From Candidatus Latescibacterota bacterium (GTDB taxonomy: Bacteria; Latescibacterota; UBA2968; UBA8231): 64,000 bases of DNA. The stretch lies in contig CBDAOB010000001.1 in assembly GCA_965197905.1 (NCBI GenBank), positions 32,001 through 96,000 of the forward strand, written 5' to 3'. Positions 1-64,000 of this stretch are shown in pieces. A model generated the notes under the pieces. That model worked only from the letters and a program-made list of their open reading frames with translations. It did no database searches and had not been told where the DNA came from. The position numbers were made by a program, and so were the translations under genes. Positions within the stretch are counted from its first letter, which is position 1, and every line of letters begins with the position of its first letter.

Positions 1-211
1 GCTGGTGGGTTATCGCGGTTACACTTCGATGCAGTCGGGCAACCGCGTAGACTCAGCGGCCACTTTTTTCGAACCCACCTTGAATGCATGGCAGGTGCCG
101 TATTCGTTGATGCACGACGATCGGCAGGTGGAGCTGATTTCCGAGGCGTTCCACCATGCGGCAGAGCGCTCGCTTCCCGCCGCCGTAATTCTCGTCGACG
201 GTACCGAATAA
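1..211 (+). CDS. C-terminal part of a sulfopyruvate/phosphonopyruvate decarboxylase alpha-like subunit (truncated by window edge)
   Basis: GYRG...EPTL.AW.VPY...AAVIL resembles the ComD C-terminus; abuts the TPP-binding beta-like gene. Confidence 0.6.
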   Translation, partial: LVGYRGYTSMQSGNRVDSAATFFEPTLNAWQVPYSLMHDDRQVELISEAFHHAAERSLPAAVILVDGTE

Positions 212-212
212 G

Positions 213-782
213 ATGCTGGACAAATACCGGTGCCTGGAGAAGCTGGCCGCACGGCGTGCCGACGAAATCGTCGTGAGCACCATGAGCGTGGCAGAGCCCT
301 GGGCGCGATTGTCAGACGGGCCGTTGGACTTCGCCTCGGTGGAATCGGCTATGGGCCACGCCGCCGATTTCGCCTGCGGGCTGGCGATGGCGCAACCGTC
401 GCGCCGGGTTATCGTGCTCAACGGCGACGGCAGCACGTTGATGTGCCTGGGAACGTTGGTTACGATCGCTCAGGTCGCACCCCCGAACCTCACCATCGTC
501 ATCACCGAGAATGGCACCTACGAAGTCACCGGGAACCAGAGGGTGCCCGGGGCCGAACAGGTTGACTATGAACTGCTGTGCCGCGGCGCAGGTCTCGACC
601 AGGTAGAGACTGTGACCGACGATTTGTCGTTCGACACCGCTCTGGAGGACCATTTCGTCGGCGCCGGTCCCCGGGTGTTCGTGTGGCGGATCGCCCCGTC
701 CGACGAACCCGTACCTCTGCCTTCTCTCCCCATAGGGCAACGAGCCCAACGCCTGAGGCATGCCCTGTTGGGCACCCCCTGA
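213..782 (+). CDS. TPP-binding sulfopyruvate decarboxylase beta-like subunit (ComE family)
   Basis: AMGH...GLA...VIVLNGDGS.LM.LG.L.TI...N..Y..TGNQ TPP-binding motif. Confidence 0.75.
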   Translation: MLDKYRCLEKLAARRADEIVVSTMSVAEPWARLSDGPLDFASVESAMGHAADFACGLAMAQPSRRVIVLNGDGSTLMCLGTLVTIAQVAPPNLTIVITENGTYEVTGNQRVPGAEQVDYELLCRGAGLDQVETVTDDLSFDTALEDHFVGAGPRVFVWRIAPSDEPVPLPSLPIGQRAQRLRHALLGTP

Positions 783-916
783 AAAGCTTCCTCTCGCCTC
801 ATTCACTCACAGAGCACAATACCATGTATTATTAAGTGCTAAAGAATAGTATGATTCTGCCGATCTAACGGATAGCGGGTTACGTGGGGCTTGTTCGCCA
901 TTCGGGAGATTCGGCT

Positions 917-1486
917 ATGAAGACTGATATTACTTTTCGGGCCCTATTGCTGTTCGCGCTTGGGATTATCCCCAACACCGCGGCGCCCAGCAGCCAGGAT
1001 CCTGCCCCCAGCCCCCAATCCTCCAGTGACGGCGCGATTCTGCCTCAGGCGGCGCAGGATATCGAAAACATCTGCGCTCTTCTGGAGATGCCCTCGCTGG
1101 CCATGCAGAAAACCAACACCCCCAGAGTCTCGGTGACCACACAGGGAGGCGCCGTCTTGTACAATCCGTATGTCCTGACCAACGCGGCTTACTGGGGTGG
1201 CCCATGGGCGCACATAGGATTGCTGGCGCGGGAAGTAGGTCGACTCGCGGCCCCACAGACCAGCTGCCTGCAAGGCGATGGCGAGGCACTTACGGAGAAC
1301 CAAAAAGCGGACTTCGTTGCCGGGTTTGTTCTTGGCCGCATGGGGGCCTCGCTGGAGGAGGCTCAGCAAGCCGTGGAAGCCGCCACCCCTCCGGGTGCGA
1401 ATCGGTCCGTTCGTGCCGAGCAACTGCTGGCGGTCGAGCGGGGTTGGCAAAGGGGACAGTCTGAAAGGATGAGAGCGCCGGGTTAA
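917..1486 (+). CDS. hypothetical exported protein
   Basis: Signal-peptide-like N-terminus; LAREVG...ADFVAG recalls a degenerate HExxH/ExxAD metallopeptidase-like fold; start may be 884. Confidence 0.5.
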   Translation: MKTDITFRALLLFALGIIPNTAAPSSQDPAPSPQSSSDGAILPQAAQDIENICALLEMPSLAMQKTNTPRVSVTTQGGAVLYNPYVLTNAAYWGGPWAHIGLLAREVGRLAAPQTSCLQGDGEALTENQKADFVAGFVLGRMGASLEEAQQAVEAATPPGANRSVRAEQLLAVERGWQRGQSERMRAPG

Positions 1487-3358
1487 GACCCGAGCGCGGC
1501 GCGAACCTTGTGCGCCAGATCGTTGTGATCGAACGGCTTTTGCACCACCATCTCCGCCTTCATGAACTCTTCGTCCACCATGGAGTACCCGGTAAGGATA
1601 AGCACGCGGACCTGTGGATCTATGCTACGCAATTCGGCCAAAACTTCCCTGCCCGACATGCCCGGCATTGACAGATCCAACATGATCAGCGAGATCCGTT
1701 CGCGGTGCTCCTTGAAGATGGCCAACCCTTCCATTCCGTCGACCGCTTCCATGACGTTGTAACCGCTGTTCTCCAACATCCTGCCAGTCACTTTTCTAAC
1801 CATCGCCTCATCTTCAACCACCAAGATCGTCTCCGAACCCGTGGGCCCATCCGTGGTCGCGTGCATATCGTCGCCACCAATCGCCTGCGTCGTCGCCGGC
1901 AGGTAGACCGAGAATGTCGTGCCTTCGCCAAGTTTGGTATCGCACGTTACCCACCCACCATGTTGCTGGGTTATTCCATAAACCGTTGAAAGACCCAGGC
2001 CGGTGCCCTCATCCACACTGCAGCATGTTGTTGAAGTTGTGCGCGATGCCCGCGGTGAGCTCGCCTACCGCCTCCATTTTTTGCGCCTGGCGCAGCTGCT
2101 CTTCCAGCCGCTTGTGTTCGGTGACATCCACCGCCATCGACCGGGTAGCGACGAACTCTCCTGCCGAATCCCTGATGGGCCTCACCGTAATACTGACCCA
2201 TCGAGTGGTGGTCCCCTCCGGCCGCAGGATTTCGAGCTCTTCATCGCGGACCTCGTGGCCGGTGAGGATGCTCTGGAAAAGGCGTCTCGCCTTCGTTTTG
2301 CCGGAGGGAGTGTCGGCGTAGAGATCGAGTAGGTGTCGACCGATGAGCTCGGGCGCCGGATAGCCGGTGAGTTCGGTGCAGCTCTTGTTAGCCCTGACTA
2401 GACGGCCGTCCAGGCCGACGGAGTAATAGGCGATCGGTGCGTTCTCGTAGAGATCGTGGTACTCCTCCTCCCGTTGGAGCGAGGTCTCACGCGCATCTTT
2501 TTCGGCGGTGACGTCCCGTCCAATGCCCACCAGCCCAATGGCGTTGCCGTGTTCATCGTGCAACGGCATTTTGGTGGTCGAGAACCAGTGTGTCTCACCG
2601 TCTCGATCGACCACCGGCTCTTCCACGTTTACGAACGCTTTTCTCGAGCGCAGAATCTCTACCTCGGCCAGGCGATAACGCTCGGCCATTTCCAATGGAT
2701 GGAAATCGAAATCGGTTTTTCCGATGAGATCTTCCCGGCGCTGCACCGCCATGTGGGGAACCATCGCGCTATTCGCGACCAGGAAACGGCCTTCGGTGTC
2801 CTTGAAATAGATGACATCCGGCATGGCGTCGATGAGGGTGCGCAGCATGTTGCGTTCCTCTCGCAGCTCCTCCGTGCGCTCGCCGACCGTCTTCTCGAGC
2901 TCCTGCGTCGCTCTTTCGGAGGCAGCTTCCGCTACCCTGAGCTCGGTAACATTTTCGAATACGGCGGCGACGTTGCGCGCGCCCAGCGGCACCAGGCGAA
3001 CGGAGTAGGTGCCTTGGGGAACCACGCTGTCACCGTACTGAAAATCGGGAAGCACCTGGACGCGCCCGGTCCGGATGGCCTCGACATATTTGGAGGGTCC
3101 TTCGGTCTCCATGAAGTCCGGAAACGCCTCGCGGAGGGTCTTGCCTTGCAGAAACTCGAAGGAGAGGTTGGCTAAGCGTTCAGCCGCGGAATTCAGGAAG
3201 AGGAATCGGAACGACCCGGGATCGTCGGGGTTTTCCTGATGCCAGACCGAAACGCCGCTGGGGAGACGATCCACGAGTCGACGATGGAGCTCGAAGGTCC
3301 CGCTCAAATCTCCTGTGCTGTCTGTTTGCGGCTTTTCGGACTTGGGCCGATCCGACAT
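1483..3358 (-). pseudogene. three-PAS hybrid histidine kinase/receiver with an internal deletion of most of the kinase core
   Basis: H-box GELTAGIAHNFNNMLQ runs directly and out of frame into VDEGTGLGL (G2 box) at ~2017; N, G1 and F boxes are absent; receiver domain intact. Confidence 0.8.
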
Positions 3359-3431
3359 CGGCGGGGCCTCCGGAAATAAATCGCACTGCCATTGAGGCAA
3401 CGGCAGTGCGACATTTCTTGGATGGGCTTTT

Positions 3432-4892
3432 TTAAAGTGCTTTGCGGTACCTTTGCGAGTTTATTCCAAGTTGATCTCTGTATTTTGCGACCGTGCGACG
3501 GGCTATCTGCAAGCTCTCTTTGCTGAGGATATCGGCGATCTCTTGATCGCTGAGTGGCTTGGTTTTGTCTTCGTCTTCGATCAGACGGGATATGCGCTCT
3601 TTGACACTGCGGGCGGACACATCTTCACCGCTGTTGGTGCTGACCTTGCTATCGAAGAAGTACTTGAGCTCGAACACCCCGTGTGGGGATTGCATGTATT
3701 TGCCGTTACTGACTCTGCTGATGGTCGAGACGTGCATCTCGACGGCATCTGCTACGTCTTGCAGTACCATCGGTTTCAGATGTGCAGGTCCGTGCTCGAA
3801 GAAAGGCATCTGCATTCTAACGATGTAGTTGGCCACCTTGAGCATGGTTGTTCGCCGTTGATGGATGGCGTTTATCAACCAACGAGCATCGTTCAGCTTC
3901 TTTGTTACATAGGTTTTCACCTCGTCCTTGCCGTTGCGCCGCGAGTCCTTGAGTAACTGAGAATAGGAGCTGTTGATACGCAGGGAAGGCAGGGTTCCAT
4001 CGCTCAGGCTGACCACCCATTCTTCTCCGACCTTCTCGACGATTATGTCCGGCGTTATGTAGCTGACCTCCGTATCCAGTGTAAGCAGACCCGCATAGTC
4101 GCTACTGCTGGGCGAACCGGGGTACGGTTGCAGGTTCTCGATAAGGTCCAGGGCGTCGCGAAGATCATCCTCCGAAATGCCCAGCGCCCGGGTTATGCGC
4201 GTGAAGCGACGCTTTGTCAGATCCTCCATGTGGTCGCGCACGATCTCCAGAGCGAGAACCCGGCGTTCGTCTTCGAGCAAGCGCAACTGCAGCATGAGAC
4301 ATTCACGAAGATCGCGGGCGGCCACGCCCGGCGGATCAAAACCTTGAATGACTCCCAGTACCTCTTCGATCTCCTCAGTTGGCAGATTGAGATTCTCGAT
4401 GAGGTCCTCGACGGAACACCCCAGGTATCCCTTCTCGTCGAGATTTCCGATGATGAACTCGCCGATCTCGACCTGTGGTTCGGTCAGATCGCCAAGCACC
4501 AGCTGTTCGCGCAGCTGATCTACAAGAGGAGGAATAACCGTGATCCGGTTCTCCTGCGGTTCCCGGTCGGTTTCCCAATTCGGATCGTATTCCGTGCGTT
4601 CACTATTGTAGGAGCCCTGATCGAACTGGTCTTCCAGCAGCGCATCCCAGTCGATCTGCTCCATGTCCTCCGGCAGCTCCTCCTCTTCCTTCAAGCCGTC
4701 ATCAGCATCCGCCTCGGCGTCCTGGGAGTTCTCCTCCTGCTCCATCCCCTCCTCGAGCATTGGATTCAACTCCATCTGCTGCTTGATCTCCATCTCCAGC
4801 TCGAGAGTGGACATCTGCAGCAGCTGCAGCGATTGAATCAGCTGCGGCGCCATTTTCTGCTGCAGACTCAGATTTTGTGAGATGCGAAGCAT
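3432..4892 (-). CDS. rpoN: RNA polymerase sigma-54 factor
   Basis: Q/L-rich region I, MHVSTISRV HTH, RpoN box ARRTVAKYR. Confidence 0.97.
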   Translation of the reverse strand: MLRISQNLSLQQKMAPQLIQSLQLLQMSTLELEMEIKQQMELNPMLEEGMEQEENSQDAEADADDGLKEEEELPEDMEQIDWDALLEDQFDQGSYNSERTEYDPNWETDREPQENRITVIPPLVDQLREQLVLGDLTEPQVEIGEFIIGNLDEKGYLGCSVEDLIENLNLPTEEIEEVLGVIQGFDPPGVAARDLRECLMLQLRLLEDERRVLALEIVRDHMEDLTKRRFTRITRALGISEDDLRDALDLIENLQPYPGSPSSSDYAGLLTLDTEVSYITPDIIVEKVGEEWVVSLSDGTLPSLRINSSYSQLLKDSRRNGKDEVKTYVTKKLNDARWLINAIHQRRTTMLKVANYIVRMQMPFFEHGPAHLKPMVLQDVADAVEMHVSTISRVSNGKYMQSPHGVFELKYFFDSKVSTNSGEDVSARSVKERISRLIEDEDKTKPLSDQEIADILSKESLQIARRTVAKYRDQLGINSQRYRKAL

Positions 4893-5081
4893 CGCGATAG
4901 TTTATCGATTCTGTATATCGTTGTTTTTAATTACTTTATATGAAGAGAACCCGAAGTCCGCCATTCAAAGCAATTCGCATACCAGTAATAATAACTCCGT
5001 TTTCGATCGCATGTCAAGCTCCTGTATTGGAGACGAGCGAAGGTGTCGTTCAGCGCTGATTGGATCGGTTGATGAGCGGTT

Positions 5082-5804
5082 TCAACCCATTTGAAAGCGG
5101 TCGCCGAGATAGGCTAGTCGCACCTTGGGGTCATTGATCAGCTCACTTGCCGTCCCCGAGGTCAGTATCTTGCCATCGACGATAATGTAAGCGCGATCGG
5201 TAATCTCCAGGATCTCGCGCACATTGTGGTCGGTGATCAGTACACCCAACCCCTTGCGTTTGAGGTCCGCGACAATATTCTGGAGATCTTCGACGGTCCG
5301 TGGATCGATACCGGCAAACGGCTCATCGAGAAGCATGTACCTAGGCTGTATTGCCAGCGCCCTCGCAATCTCGACCCGGCGGGTCTCGCCGCCCGATAGG
5401 GTATCGGCCGACTGCTGTGACATCGACTCGAGATCCAGCTCAGCCAGGAGTTCGGCAAGCCTCCGCCTCAGCTCCTGCCCACCGAGCTTATTGGATTCGA
5501 GGACCGCCCTAATGTTCTGCTCTACGGTGAGCTTGCGAAAAATGGAGGTCTCCTGAGGCAGGTAGCCGATTCCCCGCAAAGCCCTGCGATACATCGGGAG
5601 ATCGGTTATATCTTCATCGTCGAGAAATATGTGGCCGGAGTCCGCCCTAACGAAACCCACGATGCTATAGAACGTCGTCGTCTTTCCGGCTCCGTTGGGT
5701 CCCAGCAAACCTACGACTTCTCCCGGATCGACGGTCACACTGACCCCATCGACGACCCTTCGATTGCCGTACGACTTACACAGGGTTTCGGTTCCGAGTG
5801 CCAT
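5082..5804 (-). CDS. lptB: LPS export ABC transporter ATPase
   Basis: GPNGAGKTT, YLPQE, LSGGE, LLDEPFAGIDP, ITDHNVRE; precedes rpoN. Confidence 0.95.
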   Translation of the reverse strand: MALGTETLCKSYGNRRVVDGVSVTVDPGEVVGLLGPNGAGKTTTFYSIVGFVRADSGHIFLDDEDITDLPMYRRALRGIGYLPQETSIFRKLTVEQNIRAVLESNKLGGQELRRRLAELLAELDLESMSQQSADTLSGGETRRVEIARALAIQPRYMLLDEPFAGIDPRTVEDLQNIVADLKRKGLGVLITDHNVREILEITDRAYIIVDGKILTSGTASELINDPKVRLAYLGDRFQMG

Positions 5805-5809
5805 TCCTG

Positions 5810-7639
5810 TTACTCTTTGGCTTTTTCCAGAGGATAATATCGCCCCTTGATCGAGTCGAGCAGTCTGACGGCAGCTAGCTCCCCTTGAGAAAACTCGATC
5901 ACCAGCCGTTCTCCTTCTACCCGATTCATGGAGGCGCCGTCATCCGTTTCCTCGTCGGGAATGCGCGACACCACTGCCGCGTTGCCACGCACGTAGACGC
6001 GCTGCATGAGACGATTCTCAAACTCCATCGTCATCTCGGTACCCGAAAACCGGCTGATCTCCTCCGCGCCCAGTTTGCGATGTGTCACCTCGGCTCCGCC
6101 GCGCAGCTCGACGCTCTCCAGCTCATCCTCCCGCAGAAACAAGCTACCGGCCAACGCCTAAATCCAGTTTATTCGGCTCGCCCCGCCACCAATGGAACCC
6201 GCCAGAAAAGTCGGAATCTGGACCTCCACCGGCTTTCCGTTTTCGAGCTCGACCACCATCGAATCCGCCTGGACGAAGCTAACGATCGAATCCGCCATCG
6301 CCCGCATCCGGAAATCAACATCCCCAGCCAGCGTCAGCCGATTCTTCGAGTCTTCGAACAACCCCGACGCCGCGGTTGCCGTGGCCTCCGCCGACACCGA
6401 CCGGAAGGAACCATCGCAATCAAGCACCTCGCCGTTCAGATCTGCCGCGATCGTTTGGGCACTAATCGACATGTGGCTGCCATCCCCCCGCTCCCGCTGA
6501 AAGGAGGGACTCTTTTTCAGCGTGGCCTTCCCGTCGCGGACAGCATAACGCAGATCGCCGCCGCTGGCCACTCCATGCATTTCGGGAAGATTCAATCGAA
6601 ACGATCCCTCGACGGCAACGCTATCGGCTTCCCTGTCATAGATCAGCCGCGCGGACGTAAGGGTCTTAGCCCCGTCTCGAAACGAGACGCTATCGGTTGC
6701 CTGCAGAATGCCGGTTGAACGGTTGTAGGACAACAAGCTGGCGGCCACGAAACGCTCACCGCTTCGAAATTCAGCCGGATCACCTCGAAACGATTCCGCA
6801 TCACCCTCCTTCGAAAATTCAGCCGCGTCAATGGAAATGCTGTCGCTATCAAGCGTCACCGTGCCCGCTGCCTTGAAGCGACGATGGCGCAGATCATAGT
6901 CCAACTGTCCGGCCTCGAAGCGATGGGACGAGTCGGATCCGCTCACGCCTCCCTCCAACCGCAGCGCACCTCGGTTCTCATCGTAGAAAGCGCGCTCGCC
7001 GTTCATATCCAAACCGGCGAACCTTGCGCTCAAGTCCTCGTAGGATACGGCGATCTCTCCGTGGCGACGGCGGCCCAGCTGCCTGGCGGCGGTTACGGAG
7101 AGCGAGTCCTCGTCGATCCGCCACAACTCCCGCGTTCGTTCGAGGGACCAATCCGTGAGCCGCAGATCAGTTTTCATGTTGGCTCCCGCGACCCTGCCAC
7201 GCTGTAAACGCATGTCGACCGATTGCGGAATCCTGAACTCACCTGCCTCGCGATCCCATAGGAGAGAATCGGCTCGTACCTGCAAGCTATCCCCCGCGAC
7301 GAGTTCGACCGTTCCAGCAAGTGAGAGGAACGACGGATCGAATTCCATGCGTGCAGCCCGAACGCGGGAGAGCAGAACGTCATCACTCTGGATGAATGAG
7401 ATAGAAGCTCCACTGTCAGCTACGGTGCGCCGCCCGATTACCTCCAGGAACGGAGTGCTGATCTCGACCCGCAGGTCGGGCTCGGCAATGTTCAACCGCA
7501 GTCCCCAGGCCTGCCGGTCGGCTCGGGGAGGCACTGGCACCTCGATCTGTTTTTCCCGGTCCAACGGGATGCAGCCCGAGTGAAGCCACGCGGATTCAAA
7601 AAGGATTAGGAGGGTAATTTGGAAACAGAAAAGCCGCAT
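5810..7639 (-). pseudogene. LptC/LptA(OstA)-like beta-jellyroll protein interrupted by an in-frame TAG at 6158-6160
   Basis: ORFs 6158..7639 and 5810..6154 share a frame (...NWI*ALAGSLFL...); beta-rich repeats; lies upstream of lptB. Confidence 0.65.
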
Positions 7640-7693
7640 GGTAGCGTCGACAAACCTGTCTGGGCCGCGGCCGAGCCCTGGTGCTCGGCTCGA

Positions 7694-9478
7694 TCAGGAG
7701 GCGTTGACTTGGGCGGCCTCGGCGTTGAGGCGCTCCTCCTGATATGAGAGTGCAGCTTCAACGAAACCCGCAAACAGCGGCGCCGGATTGTCCATGCGGG
7801 ATTTGAACTCGGGATGGGCTTGGGTGGCGACGAAATATCGATGATCGCCGAGCTCTAGAAATTCCATCAGCCGGGTGCCATCGAGTCTCCGGTGGTATCC
7901 CGAAAAGACCAGACCTGCATCCTCGAGCAGCTCGACGAATCTAGCCGAAATCTCGTATCGGTGGCGATGCCGCTCCAGGACAACCTTGTCGTGACCTTCC
8001 ATGATCTGTCCGACGCGAAAGGCCTGGTCCGGGTTATCGAGAAGCTGACGAATGCGCCGTGCATCCTCTTCGAGACGACCGGACTCCTCATACAGACGCA
8101 CGACCTTGCTCTCGCGCTTCAAGACCGCGGCGTAAGCTCCCAGACGCATGCTGCCACCGTACCGGTTCGCCGCCAACGTCTTCTTCTGGTTTTCCTGGAC
8201 GCTGACAACCTGGAATTCGGAACTGGTCTCGAATTCGGCTGAAGTCGCTTGCGGGATGCCGGCAACATTACGCGCATATTCGACAACGGCCAGTTGCAGT
8301 CCGTAACAGAGCCCGAGAAACGGGAGGCCGTTTTCGCGGGCAAACTGAATGGCTGCGATCACACCTTCGGCTCCACCGCCACCGAACGCCCCGGGCACGA
8401 TGATGCCGCTGAAGCGCTCCAGCTCCTCGATTGCCATCTCTCCGTTTTCGAATTTGTTGCCGTCGATCCACGTGATGTCCACCGTGGCATCGCAGCCGAC
8501 GCCGGCATGTACCAGCGATTGATTCACCGAGAGGTAGGAATCGGTAAGCTGAAACTCGCCGGTCTCCACATACTTGCCGACCATGGCGATCTTGACTCTG
8601 CTCGCGGGCTCGCGACTGTTGAGAAGCAGCTTCTCCCAGAAGCTCCATTCTGGGTCCTTGCGCGGTTCGATCCCCAGTTTCGTCATCAACTTGGAGCCGA
8701 AGTTTTCGGCTTCGAGTTCTAGCGGAATGTCGTATATGGTCTCCATATCAGGCGCGGAAATTATGTGCTCCGCCGGAACATTGGCGAAAATCTCGATCTT
8801 CTTTTTGCGCACCTCGTCGATGCGGGTAGCAGCACGGCAGACGATGAAATCGGGAAATATGCCGTGTTCACTCAGCATCCTGATAGCCTGCTGCGTCGGT
8901 TTGGTTTTCATCTCCCCGACGTGCGGGGGAACGGGCAGATAGGTGATCAGTACATAGGCGAAATGTTCTTTACCTATGTCCCGTTCCAGCGCCTTTACAG
9001 CAAACAGAAAAGGTTCGTTTTCGTAGTCACCCACCGTGCCGCCGATTTCCACGAGCACGATATCGTACCCATCGGCGGCATTGCTAATCCGTCGCTTGAT
9101 CTCGTCGGTAATGTGGGGAATCGGCTGGACCGTCTGCCCCAGATACTCGCCGTTTCTCTCTCGCTGAATGACCGCATGATAGACCTGACCGGTGGTGAGG
9201 TTGTTCTCGCGGGGCAGATCGACGCCGAGAAAACGCTCGTAGTTGCCCAGATCCTGGTCGATCTCACCACCGTCATCGGTGACCCAAACTTCCCCGTGTT
9301 CGGTGGGACGCAGCGTGCCCGCGTCGAAGTTGATGTACGGATCGATCTTGACGGCAGTGGTCTGGTAGCCGTACTGCTGCATGATCTTGCCCATAGAAGC
9401 GGTGGTCAGGCCTTTGCCGACTCCGCTCATTACACCGCCTGTCACTACGATATATTTGGGTCCTGCGTAATCTTCCAC
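7694..9478 (-). CDS. pyrG: CTP synthase
   Basis: GGVMSGVGKG, KIDPYIN, KTKPTQ, GLCYG catalytic Cys, RHRHRYE, QAHPEF. Confidence 0.97.
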   Translation of the reverse strand: MEDYAGPKYIVVTGGVMSGVGKGLTTASMGKIMQQYGYQTTAVKIDPYINFDAGTLRPTEHGEVWVTDDGGEIDQDLGNYERFLGVDLPRENNLTTGQVYHAVIQRERNGEYLGQTVQPIPHITDEIKRRISNAADGYDIVLVEIGGTVGDYENEPFLFAVKALERDIGKEHFAYVLITYLPVPPHVGEMKTKPTQQAIRMLSEHGIFPDFIVCRAATRIDEVRKKKIEIFANVPAEHIISAPDMETIYDIPLELEAENFGSKLMTKLGIEPRKDPEWSFWEKLLLNSREPASRVKIAMVGKYVETGEFQLTDSYLSVNQSLVHAGVGCDATVDITWIDGNKFENGEMAIEELERFSGIIVPGAFGGGGAEGVIAAIQFARENGLPFLGLCYGLQLAVVEYARNVAGIPQATSAEFETSSEFQVVSVQENQKKTLAANRYGGSMRLGAYAAVLKRESKVVRLYEESGRLEEDARRIRQLLDNPDQAFRVGQIMEGHDKVVLERHRHRYEISARFVELLEDAGLVFSGYHRRLDGTRLMEFLELGDHRYFVATQAHPEFKSRMDNPAPLFAGFVEAALSYQEERLNAEAAQVNAS

Positions 9479-9526
9479 GAACGCTCCTGATAAAGAAAAA
9501 ACGGCGGCAGTTGCCTGCCGCCGTGG

Positions 9527-9814
9527 TCACTCAATTACCTTGGGCACTCGGTAGTACGACTCCTGCCGCTGTGGCGCCGAAGCAACCATCGCCTCGGGAT
9601 CGGGGAACTCGACCACCTCATCGGTACGAAACGCGTTGGCGATGGGCACCACATGGGAAGTGGGTTCTACCTCATCGGTGTCGAGCTCGTTCAACTTCGC
9701 CATGTAGTCGAGAATGCGATTGAACTCGAGCGTCAACCTCTCTTCTTCCGCGGCATCGAACTCCAACCTGGCAAGAGCCGCAACCACACGCACGTCTTCT
9801 ACTGTAACTGACAT
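9527..9814 (-). CDS. gatC: Asp/Glu-tRNA amidotransferase subunit C
   Basis: VAALARL...L.ELDT..VEPT...R.D....AP....Y.VPKVIE. Confidence 0.92.
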   Translation of the reverse strand: MSVTVEDVRVVAALARLEFDAAEEERLTLEFNRILDYMAKLNELDTDEVEPTSHVVPIANAFRTDEVVEFPDPEAMVASAPQRQESYYRVPKVIE

Positions 9815-9939
9815 AATTTCAATATGTTAGGATAGCCCATGGAGGGGCATTCGGCGCGCTTTGCGGGCCGTTCTAATATGCCGCAATCACCACCCAGGCG
9901 CAAGGTAATTGTAACCTCCTTTTTCAACGAAGAGGATGC

Positions 9940-9968
9940 TTGATGGGGCACAAACCTTAACGTATAAT
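9940..9968 (+). promoter_or_regulatory. sigma70-type promoter
   Basis: TTGATG-N17-TATAAT upstream of ORF 10055. Confidence 0.55.
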
Positions 9969-10054
9969 ACGACCTTCTTCAGCCGCCGACTGCCGTTCGG
10001 AGCGGTCTTTCGTGAGTCATTCTCTGCTACAACTGATCCGATCGGAACCCTGAC

Positions 10055-10537
10055 ATGGCCCGCAAGGCATTTACGGTCGAAGAAGCCAACATCATGCTGC
10101 CCGAGCTCGAAGAGATCCTCCTCTCGATCGATTCGAAGAAGGGAGAAATTGCCGAGAATGTGAAACAGTTGCAGATCCTCGACGCGCTGTGGGGCGAGCT
10201 TGTTGCCGCCGAGAACAATCCTGATCACTCGGAGTTCGTAGGGCACCGACGTACTGTTTCCGCAACCTACGAGGCAATCGAAGAGGTGGTCCACGAGGAG
10301 CTGTTGGGTCGCGGTCTGCGTTTTCCGGCAGGCGGGCTGGAGCACGGGCTCGTGGATTTTCCGAGCACTTTCAACGGTCGGTGGGTCTACCTGTGTTGGC
10401 AACGGGGCGAAGACCGGGTAGGATTCTGGCACGAGATCGACGGCGGTTACGGTGGGCGCCACGAGATCTCGGATTTGGAGTCCGCGGTCATGGGCACCGA
10501 GTATCCGCTACCCGACGACTCGTCACTCGATTTTTGA
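10055..10537 (+). CDS. DUF2203 family protein
   Basis: FTVEEAN..LP, GLVDFP...GR.VYLCW..GE..V.FWH....G..GR. Confidence 0.85.
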   Translation: MARKAFTVEEANIMLPELEEILLSIDSKKGEIAENVKQLQILDALWGELVAAENNPDHSEFVGHRRTVSATYEAIEEVVHEELLGRGLRFPAGGLEHGLVDFPSTFNGRWVYLCWQRGEDRVGFWHEIDGGYGGRHEISDLESAVMGTEYPLPDDSSLDF

Positions 10538-11305
10538 CAGCACCAGGCGGGCGGCCTCGACGGCATCTCCGAACACGATTTCGAACGATTGACAACGCTC
10601 AACCAAAGCCCCGATCAAGTCTGGCCCTTCCTGCTCCCACAATTCGAGATTAAACGATTGCTCGAGAATTCGTTCCGCCGCAGCTGCTTCACCCAAGGGA
10701 GAGCAACGAGGTTCGCAACCCCGCTGAAAATCGGGAAACAGTAGTGTTGCCGCCTCGGTTGGGGCCGGCGTGGGTAGGGTTGACAGATCTCCTGGAGGAA
10801 CGAAGGAGTAACCTTCGAACCTGGCAAACGGCAGGCTCGATGCTCCTGCCTCCGGGAATTCCGACTGGGTCCCCTGATGGACGATGAAATCGCGGGGAAA
10901 AGCGTGTACGCACAGGGTGGCTGGGTCGATGAGGGCGATCTCATCCGTCAGTGGGCGGGCACCCAACCGGGCGAACCCGATTACCAGAGAGGTCTTGCCG
11001 CTGTCTGGAGGTCCGACCATCAAGATGGCGGCCCCGGCCGACACCGTCGCCGCCGCGTGGATTTGCAGGTAATGGCCGAGCCCCGCCATTGCGGCTTCCG
11101 TGAGACTCCACTCGACCTGGCTGAAGAAGGTGGGGAGATCGTCGGACGTGCAGAGATCGACGCCATCCTGGACCATGGCGAATCGACCGCTCCGATTCTC
11201 GAGTTCGAAATAGGCTTGCGGCAGCCCGCTACCGACCCTGGCCGCGCGATACAACCCGCGTGCCATTTGATCTAGCCGCGGATCGTCGCCGCCCACGGCA
11301 AACAC
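10523..11305 (-). CDS. HPr-kinase-related P-loop protein
   Basis: IHAA motif, GPPDSGKTS Walker A, LTDEIALID; start uncertain. Confidence 0.65.
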   Translation of the reverse strand: MFAVGGDDPRLDQMARGLYRAARVGSGLPQAYFELENRSGRFAMVQDGVDLCTSDDLPTFFSQVEWSLTEAAMAGLGHYLQIHAAATVSAGAAILMVGPPDSGKTSLVIGFARLGARPLTDEIALIDPATLCVHAFPRDFIVHQGTQSEFPEAGASSLPFARFEGYSFVPPGDLSTLPTPAPTEAATLLFPDFQRGCEPRCSPLGEAAAAERILEQSFNLELWEQEGPDLIGALVERCQSFEIVFGDAVEAARLVLSKIE

Positions 11306-11355
11306 GAAGTCAGCGATCGCATAAAGCAGCTGCCAGCGATCAGCGGCATTCGCAG

Positions 11356-11640
11356 CTATGCAGCTATCCTCCGATCGAGCTGTTCGCGTTGATCGCGCAG
11401 GTGCTGCAGCTCTGCGCGGGATTCTTCCATCTCGTTGAGAAGGCGGCCCCGTCGGGTCTCCATATGCTGTAGATGGTTGCGGACACCAATGGACTCCGCG
11501 CGCAGCGCGGAAAACTGTTTCTTGAGGTCACTGACAGAGCTGTCAACGCGGCGCAAGCGAGCGCGCAATTTTCGAAGGCGGATGGCGGTAAACCATCGAA
11601 GAACAAGCACGACGGTCAACAGAATTGAGAGCAGTAACAA
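11356..11640 (-). CDS. small membrane-anchored coiled-coil protein
   Basis: One N-terminal hydrophobic segment then heptad-like charged helix; AAAGGAAAG before TTG. Confidence 0.55.
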   Translation of the reverse strand: MLLLSILLTVVLVLRWFTAIRLRKLRARLRRVDSSVSDLKKQFSALRAESIGVRNHLQHMETRRGRLLNEMEESRAELQHLRDQREQLDRRIAA

Positions 11641-11717
11641 TGAAGCTTTCCTTTGGTTTCTCTAATACTACATGTTGCAATGTACTCCATTTATCGACCC
11701 CTATTTGGTCTGCTCCA

Positions 11718-11933
11718 CTACTTTTGCCGATCTTGGTCGATCTCGAATTGGTCCAGCTCACGAATGAGAAGCCGCACGATCTGTCGTTCCTTCGACGAAG
11801 CGCCGGCTACCAGGGCCATGAGCAGGCGGCAATTTTCGCCTCCGTCCAGCTTCTTCAATAGATCCTCCATTATTTCTCGGCGACCATCGGGAATCAGGGA
11901 GACAACCTGCTGGGTCAAATCCGTTTCTGTCAC
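11718..11933 (-). CDS. small hypothetical protein (MTETDLTQQ...)
   Basis: AAGGA upstream of GTG at 11933; helical composition; 3' part of ORF 11718..12218. Confidence 0.45.
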   Translation of the reverse strand: MTETDLTQQVVSLIPDGRREIMEDLLKKLDGGENCRLLMALVAGASSKERQIVRLLIRELDQFEIDQDRQK

Positions 11934-12259
11934 GATGAGATCCTTTTTTCCGGACGTCAATGAGGGCACTTCGCCGTCGAAATACGCCACGAACGAGTAC
12001 GGTCGGCACGACAACCAAACTAGCCGCGCGCCGATTGTGCCGTCAAGTGAGCATGTCCTTGACCGGCAATCCACCATATGGTATTGTTCTGCTCGAATTC
12101 CCCAATCTATTGTGTTGAACTCTCCCCCCAAACCAAGCTGAGCGTTGTCATCTCGCTGCCCCGGATGCCGAATTTTGGCCGCAGGCCCTGCGAAACTGGC
12201 ACCACCTCTCCACTTCACCCCTGTATCCGTCGATGAGTTGGGCGTGAAGGAGTTCTGCG

Positions 12260-15200
12260 TTGCGTCTTAGCCACCTGGAAATTTTCGGTTTCAAATCTTT
12301 CGCCCAAAAGGTTCAGATCCCTTTTGGAGCGGGCATTACGGCGATCGTCGGTCCGAACGGTTGCGGTAAATCGAACGTTGTCGAGGCGATTCGGTGGGTG
12401 CTGGGAGAACAGAAGGCTACCGCTTTTCGCAGCCACAAGATGGACGAAGTCGTCTTCGCCGGCACGCGGAATCGCAAGCCGTTGGGTATGGCGGAAGTCG
12501 TGCTGACCATCGAGAACACGAACAAGGTCCTGCCCGTCGATTTCACCGAGGTCACACTGGCCCGACGCCTCTTCCGTTCGGGTGAAAGCGATTACCTGCT
12601 CAACAAGGTCCCCTGCCGCCTGCTCGATATTCAGAATCTCCTGATGGACACCGGTTTGGGCCAGGGCGCCTACGCGGTCATGGAACAGGGCATGGTGGAC
12701 GAGATCATCAGCGAGAAGACCGACAACAGACGGCGAATTCTGGAGGAGGCCGCCGGCATAACCAAATACAAGGTGCGTCGGCGATCGACCTGGTCCAAGC
12801 TCGAATCGACCAATGCCGATCTCACCCGTCTGGCCGATATCATCGTGGAGGTCAAACGTCAGGTCGACTACCTCGGCCGTCAGGTAGGGCGGGCCCGACG
12901 GTACAAGGATTTGAAGGGTGAGCTCGACGAGCTGGAAGTGAAAATGGGTCGCTTGCGCTACTTCGGCACCCGAGAATCTCTGGCACCTCTCGAAGTTGAG
13001 CTCGGACGACTGGGCAAGCTGGCCGAGGAGAACTCAACCCGCTTTACGGTACGCGAAACGGAGTTGGAAAAGACGCGTCTCGCGCTTACGGAAGCCGAGA
13101 AGGCGTTGCAGGATCTGGGAGTCGAGATGACCAGGTGCGTCGAGGAGATCCACCACCGCGACCGCAAGCTGGTTGAGGCCCGCGAACGGCGCGAATCTGC
13201 CGACCAGTTTATCGTTCGAGCCGGCAGGGAAAAAGCAGAGAACGCGCAACAAATCGAGACCGCGGAGAAGCAGCTGACCGAGACGGCGAATCTGCTCGCC
13301 AATTCCGATGCGGAGGCGGAGCAGCTCCGCCAGCGGGTCGAAGCTGCCGCCGCGGAAGCAGCGGAAGCACAGACAGCATTCACCAGCAGCCGGACCGGGC
13401 TCGACGAGATCCGCGCCCAGCGATTGGAGCTGGTGAGAAAACAGGGAGAGCTCAACCGCGGGCTCGAACGACTGCGCACGGAAGACGGTGGCCTGCAACA
13501 GCAGGCCGCCCGCTTGACCGCCGATCTTGCCGAGGTCGAAACCAGAAATGCAAGCGTGGTCGCCGACGAGCGTGCCGCGCGCGCGAAGGCGCACGAGTAC
13601 GGCGAACGCCTGGAGGTTCTCCTGAAGGATCGCGAAGAGGTTCGAGGGCGTCTCGCCGAGGCGGAAGCGGAAGACCGTTCCCTGAAGGAAACGCACGGGG
13701 AGGTTCTTCGGGCGATCGAGGCCAACGATGCTCGCTGCCTCGTTATGGAAAAGGTACGCTCGGGCTACGAGGGTTATGCCAGCGGTGTGCGTACGCTGAT
13801 GCTCGAATGGGAGCGTCGGGATCTCTTTCGGGGGGTCCTAGGAGACCTGATCGATGTGGAGACCGGTTATCACCGAGCCGTGGAGACCGCTCTAGGGGAT
13901 TCGGTGGAATCTCTGATCGCGGAAAGCAGCGACGGCGTTCTGGACGCCATTAACTATCTGAAGGGTCATAGGGGACGGGCCGGGGTGCTCCCGTTGGACT
14001 GGGATCGAGGGGAGGTGCCCGACGTGGCCCTGTCCGATCTTCCGGGCCTTGTGGGCCCGTTGCGGAATTTCGTCCGAGCGGACCAGGTGGTCGCGACCCT
14101 GATAGACACGCTTCTCAGAAATACCTTCGTCGTCAGCGATCTCGAGACCGCGTTGAAGATGGCCCCCCACCTTGCCGCTCGAGGCGTGCGACTCGTCACC
14201 GCCGACGGCGACCTCTGCGACCTGACGGGCAGGATTGCCGGCGGCACCGCGGATTCGGATGACGAATCCGTGCTCGGCCGCAGAGAACAGATTCGCCACC
14301 TGCGTCTCGCGATTGCACGGGACAAGTCGCGTCTGGCCGCGCTCGACGGCAGGTTGACGGCGGAAGCGGCGCGGCGTCAGGTGCTCGGCGCGCGCGACGC
14401 GGAAATCGAGACTGAAATCGAAACCCTGCGCGAGGGGGAGCGGGAGCGGCTCAAGGCGGCGGAACTGTGTCAAAGCGAATCCCGTCAGTTAGGGGCGCGG
14501 CAGACCCTCCTCAAGACCTCACATGAGGAGATGTCCGTACGACGCCGGGAACTGGCCGAGGCGATCCAGACACAGGGGGAGAAAGCGGCCGAAATGGTGC
14601 GGGACGCTACCGGCTTGGAAGAGGAAGTGCTTTCCGGAGAGGAGTTGCTTCAGCGCACTGAATCGGCACATCAGGATTGCGTCAAGGGTCTTTCCCTTCT
14701 GCGCGTCGAAGAGGTCCGACAAACCGAGAAGAATGTCGGCATGAAGCGGGACCAGGAACGCCTCCAGCACATTCGCGCAAATCTGGCTCAAAACTACGAC
14801 CGCCTTGAGTCGGACATCACCGATGCGCACGAACGACAGCGCAGCTGGCGCCAGCAGGAGGTTGAAGTAACGGCCGAGCTCAAGGTGATGCACGAACAGC
14901 GGGATGAACTTCAACGAGAGCAGGACAAGAAACGCCAGAGTTGGAGCGATGTGCAGATTCAGACGCGACAGTTAGAGGAGCAGATCGGCAAACTGCAGAA
15001 AGAGCTCAACACTCAGCGGGAACGAAGACACCAGCTCGAGCTTGAAGTCTCCGAGTTGAAGCTGCGGGCGGAGCAGATTCGCACCTCACTGCAGGAAGAT
15101 CACAGCTGCGATGTCGAATTCCTGGGGCCGTTGGAAGAGGAAGGTTTCGACGGCGACAAGAAGGAGGAACGAATACTGCAGCTGCGCAACTCGATTCAAC

Positions 15201-15823
15201 GCCTGGGCACGGTGCACGTCGGCGTGCTCGAGGAGTACGAGGAGCAGAAAGAAAGGTTCGAGTTCCTCTGCCAGCAACGGGACGATCTGAACGCCGCGGT
15301 CGAGGATCTGCGCAAGACCCTGAGCCTCATCGACCGCACGGCGCGGACGATTTTTCGCGAGTCCTTTCACCAGATTCGCGAGAAATTCCGTGAGACCTTC
15401 GCCAGGTTTTTCCCCGGGGGTGAAGCCGATCTGCGGTTGGAGGAGGACGTGGATCCCCTGGAAGCGAACATCGACATCATTGCGCGACCTCGGGGGAAGC
15501 GCCTCCAGAGCATCGCACTGCTCTCCGGCGGGGAGCGGGCGCTCACCGCGATCTCCTTGCTGTTCGCGCTCTACCTGGTTCGACCGAGCCCGTTCTGCAT
15601 TCTAGACGAGGTGGACGCACCGCTGGACGACGCCAACATCGGTCGATTCGTACACGTCCTCAAAGAGTTCGCCCGCACCACCCAGTTTATCATGGTCACC
15701 CACAACAAGATCTCCATGCACGCAGCCGACGCCCTTCACGGGGTCACCATGCCGGAAGAGGGAATTTCGCAGCTGGTCTCGGTTGCGATCGGCGACGAGC
15801 TCATGAACGAGGCGGCGGGCTAA
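12260..15823 (+). CDS. smc: chromosome segregation protein SMC
   Basis: GFKSF, GPNGCGKSN, coiled coils and hinge, LSGGE, LDEVDAPLD. Confidence 0.97.
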   Translation: MRLSHLEIFGFKSFAQKVQIPFGAGITAIVGPNGCGKSNVVEAIRWVLGEQKATAFRSHKMDEVVFAGTRNRKPLGMAEVVLTIENTNKVLPVDFTEVTLARRLFRSGESDYLLNKVPCRLLDIQNLLMDTGLGQGAYAVMEQGMVDEIISEKTDNRRRILEEAAGITKYKVRRRSTWSKLESTNADLTRLADIIVEVKRQVDYLGRQVGRARRYKDLKGELDELEVKMGRLRYFGTRESLAPLEVELGRLGKLAEENSTRFTVRETELEKTRLALTEAEKALQDLGVEMTRCVEEIHHRDRKLVEARERRESADQFIVRAGREKAENAQQIETAEKQLTETANLLANSDAEAEQLRQRVEAAAAEAAEAQTAFTSSRTGLDEIRAQRLELVRKQGELNRGLERLRTEDGGLQQQAARLTADLAEVETRNASVVADERAARAKAHEYGERLEVLLKDREEVRGRLAEAEAEDRSLKETHGEVLRAIEANDARCLVMEKVRSGYEGYASGVRTLMLEWERRDLFRGVLGDLIDVETGYHRAVETALGDSVESLIAESSDGVLDAINYLKGHRGRAGVLPLDWDRGEVPDVALSDLPGLVGPLRNFVRADQVVATLIDTLLRNTFVVSDLETALKMAPHLAARGVRLVTADGDLCDLTGRIAGGTADSDDESVLGRREQIRHLRLAIARDKSRLAALDGRLTAEAARRQVLGARDAEIETEIETLREGERERLKAAELCQSESRQLGARQTLLKTSHEEMSVRRRELAEAIQTQGEKAAEMVRDATGLEEEVLSGEELLQRTESAHQDCVKGLSLLRVEEVRQTEKNVGMKRDQERLQHIRANLAQNYDRLESDITDAHERQRSWRQQEVEVTAELKVMHEQRDELQREQDKKRQSWSDVQIQTRQLEEQIGKLQKELNTQRERRHQLELEVSELKLRAEQIRTSLQEDHSCDVEFLGPLEEEGFDGDKKEERILQLRNSIQRLGTVHVGVLEEYEEQKERFEFLCQQRDDLNAAVEDLRKTLSLIDRTARTIFRESFHQIREKFRETFARFFPGGEADLRLEEDVDPLEANIDIIARPRGKRLQSIALLSGGERALTAISLLFALYLVRPSPFCILDEVDAPLDDANIGRFVHVLKEFARTTQFIMVTHNKISMHAADALHGVTMPEEGISQLVSVAIGDELMNEAAG

Positions 15824-16688
15824 TTCCCAATCCTGCCAGATCCAGGTCGTAGGGATTCTTTTCCACAAACATTAAGGCACGGGACCTCGTCCGCTCATCG
15901 TCTGACGCGATGGCTCGGCGCACGAAGTCGGGGTTGTTTTCCAGAAACTCTTTCATCGCCGCCTCGGGATCGCCGTAATACGCCACCAGCACGCGCCGCT
16001 GTTCGGTGTCGATCTGCCCCTCCTGCTCAAGCTCGTCGAACACCGACTCGTCCACCCGCAGCAAACATTTGGTCTCGACGCCCGCCGCGGACAATTTTTC
16101 GACGCCGCCCTGACCCCGATCCACCACGTTCAGCGACCTTGCAAGGACACCACCCCGTTCCGCCAGAGCCGGGATCCAGGCCCTGAAATAGCTGGATGCT
16201 TCGGTCACGAGATCAGCTATGTGCAGGGCTCGCTTCCCCTGCAGATCGGCGTCTTTGACGCTGTTGCCATTGACGAGAAGCACATCCTTGTTCTTGTAGA
16301 CCAGCAGATGAGGCTTGTCCATGCGGACGGCCACCGGTAGAGAGAAGAACCAGTCGCGCCGCTCGCCGCCGGACACGACATCGAAATCGTCGTTCGCGGC
16401 AGCTGCCTGTACCAGGCAGTCGATGGACCCGCGGTACAGCGCATCTTCTTCGAGCTGCTGCAGAAGCCTTCGCTTCATTTCGAGAGGAAACTGGGTGCGA
16501 TCGGAACGACCTTCTTCGATGAACGCAAGAAACCGCTCCGCCTCTCCCTGACCGCCGTAGAGATAGTGGGTGTTTATGTAATACGGTCCCACCGTTCCGG
16601 AGGTGTACCAAAAAAGCTCGCCAGCGGAGGCAAACCGGAGCGCCCCGCTTTTCAGCAGTGAGTTCAGGATGTCGGACTTCGTGGTCAT
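15801..16688 (-). CDS. orotate phosphoribosyltransferase-like type I PRTase
   Basis: F.YTSG..GPYYIN, IADLVTEASS PRPP loop, VVDR.QGG. Confidence 0.7.
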   Translation of the reverse strand: MTTKSDILNSLLKSGALRFASAGELFWYTSGTVGPYYINTHYLYGGQGEAERFLAFIEEGRSDRTQFPLEMKRRLLQQLEEDALYRGSIDCLVQAAAANDDFDVVSGGERRDWFFSLPVAVRMDKPHLLVYKNKDVLLVNGNSVKDADLQGKRALHIADLVTEASSYFRAWIPALAERGGVLARSLNVVDRGQGGVEKLSAAGVETKCLLRVDESVFDELEQEGQIDTEQRRVLVAYYGDPEAAMKEFLENNPDFVRRAIASDDERTRSRALMFVEKNPYDLDLAGLGISPPPRS

Positions 16689-17224
16689 GTCGGTAGATCT
16701 CCCTCTGGTATCTCGCTCAGCTTCGAATTACTGCCATCTCTCGGAGAGAGGATCGGTGTCGCCGCAATATCCCAAGGTAACGCTATCTCGGGATCGTCCC
16801 AGGCTACACCTAACTCATCAGTATCGTCGTAGTAGTTGTCCACAAGGTAGTTGAGTGTTGCGTCGGTCTGTGCGAAGAAACCGTGAGCAACCCCGCTTGG
16901 AATGAAGAGACCCCGCGGTCGTTCCTGATCTAGATCTATGACCAGCTTGTTGGTTCGGGTTGGGGACGAGGACCGGAGATCGCACAGGCCAACTCGCAGT
17001 TCCCCGACGACACAATGCCAGTAATCTATCTGTCGATGGTGGTAGTGCAGCCCACGCAGAACCCCCGCTTTAGACTCAGACCGGCTCCATTGCAGCTTTT
17101 CCCACGAGCGCTGGGGGAACCACTCCTTCCTGAATAGCTCAATGAAGCGACCCCGCTCGTCTCCGTGGACTTCCATATCGACCAGAAACACTCCGGCGAT
17201 CTCCTTCGTTTCCTCCGGTAACAT
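16685..17224 (-). CDS. rfbC: dTDP-4-dehydrorhamnose 3,5-epimerase
   Basis: D.RG.F.E, GVLRGLH, DLR..SPT, IP.GVAHGF, WDDP; TGATG coupling to upstream gene. Confidence 0.9.
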   Translation of the reverse strand: MLPEETKEIAGVFLVDMEVHGDERGRFIELFRKEWFPQRSWEKLQWSRSESKAGVLRGLHYHHRQIDYWHCVVGELRVGLCDLRSSSPTRTNKLVIDLDQERPRGLFIPSGVAHGFFAQTDATLNYLVDNYYDDTDELGVAWDDPEIALPWDIAATPILSPRDGSNSKLSEIPEGDLPT

Positions 17225-17931
17225 CACGATGAACCCTTTCCGCAGCACTTCTTATACTTCTTTCCGCTTCCGCAAGGACAGGGATCGTTCCGCCCTATCT
17301 TCGGAGCCTCCCGACGTTGGGTCTCCACCTTTTGTGGAAATAGGCCCGCTGCGCCGAGAAGCTCAGACGGTTTCTTGCCATTCAGCGCCTCTCGGGGTGT
17401 GGTCAGCCATTCGGTGTGAAGCTCCTGCATCGCAGCCTGCGACACTTCATCCGGCTCGCCCTCCCCTGTCCCCCGCTCCTGGCAGAACAACCCGAAATCG
17501 GCCATCAACTCACCCCTCGGCGAGGAGAGGAGCTCCTCCAGCTGCCCCATGTCGACGCGCTTGGGAAGCAGCTCCTGAAGGTCACCCATCTCGGGCATCG
17601 CGGCAGTCGGCACCGGAAGCGCGCCCGTCTCCGCCACGACTGGATCCATCTCGGCAACACCCTGCTCAGGATCCGGTTCCTCTCGGGTCTCGGCCGGCGC
17701 GACCTCCGATGACAGCTCCTCCAGCAAGCTCCTCAGCTCCTGCCCGTTGTCAGGTGTTGCCTCCGGACGGATCTGGTCCATGATCCAGTCCACCGTCTCA
17801 CCCTCTTCCAGGAGCTCGAGAATCTCATCAGCCGTGAATCGCTGCACACCACGTTCCCGACAATAGATCTTCAGTCGCTCGGTCGCTTCACCCAATATCG
17901 TCTTCTCAGATACGGTTGTAGTGGTCCGCAC
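17224..17931 (-). CDS. SEC-C metal-binding domain protein
   Basis: C-terminal [20 protein letters not shown]. Confidence 0.8.
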
Positions 17932-17994
17932 ACGGACGAACGATTCACCCCAGCCATCAAATTCTTGAGACCCAACCTCAAAAATCTGAGGATT

Positions 17995-18024
17995 TGTAAC
18001 CTTTCGCGCAGCGGGGACATCTAA
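17995..18024 (+). promoter_or_regulatory. putative ECF-sigma (autoregulatory) promoter
   Basis: TGTAAC-N17-CATCTAA upstream of the ECF sigma gene. Confidence 0.45.
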
Positions 18025-18073
18025 TTAAGGCGGATACAGAGGCCAAAATGGCATGGATTCAGCCAAAATTGCG

Positions 18074-18089
18074 CGGTACGCATCTTGCT
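18074..18089 (+). promoter_or_regulatory. putative sigma54 -24/-12 promoter
   Basis: CGGTACGCATCTTGCT, GG-N10-GC. Confidence 0.5.
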
Positions 18090-18154
18090 AAAACTGTGAA
18101 CAACCAGGAATCCCGGTTCTTGCCTCCTCCAACGATTCAACCGAAAGGTTCAAC

Positions 18155-18763
18155 GTGGACAGCAGCCGAAAATTGAGCGACAAGGAAGTCCTGATGCAGG
18201 CCGCGGAGGACAACAACAGCCTGGCTGTGCTCGTCAAACGCTATCGGAATCCTCTTTACAATTTTGTGTTCCGATTTGTCGGCGAGCGGGAAACAGCCGA
18301 GGACATCGTCCAGGAGACTTTCCTTCGCTGCCTCAAGCACAGCCACCAGTACCCGGCCATCGAGCAGGTCTCCACCTGGCTTTACACCATCGCCGGGAAT
18401 CTTGCCAAGACCGAGCTGCGCCGCCGCAAGCGCTGGCACTGGGTTCCCATAGGTCCCAGCGAGGATGAGGAGCGGGTCTCCTACTTCGAACCGGTTGCCC
18501 GCGATCTGCTGCCTGGCGAGCGCAGCGACACAACCACAGTGCACGATTCGGTCATTGTCGCGATTCACCGACTTCCAGAGGAGTTTCGCGAGGCGGTCTT
18601 GCTGCGCGACCTGAACGGACTCTCCTATGAAGAGATCTCCAAGATCATCAACTGTCCGGTCGGCACGGTCAAGTCGCGGGTAAATCGGGGTCGTATTCGC
18701 CTACAGAAGAACCTGCGGCCGCTGGCCGAAGAGGTCATCGGCAATCTCAGCGCCACCGCCTAA
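18155..18763 (+). CDS. ECF-family RNA polymerase sigma factor
   Basis: AEDIVQETF, STWLYTIA.N, LSYEEIS.I..CPVGTVKSR..RGR. Confidence 0.93.
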   Translation: MDSSRKLSDKEVLMQAAEDNNSLAVLVKRYRNPLYNFVFRFVGERETAEDIVQETFLRCLKHSHQYPAIEQVSTWLYTIAGNLAKTELRRRKRWHWVPIGPSEDEERVSYFEPVARDLLPGERSDTTTVHDSVIVAIHRLPEEFREAVLLRDLNGLSYEEISKIINCPVGTVKSRVNRGRIRLQKNLRPLAEEVIGNLSATA

Positions 18764-18785
18764 AGCGTCCCCATTCGAGCGCCCC

Positions 18786-19838
18786 TCAAAACGCCCGGTG
18801 AATCAGAAACTCGAGCATCTCACCCATAATATCTCGTGCAGGGGTGGGCGGTAGCCTCTCCAGGTACTGAAGGCTGACCTCCGCAGTCTGCTGACAGACT
18901 TCGTCGGCGTAAGCCATGCAGCCGTACTCCTCGACGAGACCGATGACGCGTTCGATCTCGTCGGTCGATATCGACTCTCGATCTCTGTGGAGAATCTCCA
19001 GGACCTCCTTCGATTCGAGGTTGGTAGATTTGCGTAGTAGGTCGATGATAATCAGGGTTCGTTTGCCTTCGGCAATGTCCCCACCCCGCTCCTTCCCGTA
19101 AGCACCCGAAGTTATCCCGGGAGCAATGTCAGCGTCCTGCTCGGATGAGGTCAGGTTGAGCAGGTCGTCGCGAATCTGGAAGGCAACAGCCATCTCCTCC
19201 CCGAAGCGGCCGATGGTGGAGCGCATATTGGCATCGGCGTCGGCAATAATGGCGCCAGCCGTGCAGGGGCCGCGACCGGTATACCAGCCGGTCTTCTTGC
19301 GCAGCATCACCATAAATTCGGCTTCGGTCGGGATGTGCCGTTGACGAATCCAGCCAACATCGAACGCCTGCCCTTCGAACGTTTCCCGCGAGCCGCGGAC
19401 CATCTCTTGTATCAACTCGAGCACCACGCCGCCGGGAAGGTTCTCGTCGTTGGCGCAAAGAACCTCAAACACCTTTGAGTAAAGGGCATCTCCGACGTTT
19501 ACACTCAGGGGCACACCATGAAGCTTGTGAATGCATGGCTTTCCCCTGCGAAAGTCTGAATCGTCTTCGATATCGTCGTGCACGACGGCAAATGACTGGA
19601 ACATCTCGAAAGCGGCCGCCGTGCGGACGGCGCGACTGACATCGCCACCGAGTGCCTCGCACGCCAGCAGCACGAGGGCCGGGCGAAAACGTTTGCCTCC
19701 CCTTTCGGGGTAGTCGCGCATCGGTCCATACAGGAATCCCTCCGGCTCCTGCAACGGCAGAAACGAAAACATCTCGCGTTCGATTTCGGGAATGTATTGA
19801 TGCAGGTAGGAACGCAAGGCCGGCTGCACCGGTGCCAT
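18786..19838 (-). CDS. polyprenyl diphosphate synthase (IdsA/GGPP synthase type)
   Basis: GGKR.RP, HDDIEDD...RRG, GQ..D, KKTG, FQIRDD, DI.EGK. Confidence 0.92.
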   Translation of the reverse strand: MAPVQPALRSYLHQYIPEIEREMFSFLPLQEPEGFLYGPMRDYPERGGKRFRPALVLLACEALGGDVSRAVRTAAAFEMFQSFAVVHDDIEDDSDFRRGKPCIHKLHGVPLSVNVGDALYSKVFEVLCANDENLPGGVVLELIQEMVRGSRETFEGQAFDVGWIRQRHIPTEAEFMVMLRKKTGWYTGRGPCTAGAIIADADANMRSTIGRFGEEMAVAFQIRDDLLNLTSSEQDADIAPGITSGAYGKERGGDIAEGKRTLIIIDLLRKSTNLESKEVLEILHRDRESISTDEIERVIGLVEEYGCMAYADEVCQQTAEVSLQYLERLPPTPARDIMGEMLEFLIHRAF

Positions 19839-19847
19839 ACCTTGCGC

Positions 19848-20252
19848 CTACAGACCGCCGGCGAGCTTGAGGCGGTTCAGCGCCCGGCTGAGGGATGCTT
19901 CGGCCCGTATGCGGTCCACATCCTCTTCGTGAGCGCGGCTCAACCGGTCTTCTGCCCGTTGACGGGCAGCGCGGGCGCGGTCCGCGTCTATATGCGCGGC
20001 CAGCTCGGCGGTCTCAGCCAGTACCGTAACGCTCTGGCCGTCTACCTCCACGAATCCACCACTCGTTGAAGCGTACTGATCACCTGCGCTTGCCTCCTTG
20101 AAGGAGATGACGCCGACGGCAACCCCGGCGAGCATCGGCACGTGTCTTGGCAGCACGCCGAAACTCCCCTCGCTGCCAGGCACCTTCACGCTTTCAACGC
20201 TTCCGGAGTAGATGCGCTGCTCTGGGGTCACGATTTCCAGTTGAATCGGCAT
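19848..20252 (-). CDS. atpC: ATP synthase epsilon
   Basis: LEIVTPE, GVLP.H, SGGFVEV, RALNRL. Confidence 0.95.
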   Translation of the reverse strand: MPIQLEIVTPEQRIYSGSVESVKVPGSEGSFGVLPRHVPMLAGVAVGVISFKEASAGDQYASTSGGFVEVDGQSVTVLAETAELAAHIDADRARAARQRAEDRLSRAHEEDVDRIRAEASLSRALNRLKLAGGL

Positions 20253-20260
20253 TTGCAAAC

Positions 20261-22524
<2,264 letters not shown>

Positions 22525-22525
22525 G

Positions 22526-24046
22526 TTATACGGGACGGAATCTGGCTTTGAATTCCTCGACCACCGCCTTAAGCTTCTCCTGGGTGTCATCGCTCAGATT
22601 CTTGCTGTCGCGAATCTCGCCCAGCAGCTCTGAATGCTGCTGACGAAGGTGGTCGAGTAGGTTGGCTTCGAACTGCCGCACTTGGTCGGTGGGGAGGTCG
22701 TCGATAAGATTTCCTGCGAAAAGCGCTGCGACCTGCTCCTCCTCGGGCATGGGCACGAACTGATTCTGTTTCAGGATCTCGGTCAGTTTTTCTCCCCGGT
22801 TCAGCAGATTGCGCGTGGAGGCGTCCAGATCGGATGCCCCGAACTGGGCAAACGCTTTGACCTCGTTGTACTGGGAGAGGTCGACGCGCAAGGTTTTCGC
22901 AACCGCTTTCATCGCTTTCGTCTGTGCGGCGCTGCCGACGCGAGACACGGAGGCACCCACGTCCATCGCCGGCCTGACTCCCGCATAGAATAGCTCGGGC
23001 TTGAGCAGGATTTGACCGTCGGTGATCGACCAGACATTGGTCGGTATGTAGGTCGACACGTCCCCTTCGAGGATCTCGATGATGGGCAGCGCGGTCAGGG
23101 TGCCCCCACCCTTCTCATCGCTGAACTTGGCCGCCCGTTCCAGCAGGCGCGAGTGCAGGTAGAATACATCCCCAGGATACGCCTCGCGGCCGGGTGGACG
23201 GCGCAACACCAGAGACATCTCGCGATACGCCCACGAGTGTTTGGAAAGATCGTCGTAGACGATCAACGCATTCTCGCCCTTATCGCGAAAGTATTCACCC
23301 ATGGAACAACCGGAATATGGAGCAAGATACTGCAGAGGAGCCGGATCGCTTGCGGGAGCCGACACCACGGTGGTGTACTCCATGGCGCCGTTATTCTCCA
23401 GATCGCTGACGATCTTGGCAACGCTGGAGCTCTTCTGACCGATGGCCACGTAGACGCATTTGACGCCGGATTTCTTCTGATTGATGATGGCATCGATGCC
23501 GATGGCCGTCTTGCCCGTCTGCCGATCGCCGATGATCAGCTCCCGCTGTCCCATACCTATGGGAACGGTAGCATCGATCACCTTGAGCCCGGTCTGCAGC
23601 GGCTGCTCCACCTTCTGCCGATCGATCACCCCGGGCGCCATCCGTTCGACGGGTAGCGTGCGCGAAGTCGAGATGTCACCCTTTCCGTCGATAGGCTGCC
23701 CCAGGGGATTGACCACCCTGCCCAGCAACTCCTCGCCGACGGGCACCTCGACGATGCGCCCGGTGCGTTTGACCTGATCGCCCTCGACGATATGCGTGTC
23801 TTCTCCGAAGAGCACGCAACCGACATTATCTTCCTCGAGGTTGAGGGCCATGCCCATGATCCCATGGGGAAATTCCACCATCTCGGTTGCACGCACGTTC
23901 CCGAGCCCGTGAACCCTGGCGATTCCGTCACCAACGTAGAGTACCGACCCGGTTTCGGAGACATCGACCTCCTTTTCGAAACCGAGCAACTGCTGCTTCA
24001 GGATCGCGGAGATCTCTCCGGGTTGAACCATTGTCTCTGACGCCAT
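22526..24046 (-). CDS. atpA: ATP synthase alpha
   Basis: [37 protein letters not shown]. Confidence 0.98.
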
Positions 24047-24086
24047 CTCTCTTCCTTCCGGATTCTTCTTTTCTATAACCTTACTA

Positions 24087-24626
24087 TCAGGTACCGACCA
24101 AGTGCCGGTGCAGGCGCTCCAGATAGGTTGCAACGCTGCCGTCGTACACCGTGTCACCGATGCTAGCCACGGCGCCGCCGCGAATGGCCGGATCGACTTC
24201 GACGTGCAACCTTACCTCCTTGCCCGAAATCTCCGCCAGGCGCCGGCGCAGCCGTCCTATCTGATCTTCTCCCAGGGGAACGGCCGAACGAACCTCTGCG
24301 GAAATGACGCCGGATCTTTCGTCGCACAAGGCTTCGAAAAGCTCAAGCATTTCGGGAAGCAGGTCGGTGCGCCGCCGCTCGGTGAGGAGCAGGAGGAAGT
24401 TCAGGGTCAAACTCTGGACTCGTCCCCCGAACAAACGCTCGAGAGCACCACGCTGCAGCAATGAACTCATATAGCGATTGCCTACAAACGAGGCCAGCTC
24501 CTCCGATTGCTCGAGAGTCTGTCGTAGGCCCCGGACGTCGCTTCGAACCGCGTCGAGCACGCTACTTTCCTCGGCGGCTTCCAGCAGGGTGGCTGCATAG
24601 CGCCGAACTACCTCGGGTGCTTTCAT
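24087..24626 (-). CDS. atpH: ATP synthase delta
   Basis: RRYA..L, NFL.LL, SAVPL, VDP.I.GG, DGSV. Confidence 0.93.
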
Positions 24627-25305
24627 CTTCCTCTCGGAATCGCTTCGGGCCGGATGCGCTGCTCAATAACTGGCCTTGCAAAATTGCGGCGCAGAGGCGC
24701 CCGGCCCGCAAGACGCGCGATCGAGCCATATTGGTGGATATGGCGAGTGAGCGCAACGCAGCGGGCTGGGATGCATCGGCGGCGAAATGCAAGGACGGTT
24801 GTTGAACAGTGCATTGGTTGTCGCTGGGAATGCCCGCAATGAGGTCCTCGACAAGTTTGCGGTTGCGCTCGTCGTCCAGGTTCGCTTCGATCAGAGCACC
24901 GGCCGCTTTCACGGCCAGATCCGCCGTCTCCTTGCGCAACTCGGCTATAGCCGCCTGCTTTTCGCTCTCGATGGCGCGCCGCGCTTGCTCGGTCGTCCGC
25001 TGAGCCTCCTGGCGAGCGTTCGAGACGATTTCCTGCTCGACCTTCTCCGCCGCTTCCCGGGCCAGCCGGACGATCTCTCGCGCCTCGGCGTCGGCGCCCT
25101 GAAGTTTCTGCTGATGCTCTTCGACGATGGACTGAGCTTCTTTTCGAGACCGCTCCGCCGTCTCCAGCGCGTCGCTTATCCGTTTTTCCCGCTCGTCGAG
25201 CGCGCCAAGAAGCGGACGCCATACGGTTGCGCGCAGAACCACCAGCACCACAAAGAAGGTGACTAGGGTCCATATTATGGTTCCTACATGGGGATCTAAT
25301 AGCAT
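24562..25305 (-). CDS. atpF: ATP synthase b; reading frame runs ~80 codons past the expected end (~24814) through a palindromic element
   Basis: N-terminal TM, W.PL..ALDERE..I, coiled coil; b-like sequence ends at ...IAGIPSDN. Confidence 0.9.
   Translation of the reverse strand: MLLDPHVGTIIWTLVTFFVVLVVLRATVWRPLLGALDEREKRISDALETAERSRKEAQSIVEEHQQKLQGADAEAREIVRLAREAAEKVEQEIVSNARQEAQRTTEQARRAIESEKQAAIAELRKETADLAVKAAGALIEANLDDERNRKLVEDLIAGIPSDNQCTVQQPSLHFAADASQPAALRSLAISTNMARSRVLRAGRLCAAILQGQLLSSASGPKRFREEDESTRGSSALCSHPAGSRRGK
24654..24814. repeat. palindromic (MITE/RPE-like) element, copy 1
   Basis: Imperfect terminal IR ATGCGCTGCTCAATAACTGGCCTTGCA / TGCAAGGACGGTTGTTGAACAGTGCAT; folds as one long hairpin; core homologous to 34580..34685. 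Confidence 0.8.
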
Positions 25306-25325
25306 CTTCGGGTCTCGTCAGCTAG

Positions 25326-25565
<240 letters not shown>

Positions 25566-25589
25566 CTAGCCGTGCACATGTGATTCCCG

Positions 25590-26426
25590 CTAATGCTCCG
25601 GATGAGCAGCCATGTTGATAAACAAGGCAGATAGCAGGGTGAAGATAAACGCCTGAATAAAACCGATAAAGATGTCCAGCAAATAGAGAGCTACCGCGAA
25701 GGTCACCGAAAAGGGCGCCAGCCAGAGCGCCTTCATCATGATGACGAGGCCCAGAAAGACCAGGATCGCCACGTGTCCGGCGATCATGTTAGCGAAAAGT
25801 CGTATACAGAGGGCAAACGGTTTGGCGAGCAAGGAGATGAGCTCGATGGGAATCATGATAATCAACAGCGGCGCCGGCAACCCCGGGGGGATGAGGCTGC
25901 GAAGATATCCGAACAGACCGTTATTGGCGATGCCCGCTCCCTGGGTTATGAAAAAGGTCATCAGGGCCAGGGCGGCGGTCACACTTACGTTCCCGGTTGC
26001 CGTCGCGGTGTACGGGATCAAACCCAGCAGGTTGCAAAACAGAATAAAGAAGAAGACGGTCAACAGGTACGGTAGATACACCTTGCCGTGGTCGCCCATG
26101 ATCGGAACGACGACCTCGTCGCGGATAAAAACCACCAAAGCTTCGAAGAGATTGGCCAGACCACTTGGCACGAGGGCGGAACGACGAAAAGCGAGGGTGA
26201 GAGACACGATCAGGAGTGCGCTCGCCACCCACATCATCACGATATGTCGAGAGATTGACAGATCTACGGCGACCCCGAACACGTCAATCGGGGCAAACTG
26301 TGGAAGGGAAATCTTGCCGTCGAAGAAGTGGTTTGCGTTCCAGAATGGCACCTCGAGGTAGTCATGGTCGAGAATGTGACCGACGATATCTACCTCTTCG
26401 GACGCGTGCTCCTCGCTTGCCATCAA
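25590..26426 (-). CDS. atpB: ATP synthase a
   Basis: NLLGLIP, IRLFANMIAGH, IQAFIF. Confidence 0.96.
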   Translation of the reverse strand: MMASEEHASEEVDIVGHILDHDYLEVPFWNANHFFDGKISLPQFAPIDVFGVAVDLSISRHIVMMWVASALLIVSLTLAFRRSALVPSGLANLFEALVVFIRDEVVVPIMGDHGKVYLPYLLTVFFFILFCNLLGLIPYTATATGNVSVTAALALMTFFITQGAGIANNGLFGYLRSLIPPGLPAPLLIIMIPIELISLLAKPFALCIRLFANMIAGHVAILVFLGLVIMMKALWLAPFSVTFAVALYLLDIFIGFIQAFIFTLLSALFINMAAHPEH

Positions 26427-26501
26427 ACCTTCAAAAATCGGAGAAATTTAAGGGAAAAACTGGAACAGACGGCTCCTACTTCTGGTCGAGCCGGGGCATA
26501 A

Positions 26502-26528
26502 ATTATATTGGTGCCAAAATTCTGTCAA
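26502..26528 (-). promoter_or_regulatory. possible internal sigma70 promoter before atpB
   Basis: Perfect TTGACA and TATAAT hexamers but only 15-nt spacer. Confidence 0.4.
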
Positions 26529-26546
26529 CAGCCGCCAAGTGTGCTC

Positions 26547-26852
26547 CTACTCTGTAGTTGGGACCTGGAGCTGCCGCTGCCGCGCCTGTCTCGTGATCAG
26601 CGCGATTTCGAGAATCATGAACAAGATGTAAGCTCCGATCAGCACGAATATATAGACCGTGCTGTCGATGCTCGTGCGGGTGAGGAGCAGGTACGACGTC
26701 AAGCCCACGGCAATGAGACGAAAAAGGACTCCACCGCCGAAAAAGGCGAGGAATATGTGGAACTTCCGGTCCGCCGTCAGCGCGATTGCGGCCCATGCAA
26801 TTCCGGCGTTGACGGTCGCGACCGCCAGCCCCGCGAAAACCGCTTCAATCAT
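26547..26852 (-). CDS. atpI: AtpI-like membrane protein
   Basis: Hydrophobic ~101 aa, ATGA-coupled to the upstream gene, precedes atpB. Confidence 0.65.
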   Translation of the reverse strand: MIEAVFAGLAVATVNAGIAWAAIALTADRKFHIFLAFFGGGVLFRLIAVGLTSYLLLTRTSIDSTVYIFVLIGAYILFMILEIALITRQARQRQLQVPTTE

Positions 26853-27109
26853 TCGTCTTCCCCATTCCGCGCACTCTGGTCTACCGTTGCCTTGTAGATG
26901 CTGTAGAACCCCGACGCGATACCCAGCAGTATCCCGAGTATCAGAAAAAGGGGTGTGGTGGATAGCCATTCATCGATCCACAATCCGCCGAAGAGTCCGA
27001 TGGCGATAGCGGCCGCGAACTGGAATCCGACGTTGATGAAAGGTCCGGCTTTGGCGTAGGATCGCAGCAGCTTGCGGCTGCCTGATTCGGAATCGTCGTT
27101 CAAGGTCAC
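26849..27109 (-). CDS. atpZ: AtpZ/AtpI-family protein
   Basis: G.Q.A......F.G.W.D.W..T.P.F...G..LG...GF; GTGA-coupled to nuoN stop. Confidence 0.8.
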   Translation of the reverse strand: MTLNDDSESGSRKLLRSYAKAGPFINVGFQFAAAIAIGLFGGLWIDEWLSTTPLFLILGILLGIASGFYSIYKATVDQSARNGEDE

Positions 27110-28551
27110 ATCACCGAAACAACCGACGAACGGACAATACCGATCAATATGTCTGGGAATAGTCCCAGCGCAAGGGTGCTCGTCGCCGTCAGCAGCAGAA
27201 CAGCCATCGGTTCCGGCGAAATCCGGACTTCCAATGGCGCCGGCGCGGCCGGACGCATGTAGACGTCGACCACGAGGCGGCAGGAGACATAGGCAGAAAA
27301 CAAGGTTGTCAGCGCCGCGACCGCCACCAGCACGAATTGGCCGGCGTCTGCCGCTGCTCCCATCAGCAGAAAGCGACTTGCAAACCCGGCCGACGGAGGC
27401 AGACCCGCCAGATTGAGCAATAGGAGGGCGAAAATCAGCGCGATTGCGGGATGCCGATGAGCTAACCCCGCGTAGTCTCCAATCTCGGTATCGTCTTCGG
27501 CGGGACGACGGCACATCACCAGCAGAGAGTAACATCCCGCCGCCGCCAGAGCGCTCACGCAGATTTGAAACACTGCGCCGACCACTCCATCGGGATTGGC
27601 CGCCGCTATCCCCATCAATGCGAATCCACCTTGAGCGAGGAAGGCATACGCTAGCAAGCGTTTGAGGTTGCGCTGGTTCATAGCGAGAAGATATCCACCT
27701 ATCATGGTTGCGATGGCGAGGACGACGATCGCCGGAACCCATCGATCCGACAGCTGCTCGAAGCCGTAGAGAAAGAATCGCATGAGCACCGCCAGCGCGG
27801 CCGCGCCCGGAGCTACCGAAATGAAGCCTGCTACCGGCGCCGAGACACCGTGGCGCACATCGGGCGCCCACATGTGAAACGGCAGCACCGCGGTTTTGAC
27901 GCAGAGGCCTACGAGCAGGAATGCCAGGCCGCTGAGGAGCAGTGGATCGCCGGTGCCGCTATTCAATAGATGCACGGTCAATTCCCTTAGCCCGGTGGAA
28001 CCTACGGCGCCGTAGACCAGGCTGCCGCCGTAGAGGATTATGCCACTTCCCAACGCTCCCATAACGTAGAACTTCGCCGCGGATTCCACTGCGTGTTCCG
28101 GCCTCGCGGCGTATACGCTCAATACGCACAGGCTCAACGTCGTCAGCTCCAACCCCACATAAACTAGCACGAGGTCGGTCGCAGCCACCGATACCATTGT
28201 GCCGAGACCGGCGATCAAAAGCAAAGGGTAAAATTCGCTGCAGACGTCGCGCGGCAGATACTGCAACGCCAGCAGCACCGTCAGCACGGTGATACCCAGC
28301 AAGAGTACGTGGAAGAATGATGAGAACGCGTCGCGTGCATACATCCCCCCAAACGCCTCGGCGTTGACTTCCTGGTTCCATTCCATGAGCTCCAGGCAGA
28401 GGGCGATCAGGCCGACACAGAGACAGATATATCCGATTCCGCGGCTGGATCGGCGCGGCCAAAAGACCGCATCGAGCAGGAAAATCAAAATGGCGGCAGC
28501 GCCGACGACGATCTCTGGATAGAGGGCGGACCAATCTGCGGCCAAGCTCAT
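27106..28551 (-). CDS. nuoN: NuoN-like antiporter subunit (divergent)
   Basis: YVGLEL, ESAAKF...GA..SG..LYG, K....PFHMWAPDV, NLKRLLAY. Confidence 0.88.
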   Translation of the reverse strand: MSLAADWSALYPEIVVGAAAILIFLLDAVFWPRRSSRGIGYICLCVGLIALCLELMEWNQEVNAEAFGGMYARDAFSSFFHVLLLGITVLTVLLALQYLPRDVCSEFYPLLLIAGLGTMVSVAATDLVLVYVGLELTTLSLCVLSVYAARPEHAVESAAKFYVMGALGSGIILYGGSLVYGAVGSTGLRELTVHLLNSGTGDPLLLSGLAFLLVGLCVKTAVLPFHMWAPDVRHGVSAPVAGFISVAPGAAALAVLMRFFLYGFEQLSDRWVPAIVVLAIATMIGGYLLAMNQRNLKRLLAYAFLAQGGFALMGIAAANPDGVVGAVFQICVSALAAAGCYSLLVMCRRPAEDDTEIGDYAGLAHRHPAIALIFALLLLNLAGLPPSAGFASRFLLMGAAADAGQFVLVAVAALTTLFSAYVSCRLVVDVYMRPAAPAPLEVRISPEPMAVLLLTATSTLALGLFPDILIGIVRSSVVSVM

Positions 28552-30056
28552 GGCGTTCCCCCTTGCGGAGCTTTCACGGTGGTTTTGTGCCCCGGATCCG
28601 CGTGAGCCAGCACCTGTTCGATCGAGTGCGCCATCTTGTCGTGGATAGCCTGGGGACTCAACCCGATCCATAAGATCCCCAGGAACAAGGGAACCAGAAG
28701 GATTACTTCGCGGGGGCGCAGATCGTCACCGGGTGCAGGCGAAGTCCCGGCGCCGAACCCCAGACGCTGATAACGGCGCAGCAAGCTGGCAGCTAGAAAC
28801 AGCGATCCGATAACGGCGCCAATCGCGTAACCCAGATTTCGTTCCAGAGCGCCCAGGATCACGGAGATCTGGCTTACGAAAACGTTCAACCCCGGGATCC
28901 CGATCGCGGCCAGCATGATGAGGAGAAGGGCCGCACAGGTTTTCGGGTGGCTCCTGGCCAGCCCCCGCTCATCCTCCAGTCCCCTCCCTCGCAGAATTCC
29001 GGCCACTGCGAACAATCCCGCCATTACCAGACCCCGGTTGATCATGTGAGCCACCCCACCACCGACGCCGGCCACCGTCAGGGTTGAAAACCCCAGAACG
29101 ATCAAACCCACCTGGCTCACGGTCACATACGCCAGCAGACGCGGTAACTCCGCTTCGACGAGGGCGAGCAGACTGCCGTAGAGAATCGCACTCACCGCCA
29201 GCAGCAAGACATATTCGTCCACCCGGTGCAGGGCCTCAGTGAACAAGGGAACGCAAAACCTTACGAATCCGTAGATCCCCAGATTCAGCCAGATGCCCGT
29301 GACGACGATCGAGCCGGCGGAGCTGGCGTGTCTATGCAGATCCGCCAGCCAACTGTGGAACGGGAACAAGGCGGCCTTGAAGGCGAAACCAAAAAACATG
29401 GCTGCCAGGAGCCAGAGCTCGGCATCGGTTGACAGGGAGAGCTGGCTCAGGCGCGAAAACTCGAAACTCCGGGGCCCTTCCAGATCCGCTTGTAGCACGC
29501 CCAGATACACGATGGCACCGAGAATGAGGGCGCTTCCGGCCACATTCGTCAAAGCGAACTTCACCGCGGCATGGATTCGGCCCTCGCCACCCCACACGCC
29601 GACGAGGAGAAAAATTGGCAGCAAGGTGATTTCGAGGCTGATGTAGAACATGGTCAAGTCCAATGCCACGAACGCGGCAGCAGCTCCACCCGTTGCTGCC
29701 AGCAAGGTGGTCGAGAACTCCTTTACTCGGACCCGTACTTCGTTCCAGCTCGCCAGCTGGGCGATAGGCAGAAGCAGCGCCGCCAGCAAGACGAGAAGCA
29801 GGCTGATGCCATCCAGACCCACATGGTACTCGATCCCCAATTCCTGGATCCAGGTGTGGCGGTACTCCATTTGGGGTCCGTAGATGGCGTCGTCGAATAA
29901 TGCGTAGCAGACCGCGGCGATTGCGGTCTCCACCAGTCCGATTCCCAGGGACACGCCGCGGATCAAATCTTCCTTACCGCGGGGAAGCGCCATAACGAGA
30001 ACGGCGCCGGCCAGAGGCACCAGGATCAGCAGCGTAGGCAGATGATTCACATTCAT
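28548..30056 (-). CDS. nuoM: NuoM-like antiporter subunit (divergent)
   Basis: YHVGLDGIS, GVWGG..R..AA.KF, K..LFPFHSWL, YGF.RF. Confidence 0.88.
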   Translation of the reverse strand: MNVNHLPTLLILVPLAGAVLVMALPRGKEDLIRGVSLGIGLVETAIAAVCYALFDDAIYGPQMEYRHTWIQELGIEYHVGLDGISLLLVLLAALLLPIAQLASWNEVRVRVKEFSTTLLAATGGAAAAFVALDLTMFYISLEITLLPIFLLVGVWGGEGRIHAAVKFALTNVAGSALILGAIVYLGVLQADLEGPRSFEFSRLSQLSLSTDAELWLLAAMFFGFAFKAALFPFHSWLADLHRHASSAGSIVVTGIWLNLGIYGFVRFCVPLFTEALHRVDEYVLLLAVSAILYGSLLALVEAELPRLLAYVTVSQVGLIVLGFSTLTVAGVGGGVAHMINRGLVMAGLFAVAGILRGRGLEDERGLARSHPKTCAALLLIMLAAIGIPGLNVFVSQISVILGALERNLGYAIGAVIGSLFLAASLLRRYQRLGFGAGTSPAPGDDLRPREVILLVPLFLGILWIGLSPQAIHDKMAHSIEQVLAHADPGHKTTVKAPQGGTP

Positions 30057-30057
30057 A

Positions 30058-31959
30058 TCAAAATGCAACGAAGTAGAAGAGCGTGGCTACCAATCCCGCA
30101 GCGGCGACCGTGGCATACAATCCGACCCTACCGGTTTGGGTCGCGCAGAGAACCCAACCGATACCGCGGACAAACATCGCGCTGCCCCACACGCAACCGA
30201 GATCCAGGACAACCGTATCGACGGCGTCTCGCAAGAAACCCGCAATCCAGCGGAGAGGGCGAAGGACTACCTGCTGACATAGCCATTCGACGTAGAAGTG
30301 ATTTCGCGCCCATAGCTGCCAGAAACTCTCCTTCTCGGCCGGGGCTGTCTTGAACCCGAACAGGGTCCAGGCGATCCCTAGGCCGACCACAGCCGCCATG
30401 GCAGGCACGAACCAGTAGATCGTTTGCGGAAAATCGGTGGCGTAAGGCACGCTGACGGATAGCTCGGGCAGGATCATGCGGTAGAGTATCTGCGGCTCAA
30501 TCAGAAACGGAATCAACCCGGCTCCAAGGGTCGTAACCGACAGGACGATCAACGCCGCGGCGGCAGCGTGTGGCAGCGGTTTTGGCCGCTCGTCTTGAAC
30601 GGTTGCGGCGGGGCGGGCGTAGATGAGCAACACCACGCGAAAGCCGTAGAGGGCGGTCAGCAGCAAAGCAACGCAACCGACGACCCAGAGATGCAACATG
30701 TCCACCGAATAGATCGCCGCCATGGCCGCTCCCGTACTCCAGAAGGCGGCAGACGGGGGCAGTCCGACAAGACCTGTTATTCCGATGACGAAAGCCCAGA
30801 ACGGGACGAGGAGACGACCTGAACGCTGTGGCAGATTCCACACATCCAGATTGTGATTCGAGCGTGCCGAAAGCACTGAGGTACCGAGGAAAAGCAGGGC
30901 CTTTAGGCAAGCGTGAAGACAGACGTAAAGAATGGCAACCGCATGGGCACCCATGCCGACGACGGCAAGGACCAGACCCAGCTGGCTGGAGCTCGAGAAG
31001 GCCAGCACCTTCTTCAGATCGCGCTCTCCCAAGGCGACGAGGCCGGAGAAAATGGCCGTTGTCAGCCCGACTCCTATGAGAATCCATCGCAGGGACGGTG
31101 ACTGCTCGAGCAACACGCCTGCGCGCACCAGCGTATATACGGCGGCGATGCTCATGAAGCCGAAATGCACCAACGCGTTCGTCGAGGCCGGCGCCCTGGT
31201 CGCACTCGAAAGCCAGACGTGAAACGGAAACTGGGCGCTACGGCAAAATACGGAGACGAGCAGTAGGATCCCGGCCATCTGGGTCCAGCTGGAAGAGCCA
31301 GCTGTTTCCAACCCCTTGTATTCCAGCGTTCCCACTGCCGATGCCAGCATCAGGATGCAGATGAGAAGGGCCAGATCTCCCGCTCTGTCCACCACCCAGA
31401 AACCAAACGCGCCTCCTTCGGCGGAGGCACTGTGGGACTCGCTCAGAATGTCACCGGATTGAATCTCCGGTTCGGTTCGCTCGCGACCCCAGGTTGTCAG
31501 GAAATAACCGCAGATACCCAGCAACACCCATCCCCCATACAGCAAACCTAGATTGTTGGCGATCAGCAGCAGGGTCACCGCCGTCGAGGCCAGGCAGACC
31601 AGCGCGAAGAATCGGGCGCCGCTGCCATCGCGCTTGCGGGTGCCCACGGAAAACAGCTGGATAGCAAAAGCCAGGGTGGTCGTGGCAACCAGCAGTATCG
31701 CCGTGAGCCCGTCTACCAATACGCCGCAGGAAAAGGAAACATCACCGAGGCGCAGCCAAACAAACAGGATCTCATCGACCGTTTGCCCCTGGGACACTTG
31801 TGCAAAAACCAGCAAGGCGGCGCTCCACGACAAAAACAAAGCCGCGGTGGCAACCCACGCCGGCGCCTGCCCGCGGCCAAAGAGGATGCAGAGCGCGGCT
31901 CCTGAAGCCGGCGCCAACAGGACCAGGAGGGCGCCAATGAGGGTATCGGCAATCACCAT
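30058..31959 (-). CDS. nuoL: NuoL-like antiporter subunit (divergent)
   Basis: RSAQFPFHVWL, DLKKVLAFS..SQLG, HA..KALLFL, C-terminal QTG.V..YA. Confidence 0.88.
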   Translation of the reverse strand: MVIADTLIGALLVLLAPASGAALCILFGRGQAPAWVATAALFLSWSAALLVFAQVSQGQTVDEILFVWLRLGDVSFSCGVLVDGLTAILLVATTTLAFAIQLFSVGTRKRDGSGARFFALVCLASTAVTLLLIANNLGLLYGGWVLLGICGYFLTTWGRERTEPEIQSGDILSESHSASAEGGAFGFWVVDRAGDLALLICILMLASAVGTLEYKGLETAGSSSWTQMAGILLLVSVFCRSAQFPFHVWLSSATRAPASTNALVHFGFMSIAAVYTLVRAGVLLEQSPSLRWILIGVGLTTAIFSGLVALGERDLKKVLAFSSSSQLGLVLAVVGMGAHAVAILYVCLHACLKALLFLGTSVLSARSNHNLDVWNLPQRSGRLLVPFWAFVIGITGLVGLPPSAAFWSTGAAMAAIYSVDMLHLWVVGCVALLLTALYGFRVVLLIYARPAATVQDERPKPLPHAAAAALIVLSVTTLGAGLIPFLIEPQILYRMILPELSVSVPYATDFPQTIYWFVPAMAAVVGLGIAWTLFGFKTAPAEKESFWQLWARNHFYVEWLCQQVVLRPLRWIAGFLRDAVDTVVLDLGCVWGSAMFVRGIGWVLCATQTGRVGLYATVAAAGLVATLFYFVAF

Positions 31960-32255
31960 TTCAAACTGTCCACGGCCGAGAGATCGGTGTGGCCCCGCTG
32001 GCGGTGGAGGCCAATGACGATGGCCAGTCCCGCACCCACCTGAAGGGCGGCAAACACCAGCGCGAAAAGGGCGAAGAGCTCGCCGTTCAACTCGCCGTGC
32101 AGTCGGGCGAATCCGGCGATATTCAGCGCCGCGGCGTTGAGCATCAGCCCCGACGAAAGGACTACGGCGAGGGCGTTTCTGCGCATGAGCATGCCCGCCA
32201 ATCCGATGCAGAACAGGGCGGCGCTGACGATGAGGATGGGGAACGGCTGCATCAC
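31953..32255 (-). CDS. nuoK: NuoK-like subunit (divergent)
   Basis: LFCIG..G...RRN, LMLNAA.LN, GLAIVI...R, LKW end. Confidence 0.85.
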   Translation of the reverse strand: MMQPFPILIVSAALFCIGLAGMLMRRNALAVVLSSGLMLNAAALNIAGFARLHGELNGELFALFALVFAALQVGAGLAIVIGLHRQRGHTDLSAVDSLKW

Positions 32256-32767
32256 GAGGTGTGTTGCCCTCCGGGGGCGCTGCCGGCGGCCGAGTCGGGA
32301 CTCGTCAAGACCGACGTGCCCACAGCCACCACCAGAAACGCGAACCCGGTCAAAAGCAGTGGCAACAGGAAGTCGCCGACGAGAGACCCCGCCAGACTAC
32401 CGGTCTGCTCCATCTCGGAGATTGAACCACCCGCTGGCAGAATCAAGCAGAGCAGGGAGAACAAACAGGCACAAAGGACGGCAGCGACCATGGTCCCGAC
32501 GCGAACCCGTCTGACCGCGACGGCGGACTTGAGGTTGGTGGAAACCCCCACCACGAGACAGAGGAGAGCTGAGCCGGATAACCCTATAAGGACTTCGCTG
32601 GCCCCCAACAAAGGAGTGCCGAGCTGCAGGAAAAGAGCGGCGATGCCAAGTGTAGTCGCGCCAAACAAGAAGGCGGCGCGCACGGCACTCCTTGCGGAGA
32701 CGGTGAGAATCGCCATGATCAGACAAAAAACGGCAACCAGACCGAAGGCGGCAGCTTCCAGTGTCAT
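32252..32767 (-). CDS. nuoJ: NuoJ-like subunit (divergent)
   Basis: Hydrophobic 5-TM pattern between nuoH and nuoK; ATGA-coupled on both sides. Confidence 0.75.
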   Translation of the reverse strand: MTLEAAAFGLVAVFCLIMAILTVSARSAVRAAFLFGATTLGIAALFLQLGTPLLGASEVLIGLSGSALLCLVVGVSTNLKSAVAVRRVRVGTMVAAVLCACLFSLLCLILPAGGSISEMEQTGSLAGSLVGDFLLPLLLTGFAFLVVAVGTSVLTSPDSAAGSAPGGQHTS

Positions 32768-34534
32768 CTGTACACCAGCATATACGCAGCAATAGGAATA
32801 TTGAGGGCGGTCAGAGGGATGGCCACCCTCCAAGCCCAGCACACGAGCTGGTCCATGGAGGGGCGCGGTACTACGAGGGTAGGGTCGAGAACTGGCGCGC
32901 CAGCCTTAGGGTTCGGTGGGTTCCCCATGGCTTTCGCCATAGCCCTCAGTCCGACTCCCATCGCTACGTTTCCAGTTCCCGCCGCCTCAAACCGGACGTG
33001 CGGATCTCCCGCATCCGGCTTCCCGACGAACGTCACATCCAGGCACACGCCACAAGGACTTCACCTGGTAGTCAAGCTGCTTCCGATGCATACTAGTCTT
33101 ACTGCTGGAGGCAATAGGCTCACGCCACTCTCCAACCCTCTGCACTTCCGCAGCATGTCCGAAGTCAGGCCCCTTCCCTCCACCGGAGTTACCCGGCTTC
33201 CTCGGTACTACGCGCCTGTCCGCCACCTCATCCAGCCCAGTCTGGCCCTCGCGGGTTACCGGTTGGAGGCACTCGCTGCTTCCACCGGATGAGGCTTCCC
33301 GTGTTGCGCCACATCTCCTCTTACACACATGCTGTCGCCACTACCCCGGCGGAACAGCTGGGTGCGCTTGTCGCTCGACTTCCCCAGCTGCAGCGGCCTT
33401 CCCTGGTTTACGGGCAGGTCGGCTTCCGCATTACACTTTTCGAGGCCTGCTCAGCGTTTACTCACGTTACGGCCTGTGTGCTCGCCAAGTCGCCCAAGGC
33501 GACCCTCTACACCGGAGGCTTCAGCGGCTTCGTCGCCTCCACCACTGCTCCGATTGCTACCGGCTGGAGCGACCCTTGCCGGGTGGGATTCGCACCCACT
33601 GAAGATGTGCGCCTTAGCACGGCGCACCGTAACCATTGTGTGAACAACATGAACAGCATCGATTTCGCCAACAGCAGAGCGACCCCAAGGAGCGCCCACC
33701 CCCCCCTCCTTCCCCTTCCGCGACGAACGGCAAGTGCCAGCCGCCAAGGTAGAGCGTCGCCACCAGCAGGCTCGCGGCCAGCAATCGCAAGCGCCCGGCA
33801 AGGGCCAGCAAACCCAGCGGGAGTCCGCTGTAGGAGGCTGCGTAACCGGCCTCCATTTCCTGAGACCGGCCCGAATCGAGTGGTAGGCGGTCGGCGAACG
33901 CGAAGGTTGCCGCCACCATTCCGAGGAAACCAAGTGGCTGGACCAGCAGATTCCACCGTGGCAGAAGCCCTGGAGTTGCCGCTTGGGAGCGAACGATCTC
34001 CGCCAGTTGCATGGATCCGCCGGCCAATGCCACGCCAGCTATCGCCAATCCTGCAGCGATACCAAAACTCACGACCTGCGACGCCATATTCAGCGAAGCG
34101 ATCTGGGCATAACCGTGACCGGAACCCCGGCCCGCCGCGATCAACCCGAAAGCGGCAAGCGGGATTAGCGCCACGACAACCATTGTACCGGCGCCGGCGG
34201 ATGCCAGCTGCAGTGACATGGAGAGTCCTCCGATCTCAACATCTTTCCCGAATGGAATCAAGCCAAGCAGAATCAGCGGCGGCAGCAGCGAAACGAGGGG
34301 CGCCAGGAAGAATATTCGTCGGTCACCAGCCTCCGGAGCCACACACTCCTTGCACATCAGCTTCAGGCCATCGGCGTAGGTTTGCAGCAGTCCAACGCCC
34401 CTAGCCCCGTCGTACCGTCCAGTGGCGACCCGGGTCCAACCCCTTTCAAGGAGAATGGAGAGCGGAATGAGGATACCGAAGGTCGCCCCCAGCAGCACTG
34501 CCGCCTTGATCACCAGAATGGGAATCTCTTGCAT
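32764..34534 (-). CDS. nuoH: NuoH-like subunit split by a group II intron (exon 1 34534..33628, exon 2 32878..32764) and by a frameshift at G8 (33699-33706)
   Basis: GLLQ..ADGLKL..KE, WN...QPLGF, LYLGGW; spliced C-terminus WLRLVVPRPSMDQLVCWAWRVAIPL matches NuoH WxRxxxPRxRxDQLxxxxWKxxxP. Confidence 0.85.
32879..33627 (-). mobile_element. ORF-less group II intron (749 nt)
   Basis: 5' GTGCG; domain V AAGCCGGATGCGGGAGATCCGCACGTCCGGTTT (33021-32989); 3' end CTCGACCCTAC; EBS1-like CGTAA complementary to exon end TTACG; no RT ORF. Confidence 0.93.
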
Positions 34535-34579
34535 GACTAACGTTCGCTCGTGTCCTCTACGAGAAATAGGTTGACCGTC

Positions 34580-34685
34580 GTCTGCTGCCGAGGCGCGGGG
34601 ATTGCAAGGCGCCTGAGCGAGCCTGTACTGGTGGAGTACGGCGAGTGAAGGCAACGCCGCAAGCCCCGATGGATCGGCGGCAGAC
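34580..34685. repeat. palindromic element, copy 2
   Basis: IR GTCTGCTGCCGA / TCGGCGGCAGAC; same internal loops as 24694..24777; begins at nuoG stop codon. Confidence 0.8.
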
Positions 34686-36343
34686 TACTTGCGATGGTCG
34701 TCCACATGCAGAAACCCCCATTGCTGTAAGCGATCTGACCAGCCGGCCCCGTAGGCCTGCCCAACTACTCTCTCGTCCTGTTCGCGACTCTGCAGCGACT
34801 CGTAGGTGAGTTCGCTGAATATGCCGCCGACCTCTTGACTCATTTCCACCAGTATCTCCTCTGGTTGCTGGAACTGCCGCTGCATCGCGGTCGCGGCCAG
34901 CCGTTGCAACACCTGCCATTCGGGCAGCACGCCGGGTGGCCCGGCGATGCAGCCCCGTATCCGCTGCACTCTACCGTCGAAATTGGTAAAGGTGCCTTCC
35001 TTTTCGAAAGGCGTCAGTCCGGGAACCACCAGATGCGCGGACTCGGTCAGCGACGAAGGGATGGTCGCGTGGACGACCAGCAACTCTAACTCGTCGAAGG
35101 TGTAGCCACCCGTCGACATCGATTCCACCAGCGCATCCGAGCCGACGACATAGGCGCGGGTGATGGTGCGGTCGACGATACCCGCCATCAAGCGCTGTGT
35201 GGATTCCAGCTCAATGTCGAGTGCACTGGCGATCTCCTTTACTCCGCGCCCGTTGGGTGTTCTGTCCTCACGGATTGTGAACCCCGACTTGAAGGCGATT
35301 TCCCGGCCCTTTCTACCTTCTTCGAAACAGACCAGTTGCGCGCCCCAGACATCCGTGGCCAGCTTCAGCAGCAGGTACGCCTCCTCGTTGGTCAGTGTGC
35401 CATTCAGCACCACCGCCAAACCGCCCTCCGCACCCAACAGGTGACGGTCGGCAAACGCCAGTGCCTGTTCCCACGTCGCCTGCTCTTGGTCGCCGCCCTC
35501 CCGGATACGCGGTTCCGCGAGCCGATCGTGGCGCTGGATTTCCCGCCAGCCGTAGCGGCCCTCGTCGCACATCCAATAGCCGTTTACCGCCAGGTTGGCT
35601 CGAGGTTTGAGCCGCTGGATGTCGCCGCTGTAGACATCGACCCTGATATTGCAGCCGGAACTGCAACCGGGGCAGATCGAGTTTATACCCTGAAGTGTCC
35701 AAGGAGGTGGATCGAATCGAGACTCGGGTTCGACTAGAGCGCCCACGGGGCAGATGTCAACGTTGTTCCCGGACATACCGTCTTGCAGTTCTCTTCCAGG
35801 AAACAGGCTGACCACGGTTTCCGCTCCCCGAAATGCCGGACTGAGCTCGCCTCCCCCCGAGATCTCATCCGTGAACCGGGCACAGCGATTACAGCCAATG
35901 CAACGGCTGGAATAATACGACACCTGCGGACCAAAGCGTACCGGCGGCGCGTTCCTTTTCGGCCATTCCGCATCGCTCCATTTTGGACCATGGGAGTCGG
36001 CATGATCCTGCAGCTCGCATTCGCCGGCTTTGGAGCAGGTGGAACAGTCGAGAGCGTGTTTCCGAAGCAGAAACTCCAATACATCCGATCTCGCTTTCAG
36101 CACCGCCTCGGAGTTCGTGGAAACAACTAGTCCGTCCACCACCGGCTGGTTGCAGGTAGGCGCCAGCACGGTGGAACCGCCGTCGCCGAACTCGGCCACG
36201 CACAGCCTGCAGCTGGCGGGACTGGAGAGTGCCGGATGGAAACAGAAGTGTGGAATGAACTCACCGGCTTGCAAGGCGGCGAGCAGTAGGTTGCCGCCCT
36301 GGCGCACCTCTATCGTTTCGCCGTTCAGCTGGATTGTTGGCAT
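34685..36343 (-). CDS. nuoG: NuoG-like Fe-S subunit (short form)
   Basis: CFH...SCRLC...TC; HALDCSTC...GEC; CIGCNRC...ICPVGAL; CPGCSSGC...C. Confidence 0.9.
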   Translation of the reverse strand: MPTIQLNGETIEVRQGGNLLLAALQAGEFIPHFCFHPALSSPASCRLCVAEFGDGGSTVLAPTCNQPVVDGLVVSTNSEAVLKARSDVLEFLLRKHALDCSTCSKAGECELQDHADSHGPKWSDAEWPKRNAPPVRFGPQVSYYSSRCIGCNRCARFTDEISGGGELSPAFRGAETVVSLFPGRELQDGMSGNNVDICPVGALVEPESRFDPPPWTLQGINSICPGCSSGCNIRVDVYSGDIQRLKPRANLAVNGYWMCDEGRYGWREIQRHDRLAEPRIREGGDQEQATWEQALAFADRHLLGAEGGLAVVLNGTLTNEEAYLLLKLATDVWGAQLVCFEEGRKGREIAFKSGFTIREDRTPNGRGVKEIASALDIELESTQRLMAGIVDRTITRAYVVGSDALVESMSTGGYTFDELELLVVHATIPSSLTESAHLVVPGLTPFEKEGTFTNFDGRVQRIRGCIAGPPGVLPEWQVLQRLAATAMQRQFQQPEEILVEMSQEVGGIFSELTYESLQSREQDERVVGQAYGAGWSDRLQQWGFLHVDDHRK

Positions 36344-36397
36344 GGTTTCCGATGGTCGCAATATGTCAAAACGTTGACGCTGGTGTTGAGCATCGTG

Positions 36398-37740
36398 TTA
36401 GAAGCGGACGCTGACCGCTTCGGGGACCTTGATCGCCAGATCTTTTTCGACGGGACAGCCGCCAGAATCGATATGCTGTCTGAATTCGCTCTCGAACGCG
36501 CTTACAAACCCTGCAGCGGCCAGGCGAAGGCGGCTCCCAGGCCACACAGCATCGGCGATGCCGAAACCATCAGCGGCCCCATTTTTTCACCTAACTCGAA
36601 CAACCTGCCGAGATCTCCTTCCGTACCTTCCCCCGATTCGACCCGGGCGATAATGTCGCGCATCCACGGCATCCCCTCGCGGCACGGGGTGCACTCGCCG
36701 CAGGATTGCCCGGCGTAGAATTCGGCTAGATTGAGGGCGGCATCTACCATACAGGTCGTCTCGTCCATGACAATGATCCCGCCAGTGCCGAAAACACCGC
36801 CGAACTCTCCTCCTCCCGGGTGCAGCCACGCTGCCGGATCCAGAGGCACATCCAGCTGGTCGGCGTGTAGAACCGGCGACCGACCTCCCCCCGGAAGCAC
36901 GGCCTTCAGCTGATGCCCCGAGCGCACGCCACCCCCCATCTCGTAGATGACTTCACGCAAGGTCGAAGCCCCCAGCGGCAGTTCGTATAGGCCCGGCCTG
37001 CTCACGTGTCCGCTCAGGCAAAAAACGAGGGTGCCGGGATACCCCTCGCTACCGATGCCTCGGAACCAGTCGGCGCCGTTGTTCACGATGTGAGGCAGAT
37101 ATGCCAGGGTACCGATATTGGCGACCTCCGCCGGCTTGCCGAAGAGCTCCGGGACGACCGCGGTGCCGCGGGGTTCCGCCCTGAAACCTTCGATAGAGCG
37201 CAGGAGAGCCGTCGCTTCGGTCTCGATATAGGCGTCCCCGCCTGGATGTACATACACCTCGAGAGCATAACCCGTCTCCCGAACGTTGGCGCCCAGCCAG
37301 CCGTGCTCGCGCGCCGACGCTATAGCCCGCTCCAGCAACGCTCGGCCCCGGCTCATATCGCTACGCAGGCAAACGTAAACGGTCGAGGCGCGCAGAGTGT
37401 ACGCGGCGATGATAATGCCTTCGAGTATCTGATGGGGATTGCGCTCCAGCAGCTTCCGATCGCGGAACGTGCCCGGTTCGCTCTCGTTGCCACCGACACA
37501 GAGAAACTCCACTCTGCCAGCCCGTTTCTGGGCATGGTTTCTCCACCGGGCAGCGACGGGGTACCAGTCGCCGCCCCTGTCCTGCAGACCGGACTGTTCG
37601 ATCAGGTCCAGCACCTCGCCCGGTGGTCGGCGTCGCACAGCGATCTCCGCGGCGGCGTAACCTCCGTTGGCGACATAGGTGTCCCACAGTTCGATGTCGG
37701 GGACGTCGATGTCGTTCAACAGCACGCGAAACTCAGCCAC
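36398..37740 (-). CDS. nuoF: NuoF-like subunit with degenerate FMN motifs and a frameshift near 36509
   Basis: ESEPGTF.DR, SGHV.RPG.YE, SCGECTPCREG...CGLG; C-terminus FVSAFESEFRQHIDSGGCP continues in another frame to TAA at 36398. Confidence 0.85.
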
Positions 37741-38224
37741 CGGACTCTCCCTCTAGCGAAAGCTTCAATCTCTCAAGGATCTGATCGATGCGTTCCAGCG
37801 TGAGACTCTGATGCAACTCGCCATCGACCAGTATGACCGGGCCCATGCCGCAACAGGCAAGGCAATCAACTTCCTCCACGGCTACAAGCGAGTCGCTGAC
37901 GTCGATCTCCGCCAACCTCTCTTTCAGGTACTCAACCACCCGCGTGGCCCCCATCAACCGGCAGGAGAGCGTACCGCAGACACGAATCAGGTGTGCTGGC
38001 GGCGGTTGGAGACGAAAAGCGGGATAGAAGGTGGCTACTCCATAGACCCGGGCGGGAGAAAGATTCAGCTTGCCCGCAACGAACTCGATGGCCTCTTCCG
38101 AGAGGTAGCCAGCCTCACTCTGAACCAGATGCAACACCGGCAGCAAGGCCCCGGATGGCTGGGGATAACGGCGGGTGAGATCGTCGTACTCCACCACCGC
38201 TTTTGCCGAAAGCTTGAAGCTCAT
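37733..38224 (-). CDS. nuoE: NuoE 2Fe-2S subunit
   Basis: ALLPVLH..Q, VATFY, VC..LSC...G, CLACC..GP. Confidence 0.92.
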   Translation of the reverse strand: MSFKLSAKAVVEYDDLTRRYPQPSGALLPVLHLVQSEAGYLSEEAIEFVAGKLNLSPARVYGVATFYPAFRLQPPPAHLIRVCGTLSCRLMGATRVVEYLKERLAEIDVSDSLVAVEEVDCLACCGMGPVILVDGELHQSLTLERIDQILERLKLSLEGESGG

Positions 38225-39920
38225 CGATCCACCTCTCCGGCTACCACGTTGAGGCTACCCAACACCACCAGCGCCTCGGATAGGGTCATCCCATGAGCGA
38301 CATGTTCAAAGAGCTGATAATTCAGAAACGATGGCGCCCGCACCCGCAAACGGTACGGACGGTCGGAACCGTCGCTGACGATGTAGAATCCCAGCTCACC
38401 GTTGGGCGATTCGGTGGGTAAATAGGAGTCCGCGTCTGGAGGCGGCTGAATTCCGTGTCCTTCCATCCAGAGTTTGAAGTGGTGAATCATGGATGATGCC
38501 TGACTGGAGATCTCACTCCTCTGTGGGCGCCGAGCGTTTGAATTCATCGTCGAGTAGTCGCCGCCGGGAAGATCGCGGAGCGCCTGGCTGACGATGCGGC
38601 AGCTCTGGACGAGCTCTTCGACACGCACCAGATAGCGGTCGTGCACATCGCCGGTTACTCCCACAGGGACGTCGAAATCGAACTCTTCGTAGGCGCTGTA
38701 CGGCTCGTCCTTTCGCAGATCGCAACCGACGCCTGCCGCCCGCGCCACCGGGCCGCTCAACCCCCACGACCTGGCTTCGGCCACACCGATCGTCCCGACC
38801 CACGCGCCCGATCCAACCACACTCCATTGCCGTCCCACAGCGCTCGAAGCTCGGCGACCCCGCGCATCATGTCCGACAGAAATGCCGATACCCTTGCTGA
38901 GAATTCGGGCGGCAGATCGGCGGCGATTCCGCCCACGCGAACGAAGCTTGTCATCCATCGGTTTCCCGCAATGGATTCGTAGATGTCGCACAGCGCTTCC
39001 CGCCGCGTGTCAACAAGCTGGAACAGACCGTGGGCAGCGATTTGCCGGGCCTGAGACCCCAACCAGATGAGATGCTCGCCGATGCGCCCCAGTTCGCTGA
39101 GTATAACCCGGGCATACTGGGCTCTTTCAGGAACATCGACGCCCAGCAAGCGCTCGACGCACAGAACAAAGGCGAGGTTGTTGCAGAACGGCGATTGATA
39201 GTTGATCCGGTCGGTGACAGTTACAAACTGCATGTAGCTCTGATTTTCACCCAGCTTCTCTACGCCCGAATGAACAAATCCAAGATCCAACCCCACCCGA
39301 GATATCATATCCCCTTCCGCTTCCAGGTCGGCGCTCAGATTGCCTGTCATTCCCGGGTGAAGCGGCCCCAGCCGCAGGAGGTTGGAGTCGTCGACACCTT
39401 GTTGGTTCCCGGGCGCCTCCTCGCCGGGGGGCGAAACCCCGACCGGGGCAGAGCCGCACCCGGCGACGGGAAAGTCCTTGCGCAATGGAAATGATTCGAA
39501 ACTGTCGGGAAGCAGGATTCTGCGCATGTCCGGATGACCGCGGAAACGGATGCCAAACATGTCGTAGACCTCGCGCTCGAGCCAGTTCGCCGCAGGCCAC
39601 GAAGAAGCGATGCTTTCCACTTCATCGATATCCGGATCTAGTGGAACCCTGAGGCGAAGCCGGAAACCTGAGATGGACGAACGCAGTTGGTAGACGAGTT
39701 GGAAACGTTTGCCACGGCCCAGGTGGAGTCGGTCCACAGCCGTGAGGTCAACGAGGGTGTCCAACCGATCGCCATCGTGGCCGCTTAAGAATTCCAACAG
39801 AGGTTCCAGATCGGCAACCGAGACGTCCAGCGTCCACTCGCCCCGCAACTCTAGAGGTTGCAGGCGAGCTGCCCCCAGGAACTCCCGCAGGTCTAAGAGG
39901 ATCGGGGTTTCGGTTGCCAT
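38221..39920 (-). CDS. nuoCD: fused NuoCD-like subunit with a frameshift near 38800
   Basis: [30 protein letters not shown] (C); H.G.EK, GP..RA.G...[19 protein letters not shown] (D), split over two frames. Confidence 0.85.
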
Positions 39921-39936
39921 AGCGGACGCAGCCAGC

Positions 39937-40311
39937 CTAGCGAAATCCGCTCTTGCGCCAAGCGTACACAAGACCGGTCCCGACGATGACCATAAAACCG
40001 AGAATCCCGGCTACCGAGTCGTGGCCGCGCTCAAGCAGAGTGCGGAATTCAGCTGCCCAAATCAGCAGGAAGGCCAAAACGCCTGGCAGCATCAAAGTCA
40101 CGAAGACAAATCCGTAATAACGGAAGGGAAATTCACGCGGTCCTCCGAACGCGGGCCGTCCCGATTCGAACCTGGAGGTTGCGGTGCCGGTGGGTTGGTC
40201 CGGCCGCAGTCGCCGTGCAATCATCGAGCAGAAAAATACCCCCGCCAGCGCCATGATTATCAGAATTGGGATGGCGGCGTACTGCTCTATCGTCGGGGGG
40301 TAGGTTGACAC
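39937..40311 (-). CDS. nuoA: NuoA-like subunit (divergent)
   Basis: 3 TM, FESG (for YECG), [12 protein letters not shown]. Confidence 0.8.
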
Positions 40312-40422
40312 GATTAGGTGGCCGCCATGGCTCGCAAGGCACCCGGAGTGCTCAAGGACGAGCGCCGAATCAAATAATCCGGCCTCAGGCCGCGAGCCGG
40401 GATGGATCGCGGTAGCAGGAAA

Positions 40423-40665
40423 TCAGACCGTCGTCGCTTCGCTTCTGGTGCTAACTGCCTCACCCGATTGCGACGAGAACTCGTCGTCGTCCGAACACGA
40501 ACCTGGAGGAGCGCCACACTCGCAGAGGGGTTGTCCGAACTCGTCGCTCATGGCACTCAGGCCGCCACAGGACCCTTTGATACGGCGGTTGCTAAAGATC
40601 ACACCGACCGCCATACCGGCAATGACTAAGCCAAATACCAAAAGCGCTGCAACGTACTGTTCCAC
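40423..40665 (-). CDS. nqrM: Na+-NQR maturation factor (DUF539)
   Basis: MAVGVI....IKGSCGGL......CEC......C directly after nqrF. Confidence 0.88.
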
Positions 40666-40677
40666 TAATCCTCTTTC

Positions 40678-41916
40678 TCAGCCGAAGTCGTCGAAACGGA
40701 TCATTTCCTGCTCGACACCGAGGTCGTCGAGCATCTTCATCACCGCCTGCAACATCAGTGGCGGGCCGCACAAATAGTATTCGATATCTTCGGGCGCCGG
40801 GTGTTGCGACAGGTAGTTGTCGAGGACCACCTGGTGAATGAATCCCATGTAGCCAGTCCAGTTGTCTTCGGGCAACGGTTCAGACATGGCAACGTGGAAT
40901 TTGAAATTTGGATATTCCGCTTCGATCTTGCGGAAATGATCCTCGTAGAACAGCTCTTTGCTGGAACGAGCCCCGTACCAGTAGGAAACCTTGCGGTTCG
41001 TGTGTTCGGTATGAAAGAGGTGAAAGATGTGCGATCGCAACGGAGCCATGCCGGCCCCACCTCCGACGTACATCATCTCGCGCTCAGTTTCCTGAATGAA
41101 GAACTCCCCGAATGGACCGGAAATAGTCGCTTTGTCCCCCGGTTTGAGATTGAATACGTAAGAGGAGACGATTCCCGGATTCACATTCATCCACCCTCCC
41201 TTTTCGCGGTCGGGGGGAGGTGTGGCGACGCGAATATTCAACATGACGATGTTGCCTTCGGCCGGGTGGTTCGCCATGGAGTAGGCTCGGACTACGGTTT
41301 CGGGGTTGACCGTCTTCAAATCCCATACCCTGAAGCGGTCCCAGTCATCGTGGAATCTTTCTTCGATGTCGAAACCGCGGAAGTCGCATTCGAACGGCGG
41401 CACCTCAATCTGAATAAACCCTCCCGATTCGAAGTTGAGTATCTCGCCCTCGGGTAGCTTGAGAACCAGCTCTTTTATGAAGGTGGCGACGTTGTTGTTC
41501 GACACCACTTCGCACTCCCACCTCCTCACCGAGAAAACTTCTGCGGGTACGTCTATTTTCATGTCCTGCTTGACGCTGACCTGGCAGGACAGCCGCATCC
41601 CCTCGCGAGCTTCGCCCTTGGTAATGTGCTCCAGCTCGGTAGGCAGTATATCTCCGCCTCCATCGTGCACGTGGACCTTGCATTGGGCGCAGGTGCCTCC
41701 GCCACCACATGCGGACGAAACGAAGATCTGACTGTCGGCCAGTGCGTTCAACAGCTTGCCGCCAGTGGGCACCGAAATGGAGCGGTCCGGATCGTTGTTG
41801 ATAAGGATGTTGATATCGCCGCTGGGTACCAGCCGCGAGCGGGCGACGAGAATCAGCGCCACTAGAAACAACACGACCATGGTGAACATGCCGACGCCGG
41901 CGCCGATCTCAGTCAT
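40678..41916 (-). CDS. nqrF: Na+-NQR subunit F
   Basis: [44 protein letters not shown]. Confidence 0.97.
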
Positions 41917-41965
41917 CTGAACATTCTCTCTCTATCATTCACCCTGAGAAGCTTGCGACAGGACA

Positions 41966-42577
<612 letters not shown>

Positions 42578-42579
42578 AA

Positions 42580-43206
42580 TTAATGCCGATCCTCTTCGAT
42601 CTGCTCCATTTTAAACGACCGTAGCACCCAGATAAACACTCCGATGATGAAGAATGCACTGGGTGGCAGGAGCATCAGTCCATTCGGTGCGTACCACCCT
42701 CCCTCGGCTACGAGTGAAAAAACCTCGACTCCCAGCAGCGTGCCCGAACCGAAGAGCTCGCGAATCACCGCGACCACCAGCAAAATGACACTGTAGCCGA
42801 TGCCGTTACCGATTCCGTCCAACAGGCTCGTTCCCACCCCGTTTTTCATGGCGAACGCCTCGGCTCTACCCATGATGATGCAGTTGGTGATGATGAGACC
42901 GACAAAGACAGACAACTGCTTACTGACATCGAAGGCATACGCCTTCAGAACCTGATCAACAATGATGACCAGAGAGGCAATGACGGTCATCTGCACGATA
43001 ATGCGGATGTTGGTCGGCACGTGCTGTCGAATCAGACTGACTCCCATGTTGGAGAAAGCCAGCACGAAGATAACGGCGAGACACATCACCATCGCCGTCT
43101 CCAGTTTGCTGGTGACAGCCAGTGCCGAGCAGATACCGAGTATCTGTAGAGCGATCGGGTTGTTATTGAAGACGGGGTCGAGCAGGGTCTCTTTGTTCTT
43201 AGCCAT
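42580..43206 (-). CDS. nqrD: Na+-NQR subunit D
   Basis: [31 protein letters not shown]. Confidence 0.96.
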
Positions 43207-43975
43207 GTTTCCGCGCTTTCAACTGTTTGAGGTACGGGCCGAAACCGCTGTCGCCCAGCCAATAGGTCAACATGTTGGTTACACCTCTAGCGGTAATGGT
43301 TGCCCCCGAAATACCATCAACTTGATATCTCGATTCGAAACGCGAAGGATCCGCTTTGCCCTTGATGACGGTAATTCGCAGCTTGCCGCTCTCGTCGAAA
43401 GCGCTCTTGCCGTTCCACAGCGCTTTCCACGCCGGATTGTCCACCTCGCCACCGAGTCCGGGGGTTTCCATGTGTTCGTAGTAAACCAGAGCGCGTATCG
43501 TCGAGAGGTCGCGGGCATCAAGAGTGACGAAACCGTAAAGGGTGGACCAAAGTCCGAGCCCGTGCACTGGCAGAATGATCTTCCGGACCTCGTCGCCCTT
43601 GCGCACGAGATAGACCGAAGCCTGTTTCGCCCGGCGTTTGATATCCCCCAAGTCTTCTTCAGTTGGCACCTGGATGCTCGTCGCCGGATCCTTGGCCGCC
43701 CGGCGCTGATCGTAGGCCTGGGGGTCGATCCCTTCGGCGTAGTGACCGGTCTCCAGCTCGACCACCTTGGTTTCGATAGCCTCAAAAAGCTCGTCGATGC
43801 TCTTCTCGCCTTCCTCGAGCCCGGCAGCCATAAGGATATTGCGTTTTTTGTCGAGGCTCTTGTTGACCGTCTGAATCGGCCGCAAGTAGACAGCCGCACT
43901 CGAGACCAGCACCGAGCAAACGACACACAAAAGGAACGCCACGAAGAAGGTCTTGCCGATGGTTTCCTTAGCCAC
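43199..43975 (-). CDS. nqrC: Na+-NQR subunit C
   Basis: [25 protein letters not shown] (FMN-Thr). Confidence 0.96.
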
Positions 43976-43998
43976 GATACACTTCCACTAGGTTGTTC

Positions 43999-45209
43999 TC
44001 ATGCTGCCGTTCGCAGCAACCGGCGTTTGATGTTCGCCTGAACCGCGAAATGGTCCAGGACCGGGGCAAATACATTTCCAAAGAGGATGGCGAGCATCAC
44101 ACCTTCCGGGAACGCCGGATTCACCACCCGAATCAGCACCGTCATGATTCCGATCAGCAAGCCGTACGCCCACTTGCCTGCGTTGGTCATGGTGGCAGAG
44201 ACCGGATCGGTGGCCATAAAGACCGTGCCGAAGGCGAATCCGCCAAGGAGGAGGTGCCACATCGGATCGACACCAAACATCGGATTGGTCGAGCTGCCGA
44301 TCGCATGCAGCAACGCCGCCAGTCCGACTGTCCCCACGGTCATGCTCAGCATGATACGCCAGGACCCAATGCCGGTGGCAATGAGAATAAAAGCGCCGAT
44401 GAGACATGCCAGGACCGAGGTTTCACCCATCGATCCGGGAATGACCCCCAGAAACGCTTCGATGGGGCTCATGCTGCTAAGGTGGGCGGCGAGGCCGTCC
44501 GCCGGCACCAGACCCAGTGGAGTCGCGTGTGTATAACCGTCCACCGCCACCCAGATCGCGTCACCCGTAATCTCGGCCGGATACGCGAAATAGAGGGAAG
44601 CGCGCGAGGTGAGCGCGGGATTCAGAAAATTCTTGCCGGTTCCGCCAAACACTTCCTTGCCGATAATGACACCGAAGGCAATGCCGATCGCCACCTGCCA
44701 GAGCGGGATGGTCGGCGGCAACGTCAGCGGGAAGAGCAAACCGGTAACAAGGAATCCCTCGTTGATATCGTGGCCGCGTATCAAGGAAAAGATCGCTTCG
44801 ATGGTACCGCCGACGATCATACATACCAGGTAGACCGGCAGAAAATAGAGGGCGCCGTGGAAGATGTTCGAGACGAAACTCCCCGGGCTGTATGGCACCT
44901 CCATTGCGTCCATTACGACGCCACGCCAGCCGCCCGCCGACTGCAGGCCCATCTGCTCCATCGCGATGTGGACCTGATAACCGGTATTCCACATCGCCAT
45001 GAAAACACACGGAATGAGCGCCACAACCACGGTGATCATCATGCGCTTGAGATCGAGCCCGTCGCGTACGTGGGAAGCCCCACTGGTGACCTGCCCTGGC
45101 GTAAACAGAAAAGTGTCTGTGGCTTCGAACGCCGGATACAGCTTTTCCAGCTTGCCCCCCTTGGTGAAGTGGGGCTCGGCCGCATCTAGCATGTCGCGCA
45201 GGAACTTCA

Positions 45210-45210
<1 letters not shown>
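43999..45210 (-). CDS. nqrB: Na+-NQR subunit B
   Basis: [38 protein letters not shown]. Confidence 0.96.
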
Positions 45211-46583
<1,373 letters not shown>

Positions 46584-46638
46584 CTAAGGTGGGATAAACC
46601 CCAGAAATATCTGGCGATTACACCCGAAGTCAAGCGCA

Positions 46639-46667
46639 AAGATAGAGAAGGCCCCGGGTATCGTCAA
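46639..46667 (-). promoter_or_regulatory. sigma70-type promoter for nqr
   Basis: TTGACG-N17-TATCTT upstream of nqrA. Confidence 0.5.
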
Positions 46668-46904
46668 ATAACTTTTCAGCTCTAACCGCGATTCTCATCA
46701 TTTACTTATCTATTTAAAAATCAACTACTTGAGCGTCGTGACCGAAGTGCGATAGAGAGCTACACTCGGGTTCGTGCCTTGGTTTGCTTGCCGTCGGAGA
46801 GCAAAACGCATTGCTTCTTTCGGTATGAACGGTTCGCTCCGAACAGGGCCGATCACCGGCCGAAAACCCCCGAAAGAATCCATCGCGCGCAAGGGTCGCC
46901 TACC

Positions 46905-47849
46905 GTGACCAGAGACGAGGTTGCCGAGCTGTTTCGGACCCCTCTGCTCGATCTGGTTTTCAGGGCGGCCGCTTGCCATCGCCAGCATCACCGCAGCGAT
47001 GAGGTGCAACTCTGCACGCTGCTTTCGGTGAAGACAGGAGGATGTTCAGAGGACTGTGGTTACTGTGCACAGTCGGCCCATTTTGAGACCGGCCTGGAAC
47101 GTCAGGAACTGCTGCCGTTGGATGAGGTCATGAGCGCAGCGCGGGCAGCGAAAGAGGCCGGCAGCACCCGATTTTGCATGGGGGCCGCGTGGCGCCAGAT
47201 TCGCGATGGAGAGGAGTTTGAGCGGCTCTTGGAAATGGTTCGCAACGTCGCCTCGCTGGAGATCGAGGTGTGTTGCACCCTTGGCATGGTCACGGCAGAT
47301 CAAGCCCGCAGATTGAAAACCGCCGGCCTCACGGCGTATAACCACAACCTGGATACCGGGGAAGAATTCTACGACAGGGTCGTGACGACCCATAGCTATG
47401 CCGACCGACTGCAGACGATCGGCGTTGTGGGCAAGGCGGGCATCTCCGTCTGCTGCGGCGGCATTCTCGGAATGGGTGAGTCGGATGACGACCGCATAGA
47501 TCTGCTGTTTACCCTGGCCACCTTGCCGACGCAACCGGAGTCGATTCCAGTAAATGCGATCGTACCGGTCAAGGGAACCCGTATGGGCGAGCGGCACCCT
47601 CCTTCGACCCTGGAGCTGGTGCGAGTTATCGCCGTGGCGCGAATCCTAGTGCCGACGGCGATGGTGCGACTCTCCGCCGGACGCGATCGATTCACCGACG
47701 CGGATCACGCCCTCTGCTTTCTGGCCGGAGCAAACTCGATCTTCACCGGCGACAAGCTACTTACCACTCCGCATCCGGGTCGGGAAGCAGATGCCGCGCT
47801 CCTGGATCTCTTGAACTTGCAACCCCGTTCGCCTAGTGTGCTGTCGTAG
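46905..47849 (+). CDS. bioB: biotin synthase
   Basis: CSEDCGYC, RFCMG, YNHNLD, CCGGI.G.GE, VRLSAGR; start uncertain (46779 possible). Confidence 0.95.
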   Translation: MTRDEVAELFRTPLLDLVFRAAACHRQHHRSDEVQLCTLLSVKTGGCSEDCGYCAQSAHFETGLERQELLPLDEVMSAARAAKEAGSTRFCMGAAWRQIRDGEEFERLLEMVRNVASLEIEVCCTLGMVTADQARRLKTAGLTAYNHNLDTGEEFYDRVVTTHSYADRLQTIGVVGKAGISVCCGGILGMGESDDDRIDLLFTLATLPTQPESIPVNAIVPVKGTRMGERHPPSTLELVRVIAVARILVPTAMVRLSAGRDRFTDADHALCFLAGANSIFTGDKLLTTPHPGREADAALLDLLNLQPRSPSVLS

Positions 47850-47902
47850 AGATAAGTTGACAGATTTCTGCGACAGCACACTTAGCTCCGAGCCCACGCT
47901 GA

Positions 47903-49204
47903 TCAGATAGTTTTCACCACCTCGGCAATACAATCATATATCGCCTCCGTTTGCTCACGCTCGATGCAATAGGGGGGCAGCACATAGATCGTATTGCCGA
48001 TCGGTCGCAGCAGAAATCCGCGCTCGAGAAAACTAGCGGCCAGGGCCGTGGAGGTCGGACCGAGATAGCCACCACCTCCTTCACCCGATACCAGATCGAC
48101 AGCCGCAATGGTGCCGCAGACACGAGGCCGCTCGAGCCGGGGGTCGGAGGCCAGCCTCGTCAATCCTTCGCGGTGCCACAACTCGATCTCAGCAAGTTTC
48201 TCACTCTTTCCCTCCAGCAACTCCATCGATGTGAGCGCGGCAACGCAGCCCAGCGGATTTGCGTTGTAGGAATGGCCGTGGAATAGGGTTTTGCGCAGGT
48301 CGGTGCTGCGGAAGGCGTCGAATATCGCTTCCGTACACACGGTCGCAGCCAACGGCAGGAACCCTCCGGTGAGTCCCTTGGCCAGACAGACCAGATCGGG
48401 AGCCGTACCTGCCTTTCCGCACGCGAACCAGGAACCTGTGCGACCAAATCCGACCAGTACCTCGTCATAGATCTGGAGGATTTCGAAACGCCTGAGCAAC
48501 TGTTCGAGGCGGACAAGGAACTGGGGGCGACAGATGCGCATCCCAGCAGCCCCCTGGACCAAGGGTTCGATCACCATGGCGGCGTAATGCTCGGATCGGC
48601 CTGCTAGCAGGCTCTCGAGCTGCTCTAGGGTCTTGTCCTCCCGCTCTTGCGCCTCGCGATCTCCGATGTAGGTCGCGGGAAAATGCAGGTAATCTGCTGC
48701 GAAGAGCAGCTCTTCGAACGCCTCGCTGAATCCCGCACGCGAGCTCACCGACATTGCCCCCACCGTATCCCCGTGATATCCCCCTTCGAAGGCGAGGAAA
48801 CGAGAGCGCCCGGAAACGCCCAGGTTGCGCCAGTACTGGACTGCCATCTTCAAGGCCGTTTCCACCGCCGTGGAACCGTTGTCCGAGTAGAATACCCGGG
48901 AAGATCGGTCGGGCAGCTTCTCGACCAGTTTCCGCGCCAGGTCCTCCGCCGGTTGATGGGTGAACCCGGCGGCGATCACCTGCTCGAGCTGTTTTGCCTG
49001 GCCGGCGATCGCCCGCGCAATCGACGGTTCACAATGGCCGTGGAGATTCACCCACCAGCTCGAGATGCAGTCCATCACCTGGCGCCCATCCTCCAGCTCC
49101 AGCATCACCCCTTCGCCAGCGCGCACCAACCCTGGCGAAGGGGCGCTCTCCATCTGAGTAAACGGCATCCATACGCGAGACCCGGCTTTCTGCTTGCCAC
49201 TCAT
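47903..49204 (-). CDS. bioA: DAPA aminotransferase
   Basis: W.PFTQM, SSWWVN.HGH, YHGDT, DEV..GFGRTG, AKGLTGG. Confidence 0.95.
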   Translation of the reverse strand: MSGKQKAGSRVWMPFTQMESAPSPGLVRAGEGVMLELEDGRQVMDCISSWWVNLHGHCEPSIARAIAGQAKQLEQVIAAGFTHQPAEDLARKLVEKLPDRSSRVFYSDNGSTAVETALKMAVQYWRNLGVSGRSRFLAFEGGYHGDTVGAMSVSSRAGFSEAFEELLFAADYLHFPATYIGDREAQEREDKTLEQLESLLAGRSEHYAAMVIEPLVQGAAGMRICRPQFLVRLEQLLRRFEILQIYDEVLVGFGRTGSWFACGKAGTAPDLVCLAKGLTGGFLPLAATVCTEAIFDAFRSTDLRKTLFHGHSYNANPLGCVAALTSMELLEGKSEKLAEIELWHREGLTRLASDPRLERPRVCGTIAAVDLVSGEGGGGYLGPTSTALAASFLERGFLLRPIGNTIYVLPPYCIEREQTEAIYDCIAEVVKTI

Positions 49205-49833
49205 GCGTCCTCCGCCAGCTGTTCTCGGAAGAGCCGCAGCAATCCCGCACCATCTACGGTCTTCAACGGCTCGATTTCTGCCACCACCGGCAATCGTCCA
49301 TAATGCTCGATCGCGTCGCGATTACTCGAGTTCCGCGGGCCGTTCATCACGACGCCGATCAAGTCGAGGCCGGCCTGCCTCAGCTGCGCCACTGAAAGCA
49401 GGGTGTGGTTAATCGTACCCAGCGATGATCGCGCCACGAGAAGCACCGGAAGCTCGAGTTTCAACATGAGATCCACCATGGTCTGGTGGCGATTCAGCGG
49501 AACGAGAACCCCACCCGCGCCCTCCACGATCAACGGCTGTCCTCCTTGAGGGAGAGATATCTTCTCCAACGATATGGTGGCCCCGGCCATTGCGGCGGCG
49601 GCGTGGGGAGAAAGGGGGGGATCGAACCGGTACGCTTCCGGATGAATGCGCCCGGGTGGCAGATCGAGCACCCGGCGCACCCAGCTGGAATCGGTGGTTG
49701 CGGAGCACCCGGTCTGCACCGGCTTCCAGTAGTCAGCCTCCAACCCGATGGTCAGAGCCGCCGCGACCAGACTCTTGCCGACCCCGGTGTCGGTACCGGT
49801 GACGAACAGGCGATCTGGCAGCAGGGCACCCAT
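49201..49833 (-). CDS. bioD: dethiobiotin synthase
   Basis: VTGTDTGVGKS, KPVQTG, VEGAGG, LGTINHT. Confidence 0.95.
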   Translation of the reverse strand: MGALLPDRLFVTGTDTGVGKSLVAAALTIGLEADYWKPVQTGCSATTDSSWVRRVLDLPPGRIHPEAYRFDPPLSPHAAAAMAGATISLEKISLPQGGQPLIVEGAGGVLVPLNRHQTMVDLMLKLELPVLLVARSSLGTINHTLLSVAQLRQAGLDLIGVVMNGPRNSSNRDAIEHYGRLPVVAEIEPLKTVDGAGLLRLFREQLAEDA

Positions 49834-49882
49834 CGGTCAAACCGACCAGATCGACGGGTGGCCACCCAATCCGTGCAGGATC

Positions 49883-51067
49883 TCAATCCTGCCGTTCACG
49901 CCAAGCTTCCAATAGGTCGGCAACGTGGTCTACCTGGTCGGCATGGTGCTCGGCGCTAATGGTGAGGCGGAGCCGGCAGCTTCCCTTTTCCACGGTGGGC
50001 GGTCTCATGGGTACGGCGAAGATTCCGTTATCCTCGAGCCATGCGGCCAACCGAATAACTTCCTGTTCCCCGCCGACGATGAGCGGCACAATCTGCGAGC
50101 TGGATTTCCTGCAATCCCAGGAGCGCGAACGCAAGGTTGTCAGCAACCTTGCGGCATTCTTCTGAAGTCGCTCACGTTCGCCGTCCATGGTCGGCACCAG
50201 ATCGAGGGCCGCGTCGATGGCACCCAGCACCCCCGGTGGCAAGGCAGTGGAAGAGATAAAACCGGAGCAGCAGTTGATGAGATAACTGCGCAGACGCTCG
50301 GAGCAGGTAGCGAATGCTCCAAAGGAACCACACGCCTTTCCAAAGGTTCCCACAACCAGATCGACGTTCGGATCGCAGGCCAGACCCGAGCCATGAGGAC
50401 CCAGCACACCGAACCCATGGGCATCGTCGACGATGAGAAAGGTGTCGAACTCGTCCCTCAGCGCCAGCAGCGACGGGAGATCGCAGCGATCCCCTTCCAT
50501 GCTGAACACGGACTCGCTAATCACGACTATCCTCTCTGTCGATCGCGCCCGCAACCTGCGCAGCTGATCACGCAATTGATCCATGTCATTGTGGGCATAA
50601 CGCCGGATGGTCGCCCGGCTCGCCAACGCGCCGTTCACCTGGCTGCTGTGGCAGGCTCGATCCATAGCGACGAACGAGTGGCGATCGCAAAGAGCCGGCA
50701 ATAGCGACGTATTCGCCTGGTAGCCGGAATTGAAAATCAGCGCGCTGGCGGCGCCTTTCATTGCCGCAAGTTTGTTCTCAAGCTCGCTCACAAGTGGGCT
50801 TGTCCCGCACACAAGACGCGAGGCGGTGGAACCAGACCCGCTCGTCCCGATCTGCTCAATGGAGCGCCGCTTCAACTCTGGATGAAATGCCAGTCCCAGA
50901 TAGTCGTTCGAACTGAAGTTGACCAGGTTGCGCCCGTCGACCTCTATCCGACCGCCGGGAAGCGGTTTCACATCGCGCAGGTGTCGCAAACGATGTAGCG
51001 CTCCGCGACGTTCAAGCTCGCGATCGACGAAGTCGTAACGGCTGGTTTTCGAGGGAGTAACGGTCAA
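49883..51067 (-). CDS. bioF: 8-amino-7-oxononanoate synthase
   Basis: NFSSNDYLG, SGYQAN, ESVFSM.GD, DDAHG.G, TFGKA. Confidence 0.93.
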   Translation of the reverse strand: MTVTPSKTSRYDFVDRELERRGALHRLRHLRDVKPLPGGRIEVDGRNLVNFSSNDYLGLAFHPELKRRSIEQIGTSGSGSTASRLVCGTSPLVSELENKLAAMKGAASALIFNSGYQANTSLLPALCDRHSFVAMDRACHSSQVNGALASRATIRRYAHNDMDQLRDQLRRLRARSTERIVVISESVFSMEGDRCDLPSLLALRDEFDTFLIVDDAHGFGVLGPHGSGLACDPNVDLVVGTFGKACGSFGAFATCSERLRSYLINCCSGFISSTALPPGVLGAIDAALDLVPTMDGERERLQKNAARLLTTLRSRSWDCRKSSSQIVPLIVGGEQEVIRLAAWLEDNGIFAVPMRPPTVEKGSCRLRLTISAEHHADQVDHVADLLEAWRERQD

Positions 51068-51076
51068 AATACCACC

Positions 51077-51105
51077 TTGTCTGCGGCTGCGCTGAATGCT
51101 ATAAT
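51077..51105 (+). promoter_or_regulatory. sigma70-type promoter for panB
   Basis: TTGTCT-N17-TATAAT with TG extended -10. Confidence 0.6.
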
Positions 51106-51145
51106 TGTAGACACCATTTTCGATCTTGTGTGAGACCGAGGAACC

Positions 51146-52054
51146 ATGTTTTCCAAGTCGGCGAAGTCAAAAATTACGGTATCCCATTTGCAGGTCAAAA
51201 AAAATGAGGGGCGGAAGATCTCCGCCTTGACCGCCTATGACTATCCCACCGCCCGACTCCAGGACAAAGTGGGCATAGACGTCATTCTGGTTGGTGATTC
51301 GCTCGGCACCAACGTGCTCGGCTATCGCACAGAGCACGAGGTCACCCTCGACGACATTCTGCATCACAGCAAGGCGGTGCGCCGAGGCGTCGAACATGCC
51401 TTTGTCCTGGCCGATATGCCGTTCATGTCCTACCAGCCATCTGCTGAGTTGGCGCTGATTAATGCCGGGAGGTTGATGCAAGAAGGTGGAGCTGACGGAG
51501 TGAAGCTGGAAGGGGGCATCCGCATTCTGCACCAGATCGAAGCTTTGATCGCCGCCGGCATACCCGCGATGGGACATCTCGGATTCACTCCCCAATCCAA
51601 AACCAGAGACTACTACCTATTTAGCGAAGGGCGTGGAACCGTACCGAAATACCAGGGAAAAGGTCCTCAGGGGGCGAAGGAGATCTTCGACGAGGCGATG
51701 ATGCTGGAAGACGCCGGAGTTTTCGCTATCGTGCTCGAGCAGGTAACCGAGGAGGCGGCCCAGATCATCTCCCAGCGCCTGACGATCCCCGTCATCGGCA
51801 TCGGCTCGGGGCGCTATTGCGACGGCCAGATTCTGGTGGTCAACGATCTGTTGGGACTGAACGAGGACGTGCCACTGCCGGCCAAAGCCTACACCTCGTT
51901 GAATGGCAAGCTTCGCGATAGCTTCACTGCATACCGACGGGAGGTGGAGGCTGGTCAGTTCCCGGCCGGGGACAACGCCGTGCACATGGAATCTGGGAAA
52001 TTGCAGAAATTCCAGGACCTCTTGGGCGAAAAACAAGAGGAACAAAAACTGTAG
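51146..52054 (+). CDS. panB: ketopantoate hydroxymethyltransferase
   Basis: LTAYD, ILVGDSLG, DMPFMSY, VKLEGG, GIG.G..CDGQILV. Confidence 0.95.
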   Translation: MFSKSAKSKITVSHLQVKKNEGRKISALTAYDYPTARLQDKVGIDVILVGDSLGTNVLGYRTEHEVTLDDILHHSKAVRRGVEHAFVLADMPFMSYQPSAELALINAGRLMQEGGADGVKLEGGIRILHQIEALIAAGIPAMGHLGFTPQSKTRDYYLFSEGRGTVPKYQGKGPQGAKEIFDEAMMLEDAGVFAIVLEQVTEEAAQIISQRLTIPVIGIGSGRYCDGQILVVNDLLGLNEDVPLPAKAYTSLNGKLRDSFTAYRREVEAGQFPAGDNAVHMESGKLQKFQDLLGEKQEEQKL

Positions 52055-52167
52055 CTCCCTGGTCGTCATTACCCCGAACGCATCTACTTCAGCTGACACA
52101 CGAGATCCATAACGAGTGTCCGGGCGCGCTGCCCCCGCGCTCCGATTTCCCGAAAACGGAGGTATAA

Positions 52168-53697
52168 GTGCATCTCAGATCGATCGCAATTGCCGCGTTT
52201 CTGGTGGTGGTCGCCGCCTCGTCCCAGGCTTGGGGACAGGACGTAGATAACACCTGGATCCAGGACAGGCTGGCGAAACTCGACGATTTCTTCGGCGCCA
52301 CGGTGGCCGTGATGGCCGCAGTACTGTTTGCCGATTTCGGCACCGGCTTGCCGCTGATAGTCGCGGTGCTGTTGGCCGGCGGCATCTACTACAGCTTTTA
52401 CTTCGGCTGGATGTCGATCCGCGGGTTCAAACATGCGATTCACGTCATTCGTGGACACTACGACAAACCGGACGATCCGGGAGAGATCTCCCATTTTCAG
52501 GCTTTGACCAGCGCGCTCTCGGCAACCGTAGGCCTGGGCAACATCGCCGGGGTGGCCATCGCTGTCAGCATCGGTGGGCCAGGTGCCATCTTCTGGATGC
52601 TCGTCACGGCCGTTTTCGGCATGTCCTCCAAGCTCGCCTCGTGCACGTTGGCGGTGATGTACCGCAAGGTGAACGCTGATGGCCACGTCTCCGGCGGACC
52701 GATGTATTACCTGGAGAACGGTTTGAGGGAAAAGGGGCTGTACCCCACCGGACGCACGCTCGCGGTGCTGTTTGCGCTGCTGACCATCGGGGGCAGCCTG
52801 GGTGGCGGCAACATGTTTCAGGCCAATCAGACGCTGGAGATTCTCGGCACTGTGTCGCCGGCGTTCAAAACCTACAACTGGGTGGTAGGAATCGGCTTGG
52901 CCGCCGTCGTAGCGGTCGTCATAATCGGCGGGATTCGGCGCATCGGCAGGGTCACCTCGCGCATCGTGCCCTTCATGTGTCTGCTCTACGTGATTACCTC
53001 GCTGATCATCATCTCCTCGCACATCGGCGAGGTACCCGCCATGCTGGCGATGATCATCAGTCAGGCGTTCGACCCGACCGCGGTTTATGGAGGATTCCTC
53101 GGCGTGATGGTGACCGGCATTCGACGGGCCGCATTCTCGAACGAGGCCGGCCTCGGGTCAGCAGCTTTCGCTCATGCCGCGGCCAAGACCGACGAGCCCG
53201 CACGGGAGGGCATGGTGGCGATGATCGGTCCGTTCATCGATACCATCGTGATCTGTCTCATGACCGGCATGGTCTGCATGGTCACCGGTATCTACAACGT
53301 CCCCGAATTCCAGGGACAACAGGGGACCGCGGTAGGGGTTCGGATGACCGCGGCCGCCTGGGATTCCTTCTTCTCGGGGGCGCGTTACATCCTGGCGGTG
53401 GCGGTCGTCTTCTTCGCCTACTCCACCATGATCTCCTGGTCATACTACGGCGAGCGCGCCTGGGAGTACTTGTTCGGGGCCCGGTCGACGCTGGTCTATC
53501 GGGTAATCTTCGTCTGTTTCGTTTTCATGGGATCGGTTGCCGCGCTCGGGAATGTTCTGGATTTCTCGGACATGATGATCCTGGGCATGGCGTTTCCGAA
53601 CATTATCGGAGGTGTGATCCTCAGCCCACAGATCAAAGCGGTTCTCCAGGACTATTGGAAACGTCTGAAATCGGGCGAGATGGTGGATTATCGCTAG
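52168..53697 (+). CDS. alanine/glycine:cation symporter (AGCS family)
   Basis: SHFQAL..ALSATVG.GNIAGVA, GGPGA.FWM, GGPMYY, FSNEAG.GS. Confidence 0.93.
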   Translation: MHLRSIAIAAFLVVVAASSQAWGQDVDNTWIQDRLAKLDDFFGATVAVMAAVLFADFGTGLPLIVAVLLAGGIYYSFYFGWMSIRGFKHAIHVIRGHYDKPDDPGEISHFQALTSALSATVGLGNIAGVAIAVSIGGPGAIFWMLVTAVFGMSSKLASCTLAVMYRKVNADGHVSGGPMYYLENGLREKGLYPTGRTLAVLFALLTIGGSLGGGNMFQANQTLEILGTVSPAFKTYNWVVGIGLAAVVAVVIIGGIRRIGRVTSRIVPFMCLLYVITSLIIISSHIGEVPAMLAMIISQAFDPTAVYGGFLGVMVTGIRRAAFSNEAGLGSAAFAHAAAKTDEPAREGMVAMIGPFIDTIVICLMTGMVCMVTGIYNVPEFQGQQGTAVGVRMTAAAWDSFFSGARYILAVAVVFFAYSTMISWSYYGERAWEYLFGARSTLVYRVIFVCFVFMGSVAALGNVLDFSDMMILGMAFPNIIGGVILSPQIKAVLQDYWKRLKSGEMVDYR

Positions 53698-53699
53698 TG

Positions 53700-54899
53700 T
53701 CAGTCGACGGTAGACGTTTCCAGCTGAGCGGCTTGAGGCACCATCTCCGTAACCCTGATCGGCGCTCGCCCAGCCGGTGCGCCGCGGGGATGCGGTCCGC
53801 GCTGATAGTGACTGATTGCCTCGAGGGCGAGACCGTAGTCGGCGGAGCTTTGCCACAGCAACCAACCTTTCGCTCCCCCATCAACAGCGGCAGCAATCTG
53901 TTCGGTTAGATAGGTGCGGTCGATGTTCGGCACCCTATACGGGAACGCCTGCAACCACGGACGCACCTCAACACCGTGGGCCGCCGCCAGCTGACGCAAG
54001 CGCTCGCAACCCTGGTTAACGAAGTAGTACGGATGCTCCGCCGGGTTGACGACGTCGTCGAAGCCGGGATAAAAATGGGAGGGATAGAGCATTGGCGATA
54101 CCACGTCGAGATAGGGCAGCAGTGCAGCCAGGTCTTGACCGGTACGGTTTATGTCCGCCTTGCGCTTCCACGCCACCACTCCAAACAGATCAGCGGATAG
54201 CCGCACCTCGGTTCCCGTCAGGATCTGTCGAACGCGACCCACGAACTCCGTAATGATCTCCCGCTTCGAGCTTTCCCGCTCGTCGAACGCAAACACCGCT
54301 TCGTCGACCCGCCCCGCCGTGGGGAATCGAACGTAGTCCAGCTGAATCTCATCGACACCGAAAGCGGCCACTTCGCTGACGAGGTCGAGGATGTATTGCT
54401 GCACTTCGGGCAATGACGGATCGAGCCAGGCCAGACGACCTCTTTCCCGCCACAGCTCCATCTCACCTCGGGTGTGCGGCACCAGGTCCGGCCGCGCTGC
54501 GGCCAGGTGCCGGTCATAGAAGCAGCTGATACGCGCCACGGTGTAGATTCCGCGCGTCTCCAGCTGCGCCACCAGTCCGGCGGGATCGGCAATGGAGGCT
54601 CTCCGGGAAGCGCCGATTTCTATCGCCAACGGCACCCTCGATAGGTAGCTCAGCTCCCCCGGTTGATCCTTGATATCGAAAACGATGGTGTTGCCCCCCG
54701 CAGCCACCAGGCTGTCCGCCAGATCGAGAAATCCAGCCCCACCCGCAACTCCTGCGCTGGCGTAGATGCCCCGACACGGTTGTCCCTGCACCTGCTCGGC
54801 TCGCGCCGGGCTTCCGACCCCAACCAGCAGAATCAACGCCGCCAAGCCGTGCAGAACGCGTCTGACCCGCCGTGATATTATCATTTTCGCCATTTGCAC
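53700..54899 (-). CDS. putative glycoside hydrolase (DUF4015-like), exported
   Basis: VFDIKD..G, ARI..F.D, W.DP, DEIQ.DYVRFP, PM.YPSH, RPWLQ.F. Confidence 0.75.
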   Translation of the reverse strand: MQMAKMIISRRVRRVLHGLAALILLVGVGSPARAEQVQGQPCRGIYASAGVAGGAGFLDLADSLVAAGGNTIVFDIKDQPGELSYLSRVPLAIEIGASRRASIADPAGLVAQLETRGIYTVARISCFYDRHLAAARPDLVPHTRGEMELWRERGRLAWLDPSLPEVQQYILDLVSEVAAFGVDEIQLDYVRFPTAGRVDEAVFAFDERESSKREIITEFVGRVRQILTGTEVRLSADLFGVVAWKRKADINRTGQDLAALLPYLDVVSPMLYPSHFYPGFDDVVNPAEHPYYFVNQGCERLRQLAAAHGVEVRPWLQAFPYRVPNIDRTYLTEQIAAAVDGGAKGWLLWQSSADYGLALEAISHYQRGPHPRGAPAGRAPIRVTEMVPQAAQLETSTVD

Positions 54900-55110
54900 A
54901 ATGTTTTAAAAATTAACGACTTATACATAATACCACGGCTCCGGATATCGAGCAATAGGGATTCCTCGCTGCGGCTGTATCGAGGGGTTCCGGAAAACGC
55001 TCCTCGGACGGGCAACCCCAGCCGATCGCGGGGTTTGTTTTTTGCCGCAACCCTCCGCATTCGTTAGCTTTTTCTCTTTCCACGAGGAATTCGCCAAGCG
55101 AGGATAGTCC

Positions 55111-57795
55111 ATGAGCCAGGTAATACGGCTGAGCGACGAAAAGGAGGAATTGGATCCCGTAGAGATCCAGGAATGGCTGGATTCCATGGACTACGTGTTG
55201 GCCAGCTATCCTCCGGATCAGGTGCGCCACCTTCTGGGGTTGCTGCAACTGCATGCCGAGAAGGAGGGTGTCAGCCTCCCGTTCAGCGCCAACACCGCCT
55301 ACATCAATACAATCAATCGAAACGACCAACCGGCCTTCCCCGGCAACCGGGAGATTGAGCGGCGGATCAAAAGCCTGGTGCGTTGGAACGCCATGGCGAT
55401 GGTGGTTCGGGCCAACAAGGAGGATGATGGGATCGGTGGTCACATCTCCACCTATGCCTCGGCAGCCACCTTGTACGAGATCGGGTACAACCATTTCTTT
55501 CGTGGCAAGGATCACCCCGACGGAGCCGACCAGATCTATTTCCAGGGACATGCCTCCCCCGGAGTCTACGCGAGGGCCTATCTCGAAGGGCGCCTGTCTG
55601 AAAAAGATCTGGGGAATTTCCGCCGCGAGTTGAAGGAAGGGGGCGGGCTTTCCTCTTATCCGCATCCGTGGCTGATGCCCGAATTCTGGGAATTCCCGAC
55701 GGTCTCCATGGGACTCGGTCCGATTCTTTCCATTTATCAGGCCCGCTTCAACCGCTATCTGGAGGATCGCGGACTGAAGGAGACCAAAAACTCCCACGTA
55801 TGGGCCTTCCTAGGCGACGGCGAAACCGATGAGCCCGAAACCCTGGGAGCGATAACACTGGCGTCGAGGGAAAAGCTAGACAACCTGATTTTTGTGATTA
55901 ACTGCAATCTGCAGCGGCTGGATGGCCCGGTGAGAGGCAACGGCAAGATTATCCAGGAGCTGGAAGCTGCCTTCCGCGGGGCCGGCTGGAATGTCATTAA
56001 GGTGATATGGGGTGAGGATTGGGATCCGCTGCTGGAGATGGATCACGATGGCATACTGACCCGGCGTATGGGCGAGGTGGTGGACGGCGAGTACCAGAAG
56101 TACACCGTCGAATCGGGGTCTTACATTCGCGAGCATTTCTTCGGAGCCGATCCGCGGCTTTCCTCCATGGTTCGCTCCTTCTCCGACGAACAGCTGCAGC
56201 GTCTGCGGCGCGGCGGACACGATCCGGAAAAGGTCTATACAGCGTTCCGCGCCGCCGTTGAGCATACCGGCTCGCCCACGGTGATCCTTGCCAAAACCAT
56301 CAAGGGGTATGGCCTCGGCGAAGCGGGGGAAGGCAAGAACATCACCCATCAACAGAAGAAGCTGAACGAAGATGAGCTAGGGGCGTTTCGCAGCCGCTTC
56401 GGAATCCCCATTTCGGATGAAGAGGTCGCCAAAGCGCCGTTCTACCGACCTCCAGAGGACAGTCCCGAGGTCAAGTATCTCCGCGCCCGCCGCCAGGAAC
56501 TCGGGGGGTTCGTGCCGGCGCGGCGCGTGCAGGCACCGCCACTTCCAACACCGGACCCTGCTGTGTTCGAGGAATTCACCCACGGCTCGGAAGATCGCAG
56601 CATCTCCACGACGATGGCTTTTGTCGCTCTCCTGCGAGCGCTGATGCGGGATGAAAATGTAGGCAAGTACGTGGTTCCCATCGTGCCGGACGAGGCGAGG
56701 ACCTTCGGCATGGAAGCGCTTTTTCGACAGTTCGGCATCTACTCGCACGTGGGCCAGCTCTACGAACCGGTGGACAAGGCTTCGCTCCTGTACTACAAGG
56801 AGGCCACCGACGGGCAGATTCTGGAGGAGGGTCTCACGGAAGCTGGCTCCATGTCTTCGTTTATTGCGGCAGGCACCGCCAATGCCACCCACGGCGTCAA
56901 CACGATCCCGTTCTTCATCTACTATTCCATGTTCGGCTTGCAGCGGGTCGGGGACCTGGTCTGGCTGGCCGGCGACATGCGTTGCCGTGGATTTCTGGTC
57001 GGCGCTACCGCCGGCCGCACCACCCTGAACGGGGAAGGGCTGCAGCACGAGGATGGCAACAGTCACCTGCTGGCGTATCCCGTACCGAACCTGGTGGCCT
57101 ACGATCTGGCGTTCGCCTACGAGATTGCCGTGGTGGTGAAGGAAGGCATTCGTCGCATGTATCAGGAGCAGGAGGATGTCTTCTATTATTTGACGGTAGA
57201 GAACGAGGATTATCCCATGCCGCCGATGCCCCCGGGGGTGGAACAGGGCATCATCAAGGGGATGTACAAATACAAACCCGCGGACAAGAAGCGGAGCAAG
57301 CTCAAGGCCCAGCTGTTTGCCAGCGGTCCAATCTTGAACAGCGCCCTGGAGGCACAGACAATGCTGGCCGAGCAATTCAACGTAGCCGCCGACGTCTGGA
57401 GCGTCACCAGCTTCAAGGAGCTCTACAAGGAGGCCAGCGCCACCGAGCGCTGGAACCGGATGCACCCTACGGCTCCTGCTCGCAAGACCTACATCGACGA
57501 GTGCCTCGATGGTGAAAAAGGTGTATGTGTCATCGCCTCTGACCACGTGCGCACGCTGCCGGATTCGATCTCGGCCTGGTTCCCCGCCGATACGGTATGC
57601 CTGGGCACCGACGGATTTGGCCGCAGCGACAGTCGCGAGGCGTTGCGCGACTTCTTTGAGGTCGACGCACGATTCATGGTGCTGGGTGTACTCGAGGCCC
57701 TTGCCAAGCAAAAACAGATCGAGAAGGCTCTCGTGGAAAAGGCTATGAAAGAGTTGCAGATCGACCCCGAAAAACCGAACCCGGCCAGCAGCTGA
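55111..57795 (+). CDS. aceE: pyruvate dehydrogenase E1, homodimeric type (copy 1)
   Basis: LSSYPHPWLMP, GDGE.DEPE...NCNLQRLDGP, DEARTFG, GEGLQH. Confidence 0.97.
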   Translation: MSQVIRLSDEKEELDPVEIQEWLDSMDYVLASYPPDQVRHLLGLLQLHAEKEGVSLPFSANTAYINTINRNDQPAFPGNREIERRIKSLVRWNAMAMVVRANKEDDGIGGHISTYASAATLYEIGYNHFFRGKDHPDGADQIYFQGHASPGVYARAYLEGRLSEKDLGNFRRELKEGGGLSSYPHPWLMPEFWEFPTVSMGLGPILSIYQARFNRYLEDRGLKETKNSHVWAFLGDGETDEPETLGAITLASREKLDNLIFVINCNLQRLDGPVRGNGKIIQELEAAFRGAGWNVIKVIWGEDWDPLLEMDHDGILTRRMGEVVDGEYQKYTVESGSYIREHFFGADPRLSSMVRSFSDEQLQRLRRGGHDPEKVYTAFRAAVEHTGSPTVILAKTIKGYGLGEAGEGKNITHQQKKLNEDELGAFRSRFGIPISDEEVAKAPFYRPPEDSPEVKYLRARRQELGGFVPARRVQAPPLPTPDPAVFEEFTHGSEDRSISTTMAFVALLRALMRDENVGKYVVPIVPDEARTFGMEALFRQFGIYSHVGQLYEPVDKASLLYYKEATDGQILEEGLTEAGSMSSFIAAGTANATHGVNTIPFFIYYSMFGLQRVGDLVWLAGDMRCRGFLVGATAGRTTLNGEGLQHEDGNSHLLAYPVPNLVAYDLAFAYEIAVVVKEGIRRMYQEQEDVFYYLTVENEDYPMPPMPPGVEQGIIKGMYKYKPADKKRSKLKAQLFASGPILNSALEAQTMLAEQFNVAADVWSVTSFKELYKEASATERWNRMHPTAPARKTYIDECLDGEKGVCVIASDHVRTLPDSISAWFPADTVCLGTDGFGRSDSREALRDFFEVDARFMVLGVLEALAKQKQIEKALVEKAMKELQIDPEKPNPASS

Positions 57796-57826
57796 GGTCG
57801 GACTCGCCACCGGTCAGAAGATCCTG

Positions 57827-59479
57827 ATGAAACACGAATTCAAGCTCCCAGATCTTGGTGAAAACATCGAAGGCGGAGACATCATCGGGGTTCTGGTAGC
57901 CGTTGGGGACCAGCTGGCCGAAGATCAGCCCGTCATCGAGCTGGAAACGGACAAAGCGGTCATAGAGGTGCCGTCCTCGGTCGCGGGCAAGATCGTCGAC
58001 ATCTATGTGAAACAGGGTGATCGCGCCGTGGTTGGGGCAAGCATCCTGTCCGTCGAAGCAGATAGTATGGATGGGGCAGAGCCGGATCTTGTGGAAACTG
58101 TGGAGCCGGTGCAGACCGAAGCAGTCACCGAGACGGTTCCGACTGTGGTTGAATCGACGACGGTGCCTGCACCCACCAGCTCCGCGACATCCTTCGAGTT
58201 TCGCTTGCCCGACCTGGGCGAGAATATCGAAGCGGGAGAGGTGGTAAACCTGCTGGCGAAGTCCGGTGACAGCGTTGCCCAGGATCAACCACTCATTGAA
58301 CTCGAAACCGACAAAGCGGTAATCGAGGTTCCCTCTTCCGTCAGCGGTACGGTGGTGGAGATGCACGTAACCGTTGGCGACAGGGTAGCGATCGGCCAGC
58401 TCGTCGCCACGCTCTCCGGCGCCGGTGCGATGCCGTCGGCACCGCCGGCGAAAACTACCGCGTCTGCAGCCCCCACCGCTCCTGCCGCCACCGCGGCAGC
58501 GGCAGCGGCCAGCCCGGAGCGGGTCGCCCCGACTGTTCAGGCAGTGGACTCCGCACCAGACGCGCCGGCGAAGCTCGTTCCCGCGGCGCCGTCGGTAAGA
58601 CGTCTTGCCCGCGAGATCGGCGTAAACATAGCCGCAGTAGAAGGCACCGGTCCTGGTGGCCGCATTTCGCAAAACGATGTAAAGGCCCATGCCCGCGCGC
58701 TCAACACTGAGCGCGCCGCAGCACTGGCGGAGGGTCCTGCGACCGGCGCTATGCCGCTGCCCGATTTCAGCCAGTGGGGCGAGATCGAGCGCGAGTCGAT
58801 GAGCAACGTGCGACGCACTACGGCAGTTCGCCTGAGCCAGGCGTGGGCAACTATTCCGCACGTCACGCAGTTCGACAAAGCAGACGTCACCGAGCTGGAG
58901 ATAGCGCGCAAGAAATTTGCCAAGAAGGTGGAAGCTGCAGGCGGCAAGCTGACGCCTGCAGCCATCGTTCTCAAGGTGGTCGCCTCCGCTCTCAAGGTGT
59001 TCCCCCAGTTCAGCGCCAGCATCGACATGGCCAACCAGGAAGTCATCTACAAGCGTTATTCCCATATCGGCGTGGCGGTGGATACCGACCGGGGGCTGCT
59101 GGTGCCAGTGGTTCGGGATGTCGATCAGAAGAATCTGATAGAACTAGCCCTGGAGCTGGGGGAGATCGCGGCCAAGGCCAGAGGGAAGAAGCTGCGTCCC
59201 GACGACATGCAGGGTGGCTGTTTTACAGTAAGCAATCTCGGCAGCATCGGCGGGACCGGCTTCGCGCCCATCGTCAATCCACCCGAGGTCGCGATTCTCG
59301 GAGTGGCGCGCAGCGTTCAGGAACCGGTTTTCCTGGATGGTGAATTCAAGCCCCGGCTGATGATGCCGCTCTCCCTCTCCTACGATCACCGCTTGATCGA
59401 CGGCGCAGACGGCGCCCGATTCCTTCGTTGGATCTCCGAGGCGCTGGAGAATCCTCTGCTGATTCTCCTCGAGGGTTAG
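57827..59479 (+). CDS. aceF: dihydrolipoamide acetyltransferase E2 with two lipoyl domains
   Basis: Two ETDKA lipoyl motifs, APSVRRLARE binding domain, YDHR.IDG. Confidence 0.95.
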   Translation: MKHEFKLPDLGENIEGGDIIGVLVAVGDQLAEDQPVIELETDKAVIEVPSSVAGKIVDIYVKQGDRAVVGASILSVEADSMDGAEPDLVETVEPVQTEAVTETVPTVVESTTVPAPTSSATSFEFRLPDLGENIEAGEVVNLLAKSGDSVAQDQPLIELETDKAVIEVPSSVSGTVVEMHVTVGDRVAIGQLVATLSGAGAMPSAPPAKTTASAAPTAPAATAAAAAASPERVAPTVQAVDSAPDAPAKLVPAAPSVRRLAREIGVNIAAVEGTGPGGRISQNDVKAHARALNTERAAALAEGPATGAMPLPDFSQWGEIERESMSNVRRTTAVRLSQAWATIPHVTQFDKADVTELEIARKKFAKKVEAAGGKLTPAAIVLKVVASALKVFPQFSASIDMANQEVIYKRYSHIGVAVDTDRGLLVPVVRDVDQKNLIELALELGEIAAKARGKKLRPDDMQGGCFTVSNLGSIGGTGFAPIVNPPEVAILGVARSVQEPVFLDGEFKPRLMMPLSLSYDHRLIDGADGARFLRWISEALENPLLILLEG

Positions 59480-59483
59480 CCCG

Positions 59484-60896
59484 TTGGAGAATCAGCTCGT
59501 CGTGCTCGGCGCCGGCCCCGGAGGATATGTCGCAGCTTTCAAAGCGGCCGACATGGGCATGCGGGTTACCCTCGTCGACGCCGCTGTGAATCCCGGCGGG
59601 GTTTGTCTCTATCGCGGTTGCATTCCGTCAAAAGCACTGTTGCATGTGGCGAAGGTCCTGAGTGAATCCAAGGAAGCCGTCGAATGGGGCGTAGCGTTCG
59701 AACCACCGACCATCGATGTAGACAAGCTTCGCGGCTGGAAAGATGACGTCATCGGCAAGATGACCGGGGGTCTTGGCCAACTCGTAAAAGCACGCAAGAT
59801 CGACTACCAACAGGGTCGAGGCACCTTCCTGGACGATCGAACGCTGCGTATCCACCGCGAAGAAGGAGGTGATGTCGAGCTCAGTTTCGAACACGCAGTT
59901 CTTGCCACCGGTTCGCTGCCCGCCACCATTCCGCTCTTCGACATCGGCAGCGACCGCATTCTCGATTCCACCTCCGCCCTCGAGCTGTCCGATATTCCCG
60001 AGACCATGCTGGTGGTTGGCGGAGGTTATATCGGCTTGGAGCTGGGCTCCGCATACGCGGCGCTGGGCACCTCGGTTTCGGTGGTGGAAATGACCGACGG
60101 ACTGATTCCACCGGCTGACCGCGACCTCATCAAACCGCTTGCCCGCCGACTCGAACGCGATTTCGAACAGATCATGCTCAGCACGAAGGTCGTGGGGGTT
60201 CAGGAGGAAGGAGCCGGAGTGCAGGTGGACTTCGAGAAGGCTGACGGGAGCTCGCTCAGCGGCAACTACGACAAGCTGCTGGTCGCCGTCGGTCGCAAAC
60301 CTAACTCGACCGGTCTGGGACTGGAACAGACCTCGGTCAAGCTCGATGAAAAGGGGTTCGTGCTGGTCGACCACCAGCGCCGGACGGCGGCCTCGTCCAT
60401 TTTCGCGATAGGCGATATCGCCGGCGAACCGATGCTCGCTCACAAGGCGTTCCACGAGGCAACCGTGGCGGTGGAAGCGATCGGCGGCCACAAGATCGCC
60501 TACGAGCCAAACGCGATTCCAGCCGTAGTTTTCACCGATCCGGAAATCGCCTGGTGCGGGCTCACAGAGCGAGAGGCGGCGGAGCAGCAGCGGCCAGTGG
60601 AGATCGCCCGCTTCCCCTGGGCGGCATCCGGGCGCGCAACTACCCTCGGCAGCAGCGACGGCCTCACCAAGCTCGTGGTCGATCCGCAGACCGAACGCGT
60701 CCTGGGCATGGGCATCGTCGGCACTGGAGCCGGCGAGTTGATTGCGGAGGGGGTGCTTGCCGTCGAAATGGCCGCCCTGACTGCAGACATAAAGCTCAGC
60801 ATTCACCCCCATCCCACCCTCTCAGAGACGGTTATGGAAGCGGCCGAAGCCTTCTTCGGCGAAAGCGCCCACCTCTACGCCCCCAAGAGGAAGTAG
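59484..60896 (+). CDS. lpdA: dihydrolipoamide dehydrogenase
   Basis: GAGPGGY, GGVCLYRGCIPSK, HPHPTLSE. Confidence 0.96.
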   Translation: MENQLVVLGAGPGGYVAAFKAADMGMRVTLVDAAVNPGGVCLYRGCIPSKALLHVAKVLSESKEAVEWGVAFEPPTIDVDKLRGWKDDVIGKMTGGLGQLVKARKIDYQQGRGTFLDDRTLRIHREEGGDVELSFEHAVLATGSLPATIPLFDIGSDRILDSTSALELSDIPETMLVVGGGYIGLELGSAYAALGTSVSVVEMTDGLIPPADRDLIKPLARRLERDFEQIMLSTKVVGVQEEGAGVQVDFEKADGSSLSGNYDKLLVAVGRKPNSTGLGLEQTSVKLDEKGFVLVDHQRRTAASSIFAIGDIAGEPMLAHKAFHEATVAVEAIGGHKIAYEPNAIPAVVFTDPEIAWCGLTEREAAEQQRPVEIARFPWAASGRATTLGSSDGLTKLVVDPQTERVLGMGIVGTGAGELIAEGVLAVEMAALTADIKLSIHPHPTLSETVMEAAEAFFGESAHLYAPKRK

Positions 60897-60902
60897 TGTG
60901 AT

Positions 60903-63569
60903 ATGGGCGAGTGTGACGATGATGCTGCCCTAGAAGCAGCCGAGACCGACGAGTGGCTCGAGTCCCTCGACTACGTGTTGAGCGTTGGCGGCGAAGAGCG
61001 GGTTAGAGAGCTTCTCGAGCGCCTGAGAGACCATGCACAGCGGTCAGGCGTGCCGCTGCCCACCACGGCCAATACCCCGTACATAAACAGCATCCCGCCC
61101 GATCGGCAGCCCCCCTACCCGGGAAGCCACGGGTTAGAGGAGCATTTGGGCAACATCCTGCGGTGGAATGCTATGATCATGGTGGTGCGAGCAAACAGCC
61201 AGGATCCAACCATCGGCGGACATCTCTCGACCTACGCGTCGGCCGCAACCCTCTACGAAATCGGTTTCAACCACTTCTTTCGTGGCAACGACGGAGAGAA
61301 CGCCGGCGACCATATCTATTTCCAGGCCCATACCGCGCCGGGCATCTATGCTCGCGCCTTTCTGGAAGGTCGGCTGTCGGAAGCTGAACTGAGCAACTAT
61401 CGACGCGAGCTGGCGCCGGGGGGCGGCTTGTCCTCCTATCCGCACCCCTGGCTCATGCCCGATTTCTGGCAGTTTCCCTCCGCATCCATGGGGTTGAGCC
61501 CGATCATGGCGATCTATCAGGCGCGTTTCAATCATTACCTGGAAGACCGGGATTTGAAAGCTGCTGGAAACACCAAGGTCTGGTCGTTTCTCGGCGACGG
61601 CGAAACGGACGAGCCGGAGACCCTGGGAGCAATCAGTCTAGCCGGCAGGGAAGGATTGGACAACCTGATCTTCGTGATCAACTGCAATCTGCAACGATTG
61701 GACGGTCCGGTTCGCGGCAACGGCAAGATCATCCAGGAGCTGGAGACGATCTTCAGCGGGGCGGGATGGAACGTCATCAAGGTGATATGGGGCAGCGACT
61801 GGGACCCGTTGCTGGCACTGGATAAGGAGGGACGGCTCGCGCGGCGCATGGGCGAGATCGTCGACGGCCAGTACCAGAAGTACACGGTGGAGAGCGGCGC
61901 CTACGGACGGGAGCACTTCTTCGGGGTCGATCCGCACCTGCTGGAGCTGGCGGATCAGCTTACCGATGAGCAGATTCGCACCATTCGGCGGGGCGGACAC
62001 GACCCGGAGAAGGTGTACGCCGCCTACAAGGCTGCTGTGGAACACGAGGGATCGCCGACGGTAATCCTCGCCAAGACGATCAAAGGGTACGGGCTCGGGG
62101 ACAGCGCCGAGGGCAAGAACATCGCCCACCAGCAAAAACGGCTCGACGAGGAGCAGCTGCGTTCCTTCAGGACCCGATTCGGCATTCCACTTTCCGATGA
62201 GGAGGTAGCCCGATTCCCGTTCTACCGCCCGCCGGAAGAGAGTCCCGAGCTAGAGTATCTCAAGGAACGGCGGCAATCCCTGGGCGGGTATCTGCCCCGA
62301 AGGGAGGTGTCGAACCCGAAGCTTGCGCCGCCTCCCGACGAGATCTTCGCCGACTTCGAAGCCGGCACCGGCGAGCGAACGGTCTCCACGACCATGTCCC
62401 TGGTGCGGTTGCTCACCCGCCTGCTGCACGATCCGGATCTGGGAAAATTGATCGTGCCGATCGTGCCGGATGAGGCGCGGACCTTCGGCATGGAATCGCT
62501 CTTTCGGCAGTGCGGAATCTATTCCCACGCCGGTCAGCTCTACGATCCGGTGGATCGGGACACGTTGCTGTATTACAAGGAAGCCCAGGACGGCCAGATC
62601 CTCGAGGAGGGGATCACCGAAGCGGGCGCGATGGCCTCCTTCATCGCCGCCGGCACCGCCTACTCCACCCACGGCATCAACGCCATACCTTTCTTCATCT
62701 TCTATTCCATGTTCGGAATGCAGCGGGTGGGAGATCTCATCTGGGCCGCGGGAGACATGCGGACCCGCGGTTTCCTCATCGGTGGCACTTCCGGTCGCAC
62801 GACCCTGAACGGCGAGGGGCTGCAACATCAGGATGGTCATAGTCACCTGCTGGCTTACACGATTCCGAACCTGGTTACCTACGACCCGGCCTTCAGCTAC
62901 GAACTGGCGACCATCATCCGCGATGGTATCCGGCGGATGTACGTCGACCAGGAGGATATATTCTATTACCTCACTGTCTTGAACGAGAGTTACTCGATGC
63001 CTCCGATGCCCGAAGGAGCGGAAGAGGGTATTTTGAAGGGCATGTATCGCCTTCGTGAGTCCGTCGCCGACAAAGCAATGGTTCACCTCTTCGGTTCCGG
63101 CTCGATTTTGAACGAAGCGTTGAAGGCGCAGGAGATTCTCCGGCAGCAGTACGAGGTAGAAGCCGATGTCTGGTCCATAACCAGCTTCAAGGAGCTGCAC
63201 CGGGATGGCGTCGAGACCGAGCGCTGGAATCTGCTGCATCCCGAAAAGGAGCCCAGGGTTCCCTATCTCACGCGCTGCCTGCAGAATGAGGAAGGTGCCT
63301 TCGTCGTCGCATCGGACTACATGAAGGCGTTGCCCAACTCCGTAGCTCGCTGGTTCCCGCACCCTCCCGTTGCCCTCGGCACCGACGGATTTGGCCGCAG
63401 CGATGGTCGCGGCGCCCTCAGAGATTTCTTCGAGGTGGACGCGCGCTATTACGTCCTGGGTGCCTTGGGTGATCTGGCGCGGCAGGGCAAGCTCTCCGCA
63501 GATCGGGTCTCGGAAGCCAGATCGGCGCTTCAGATCGACCCGGAAAAGATCGATCCACTGTGCCATTGA
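60903..63569 (+). CDS. aceE: pyruvate dehydrogenase E1, homodimeric type (copy 2)
   Basis: Same AceE motifs as copy 1, full length, diverged. Confidence 0.95.
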   Translation: MGECDDDAALEAAETDEWLESLDYVLSVGGEERVRELLERLRDHAQRSGVPLPTTANTPYINSIPPDRQPPYPGSHGLEEHLGNILRWNAMIMVVRANSQDPTIGGHLSTYASAATLYEIGFNHFFRGNDGENAGDHIYFQAHTAPGIYARAFLEGRLSEAELSNYRRELAPGGGLSSYPHPWLMPDFWQFPSASMGLSPIMAIYQARFNHYLEDRDLKAAGNTKVWSFLGDGETDEPETLGAISLAGREGLDNLIFVINCNLQRLDGPVRGNGKIIQELETIFSGAGWNVIKVIWGSDWDPLLALDKEGRLARRMGEIVDGQYQKYTVESGAYGREHFFGVDPHLLELADQLTDEQIRTIRRGGHDPEKVYAAYKAAVEHEGSPTVILAKTIKGYGLGDSAEGKNIAHQQKRLDEEQLRSFRTRFGIPLSDEEVARFPFYRPPEESPELEYLKERRQSLGGYLPRREVSNPKLAPPPDEIFADFEAGTGERTVSTTMSLVRLLTRLLHDPDLGKLIVPIVPDEARTFGMESLFRQCGIYSHAGQLYDPVDRDTLLYYKEAQDGQILEEGITEAGAMASFIAAGTAYSTHGINAIPFFIFYSMFGMQRVGDLIWAAGDMRTRGFLIGGTSGRTTLNGEGLQHQDGHSHLLAYTIPNLVTYDPAFSYELATIIRDGIRRMYVDQEDIFYYLTVLNESYSMPPMPEGAEEGILKGMYRLRESVADKAMVHLFGSGSILNEALKAQEILRQQYEVEADVWSITSFKELHRDGVETERWNLLHPEKEPRVPYLTRCLQNEEGAFVVASDYMKALPNSVARWFPHPPVALGTDGFGRSDGRGALRDFFEVDARYYVLGALGDLARQGKLSADRVSEARSALQIDPEKIDPLCH

Positions 63570-63595
63570 GGACGGGAAAAACCTGCTAACAGCCT

Positions 63596-63626
63596 GGGGG
63601 GCGGGGAATTTTGTTCCCTCGCTCCC
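63596..63626 (+). terminator. GC-rich hairpin after the PDH operon
   Basis: GGGGGCGGGGAA-TTTTG-TTCCCTCGCTCCC; no clear U-tract. Confidence 0.35.
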
Positions 63627-63706
63627 GAGCCGGTGACTACTGCTTAACTCACTTCTGACACAGTACTTACACCAACCTGTCTCAGTCCTCAGGAGACCCT
63701 TCATCA

Positions 63707-63722
63707 AGGTACGGTATTTGCA
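63707..63722 (+). promoter_or_regulatory. putative sigma54 -24/-12 promoter
   Basis: AGGTACGGTATTTGCA, GG-N10-GC. Confidence 0.5.
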
Positions 63723-63764
63723 AACACCGCTTCCAGGAAACTCCCAGTCAAGTGGAAATGAAGG

Positions 63765-63977
63765 ATGAATACGTCACCGCTGTCACAGAATTTCGATATC
63801 CGCCTGGAACGGCTGAACCGCGAGATCCGGCAGGGTCTGGATGAAGTGCGCCGCCGCATCCACGAGCTGGAAAGGGTAGAGGAGAGCACCCGCCCCGGCG
63901 CTGCTGAAAAGGGTTCGGACTTCGGTGCCGTGCTGCGCGAAAGGCTGGAGCAGACCCAGAGTTCCCCACCGAAGTAA
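63765..63977 (+). CDS. small hypothetical coiled-coil protein
   Basis: 70-aa ORF with helical charged composition downstream of the sigma54-like site. Confidence 0.5.
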   Translation: MNTSPLSQNFDIRLERLNREIRQGLDEVRRRIHELERVEESTRPGAAEKGSDFGAVLRERLEQTQSSPPK

Positions 63978-64000
63978 AGGCTCATCCCCCGCCGGATAAG

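Follow-up and report, generated by a model that had tools for sequence, protein, structure and literature searches.

The nuo operon in the window (the whole 64,000-nucleotide stretch of DNA analysed here) rather probably encodes a non-pumping, catalytically degenerate complex I, selected for a role other than pumping and freshly broken in this genome (G000). Like canonical complex I, as solved from T. thermophilus (4HEA), E. coli (7Z7S) and M. smegmatis (8E9G), it has the 14 core subunits, their Pfam families, the Fe-S Cys ligands and the NuoL fold with its lateral helix. Unlike them, it has lost NuoD His38 and Asp139, E-channel carboxylates of NuoH, NuoA, NuoJ and NuoK (among them NuoK Glu36 and Glu72), Lys/Glu residues of the antiporter-like subunits (TM8 and TM12 in NuoM and NuoN; TM5, TM7 and TM12 in NuoL), and part of the NuoF nucleotide pocket. 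In the scheme we propose, an ancestor within the family would have lost these residues, which couple redox chemistry to ion pumping, and would have kept the Fe-S ligands, the structural Gly/Pro residues and the overall folds through the loss. The complex would still assemble, without pumping by the canonical mechanism; energy-conserving NADH oxidation would be carried out by the adjacent Na+-NQR, and the degenerate complex would be kept for a secondary role. Our best guess for that role is electron transfer or redox balancing, uncoupled and at low efficiency; failing that, the complex would be a non-catalytic membrane scaffold.

The operon, nuoA-CD-E-F-G-H-J-K-L-M-N, occupies positions 27106 to 40311, as originally predicted, with all genes on the minus strand and Pfam matches for subunits A, C, D, E, F, G, H, J, K, L, M and N. 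On one side lies the nqr operon (40678..46559, minus strand), five of whose six genes were checked: the scores of nqrA, B, E and F exceed or approach their NCBIfam cut-offs, and nqrD aligns at full length with its counterpart in the congener G002. On the other side, directly downstream of nuoN, is the F-type ATP synthase operon (19848..26969, minus strand; atpI-like, B, E, F, H, A, G, D, C). The genes nuoB and nuoI are absent from the operon and are found intact elsewhere on contig C5 with all their Cys residues, so that, with the 11 operon genes (C and D being fused), all 14 core subunits NuoA-N are present. NuoB matches PF01058 at 89 bits; the NuoI-like protein has two CxxCxxCxxxCP motifs and scores 77.9 bits against TIGR01971, under the 113-bit cut-off. 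A search for a second, canonical nuo operon in the genome found none. An Mrp antiporter, a group 4 hydrogenase or Fpo is ruled out by the presence of NuoE, NuoF and NuoG in the operon. The predicted start/stop couplings survive as four-base overlaps, going by gene coordinates and start codons, between nuoJ and nuoK (32252-32255, GTG start) and between nuoD and nuoE (38221-38224, ATG start). As had been claimed, nothing interrupts nuoA, J, K, L, M or N. Contig C5 also carries a separate Mrp-like cluster.

Motifs of the membrane arm were compared residue by residue with PDB complex I chains, NuoH by way of the G002 orthologue; residue roles and numbering in NuoF, NuoL, NuoM and NuoN are assumed to be those of the literature. 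The alignments bear out nearly all losses listed in the original prediction. In NuoK (31953..32255; 100 aa) both transmembrane Glu residues are gone, replaced by Gly and Gln (SSGLMLN for S(I/V)ELMLN and AALQVG for AA(A/C)E(A/V)). In NuoJ (32252..32842; PF00499; true start probably near 32767) QILIYVGAV has become EVLIGLSGS, with loss of the conserved YxGA of TM3. In NuoH (32764..34654; PF00146) SYE reads SFG, EYSG reads SYSG, AEY reads AGR, and AExxRLPFDLPExEEE reads AFADRLPLDSGRSQE, which replaces most of its E-channel carboxylates. In NuoA (39937..40311; 124 aa; PF00507) the acids of FDxE are lost (LPGV), but the change of YECG to FESG, also listed as a loss, is none: the Glu of YExG is kept, and the chloroplast and cyanobacterial chains read YESG. 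The set of E-channel carboxylates in these four subunits is incomplete.

The antiporter-like subunits are similarly affected. In NuoL (30058..31959; 633 aa) the TM5 Glu is Val (GWE to GWV), the TM7 Lys is Arg (GKSAQ to CRSAQ) and the TM12 Lys-Asp is Thr-Gly (SKD to STG). In NuoM (28548..30068; 506 aa) the TM8 Lys is Asn (LLK(F/M)G to WLNLG) and the TM12 Glu is Gln (F(I/V)GE to FVSQ). In NuoN (27106..28671; a 521-aa ORF similar to solved chains from residue 44) the TM8 Lys is Gly (APK to APG) and the TM12 Lys is Arg ((A/S)KF to SRF). The prediction does not mention several residues that are kept: in NuoM and NuoN the TM5 Glu and TM7 Lys, and in NuoL the His of TM8 and the TM11 HxxxK. At most of the named positions the replaced state is common to G000 and its congeners G001 and G002. 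G001 differs at NuoM TM12, NuoH and NuoA; across the species NuoM TM12 is Q or A and the NuoH position G or S, which argues that there is no site-specific constraint there. Structure prediction, run for NuoL, gave an AF2 model (pLDDT 80, pTM 0.82) that preserves the fold together with the long lateral helix and has Foldseek matches to NuoL/ND5 chains (TM 0.76-0.82).

In the peripheral arm the quinone site and the NADH pocket are affected, and the Fe-S ligands are kept. The quinone-site triad of NuoD (His38, Tyr87 and Asp139, Thermus numbering), whose role is described in passages of PMC4758237, retains Tyr87; by PDB alignment, in G000 His38 is Thr and Asp139 is Gln. Pro also occurs at the His38 position. 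In NuoF (36398..37740; identified by Pfam and DNA alignment) the Cys ligands of what we take to be cluster N3 are kept and the NADH/FMN pocket is eroded. Where the canonical motifs, which the outgroups have, are GRGGAGFPTG.KW, ADESEPG, YICGEET, KPPFP and NNVET, the G002 orthologue reads DRGGGWYSVAARW, GNESEPG, YIETEAT, GTAVAPE and VVNIGT; in the PDB alignment KPPFPA corresponds to GTAVAPE, CGEE to ETEA and NNVE to VNIG. NuoE (37733..38224; 163 aa, uninterrupted; PF01257) keeps its 2Fe-2S Cys residues. NuoG (34685..36361) is a short form of 558 aa, as it is in the outgroups (538 aa), and keeps its Fe-S Cys and His ligands in G000. Taken over NuoE, F, G, I and B, the ligands are all present in G000 and G001; in G002 NuoG an Arg stands for one Cys of a CxxCxxC motif.

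Comparison with outgroups identifies the residue loss as a derived state. The genomes G030 and G040, from two other families, have the same gene order, with nuoB and nuoI also outside the operon, and a short NuoG; G030 shares the nuo-to-atp synteny as well. Protein clusters such as P0252-P0258 belong with them. Unlike this genus, they have canonical residues at every key motif, and they are 23-49% identical to the genus and 50-74% to each other. Invariant columns of the membrane arm, those with at least 90% conservation across 55-79 diverse homologues, number 359. Of these, 209 (58%) are retained in this genus and 326 in the outgroups, so the losses exceed chance and ordinary divergence. By gene, nuoA keeps 9-11 of 24 (23 in G040), nuoJ 4-5 of 15, nuoL 51-53 of 104 (99 in outgroups), nuoM 53 of 83 (78-79) and nuoN 41 of 54 (47); in the peripheral arm, nuoF keeps 62-63 of 80 (72-73).

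The original prediction spoke of a systematic loss of proton-pumping residues. The loss is not selective for these: charged invariants (48 kept, 34 lost) are lost no more often than the rest (161 kept, 116 lost; p = 1.0), and the quinone site and NADH pocket are also hit. Gly/Pro invariants are preferentially kept (69/97 versus 140/262 for others; odds ratio 2.1, p = 0.003). Several replacements extend beyond this genus to two further genera, represented by G006 and G014: the NuoL TM7 Lys-to-Arg change is found in both, and NuoN TM12 Lys to Arg and NuoF GRGG to DRGG are shared with G014. A quick tree places all 16 NuoCDs without His38 in a single clade (SH-aLRT 99), with the canonical type as its sister group. 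Within this clade the His38 position varies (T/P/A/S/R/G), and replaced invariants vary within the genus like average sites (NuoL, 35/52 identical versus 381/632 overall); nothing therefore points to a new specific chemistry.

The nuo genes have nevertheless been under purifying selection since the loss, as judged from substitution rates. Between G000 and G002, NG86 dN/dS is 0.08-0.32 for seven uninterrupted nuo genes (among them nuoE 0.29, nuoG 0.13, nuoK 0.08, nuoL 0.20, nuoM 0.155 and nuoN 0.15); nuoJ gives 0.55, from an ORF whose 5' extension is doubtful. For the concatenated membrane arm the value is 0.174 (bootstrap 0.145-0.203), and nuoB (0.13) and nuoI (0.20) are similar despite their separate loci. 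By maximum likelihood, over three species and 2,577 codons, omega comes to 0.124 in the membrane arm and 0.098 in the peripheral arm, compared with 0.024 in atpD. In the flanks dN/dS is 0.017-0.11 for nqr and 0.06-0.12 for seven of eight atp genes, the atpF ORF being mis-chosen. Between G000 and G001 dS is saturated, and dN lies at 0.22-0.29 in NuoK, L, M and N and at 0.44-0.52 in NuoA and NuoJ. Where AtpD identity is 93-94%, NuoL identity is 63% for this genus versus 87% for a canonical genus, and NuoL evolves about three times faster here. By these measures constraint on nuo is relaxed, not gone. The earlier argument against simple neutral decay is strengthened by dN/dS far below 1, the unbroken operons of congeners, the shared replaced states, the NuoL fold and the Gly/Pro retention. 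In the two tests proposed with it, dN/dS is low (0.12-0.17 for the membrane arm) and the replaced sites vary within the genus much as average ones do.

Precedents exist for parts of this picture. The complex I of myxobacteria and archaeal Fpo keep their pumping residues. As in this genus, His38 is replaced in both and Tyr87 kept: the myxobacterial enzyme has H38S (Degli Esposti 2015, PMC4758237), and Fpo lacks both His38 and Asp139 (PMC4758237). The passages concerned describe the two as working, so His38 loss alone is no proof of a dead quinone site; in this genus, unlike in them, the membrane arm is degenerate as well.

Loss of nuo also has parallels. Where other NADH dehydrogenases serve, nuo operons have been pseudogenised or lost, as in Mycobacterium leprae. 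Alike here are the redundancy with another NADH dehydrogenase (Na+-NQR; a search of 24 family genomes found NqrB in 21), relatives without the operon, and the frameshifts in G000; unlike are the open frames of the lineage and its dN/dS of 0.1-0.2 across species with saturated synonymous sites. The operon is unbroken in G002 and G001. In G006 it is unbroken on a short contig that holds only nuoG to part of nuoM, and in G014 each subunit found aligned in one piece, nuoJ not being recovered with the queries used. NuoCD is intact, at 564-570 aa, in all five protein clusters with at least 64% identity. The genus's closest relatives by NqrB identity (G004, G020, G011, G005 and G018) gave no NuoL or NuoB match, indicating that loss of the operon is tolerated.

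In G000 itself, three genes are frameshifted. The nuoCD fusion (38221..39971) has a 1-nt deletion near 38800, found only in G000 in a three-species DNA alignment, and its PF00329 and PF00346 matches are divided between two overlapping ORFs; the relative P0242 is intact (566 aa) and 94-95% identical. The DNA alignments show the other two shifts to be specific to G000 as well: nuoF has a 1-nt deletion near 36508 that removes the last ~36 codons, and in nuoH a G-run near 33705 has gained 2 nt, in addition to a sense-strand intron. Three of 11 nuo genes are thus broken versus none of 26 neighbours (Fisher p = 0.021). The three recent frameshifts have probably inactivated the complex of G000, whose own copy may no longer work. 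Together with a 294-bp in-frame deletion in nuoG of the strain of run X3 and the Cys-to-Arg change in G002 NuoG, they suggest that the G000/G002 branch, at least, can do without the complex. As for transcripts, a single RNA library yielded a pair of short identical contigs, possibly carried-over DNA.

It could be argued that the three frameshifts are assembly or sequencing errors, the G000 operon then being as intact as that of G002. Two of them lie in or beside short G-runs, the assembly is in five contigs at 91% estimated completeness, and nonsynonymous change is not in excess on the G000 branch (48:175 versus 58:138). We consider errors quite unlikely, since all but one of 27 neighbouring genes can be aligned with G002 over their whole length in a single frame (the exception is the mis-chosen atpF ORF), and contigs from run X3 that cover 33631-34283 and 35993-37239 are gapless relative to the window. 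The nuoH and nuoF shifts, two of the three, are therefore present in X3, which lacks the intron and is thus a different genotype, albeit possibly not independent of the source of the assembly.

A more serious alternative, although still an unlikely one, is that the operon is a plain relic: function was lost when Na+-NQR took over, the operon is on its way out everywhere, and the complex itself is functionless, with low dN/dS and open frames due to lag, to selection against toxic misfolded membrane proteins, or to read-through transcription into atp. The many family members without a NuoL or NuoB match, the G000 frameshifts, the X3 nuoG deletion, the altered NuoG ligand in G002, the roughly threefold relaxation and the drift of replaced positions all fit. 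Decay of this kind is harder to reconcile with saturated dS at the dN values above, with omega of 0.10-0.12 over 2,577 codons, with three separate loci (operon, nuoB, nuoI) all intact with their Cys ligands, with unbroken orthologues in two further genera as far as the contigs reach, with 16 full-length NuoCD clusters in one clade, and with the missing nonsynonymous excess on the G000 branch. Very improbable, in our view, is an enzyme that still pumps H+ or Na+ by a rewired path (through the retained NuoM/NuoN TM5 Glu and TM7 Lys, the NuoL His/Lys and new polar residues) with a modified quinone site. In its favour, about half of the charged invariants (48/82) remain, as do the Fe-S chain, Tyr87 and the lateral helix, and working complexes with His38 substitutions are described in parts of PMC4758237; however, all three species have replaced both NuoK Glu, the Asp and Glu of NuoA and most carboxylates of NuoH. 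The NuoM/NuoN TM8 Lys and the TM12 residues of NuoL, NuoM and NuoN are replaced too. The new residues are mostly neutral or hydrophobic, several of them species-variable. The favoured reading, a non-pumping complex selected for another role, has a bolder form that we put forward tentatively: complex I may be dead at quinone site and pump throughout the clade, at least three genera of one family with 16 NuoCD protein clusters, and be selected as assembled Fe-S membrane complexes. If true, a ~14-subunit 'pseudo-enzyme' would act as a scaffold, a redox buffer or a sensor alongside the products of the two flanking operons, Na+-NQR and ATP synthase.

The nuoH intron (32879..33627, minus strand) is a 749-bp, ORF-less group II intron with minus-strand Rfam scores of 106.8 bits (RF02003) and 39.2 bits (RF00029). 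It lies in sense orientation and starts with GTGCG, and its exact removal restores the nuoH reading frame; it may simply be spliced out. The empty site is present in contigs of runs X1, X3 and X5. At least 12 full-length copies of the intron occur in the genome at 99.7-100% identity, nine of them identical. Elsewhere the genome carries a maturase reading frame of 566 aa in at least 10 identical copies.

Three operons lie consecutively on the minus strand of the window, nqr (40678-46559), nuo (nuoA, nuoCD, nuoE, nuoF, nuoG, nuoH, nuoJ, nuoK, nuoL, nuoM, and nuoN; 27106-40311), and the F-type atp operon (19848-26969), as assigned with Pfam and NCBIfam. The nuoB and nuoI genes are absent from the nuo operon, but both are encoded elsewhere in the genome under study (G000). 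NuoB (contig C5, 170 aa) is intact with the ligand pattern CC...C...CP, and a NuoI-like protein of 142 aa with two CxxCxxCxxxCP motifs is encoded between rny and dxr. The search for a second canonical nuo operon, proposed with the original prediction, found none in the 91% complete assembly by tblastn or with PF00146 and PF00346, nor was a second NuoH or NuoD homologue found there. The assembly is 6.69 Mb in five contigs with a G+C content of ~58%, the window being C1:32001-96000, and its size rules out a tiny-endosymbiont origin. A planctomycete origin was considered and dropped, as the named proteins most similar to AtpD come, at 80-83%, from MAGs labelled Latescibacteria or Gemmatimonadetes. 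Across 26000-41000, promoter and terminator predictions were about as numerous as in shuffled sequence. The stand-alone nuoB starts where a gene for an Mrp/ApbC (NBP35/Ind1-like) P-loop ATPase ends (ORF ends 1953 and 1953; locus L001 1441-2777, or G000:C5 about 1975680-1977016, minus strand). The ATPase may serve in Fe-S delivery, coupled to the subunit of the N2 cluster. In G030, an outgroup genome from another family, the NuoB most like that of this genus adjoins a second NuoB and a NuoI-like gene (G030:C2:2703102-2705492, L140), possibly a second complex I-like module. In most genomes of genus g19, the reading frame open around the NuoB match includes one in-frame TGA (e.g., G039:C151:23204-23650), which may mark a gene boundary or reflect recoding.

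Alignment to solved complex I chains confirmed the motif losses originally claimed in NuoK, NuoA (FDxE), NuoJ, NuoH, NuoL, NuoM, and NuoN; helix numbers and residue roles follow the complex I literature. In NuoK, Gly and Gln stand in place of both Glu. NuoA has LPGV for FDxE and NuoJ has GLSG for YxGA, and the E-channel carboxylates of NuoH are mostly replaced. In NuoL, the TM5 Glu is changed to Val, the TM7 Lys to Arg, and the TM12 Lys-Asp to Thr-Gly; in NuoM, the TM8 Lys is changed to Asn and the TM12 Glu to Gln; in NuoN, the TM8 Lys is changed to Gly and the TM12 Lys to Arg. The claim that NuoA also lost a key residue in the change from YECG to FESG was mistaken, the Glu being kept in FESG. 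Residues whose retention had not been remarked upon are the TM5 Glu and TM7 Lys of NuoM and NuoN, and the TM8 His and TM11 His/Lys of NuoL. At most of the named key positions, the three species of the genus (G000 and its congeners G001 and G002) have the same replacement, G001 differing from the other two at NuoM TM12 (Q against A), NuoH, and NuoA.

The peripheral arm is also altered. In NuoD, His38 (Thermus numbering) is changed to Thr or Pro and Asp139 to Gln, while Tyr87 is kept, and NuoF has several altered nucleotide-pocket motifs. The Cys ligands of NuoE, NuoF, NuoG, NuoB, and NuoI are kept, save one in the NuoG of G002 (L033), where Arg replaces the first Cys of the CIGCNRC Fe-S motif (SRRIGCNRC); the Cys is present in G000, G001, and the outgroups. 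According to PMC4758237, quinone is bound by H38 and Y87; H38 and D139 are missing from Fpo, as from the NuoD of this genus, and myxobacteria have H38S where this genus has Thr or Pro. Given these variants, loss of His38 alone is no proof of a dead site. The residue at this position varies across the clade of NuoCDs without His38, which makes the site look decayed and not re-specialised.

Comparison with relatives, also proposed originally, shows that the degenerate state is derived and genus-wide. Syntenic operons are present in both congeners (NuoL 89% identical in G002 and 63% in G001). The outgroups G030 and G040 belong to other families of this class; they share the unusual gene order, the absence of nuoB and nuoI from the operon, and a short NuoG, and in G030 nuo adjoins atp as in G000, yet their residues are canonical at all key motifs. 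Orthologous operons in two further genera of the family (G014 and G006) are degenerate too. In G014, each subunit found aligns in one piece, nuoJ was not recovered with the queries used, and NqrB is on the same contig; the G006 contig covers only nuoG to part of nuoM. The change of the NuoL TM7 Lys to Arg is common to all three genera, and those of the NuoN TM12 Lys to Arg and NuoF GRGG to DRGG are common to this genus and G014. NuoL clusters at least 63% identical number only five among 5.8 billion proteins, the next being at 29%. Searches with NuoCD returned full-length relatives (564-627 aa) without His38, and in a quick ML tree, in which G014 is on a long branch, all 16 such proteins group together as a clade (SH-aLRT 99), with the canonical type, G030 and G040 included, as its sister (94). 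NqrB was found in 21 of 24 genomes of the family, 12 of 12 of a second family, and none of four from the outgroup families. In the family members nearest to this genus by NqrB identity, there was no match to NuoL or NuoB.

The extent of the losses was gauged from columns at least 90% conserved in alignments of 55-79 diverse homologues per subunit (16 each for NuoE and NuoF), drawn from loci of NuoL relatives at 25-34% identity and excluding this genus. In the membrane arm, the genus keeps 9-11 of 24 such columns in NuoA (outgroups, 23), 42-45 of 64 in NuoH (59-61), 4-5 of 15 in NuoJ (12-14), 9-10 of 15 in NuoK (11-12), 51-53 of 104 in NuoL (99), 53 of 83 in NuoM (78-79), and 41 of 54 in NuoN (47), for totals of 209 kept and 150 lost against 326 and 33 in the outgroups. 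The corresponding counts are 59-60 of 73 in NuoD (66), 62-63 of 80 in NuoF (72-73), and 11-12 of 15 in NuoE (13). The original view that selection has preserved the fold and not pumping holds in part. Gly and Pro invariants are kept preferentially (69 kept, 28 lost; odds ratio 2.1, p = 0.003), but charged residues are not singled out (48 kept and 34 lost, against 161 and 116 for the others of the membrane arm; p = 1.0), so that loss is not specific to charged positions. Within the genus, most retained invariants are fixed (47/52 in NuoL, 48/53 in NuoM, 41/41 in NuoN), whereas the replaced ones vary like average columns.

The genes are nevertheless under purifying selection. Between G000 and G002, dN/dS (NG86) is 0.08 for nuoK, 0.13 for nuoG, 0.15 for nuoN, 0.155 for nuoM, 0.20 for nuoL, 0.29 for nuoE, 0.32 for nuoA, and 0.55 for nuoJ, whose ORF includes a doubtful 5' extension; nuoB and nuoI have 0.13 and 0.20. 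The value for the concatenated membrane arm is 0.174 (bootstrap 0.145-0.203), far from the value near 1 named originally as the mark of plain decay. The range for 26 neighbouring genes is 0.017-0.17, a 27th, atpF, being left out because its ORF was mis-chosen. Synonymous divergence to G001 is saturated; ML estimates over the three species are 0.124 for the membrane arm, 0.098 for NuoE plus NuoG, and 0.024 for atpD. No extra relaxation, seen as an excess of nonsynonymous change, was found on the G000 branch (48:175 against 58:138, with G001 as outgroup). Constraint is relaxed all the same: where AtpD is 93-94% identical, NuoL identity is 63% within this genus, compared with 87% within a canonical one. 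An AF2 model of NuoL (pLDDT 80, pTM 0.82) matches NuoL/ND5 chains at TM 0.76-0.82, and the transmembrane core, the 54-residue lateral helix, and the C-terminal anchor are predicted to be kept, in line with the original expectation of a preserved fold.

Lesions special to G000, relative to both congeners, are 1-nt deletions in nuoCD (near 38800) and nuoF (near 36508), and a 2-nt insertion (near 33705) and a 749-bp insert (32879-33627) in nuoH. Three of 11 nuo genes are thus broken against none of the 26 neighbours (Fisher p = 0.021). A conserved or programmed nuoCD frameshift is ruled out, since by DNA alignment the deletion is in G000 alone; an intact NuoCD of 566 aa, 94-95% identical to the two halves of G000, is present in the protein collection. 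Reading TGA as Trp (table 4) leaves the frames unmended. The nuoH insert is not a disrupting IS element but an ORF-less group II intron in the sense strand (minus), whose exact removal restores the nuoH frame. The genome has at least 12 full-length copies of it at 99.7-100% identity, nine of them identical (e.g., C2:6727-7475, C3:300408-301156, C4:593542-594290, and C5:2488115-2488863), several being clustered at the start of C2, and at least 10 identical full-length copies of a 566-aa maturase reading frame are found elsewhere. Copy number and identity point to a very recent burst of mobility. Contigs of sequencing runs X1, X3, and X5 bridge the empty site, and the element is very abundant in the runs examined, an RNA library among them. 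The X3 contigs are otherwise near-identical and have the nuoH and nuoF frameshifts; that strain lacks the intron and has a 294-bp in-frame deletion in nuoG (35089-35384). Matches in the RNA run X12 are two short identical contigs only, too little to establish nuo transcription.

What the complex does is best considered from its coupling elements. The His of the NuoD β1-β2 loop, the NuoH and NuoA loops, and the E-channel are all replaced, as are the TM8 and TM12 residues, and we infer that the known mechanism of pumping would not be available to the complex. Its quinone reduction is probably poor, if it occurs at all, and Na+-NQR is the likely energy-conserving NADH dehydrogenase here. As the original prediction held, simple neutral decay does not account for losses that are derived and accompanied by purifying selection in several species and genera. 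A slow relic is a possible reading, and the recurrence of losses among relatives and the fresh lesions in G000, the X3 strain, and G002 speak for it. Maintenance of the Fe-S ligands and of the separately encoded NuoB and NuoI makes an uncoupled electron-transfer or redox-balancing role the preferred candidate instead, with a non-catalytic scaffold coming second.

Few bioenergetic machines are as conserved as complex I, and its buried Lys/Glu axis and the His and Asp of its Q site are at the core of the debate on coupling. No description of a degenerate complex I of this kind was found in the open-access literature searched, PMC12361115 included. A lineage that replaced these residues but kept its folds and Fe-S ligands under purifying selection would supply ready-made uncoupled variants for structural and mechanistic work. 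It would also be a rare multi-subunit membrane pseudo-enzyme, and a case study of the fate of complex I once Na+-NQR takes over. Were the operon no more than a slow relic, it would still calibrate for how long an operon of 14 kb encoding membrane proteins can look intact once its function is gone. Annotation treats such operons as working complex I, so this bears on the inference of metabolism from genomes.

Two other loci of the window deserve mention. A hybrid PAS histidine kinase/response regulator (1483-3400, minus strand) is split into overlapping ORFs (2009-3400 and 1483-2016); G002 is longer by about 517 bp at the junction, so the split probably stems from a deletion or marks one more broken gene. 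The genes aceF and lpd lie between two full-length E1 paralogues of the aceE type (55111-57795 and 60903-63569, plus strand) with a DNA identity of ~69-70%; each of the two passes the aceE cut-off and stays below that of the AKGDH_not_PDH exception.

Follow-up and report, generated by a model that had tools for sequence, protein, structure and literature searches.

Evidence that an ORF-less group II intron, probably mobilised in trans, is a recent insertion, polymorphic among strains, in a probably inactive nuoH gene of a Latescibacterota bacterium

Group II introns that lack an ORF are uncommon in bacteria and, in the account given in PMC4424553, are nearly always found together with related introns that carry an IEP. 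The ORF-less TeI3 introns of Thermosynechococcus elongatus are mobilised by the 'driver' IEPs of TeI4 (Mohr, Ghanem & Lambowitz 2010, PMC2882425); in that report, the compact form arose from one ORF deletion and then multiplied, producing twintrons but few insertions in genes. Group IIC-attC introns such as S.ma.I2 insert into attC sites (PMC4424553; PMC3001079), where they are described as lying opposite to the cassette orientation (PMC7923331). The associations between IIB introns and integrons that the latter source describes consist of single or truncated copies after attC, with poorly conserved flanks (PMC7923331). Organellar group II introns are characterised in PMC4424553 as fixed, vertically inherited and residing in working genes.

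Here we describe an ORF-less group II intron inside the nuoH gene of a Latescibacterota bacterium, located in a 64-kb window, by which we mean the whole stretch of DNA analysed. The case fits the rule, as worded in PMC4424553, that IEP-bearing introns accompany ORF-less ones. Like TeI3, the family is an ORF-deletion derivative in whose domain IV traces of the ORF start survive; as for TeI3, the IEP ORF is absent, a related IEP-bearing intron is present, and the copies are recent and match the EBS. Compared with TeI3 as presented in PMC2882425, it differs in its Latescibacterota host, in an IEP that lacks an endonuclease domain, in having one closely related IEP copy and in using attC as its main target. 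Whereas TeI3 is mobilised by driver IEPs, mobilisation of the present family is deduced from sequence. Within the literature searched, the papers on group II introns and nuoH describe, judged by titles and the beginnings of abstracts, no bacterial nuoH intron, and those on group II introns in Latescibacterota yielded incidental mentions only and no account of such introns. As argued below, the nuoH intron most probably represents a recent, strain-polymorphic insertion of a trans-mobilised ORF-less intron into a probably dead gene, and not a domesticated element.

Intron structure, copies and candidate helper

The intron and its recognisable parts all lie on the minus strand of the window:

32879..33627, minus strand: ORF-less group II intron, 749 nt (Rfam matches, repeated copies with the same ends, intron-free alleles)
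33623..33627, minus strand: 5′ splice-site consensus GTGCG (sequence; common to the copies)
33462..33601, minus strand: domain I core (Rfam RF02003, group-II-D1D4-4)
33028..33160, minus strand: shortened domain IV, intron positions ~468–600 (alignment to the RT-bearing relative)
32989..33021, minus strand: domain V with AGC triad and 2-nt bulge (RF00029 and fold)
32881..32986, minus strand: long domain VI, its branch-point A (32885) bulged (MFE fold, 3′ 159 nt)

The match to RF02003 reaches 106.8 bits against a gathering score of 49 (E 7e-23), spans the full model (1–138) and is the only Rfam match at gathering level within the window. A permissive Rfam scan of 32700–33800 added RF00029 (domain V/VI) at 32911–33023 on the minus strand, with 39.2 bits (E 6e-6) and thus 0.8 bit below the gathering score of 40. 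The intron starts with GTGCG at 33627–33623 and terminates with ...CTCGACCCTAC, that is ...CTAC, at 32879, in agreement with 5′ GUGYG and 3′ AY. When the last 159 nt are folded, domain V comprises ~34 nt (33021–32989) with the AGC triad and the 2-nt bulge, and the basal helix of the ~105-nt domain VI leaves A32885 bulged, 7 nt from the 3′ end, in the MFE fold. The MFE of the whole intron (z –1.33, with 2 of 20 shuffles folding as well) is not counted as evidence. No RT-type ORF was found inside the 749-nt element. Its domain IV measures ~133 nt and still contains, at 33133–33115, a recognisable trace of the RBS and initial part of the RT ORF that was lost; this trace aligns to the ORF start of a 1985-nt RT-bearing relative in the same genome.

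A blastn search against the genome itself (6.69 Mb, 5 contigs, cited here as C2, C3 and so on) returned 12 full-length copies that are 99.7–100% identical and one copy truncated at position 700, as well as a 157-nt fragment of the intron's 3′ part. Over the 749 nt, nine of the full copies show 100% identity to the nuoH copy, two show one mismatch and one shows two 1-nt gaps. All 12 have identical first and last bases within differing flanks, which defines the intron ends exactly. Any match to the intron was seen in 9 of 41 related genomes and the full 749-nt form in one, the present genome (G000) only; RT-bearing relatives occur in G002 (three) and G020 (one).

The intron boundaries are exact according to three independent lines, namely the copies, the nuoH genes of congeners and a contig from another strain (run X2, see below). 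The element is a structurally complete ORF-less group II intron, and we infer that it splices in vivo. Its assignment to 32879..33627 had been made in a sequence-only reading of the window and is confirmed by RF02003, RF00029, the copies and the empty alleles; the 5′ GTGCG at 33627, the domain V with its triad and bulge and the long domain VI listed in that reading are all present. Two of the checks proposed with it gave the following results: among the Rfam group II models, RF02003 scores above and RF00029 just under the gathering score, and the search for sister copies and intron-free alleles gave 12 full copies plus one truncated copy, with empty sites in G002, G001 and the X2 strain.

The 1985-nt RT-bearing relative is located at C3:1187174–1189158, has the same EBS1 and lies directly 3′ of an ORF-less copy in a head-to-tail tandem. 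Its first 225 nt are identical to the short form, and overall identity is 91% over intron positions 1–467 and 87% over 601–749. It contains a 455-aa open frame that gives a 441-aa protein from its ATG, with matches to RVT_1 (126 bits), GIIM (51.7 bits) and TIGR04416 (323.7 against a cut-off of 300); no endonuclease domain was found in this IEP at E <= 0.001. The nearest solved RTs are IIC RTs (GsI-IIC, 159 bits), although PDB neighbours do not define the intron class. The genome holds 13 matches to group II RTs, and since the other twelve are only 29–32% identical to the 441-aa IEP, this single protein would be the obvious helper. Sequence relationships thus point to the 441-aa RT/maturase as the likely factor that mobilises the ORF-less copies in trans.

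Target recognition and integron attC sites

Target choice can be traced to a pairing between the intron and its 5′ flank:

33406..33412, minus strand: EBS1 CGTAAAC, hairpin loop in domain I (pairs with the 5′ flanks; covaries in relatives)
33628..33634, minus strand: IBS1 GGTTACG, end of nuoH exon 1, 6 of 7 pairs (sequence pairing)

At all 12 distinct insertion sites, EBS1 pairs with six or seven of the last 7 exon bases. The consensus of these sites is GTTTACG, followed by C at position +1 in 11 of the 12, and a TAACA-like motif is situated ~5 nt further upstream of IBS1 (about –17 to –12). The nuoH site, GGTTACG, forms 6 of the 7 pairs and has a poorer upstream TAACA-like motif. EBS1 also covaries with its targets: in G002 and G020 the loop of the RT-bearing relatives is changed to CGTGAAT, and their targets read GTTCACG and GTTCGCG. 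An EBS1-IBS1 interaction at this loop had been proposed from the sequence; the pairing itself stands, but EBS1 has to be narrowed to CGTAAAC at 33412–33406, and its match to nuoH, with 6 of 7 pairs, is imperfect.

For EBS2, no domain I loop complementary to the conserved TAACA was found. As a candidate we considered GCTGTTCC at intron positions 270–277, which seemed complementary to AACAGC, and rejected it: this segment is a helix strand that shows compensatory changes in the relatives. None of the other candidates stood up either. The TAACA motif could be recognised by the IEP, or it could be no more than the R″ core of an attC site.

Seven of the 12 distinct sites are attC-type repeats, of which five lie on C2 within 35 kb, one at C3:301156 and one, occupied by the truncated copy, at C3:360466; the latter copy duplicates a C2 flank. 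The repeats have inverted core boxes, R″ (..TAAC) and R′ (GTTA..), as in GCCTAAC...GTTAGGC, and their inner repeats are imperfect. An nhmmer profile made from 6 reconstructed empty sites gave 36 matches (C2 21, C3 14, C4 1), which comprise 23 unoccupied sites and 13 halves of the 7 occupied ones. Those on C2 and C3 are all on one strand and are spaced by 0.6–5 kb. Among the genes of this genome is an integron integrase (366.7 bits, cut-off 265); a partial copy is located beside the C2 array. In a fold of one attC site, bottom strand, the R boxes are paired (–18.6 kcal/mol, with a z of only –1.77). The classification as attC is based on inverted cores, inner repeats, one-strand arrays and IntI. 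Within these sites the insertion point always separates the left inner repeat from the centre, and the intron reads from R″ to R′, that is, in the cassette orientation. The usual homing site of the lineage appears to be the left arm of attC, roughly TAACA-N4-GTTTACG|C, recognised by sequence-specific pairing, and nuoH is an off-target look-alike of an attC site.

Sites other than attC are nuoH, three other long open frames entered on the sense strand and two non-coding places. The three frames extend over 498, 619 and 670 aa across the junction. Genic insertions are thus in the sense strand in 4 of 4 cases; either selection for spliceability or a strand bias, as is expected for introns whose IEP lacks an endonuclease, could account for this.

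Group IIC introns use a very short IBS1 in combination with recognition of a DNA stem-loop. The present family resembles the group IIC-attC introns in its insertion into attC and in an IEP without endonuclease domain. It departs from them in reading R″ to R′ as the cassettes do, the opposite orientation being the one given for them in PMC7923331, in its 7-bp EBS1-IBS1 pairing and in the size of its ribozyme (749 nt). Among the reported non-IIC introns of cassette arrays, UHB.I2 is also found in the cassette orientation; unlike the cases in that report (PMC7923331), the family described here occupies seven attC sites, all cut at the same place inside the left arm, and includes an ORF-less derivative.

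Empty nuoH alleles, the frame break and the nuo operon

The intron separates the two parts of a gene whose frame is broken upstream of the insertion, and two further genes of the same operon are broken in the assembly:

33628..34534, minus strand: nuoH exon 1, frame broken in the G8 run (Pfam NADHdh profile positions 5–247 only; frame change)
33699..33706, minus strand: G8 run, +2 nt relative to G002, the nuoH frameshift (alignment; X1 and X2 contigs without indel)
32764..32878, minus strand: nuoH exon 2 with the conserved C-terminal motif (sequence; nuoH of a congener)
38221..39971, minus strand: nuoCD, split by a 1-nt deletion at ~38799/38800 (Pfam and G002 alignment; seen in the assembly)
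36401..37740, minus strand: nuoF, 1-nt deletion at ~36507/36508 with a premature TAA (G002 alignment; seen in the assembly)

In two congeners, G002 (NuoH 83% identical) and G001 (57%), a single nuoH continues unbroken through the junction; that of G002 reads ...QWLRLVVPRPSMDQ... through the place of the intron. A third empty site comes from run X2, in which a 2679-nt contig joins 32878 to 33631 and covers 32500–32878 plus 33631–34100. Three letters between the exon parts complete the exon end and carry a single synonymous difference, TTG in place of TTA. The strain sampled by this run is ~99.6% identical and is without the nuoH copy of the intron. Depth in X2 is ~174 on the intron family against a flat 10 on the nuoH exons (~17x), a ratio as of DNA with ~17 copies, which argues for DNA in a library of unrecorded kind. 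With an RNA library, the contig that joins the exons would represent a transcript spliced in another strain and not an empty allele. In run X1, contigs bridge both intron-exon junctions (32522–32907 and 33603–33955); therefore, the insertion is not an assembly artefact.

Other data sets contain parts of the locus. Contigs of the sponge metatranscriptome X5, which may include DNA, cover intron positions only (32990–33627), and X9 likewise has the intron without the nuoH exons. Four metatranscriptome runs each hold about half of the sampled words. A scan of a metagenome collection for other strains with a 27-nt exon pattern gave 0 matches.

The nuoH gene is the only one in the genome, and its Pfam match ends at profile position 247 of 298, with the C-terminal part in another frame. 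The cause is the G8 run, 72 nt upstream of the intron: the sequence is GGA-G8-TGG here and GGA-CGGCAA-TGG in G002, a net gain of 2 nt. Contigs of both X1 and X2 span this run without an indel relative to the assembly. Because the frameshift is shared by X2, the strain without the intron, it is probably older than the insertion by parsimony, and nuoH was probably dead before the intron arrived; we also infer a loss of nuo function. The upstream break also means that removal of the intron restores the C-terminal frame only and not a full-length ORF. The exact, in-frame junction claimed from the sequence alone is thus correct locally, as G002, G001 and the X2 contig agree, but that claim had overlooked the G8 frameshift. 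The proposed coupling of the nuoH stop to nuoJ is borne out by an ATGA overlap of stop and start at 32767–32764.

The other two breaks have a similar appearance. The genome's only Complex1_49kDa match (NuoD) covers profile positions 6–84 in one frame and 83–271 in another, and in nuoF, beyond the early TAA, conservation of the last 37 codons continues in a different frame. Neither 1-nt deletion lies in a long homopolymer; both are known from the assembly alone and could be assembly errors. For NuoI, no match in the genome passed the cut-off, the best being 77.9 bits against 113 (C5:1428479–1428745). A Na+-NQR operon adjoins the nuo operon immediately upstream (Nqr genes at 40678–43206). In 11 of 24 genomes of the family a nuoH match is absent, and complex I therefore looks dispensable.

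A relative-rate count over the nuo genes detected no excess on the G000 branch (107 G000-specific against 138 G002-specific changes at 3835 sites; controls, to which atpA, lying outside the loci used, contributed 0 aligned sites, 16 against 17 at 1100 sites). Since amino-acid change is not in excess on this branch, any loss of function must be very recent. We also screened the genome for frame changes against ~420 kb of G002 and obtained 15 G000-split and 21 G002-split cases with a strict filter and 53 clusters with a loose one. This screen is symmetric, consists mostly of gene-boundary noise and has no bearing on assembly error or on enrichment in the operon.

Proposed scenario and rival explanations

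We propose the following scenario. The ORF-less intron derives from an endonuclease-less, RT-bearing lineage that appears to home to the left arm of attC and to enter it in the cassette orientation. The 441-aa RT/maturase encoded at C3:1187174–1189158 probably acts on its RNA in trans, both splicing and mobilising it, and this RNA would then reverse-splice into DNA sites that pair with EBS1. A very recent spread has produced the 13 copies with their 99.7–100% identity, and one event struck a similar-looking site on the sense strand of the sole nuoH. This insertion is presumably younger than the frameshift that had probably already inactivated the gene, and the intron would be tolerated because the gene no longer matters, given the nuo breaks and the Na+-NQR backup, and not as a result of domestication.

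The sequence-only reading had offered two interpretations, and the data separate them. One was an organelle-like, domesticated intron that only splices and resides in a functional housekeeping gene. The locus has some features of this kind: the intron lies in the sense strand, interrupts the only nuoH at a junction that is exact and in frame, encodes no ORF and, like the organellar nad1/ndhA introns, sits in the gene for the NuoH/ND1 subunit and would need a trans-acting splicing factor. Unlike those introns, which PMC4424553 depicts as fixed, it is multi-copy, strain-polymorphic and located in a frame-broken gene. The 13 near-identical copies, the related IEP-bearing intron in the same genome, the intron-free nuoH of G002, G001 and the X2 strain and the break upstream of the junction leave this interpretation scarcely credible, and we abandon it. 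The other interpretation, a non-autonomous element in a dispensable gene, is upheld by the earlier frameshift, the broken nuoCD and nuoF, the Na+-NQR operon and the 11 of 24 family genomes without nuoH.

It is also conceivable, albeit unlikely, that nuoH and complex I still work, with the intron spliced by a trans-maturase, the G8 run overcome by –1 slippage or phase variation and the breaks in nuoCD and nuoF being assembly errors. The G run is itself slippery and the frame is regained by a –1 shift, divergence on the branch is not in excess in the C-terminal exon or in the other nuo genes, the four copies in long ORFs are all on the sense strand and hence spliceable, and the nuoCD and nuoF indels are indeed known from the assembly alone. 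Yet three independent breaks in one operon need three separate excuses, two of them for deletions outside long homopolymers, and G002 and G001 need no slippage at the corresponding place. Moreover, contigs of two runs show no length variant of the G run, though contigs drop rare variants. The stronger proposal, that the sole nuoH is still expressed via two recoding steps (excision by a trans-maturase plus slippage or phase switching at G8), requires that the nuoCD and nuoF breaks are assembly errors, and we regard it as very improbable. If it were true, this bacterium, free-living or symbiotic, would be setting out towards the organellar condition, one of its respiratory genes having come to rely on a splicing factor that acts in trans.

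Conversely, the family could be a dead relic that no longer splices or moves, so that the insertion simply knocks out nuoH. The failure to find an EBS2 and a whole-intron fold no better than that of shuffled sequences would be in line with this idea. We nevertheless consider it quite improbable, as the near-perfect identity of 12 full copies at different sites points to very recent mobility, which requires splicing, and as the core elements are all present and the helper ORF is open with RT and maturase domains.

If a recent, trans-mobilised insertion is indeed the correct explanation, the nuoH locus would be a snapshot of a selfish, non-autonomous intron in mid-burst within an already failing gene. 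Since nuoH was probably already failing, the rule that such introns avoid housekeeping genes is not really violated. The site also provides a useful natural polymorphism, with occupied and empty alleles that differ by one synonymous base beside the insertion. Of more interest than the nuoH insertion is the attC homing of the lineage. The wider interest of the family lies in its apparent homing to the attC left arm in the cassette orientation, in its ORF-less derivative and in its Latescibacterota host; if attC homing is true, the interplay between introns and integrons would extend beyond the IIC-attC lineage.

Genes of the nuo operon and its neighbors

In the source genome, the nuo operon, whose nuoH gene carries the ORF-less intron, lies between Na+-NQR and ATP synthase genes. 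These flanking genes share 94-98% identity with their counterparts in the same-genus genome G002, whereas the nuo genes share 78-95%.

Window 40678-43206: Na+-NQR genes nqrD, nqrE and nqrF-like, directly upstream of the nuo operon
Window 38221-39971: nuoCD (C-D fusion gene), apparent 1-nt deletion relative to two congeners, frame broken in the assembly
Window 36401-37740: nuoF, likewise with an apparent 1-nt deletion relative to two congeners and a frame broken in the assembly
Window 22526-26426: ATP synthase genes, downstream of the nuo operon

Between nuoH and nuoJ, nuoI is absent in the source genome (window 32252-34654) and in both congeners, G002 and G001. No NuoI match above the cut-off of 113 bits was found in the source genome, the best candidate (C5:1428479-1428745) reaching 77.9 bits.

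Target sites in nuoH and in integron arrays

At exon position -3 of nuoH (window 33630), the occupied allele has an A, which forms a Watson-Crick pair with EBS1 of the intron, while the empty allele seen in sequencing run X2 has a G, giving a wobble pair. The difference may be no more than ordinary polymorphism, or it may reflect some target preference.

Outside the window, the following integron features were located in the source genome:

C2:5000-37700: attC-like repeat array
C2:37267-37707: partial integron integrase
C3:204281-205219: full integron integrase
C3:293000-363200: attC-like repeat array

Among the attC-like sites of the two arrays, 23 are empty and seven occupied by the intron. 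The attC left arm appears to be the homing place of this intron lineage, entered in cassette orientation.

Tandem copies and group II intron load

On C3, an ORF-less copy is followed directly, head to tail, by the RT-bearing relative:

C3:1186425-1189158 (926-3659 of locus L045): tandem of both introns

The first 225 nt at the 5′ ends of both tandem members are identical. This identity suggests that one intron inserted where the 5′ exon meets the other, that gene conversion took place, or both. A genome-wide RT profile search also revealed a second, different group II intron RT with a 566-aa open frame, present in 11 copies, all but one of which have identical TIGR04416 scores, and one further group II intron RT at C1:176503-177609. 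Together with the RT-bearing relative and the 13 copies that lack an ORF, these bring the total to ∼26 group II introns for a genome of 6.7 Mb, which is an unusually heavy load.

Follow-up and report, generated by a model that had tools for sequence, protein, structure and literature searches.

What might a bacterial complex I do once its flavin- and quinone-site residues have been replaced and its Fe-S ligands kept? The question is posed by positions 34685..39920 of the window (the whole 64,000-nucleotide stretch analysed here), which encode, on the minus strand, the peripheral arm of the genome's sole nuo operon. A Pfam profile search gave the gene order A-CD-E-F-G-H-J-K-L-M-N and placed the operon between nqrABCDEFM and the ATP synthase genes (Table 1). 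The domains of nqrA-nqrF are NQRA_N/NQRA_2nd, NQR2_RnfD_RnfE, FMN_bind, Rnf-Nqr (twice) and Fer2 with FAD_binding_6 and NAD_binding_1. nuoB and nuoI lie outside the operon, as a single NuoB-like gene and a NuoI-like gene elsewhere in the genome. All 14 core complex I subunits thus have homologs in the genome, which holds no second NuoA/D/H/J/K set.

Table 1. Positions of the nuo genes and adjoining features in the window.
Feature	Position	Strand	Basis or remark
nqrA-nqrF, Na+-NQR operon	40678..46559	-	directly upstream of nuo, same strand
nqrM-like small ORF	40423..40665	-	between nqrF and nuoA; Pfam PF04400 NqrM, 27.2 bits (cut-off 22)
nuoA, degenerate	39937..40311	-	Pfam Oxidored_q4, 44.7 bits
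nuoC-nuoD fusion, N-terminal part to frameshift	38800..39971	-	Pfam Complex1_30kDa and start of Complex1_49kDa; PDB alignments
nuoD C-terminal part, other frame	38221..38799	-	Pfam Complex1_49kDa, profile positions 83-271
nuoE, N1a ligands kept	37733..38224	-	Pfam 2Fe-2S_thioredx, 139.7 bits
nuoF, degenerate FMN/NADH pocket, intact N3 ligands, frameshift-truncated	36502..37740	-	Pfam; alignments; DNA comparison
Out-of-frame remnant of nuoF 3' end	36398..36506	-	DNA alignment: sister species encodes last ~35 residues here
nuoG, short form, 558 aa	34685..36361	-	Pfam Fer2_4, NADH-G_4Fe-4S_3, Fer4_Nqo3, Molybdop_Fe4S4
nuoH 5' exon, +2 frameshift	33628..34654	-	Pfam NADHdh, only profile positions 5-247 of 298
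ORF-less group II intron in nuoH, sense orientation	32879..33627	-	Rfam RF02003, 106.8 bits
nuoJ	32252..32842	-	Pfam Oxidored_q3, 42.6 bits
nuoK, both conserved Glu replaced	31953..32255	-	alignment to E. coli NuoK 3rko_K; universal columns
nuoL, degenerate	30058..31959	-	universal columns
nuoM, degenerate	28548..30068	-	universal columns; alignments to solved ND4/NuoM chains
nuoN, degenerate	27106..28671	-	universal columns

Residue-by-residue alignment of NuoF to Thermus Nqo1 (2fug_1) and M. smegmatis NuoF (8e9g_F) bore out the original prediction that its flavin/NADH motifs are altered. All four (glycine loop, NADE, CGEE and NNVET) differ from both references, and the changes along the alignment are GLRGRGGAGFPTG to GLQDRGGDWYPVA, NADESEPG to GGNESEPG, YVRGEY to CLRSDM, GAGAYICGEETAL to GGDAYIETEATAL and NNVETL to ANIGTL. 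Of the published FMN/NADH contact residues, nearly all are replaced. We then scored universal columns, meaning those whose conservation across 30-45 canonical sequences is 93% or more. With 45 canonical NuoF sequences, 65 of 87 such columns are kept in the window NuoF; the 22 lost cluster in the FMN/NADH loops, and the changes are therefore not scattered noise. For the Pfam FMN domain the score is 97 bits; near-canonical kin reach 150, and the genome's own NuoF paralog, a control encoded elsewhere with all canonical FMN motifs, reaches 156. Structure prediction, which had been proposed as a check, returned an AF2 model with a pLDDT of 91.6 and a TM of 0.90 to solved NuoF/Nqo1 (8e9h_F, 3i9v_1). 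Most family members outside the window genome's genus retain GEET in the NADH site as well as the flavin-loop Tyr, so that some nucleotide or flavin binding may still be possible in them.

The quinone site has changed too. Alignment to Aquifex NuoCD2 and E. coli NuoCD confirmed the predicted loss from NuoD of the quinone-site His (HPGTHG/HPSAHG to HPGMTG, His to Thr) and of the partner Asp (ALDLGA/IQDVGA to ARQIAA, Asp to Gln; LD to RQ), with the Tyr of TDRxxY retained (TDRINY). Both replacements fall within the 38800..39971 part of nuoC-nuoD. Following the structural literature, we take the His of HPxxHG, the Asp of the LD motif and the Tyr of DRxxY to be quinone-headgroup residues.

Judged by universal columns, the membrane arm is as degenerate as the peripheral arm. 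NuoA has Pro and Val for its conserved Asp and Glu; NuoK has Glu36 replaced by Gly and Glu72 by Gln (E. coli numbering, alignment to 3rko_K); and a conserved carboxylate (Glu) of NuoH is replaced. In NuoL the substitutions fall in conserved Glu and His columns and in three conserved Lys columns; NuoM, compared with solved ND4/NuoM chains, carries Asn for Lys, Gln for Glu, and Gln and Arg for two His; and one conserved Lys of NuoN is Gly. Universal E/K/H/D columns are thus lost in NuoA, H, L, M and N, and these positions, together with the two Glu of NuoK, are presumably proton-path residues. With E-channel and antiporter-type subunits lacking their conserved charged residues, the complex is not simply a rewired pump. 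Across the window genome's family the universal columns kept number 63-69 of 87 in NuoF, 53-71 of 78 in NuoCD, 25-35 of 52 in NuoH, 33-46 of 86 in NuoL (window 46/86), 35-49 of 76 in NuoM (window 49/76), 23-27 of 36 in NuoN (window 27/36), 7-9 of 12 in NuoK and 4-6 of 13 in NuoA (window 6/13). NuoE (11-13 of 13; window 12/13), NuoG (40-43 of 46) and NuoB (27-30 of 36) are the best-kept subunits. Near-canonical operons from sister families (genomes G030, G040 and G028, and Candidatus Latescibacterota-labelled MAGs L034 and L035) keep 93-100% of universal columns in every subunit. In the most diverged family members (G019, G007, G021) the peripheral-arm genes are clearly recognisable and Pfam barely detects the membrane arm.

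The original prediction that the ligands of N1a, N3, N1b, N4, N5 and N7 are intact held for all 20 universal columns and the four N7 Cys. NuoE has 4/4 Cys (N1a) and NuoF the N3 motif CxxCxxC with its fourth Cys, all in universally conserved columns; NuoG has 12/12 universal Cys/His columns (11 Cys and one His; N1b, N4, N5), and its N7 Cys are residues 230, 233, 237 and 265. The ligands of N6a/b and N2 are present as well: in the window genome NuoB retains its four Cys and NuoI two CxxCxxCxxxC motifs, the eight Cys of NuoI being kept in 6/6 genomes. Of the eight family genomes in which NuoE, NuoF and NuoG could all be scored, seven have the full 20 ligand columns; the exception, G002, lacks the first N4 Cys. 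This loss, in the "intact" sister, fits poorly with strict selection on an Fe-S wire. Sparing of ligand columns gave hypergeometric p values of 0.0002-0.03 per genome, the genomes not being independent; in G006, where a short contig lacks NuoG, the eight NuoE/F ligand columns are kept (p = 0.14). Fe-S ligands of NuoE/F/G are, by this test, retained preferentially over other universally conserved residues.

Such retention could reflect a working electron-transfer chain with its input and output swapped, in which a donor other than NADH/FMN (ferredoxin, a flavoprotein, perhaps NQR) feeds an acceptor other than canonical-site quinone and nothing is pumped. NuoE, NuoG and NuoB being the best-kept subunits points the same way, as does a peripheral arm that outlasts a barely recognisable membrane arm in G019, G007 and G021, and there is precedent in complex I variants fed by ferredoxin or flavodoxin rather than NADH. 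However, Fe-S ligands are needed for folding too, and their retention therefore does not show electron flow. Electron transfer alone would also leave seven selected membrane subunits unexplained, nuoD and nuoF are broken in the window genome, and in the loci examined the operon and its flanks yielded no gene for a plausible donor or acceptor. We regard a swapped chain as unlikely. The suggestion that the complex takes electrons from another donor, acts as a redox/iron sensor or store, or binds a different ligand gained no support: no donor, ligand or sensor partner was found. What survives of the proposed "flavin-less Fe-S wire" is the degenerate FMN/NADH pocket and the kept ligands; the degeneration itself extends beyond the wire's two ends.

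The window copy carries further lesions. Near 38799 the loss of one nucleotide breaks nuoCD in two; in the sister species it is a single open frame of 613 codons between stops. Loss of another nucleotide, at 36507, costs nuoF its last ~35 codons, which make up only the C-terminal tail past the last N3 Cys; a protein 96% identical to the window NuoF is full length (448 aa). In nuoH the frame shifts by +2 at 33699-33700, within eight consecutive G; the gene is then interrupted by a 749-nt group II intron, which neither the sister species nor a run X3 DNA contig carries. This intron is mobile, and the genome holds at least 12 more near-full-length copies at 99-100% identity. The three frameshifts are uncompensated. 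DNA contigs of two runs from different studies, spanning all 30 bins, show no indel at the three sites, and the run X3 contig crosses the nuoH site without a gap; independent support comes from run X3 alone, as the best-matching run may be the window's own sample. Run X3, which lacks the intron, shows a deletion of 294 nt in nuoG together with an insertion of 1 nt there, so that lesions differ among strains of the species. RNA contigs mostly match the intron; beyond it they match nuoG and nuoE exactly in just three short stretches, at a depth of ~3, for which DNA carry-over is possible.

With three genes frameshifted, two of them in the peripheral arm, and no DNA contig contradicting this, the nuo copy in the window is probably no longer functional, although usable fragments might conceivably be made from the frameshifted genes. 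Lineage-specific residue changes relative to G002 (118 versus 143, p = 0.14) indicate that the branch is not accelerated and hence that the lesions are recent; the copy is most likely a very young pseudo-operon. Could the locus instead encode an ordinary NADH:quinone oxidoreductase with unusual residues, its frameshifts being sequencing errors? The complete set of 14 core subunit homologs, the confidently predicted NuoF fold and the position of one frameshift inside the eight-G run would suit such an enzyme. We nevertheless find this highly improbable, given that nearly all published FMN/NADH contact residues are replaced, that NuoK has lost both its Glu and NuoM its Lys and Glu, and that the second study's contigs match at the three frameshift sites.

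The state of the operon beyond the window bears on whether it is maintained. Against the sister species G002, omega was 0.08-0.40 over 12 nuo segments (nuoD C-terminal part 0.078, nuoJ 0.40, nuoN 0.11), with 0.116 for NuoB and 0.20 for NuoI. Two further comparisons, both with saturated dS, gave 0.08-0.34 (G007 versus G021) and 0.13-0.24 (G014 versus the RS822 MAG). Purifying selection thus acts on nuo genes in three independent genome pairs, at an omega of about 0.08-0.4. The nqr genes gave 0.02-0.11 against the sister species, and nuo omega is 2-10 times that of these neighbours. The nuo frames are open in G002, G001, G014, G015, G006, G019, G007 and G021, with one possible break in nuoH of the RS822 MAG, and eleven nuo genes are open in relatives at 30-60% protein identity. 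The check on orthologues that accompanied the original prediction found the pattern to be shared: a degenerate NuoF with all N3 ligands occurs in 28 of the 60 best-scoring protein clusters (90% identity) that were looked at, and eight related genomes carry the degenerate operon. In seven of these eight carriers nqr adjoins nuo on its upstream side, the eighth being on short contigs; NqrA was found in 21/24 family genomes and in 0/4 genomes of two families with the near-canonical operon, a link with NQR that is a correlation among kin and represents one or two evolutionary events.

These data can be set against plain decay, whereby the operon would have been functionless since the arrival of NQR, a slowly eroding family-wide relic with the frameshifts as its latest step. 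Catalytic residues are gone from every module, lesions in the species are strain-specific, G002 has lost an N4 Cys and omega exceeds that of the neighbouring nqr genes, all as decay would predict. In addition, the NuoH family model finds no match in 11/24 family genomes, four of them one- or two-contig assemblies, and the family can therefore do without complex I. Decay does not readily account for an omega far below 1 in three separate pairs, for eleven genes that stay open in such distant relatives, for 28 distinct clusters in which degenerate NuoF keeps all N3 ligands, or for the sparing of ligand columns, and we judge it quite unlikely. Of the marks of a neutral pseudogene cluster, frame-disrupting lesions that differ between strains are present, but omega is 0.08-0.40, not near 1, and the frames are open in relatives. 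Folds, Fe-S ligands and open reading frames are kept under purifying selection in the family. As it is shared across the family and under purifying selection, the "flavin-less but Fe-S-loaded" condition is a selected state there and not an accident of one sequence.

Loss of conserved residues predicts, and does not prove, loss of function. Reasoning from sequence, we lean modestly towards a non-pumping Fe-S complex unable to oxidise NADH, kept in the family by selection for a secondary role and recently inactivated in the window copy. Such a complex I would have lost flavin-based NADH oxidation, canonical-site quinone reduction and proton pumping. Its degeneration may have come once Na+-NQR was available, and NQR would then have taken over NADH:quinone oxidoreduction. 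Selection would have kept an Fe-S-loaded, membrane-anchored assembly, whose secondary role might lie in structure, redox buffering, sensing or electron transfer at a low rate. The window species is now giving up that role, by way of the nuoD, nuoF and nuoH frameshifts, the nuoH intron and, in another strain, the nuoG deletion. Tentatively, and with doubts of our own, we also propose that, across seven or more genera of a single uncultured bacterial family close to Latescibacterota-labelled MAGs, a complete 14-subunit complex I has turned into a pseudo-enzyme (scaffold, redox buffer or sensor), kept by selection for a function tied to the Na+-NQR and ATP synthase operons on either side. If true, this would be a new membrane assembly without flavin site, canonical quinone site or proton path, in which the Fe-S chain is fully ligated.

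The window complex resembles canonical bacterial complex I (Thermus thermophilus Nqo1-14, E. coli NuoA-N) in having all 14 subunit homologs, all Fe-S ligands, the same gene order save nuoB and nuoI, and the predicted NuoF fold (TM 0.90 to 8e9h_F and 3i9v_1); nuoC and nuoD are fused, as in E. coli and Aquifex. It departs from it in the replaced FMN/NADH pocket, quinone-site His/Asp, NuoK/A/H carboxylates and NuoL/M/N Lys/Glu/His, in its unlinked nuoB and nuoI and short NuoG (558 aa), and in having three frameshifted genes, one of them intron-interrupted. A second counterpart is the near-canonical sister-family operon, which shares the A-CD-E-F-G-H-J-K-L-M-N layout without B and I, the short NuoG, an unusual glycine-loop Trp (sister GRGGAWF) and ~50% NuoF identity. 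Unlike the window, it keeps HPATHG, ALDIGA, NADESEPG and YICGEE; the sister families hold a second complex I operon, which the window genome does not, and NqrA was not found in the four sister-family genomes searched.

Complex I forms without the NADH-oxidising module include the 11-subunit cyanobacterial/chloroplast NDH-1 and the Campylobacter type, in which NuoE/NuoF are replaced by unrelated proteins; both keep the quinone site and pump residues. Like them, the window complex is predicted not to take NADH electrons via NuoF-bound FMN, whereas it keeps homologous NuoE/F/G and loses the quinone site and pump residues. A broader group, complex I relatives lacking an N-module (11-subunit NDH-1; Ehr/Mbx-type), is defined by absent NuoE, NuoF and NuoG, and membership of it was ruled out by the presence of all three in operon order. 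Complex I forms without the NADH-oxidising module are a subject of PMC3144371. A further parallel is the "deranged" cytochrome bc1 complex of Acetobacteraceae, which has lost conserved catalytic/ligand residues, yet is kept in genomes, and for which a structural role in stabilising complex I was proposed (Degli Esposti et al. 2023, PMC10715153). As described there, deranged bc1 comprises three genes and has lost metal ligands, whereas the 14-subunit window complex keeps its metal ligands and has lost substrate sites and ion paths; like deranged bc1, it has been retained despite the loss of conserved residues.

The nuo genes lie on the minus strand at 27106-40311 in the order nuoA-CD-E-F-G-H-J-K-L-M-N; by Pfam, nuoB and nuoI are absent from the operon. 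NuoA, NuoD, NuoH, NuoJ and NuoK occur as a single set in the whole 6.69-Mb genome. One NuoB-like gene, with a tandem Cys-Cys and two more Cys, and one NuoI-like gene, with two CxxCxxCxxxC motifs, stand isolated on a contig other than that of the operon. On the same strand, the operon is immediately preceded by nqrABCDEF and an nqrM-like ORF and immediately followed by F-type ATP synthase genes. The whole forms a same-strand block of about 27 kb (19851-46559), and the nqr-nuo-atp order recurs in the sister species G002 and in G019, another member of the bacterial family of the window genome (hereafter the family).

The original prediction held that the peripheral arm, here nuoG, nuoF, nuoE and the fused nuoCD, had lost residues of the FMN and quinone sites while keeping its Fe-S ligands. 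Residue alignment with Thermus Nqo1 and M. smegmatis NuoF bears this out for NuoF, in which the glycine loop GRGGAGF has become DRGGDWY, NADE has become GGNE, YICGEE YIETEA and NNVET ANIGT, with the N3 ligands (CxxCxxC...C) kept. In an alignment with Aquifex NuoCD2 and E. coli NuoCD, NuoD has Thr for the second His of HPxxHG and a replaced partner Asp (ARQIAA for the ALDLGA/IQDVGA stretch), and retains the Tyr of TDRxxY, as had been proposed. The ligands of N1a, N1b, N4, N5 and N7 are likewise all there. We take the roles of the residues in the FMN, NADH, quinone and proton sites to be those of the structural literature. The window's NuoF, modelled with AlphaFold2 (pLDDT 91.6), is confidently predicted to keep the fold, with a TM of 0.90 to solved NuoF/Nqo1; beyond that the model shows only that confidence is lowest in the altered loops, at residues ~161-200.

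An operon of the same layout is found in eight other family genomes (G001, G002, G006, G014, G015, G019, G007 and G021), in the MAG RS822 from a contig collection, and in three genomes of two sister families (G030, G028 and G040); relatives are named here as labelled by their submitters. In a maximum-likelihood tree of NuoF, a split supported at 100/100 has the family's sequences together on one side. For each subunit we called a column universal if its conservation among 30-45 canonical sequences, taken from diverse phyla, reached at least 93%, and counted how many of these columns are retained. In every subunit the retained share is 93-100% for the sister-family operons and for two MAGs with the label Candidatus Latescibacterota; the counts for the family are tabulated below.

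Universal columns kept in the family, and omega (operon genes against G002)
Subunit	Universal columns kept	Omega
NuoA	4-6 of 13	0.32
NuoB (unlinked gene)	27-30 of 36	0.116
NuoCD	53-71 of 78	0.195 (nuoCD N-part); 0.078 (nuoD C-part)
NuoE	11-13 of 13	0.29
NuoF	63-69 of 87	0.116
NuoG	40-43 of 46	0.13
NuoH	25-35 of 52	0.245
NuoI (unlinked gene)		0.20
NuoJ		0.40
NuoK	7-9 of 12	0.077
NuoL	33-46 of 86	0.20
NuoM	35-49 of 76	0.155
NuoN	23-27 of 36	0.11

The lost columns include the FMN/NADH loops of NuoF and the His and Asp of NuoD. Both Glu are gone from NuoK, where an alignment to E. coli NuoK shows Gly for Glu36 and Gln for Glu72. NuoA has lost Asp and Glu columns, NuoH five Glu columns, NuoL columns of Glu, Lys and His, NuoM a Lys (to Asn), a Glu (to Gln) and two His, and NuoN a Lys column. 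These charged columns are presumably the published proton-path residues. The motifs indicate that residues were lost stepwise from the sister families (GRGGAWF, NADESEPG, YICGEE, HPATHG) through most of the family (GGxW, NANE, YIAGEE, ENxGT) to the window's genus (GGNE, YIETEA). Of the 60 best-scoring protein clusters examined, built at 90% identity, 28 have degenerate FMN motifs, and all 28 keep the N3 ligands. The genomes compared are kin, and any count made over them stands for few events.

In G019, G007 and G021 the peripheral-arm genes directly follow nqrF and atpI stands at the far end. Their membrane genes L, M and N were detected by clade-specific profiles only, and NuoH and NuoA were not detected there even with clade-built profiles, through either absence or divergence. 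Further low-scoring NuoH homologs (110-150 bits) occur at G028:C28:4560-7868, G008:C301 and G022:C38, the first adjoining a very degenerate NuoB-like gene with 23 of 36 universal columns kept, a hint that the class has more degenerate gene sets resembling complex I.

Conservation across orthologues, a check suggested with the original prediction, showed this degeneration to be family-wide and the Fe-S ligand columns to be largely spared. None of the 20 universal ligand columns of NuoE, NuoF and NuoG is lost in the window genome, G001, G014, G015, G019, G007 or G021, and the otherwise intact sister species G002 has lost one, with Arg for the first N4 Cys of nuoG (SSRRIGCNRC vs SSRCIGCNRC in the window). 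The same genomes lost 22-47 of 147 universal columns overall, giving hypergeometric p values for ligand sparing of 0.0002-0.03 per genome, the genomes being related and not independent. G006 keeps all eight NuoE/F ligand columns, NuoG being absent from its contig. Outside the operon, the eight Cys of NuoI are kept in 6/6 genomes and the four Cys of NuoB in the window genome; G014 is without one of the tandem pair.

The nqr genes, in the same comparison with G002, gave omega values of 0.02-0.11 and most other genes of the window 0.02-0.17, with atpH apart at 0.98. Values for nuo genes were 0.08-0.34 between G007 and G021 and 0.13-0.24 between G014 and RS822, dS being saturated in these two of the three pairs used. 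Together the three pairs indicate that, in three parts of the family, the nuo genes have been under purifying selection that is weaker than that on nqr. Across this diverse family, selection has preserved the Fe-S chain, the folds and the reading frames.

Matches to the NqrA family model occur in 21 of 24 family genomes, in 12/12 of a second family and in none of the four genomes of the two families with a near-canonical operon. In seven of eight carriers nqr adjoins the degenerate operon; the eighth is on short contigs. The NuoH model, which scores canonical sequences at 380-430 bits and degenerate ones at 110-276, matched 13 of the 24 family genomes, and four of the 11 unmatched are assemblies with one or two contigs. 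G030, G040 and G028 each have a pair of NuoH genes with canonical scores, along with two or three of NuoB, which suggests that they carry two complex I operons; NqrA was not found in them.

We considered whether the operon might be complemented in trans by a NuoE/NuoF/NuoG-like set on contig C5 of the window genome (~1220463-1223200), in which all FMN/NADH motifs are canonical and the NuoF-like frame has 615 codons. This was rejected, since a paralog of this type is present in nearly all relatives, including ones without a NuoH match, and so looks like a separate enzyme. No link between the C5 genes and the nuo operon was found, and the set probably encodes a soluble, NAD-linked enzyme of HoxF/HydB/Nfn type.

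The window's own operon carries a further layer of damage. Read base by base against G002 (87-89% DNA identity), it has three uncompensated frame changes, tabulated below with an intron.

Lesions of the window's nuo operon
Feature	Position	Strand	Description
nuoD frameshift	near 38799	minus	-1 nt vs G002; splits nuoD
nuoF frameshift	36507	minus	-1 nt vs G002; last ~35 codons removed
nuoH frameshift	33699-33700	minus	+2 nt in G run vs G002
ORF-less group II intron	32879-33627	minus	749 nt, Rfam RF02003; beside nuoH frameshift

We considered sequencing error as the source of these frame changes. DNA contigs of two runs from different studies, X1 and X3, cover all 30 bins of the operon, and no indel at the three sites is listed in the contigs of either, although the run with the best coverage of the stretch may come from the sample that gave the window. 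X3 contigs span 33699-33700 and 36507 gap-free, and another extends at least 207 nt to both sides of 38936 and thus covers 38799. As X3 comes from another study, we rejected error as the main reading. X3 also carries a 294-nt in-frame deletion in nuoG (35090-35383) and a 1-nt insertion after 35429, both absent from the window; both lie downstream of all Fe-S domains. These lesions, the lack of the intron in X3 (32878 is joined to 33631) and a full-length NuoF of 448 aa that is 96% identical to the window's indicate that lesions differ among strains of the species. The window's lesions are also young, because lineage-specific residue changes, with G001 as outgroup, number 118 on the window branch vs 143 on that of G002 (p = 0.14).

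The intron is absent in G002. Elsewhere in the window genome there are at least 12 near-full-length copies (99-100% identity, contigs C2-C5), and its depth in DNA and RNA contigs is 50-100x that of flanking genes; the element is actively spreading and depends on a maturase provided in trans. RNA contigs of two runs contain the intron at high depth and, from the operon, only the exact pieces 34664-34825, 34828-35037 and 37747-37917 (depth 2.6-3.6), which show neither transcription nor splicing; the uncovered parts carry no information on expression. At 39516-39962 depth rises about six-fold in both DNA runs, with loose ends at 39549-39581, likely because contigs from other organisms give short cross-matches to a part of NuoC that is highly conserved. 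A hybrid histidine kinase at 1486-3460, with PAS domains, a HATPase_c end and a receiver domain, is missing ~517 nt relative to G002, including the HisKA region, and is shifted in frame; it looks like another young pseudogene.

The operon is thus freshly broken in the window genome, where this copy is probably non-functional. This is the more ordinary part of the result. The automatic annotation of these genes as "NADH-quinone oxidoreductase subunit F" means that metabolic reconstructions would credit these bacteria with a proton-pumping NADH dehydrogenase. As read from sequence, on which all our functional statements rest, the degenerate complex is not expected to be capable of FMN binding, NADH oxidation, quinone reduction at the usual site or proton translocation. 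A proton-pumping NADH dehydrogenase is very probably missing in these bacteria, and NADH oxidation likely proceeds via Na+-NQR.

Complex I is among the most conserved bioenergetic enzymes, and its flavin-site, quinone-site and proton-path residues are treated as near-invariant. Our literature searches did not find a complex I with these losses described. If true, a lineage that has lost all three sites, and in which every Fe-S ligand and all subunits are still held by selection, would be a natural experiment that separates the parts of complex I needed for folding and assembly from the catalytic parts, and a rare candidate for a multi-subunit pseudo-enzyme.

These data allow us to propose that NADH:quinone oxidoreduction passed to NQR, with the old complex I retained for a secondary role, one that is being abandoned in the window's species. 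Searches for a partner gene that would decide between the candidate roles found none. One such role might be low-rate electron transfer from another donor, along the flavin-less Fe-S wire of the original prediction; its degenerate FMN/NADH pocket and kept ligands stand, and a gene for the alternative donor was not found. Redox buffering or sensing might be another. The role might equally be structural, by analogy with the "deranged" bc1 complex of Acetobacteraceae, for which a structural role has been proposed (PMC10715153).
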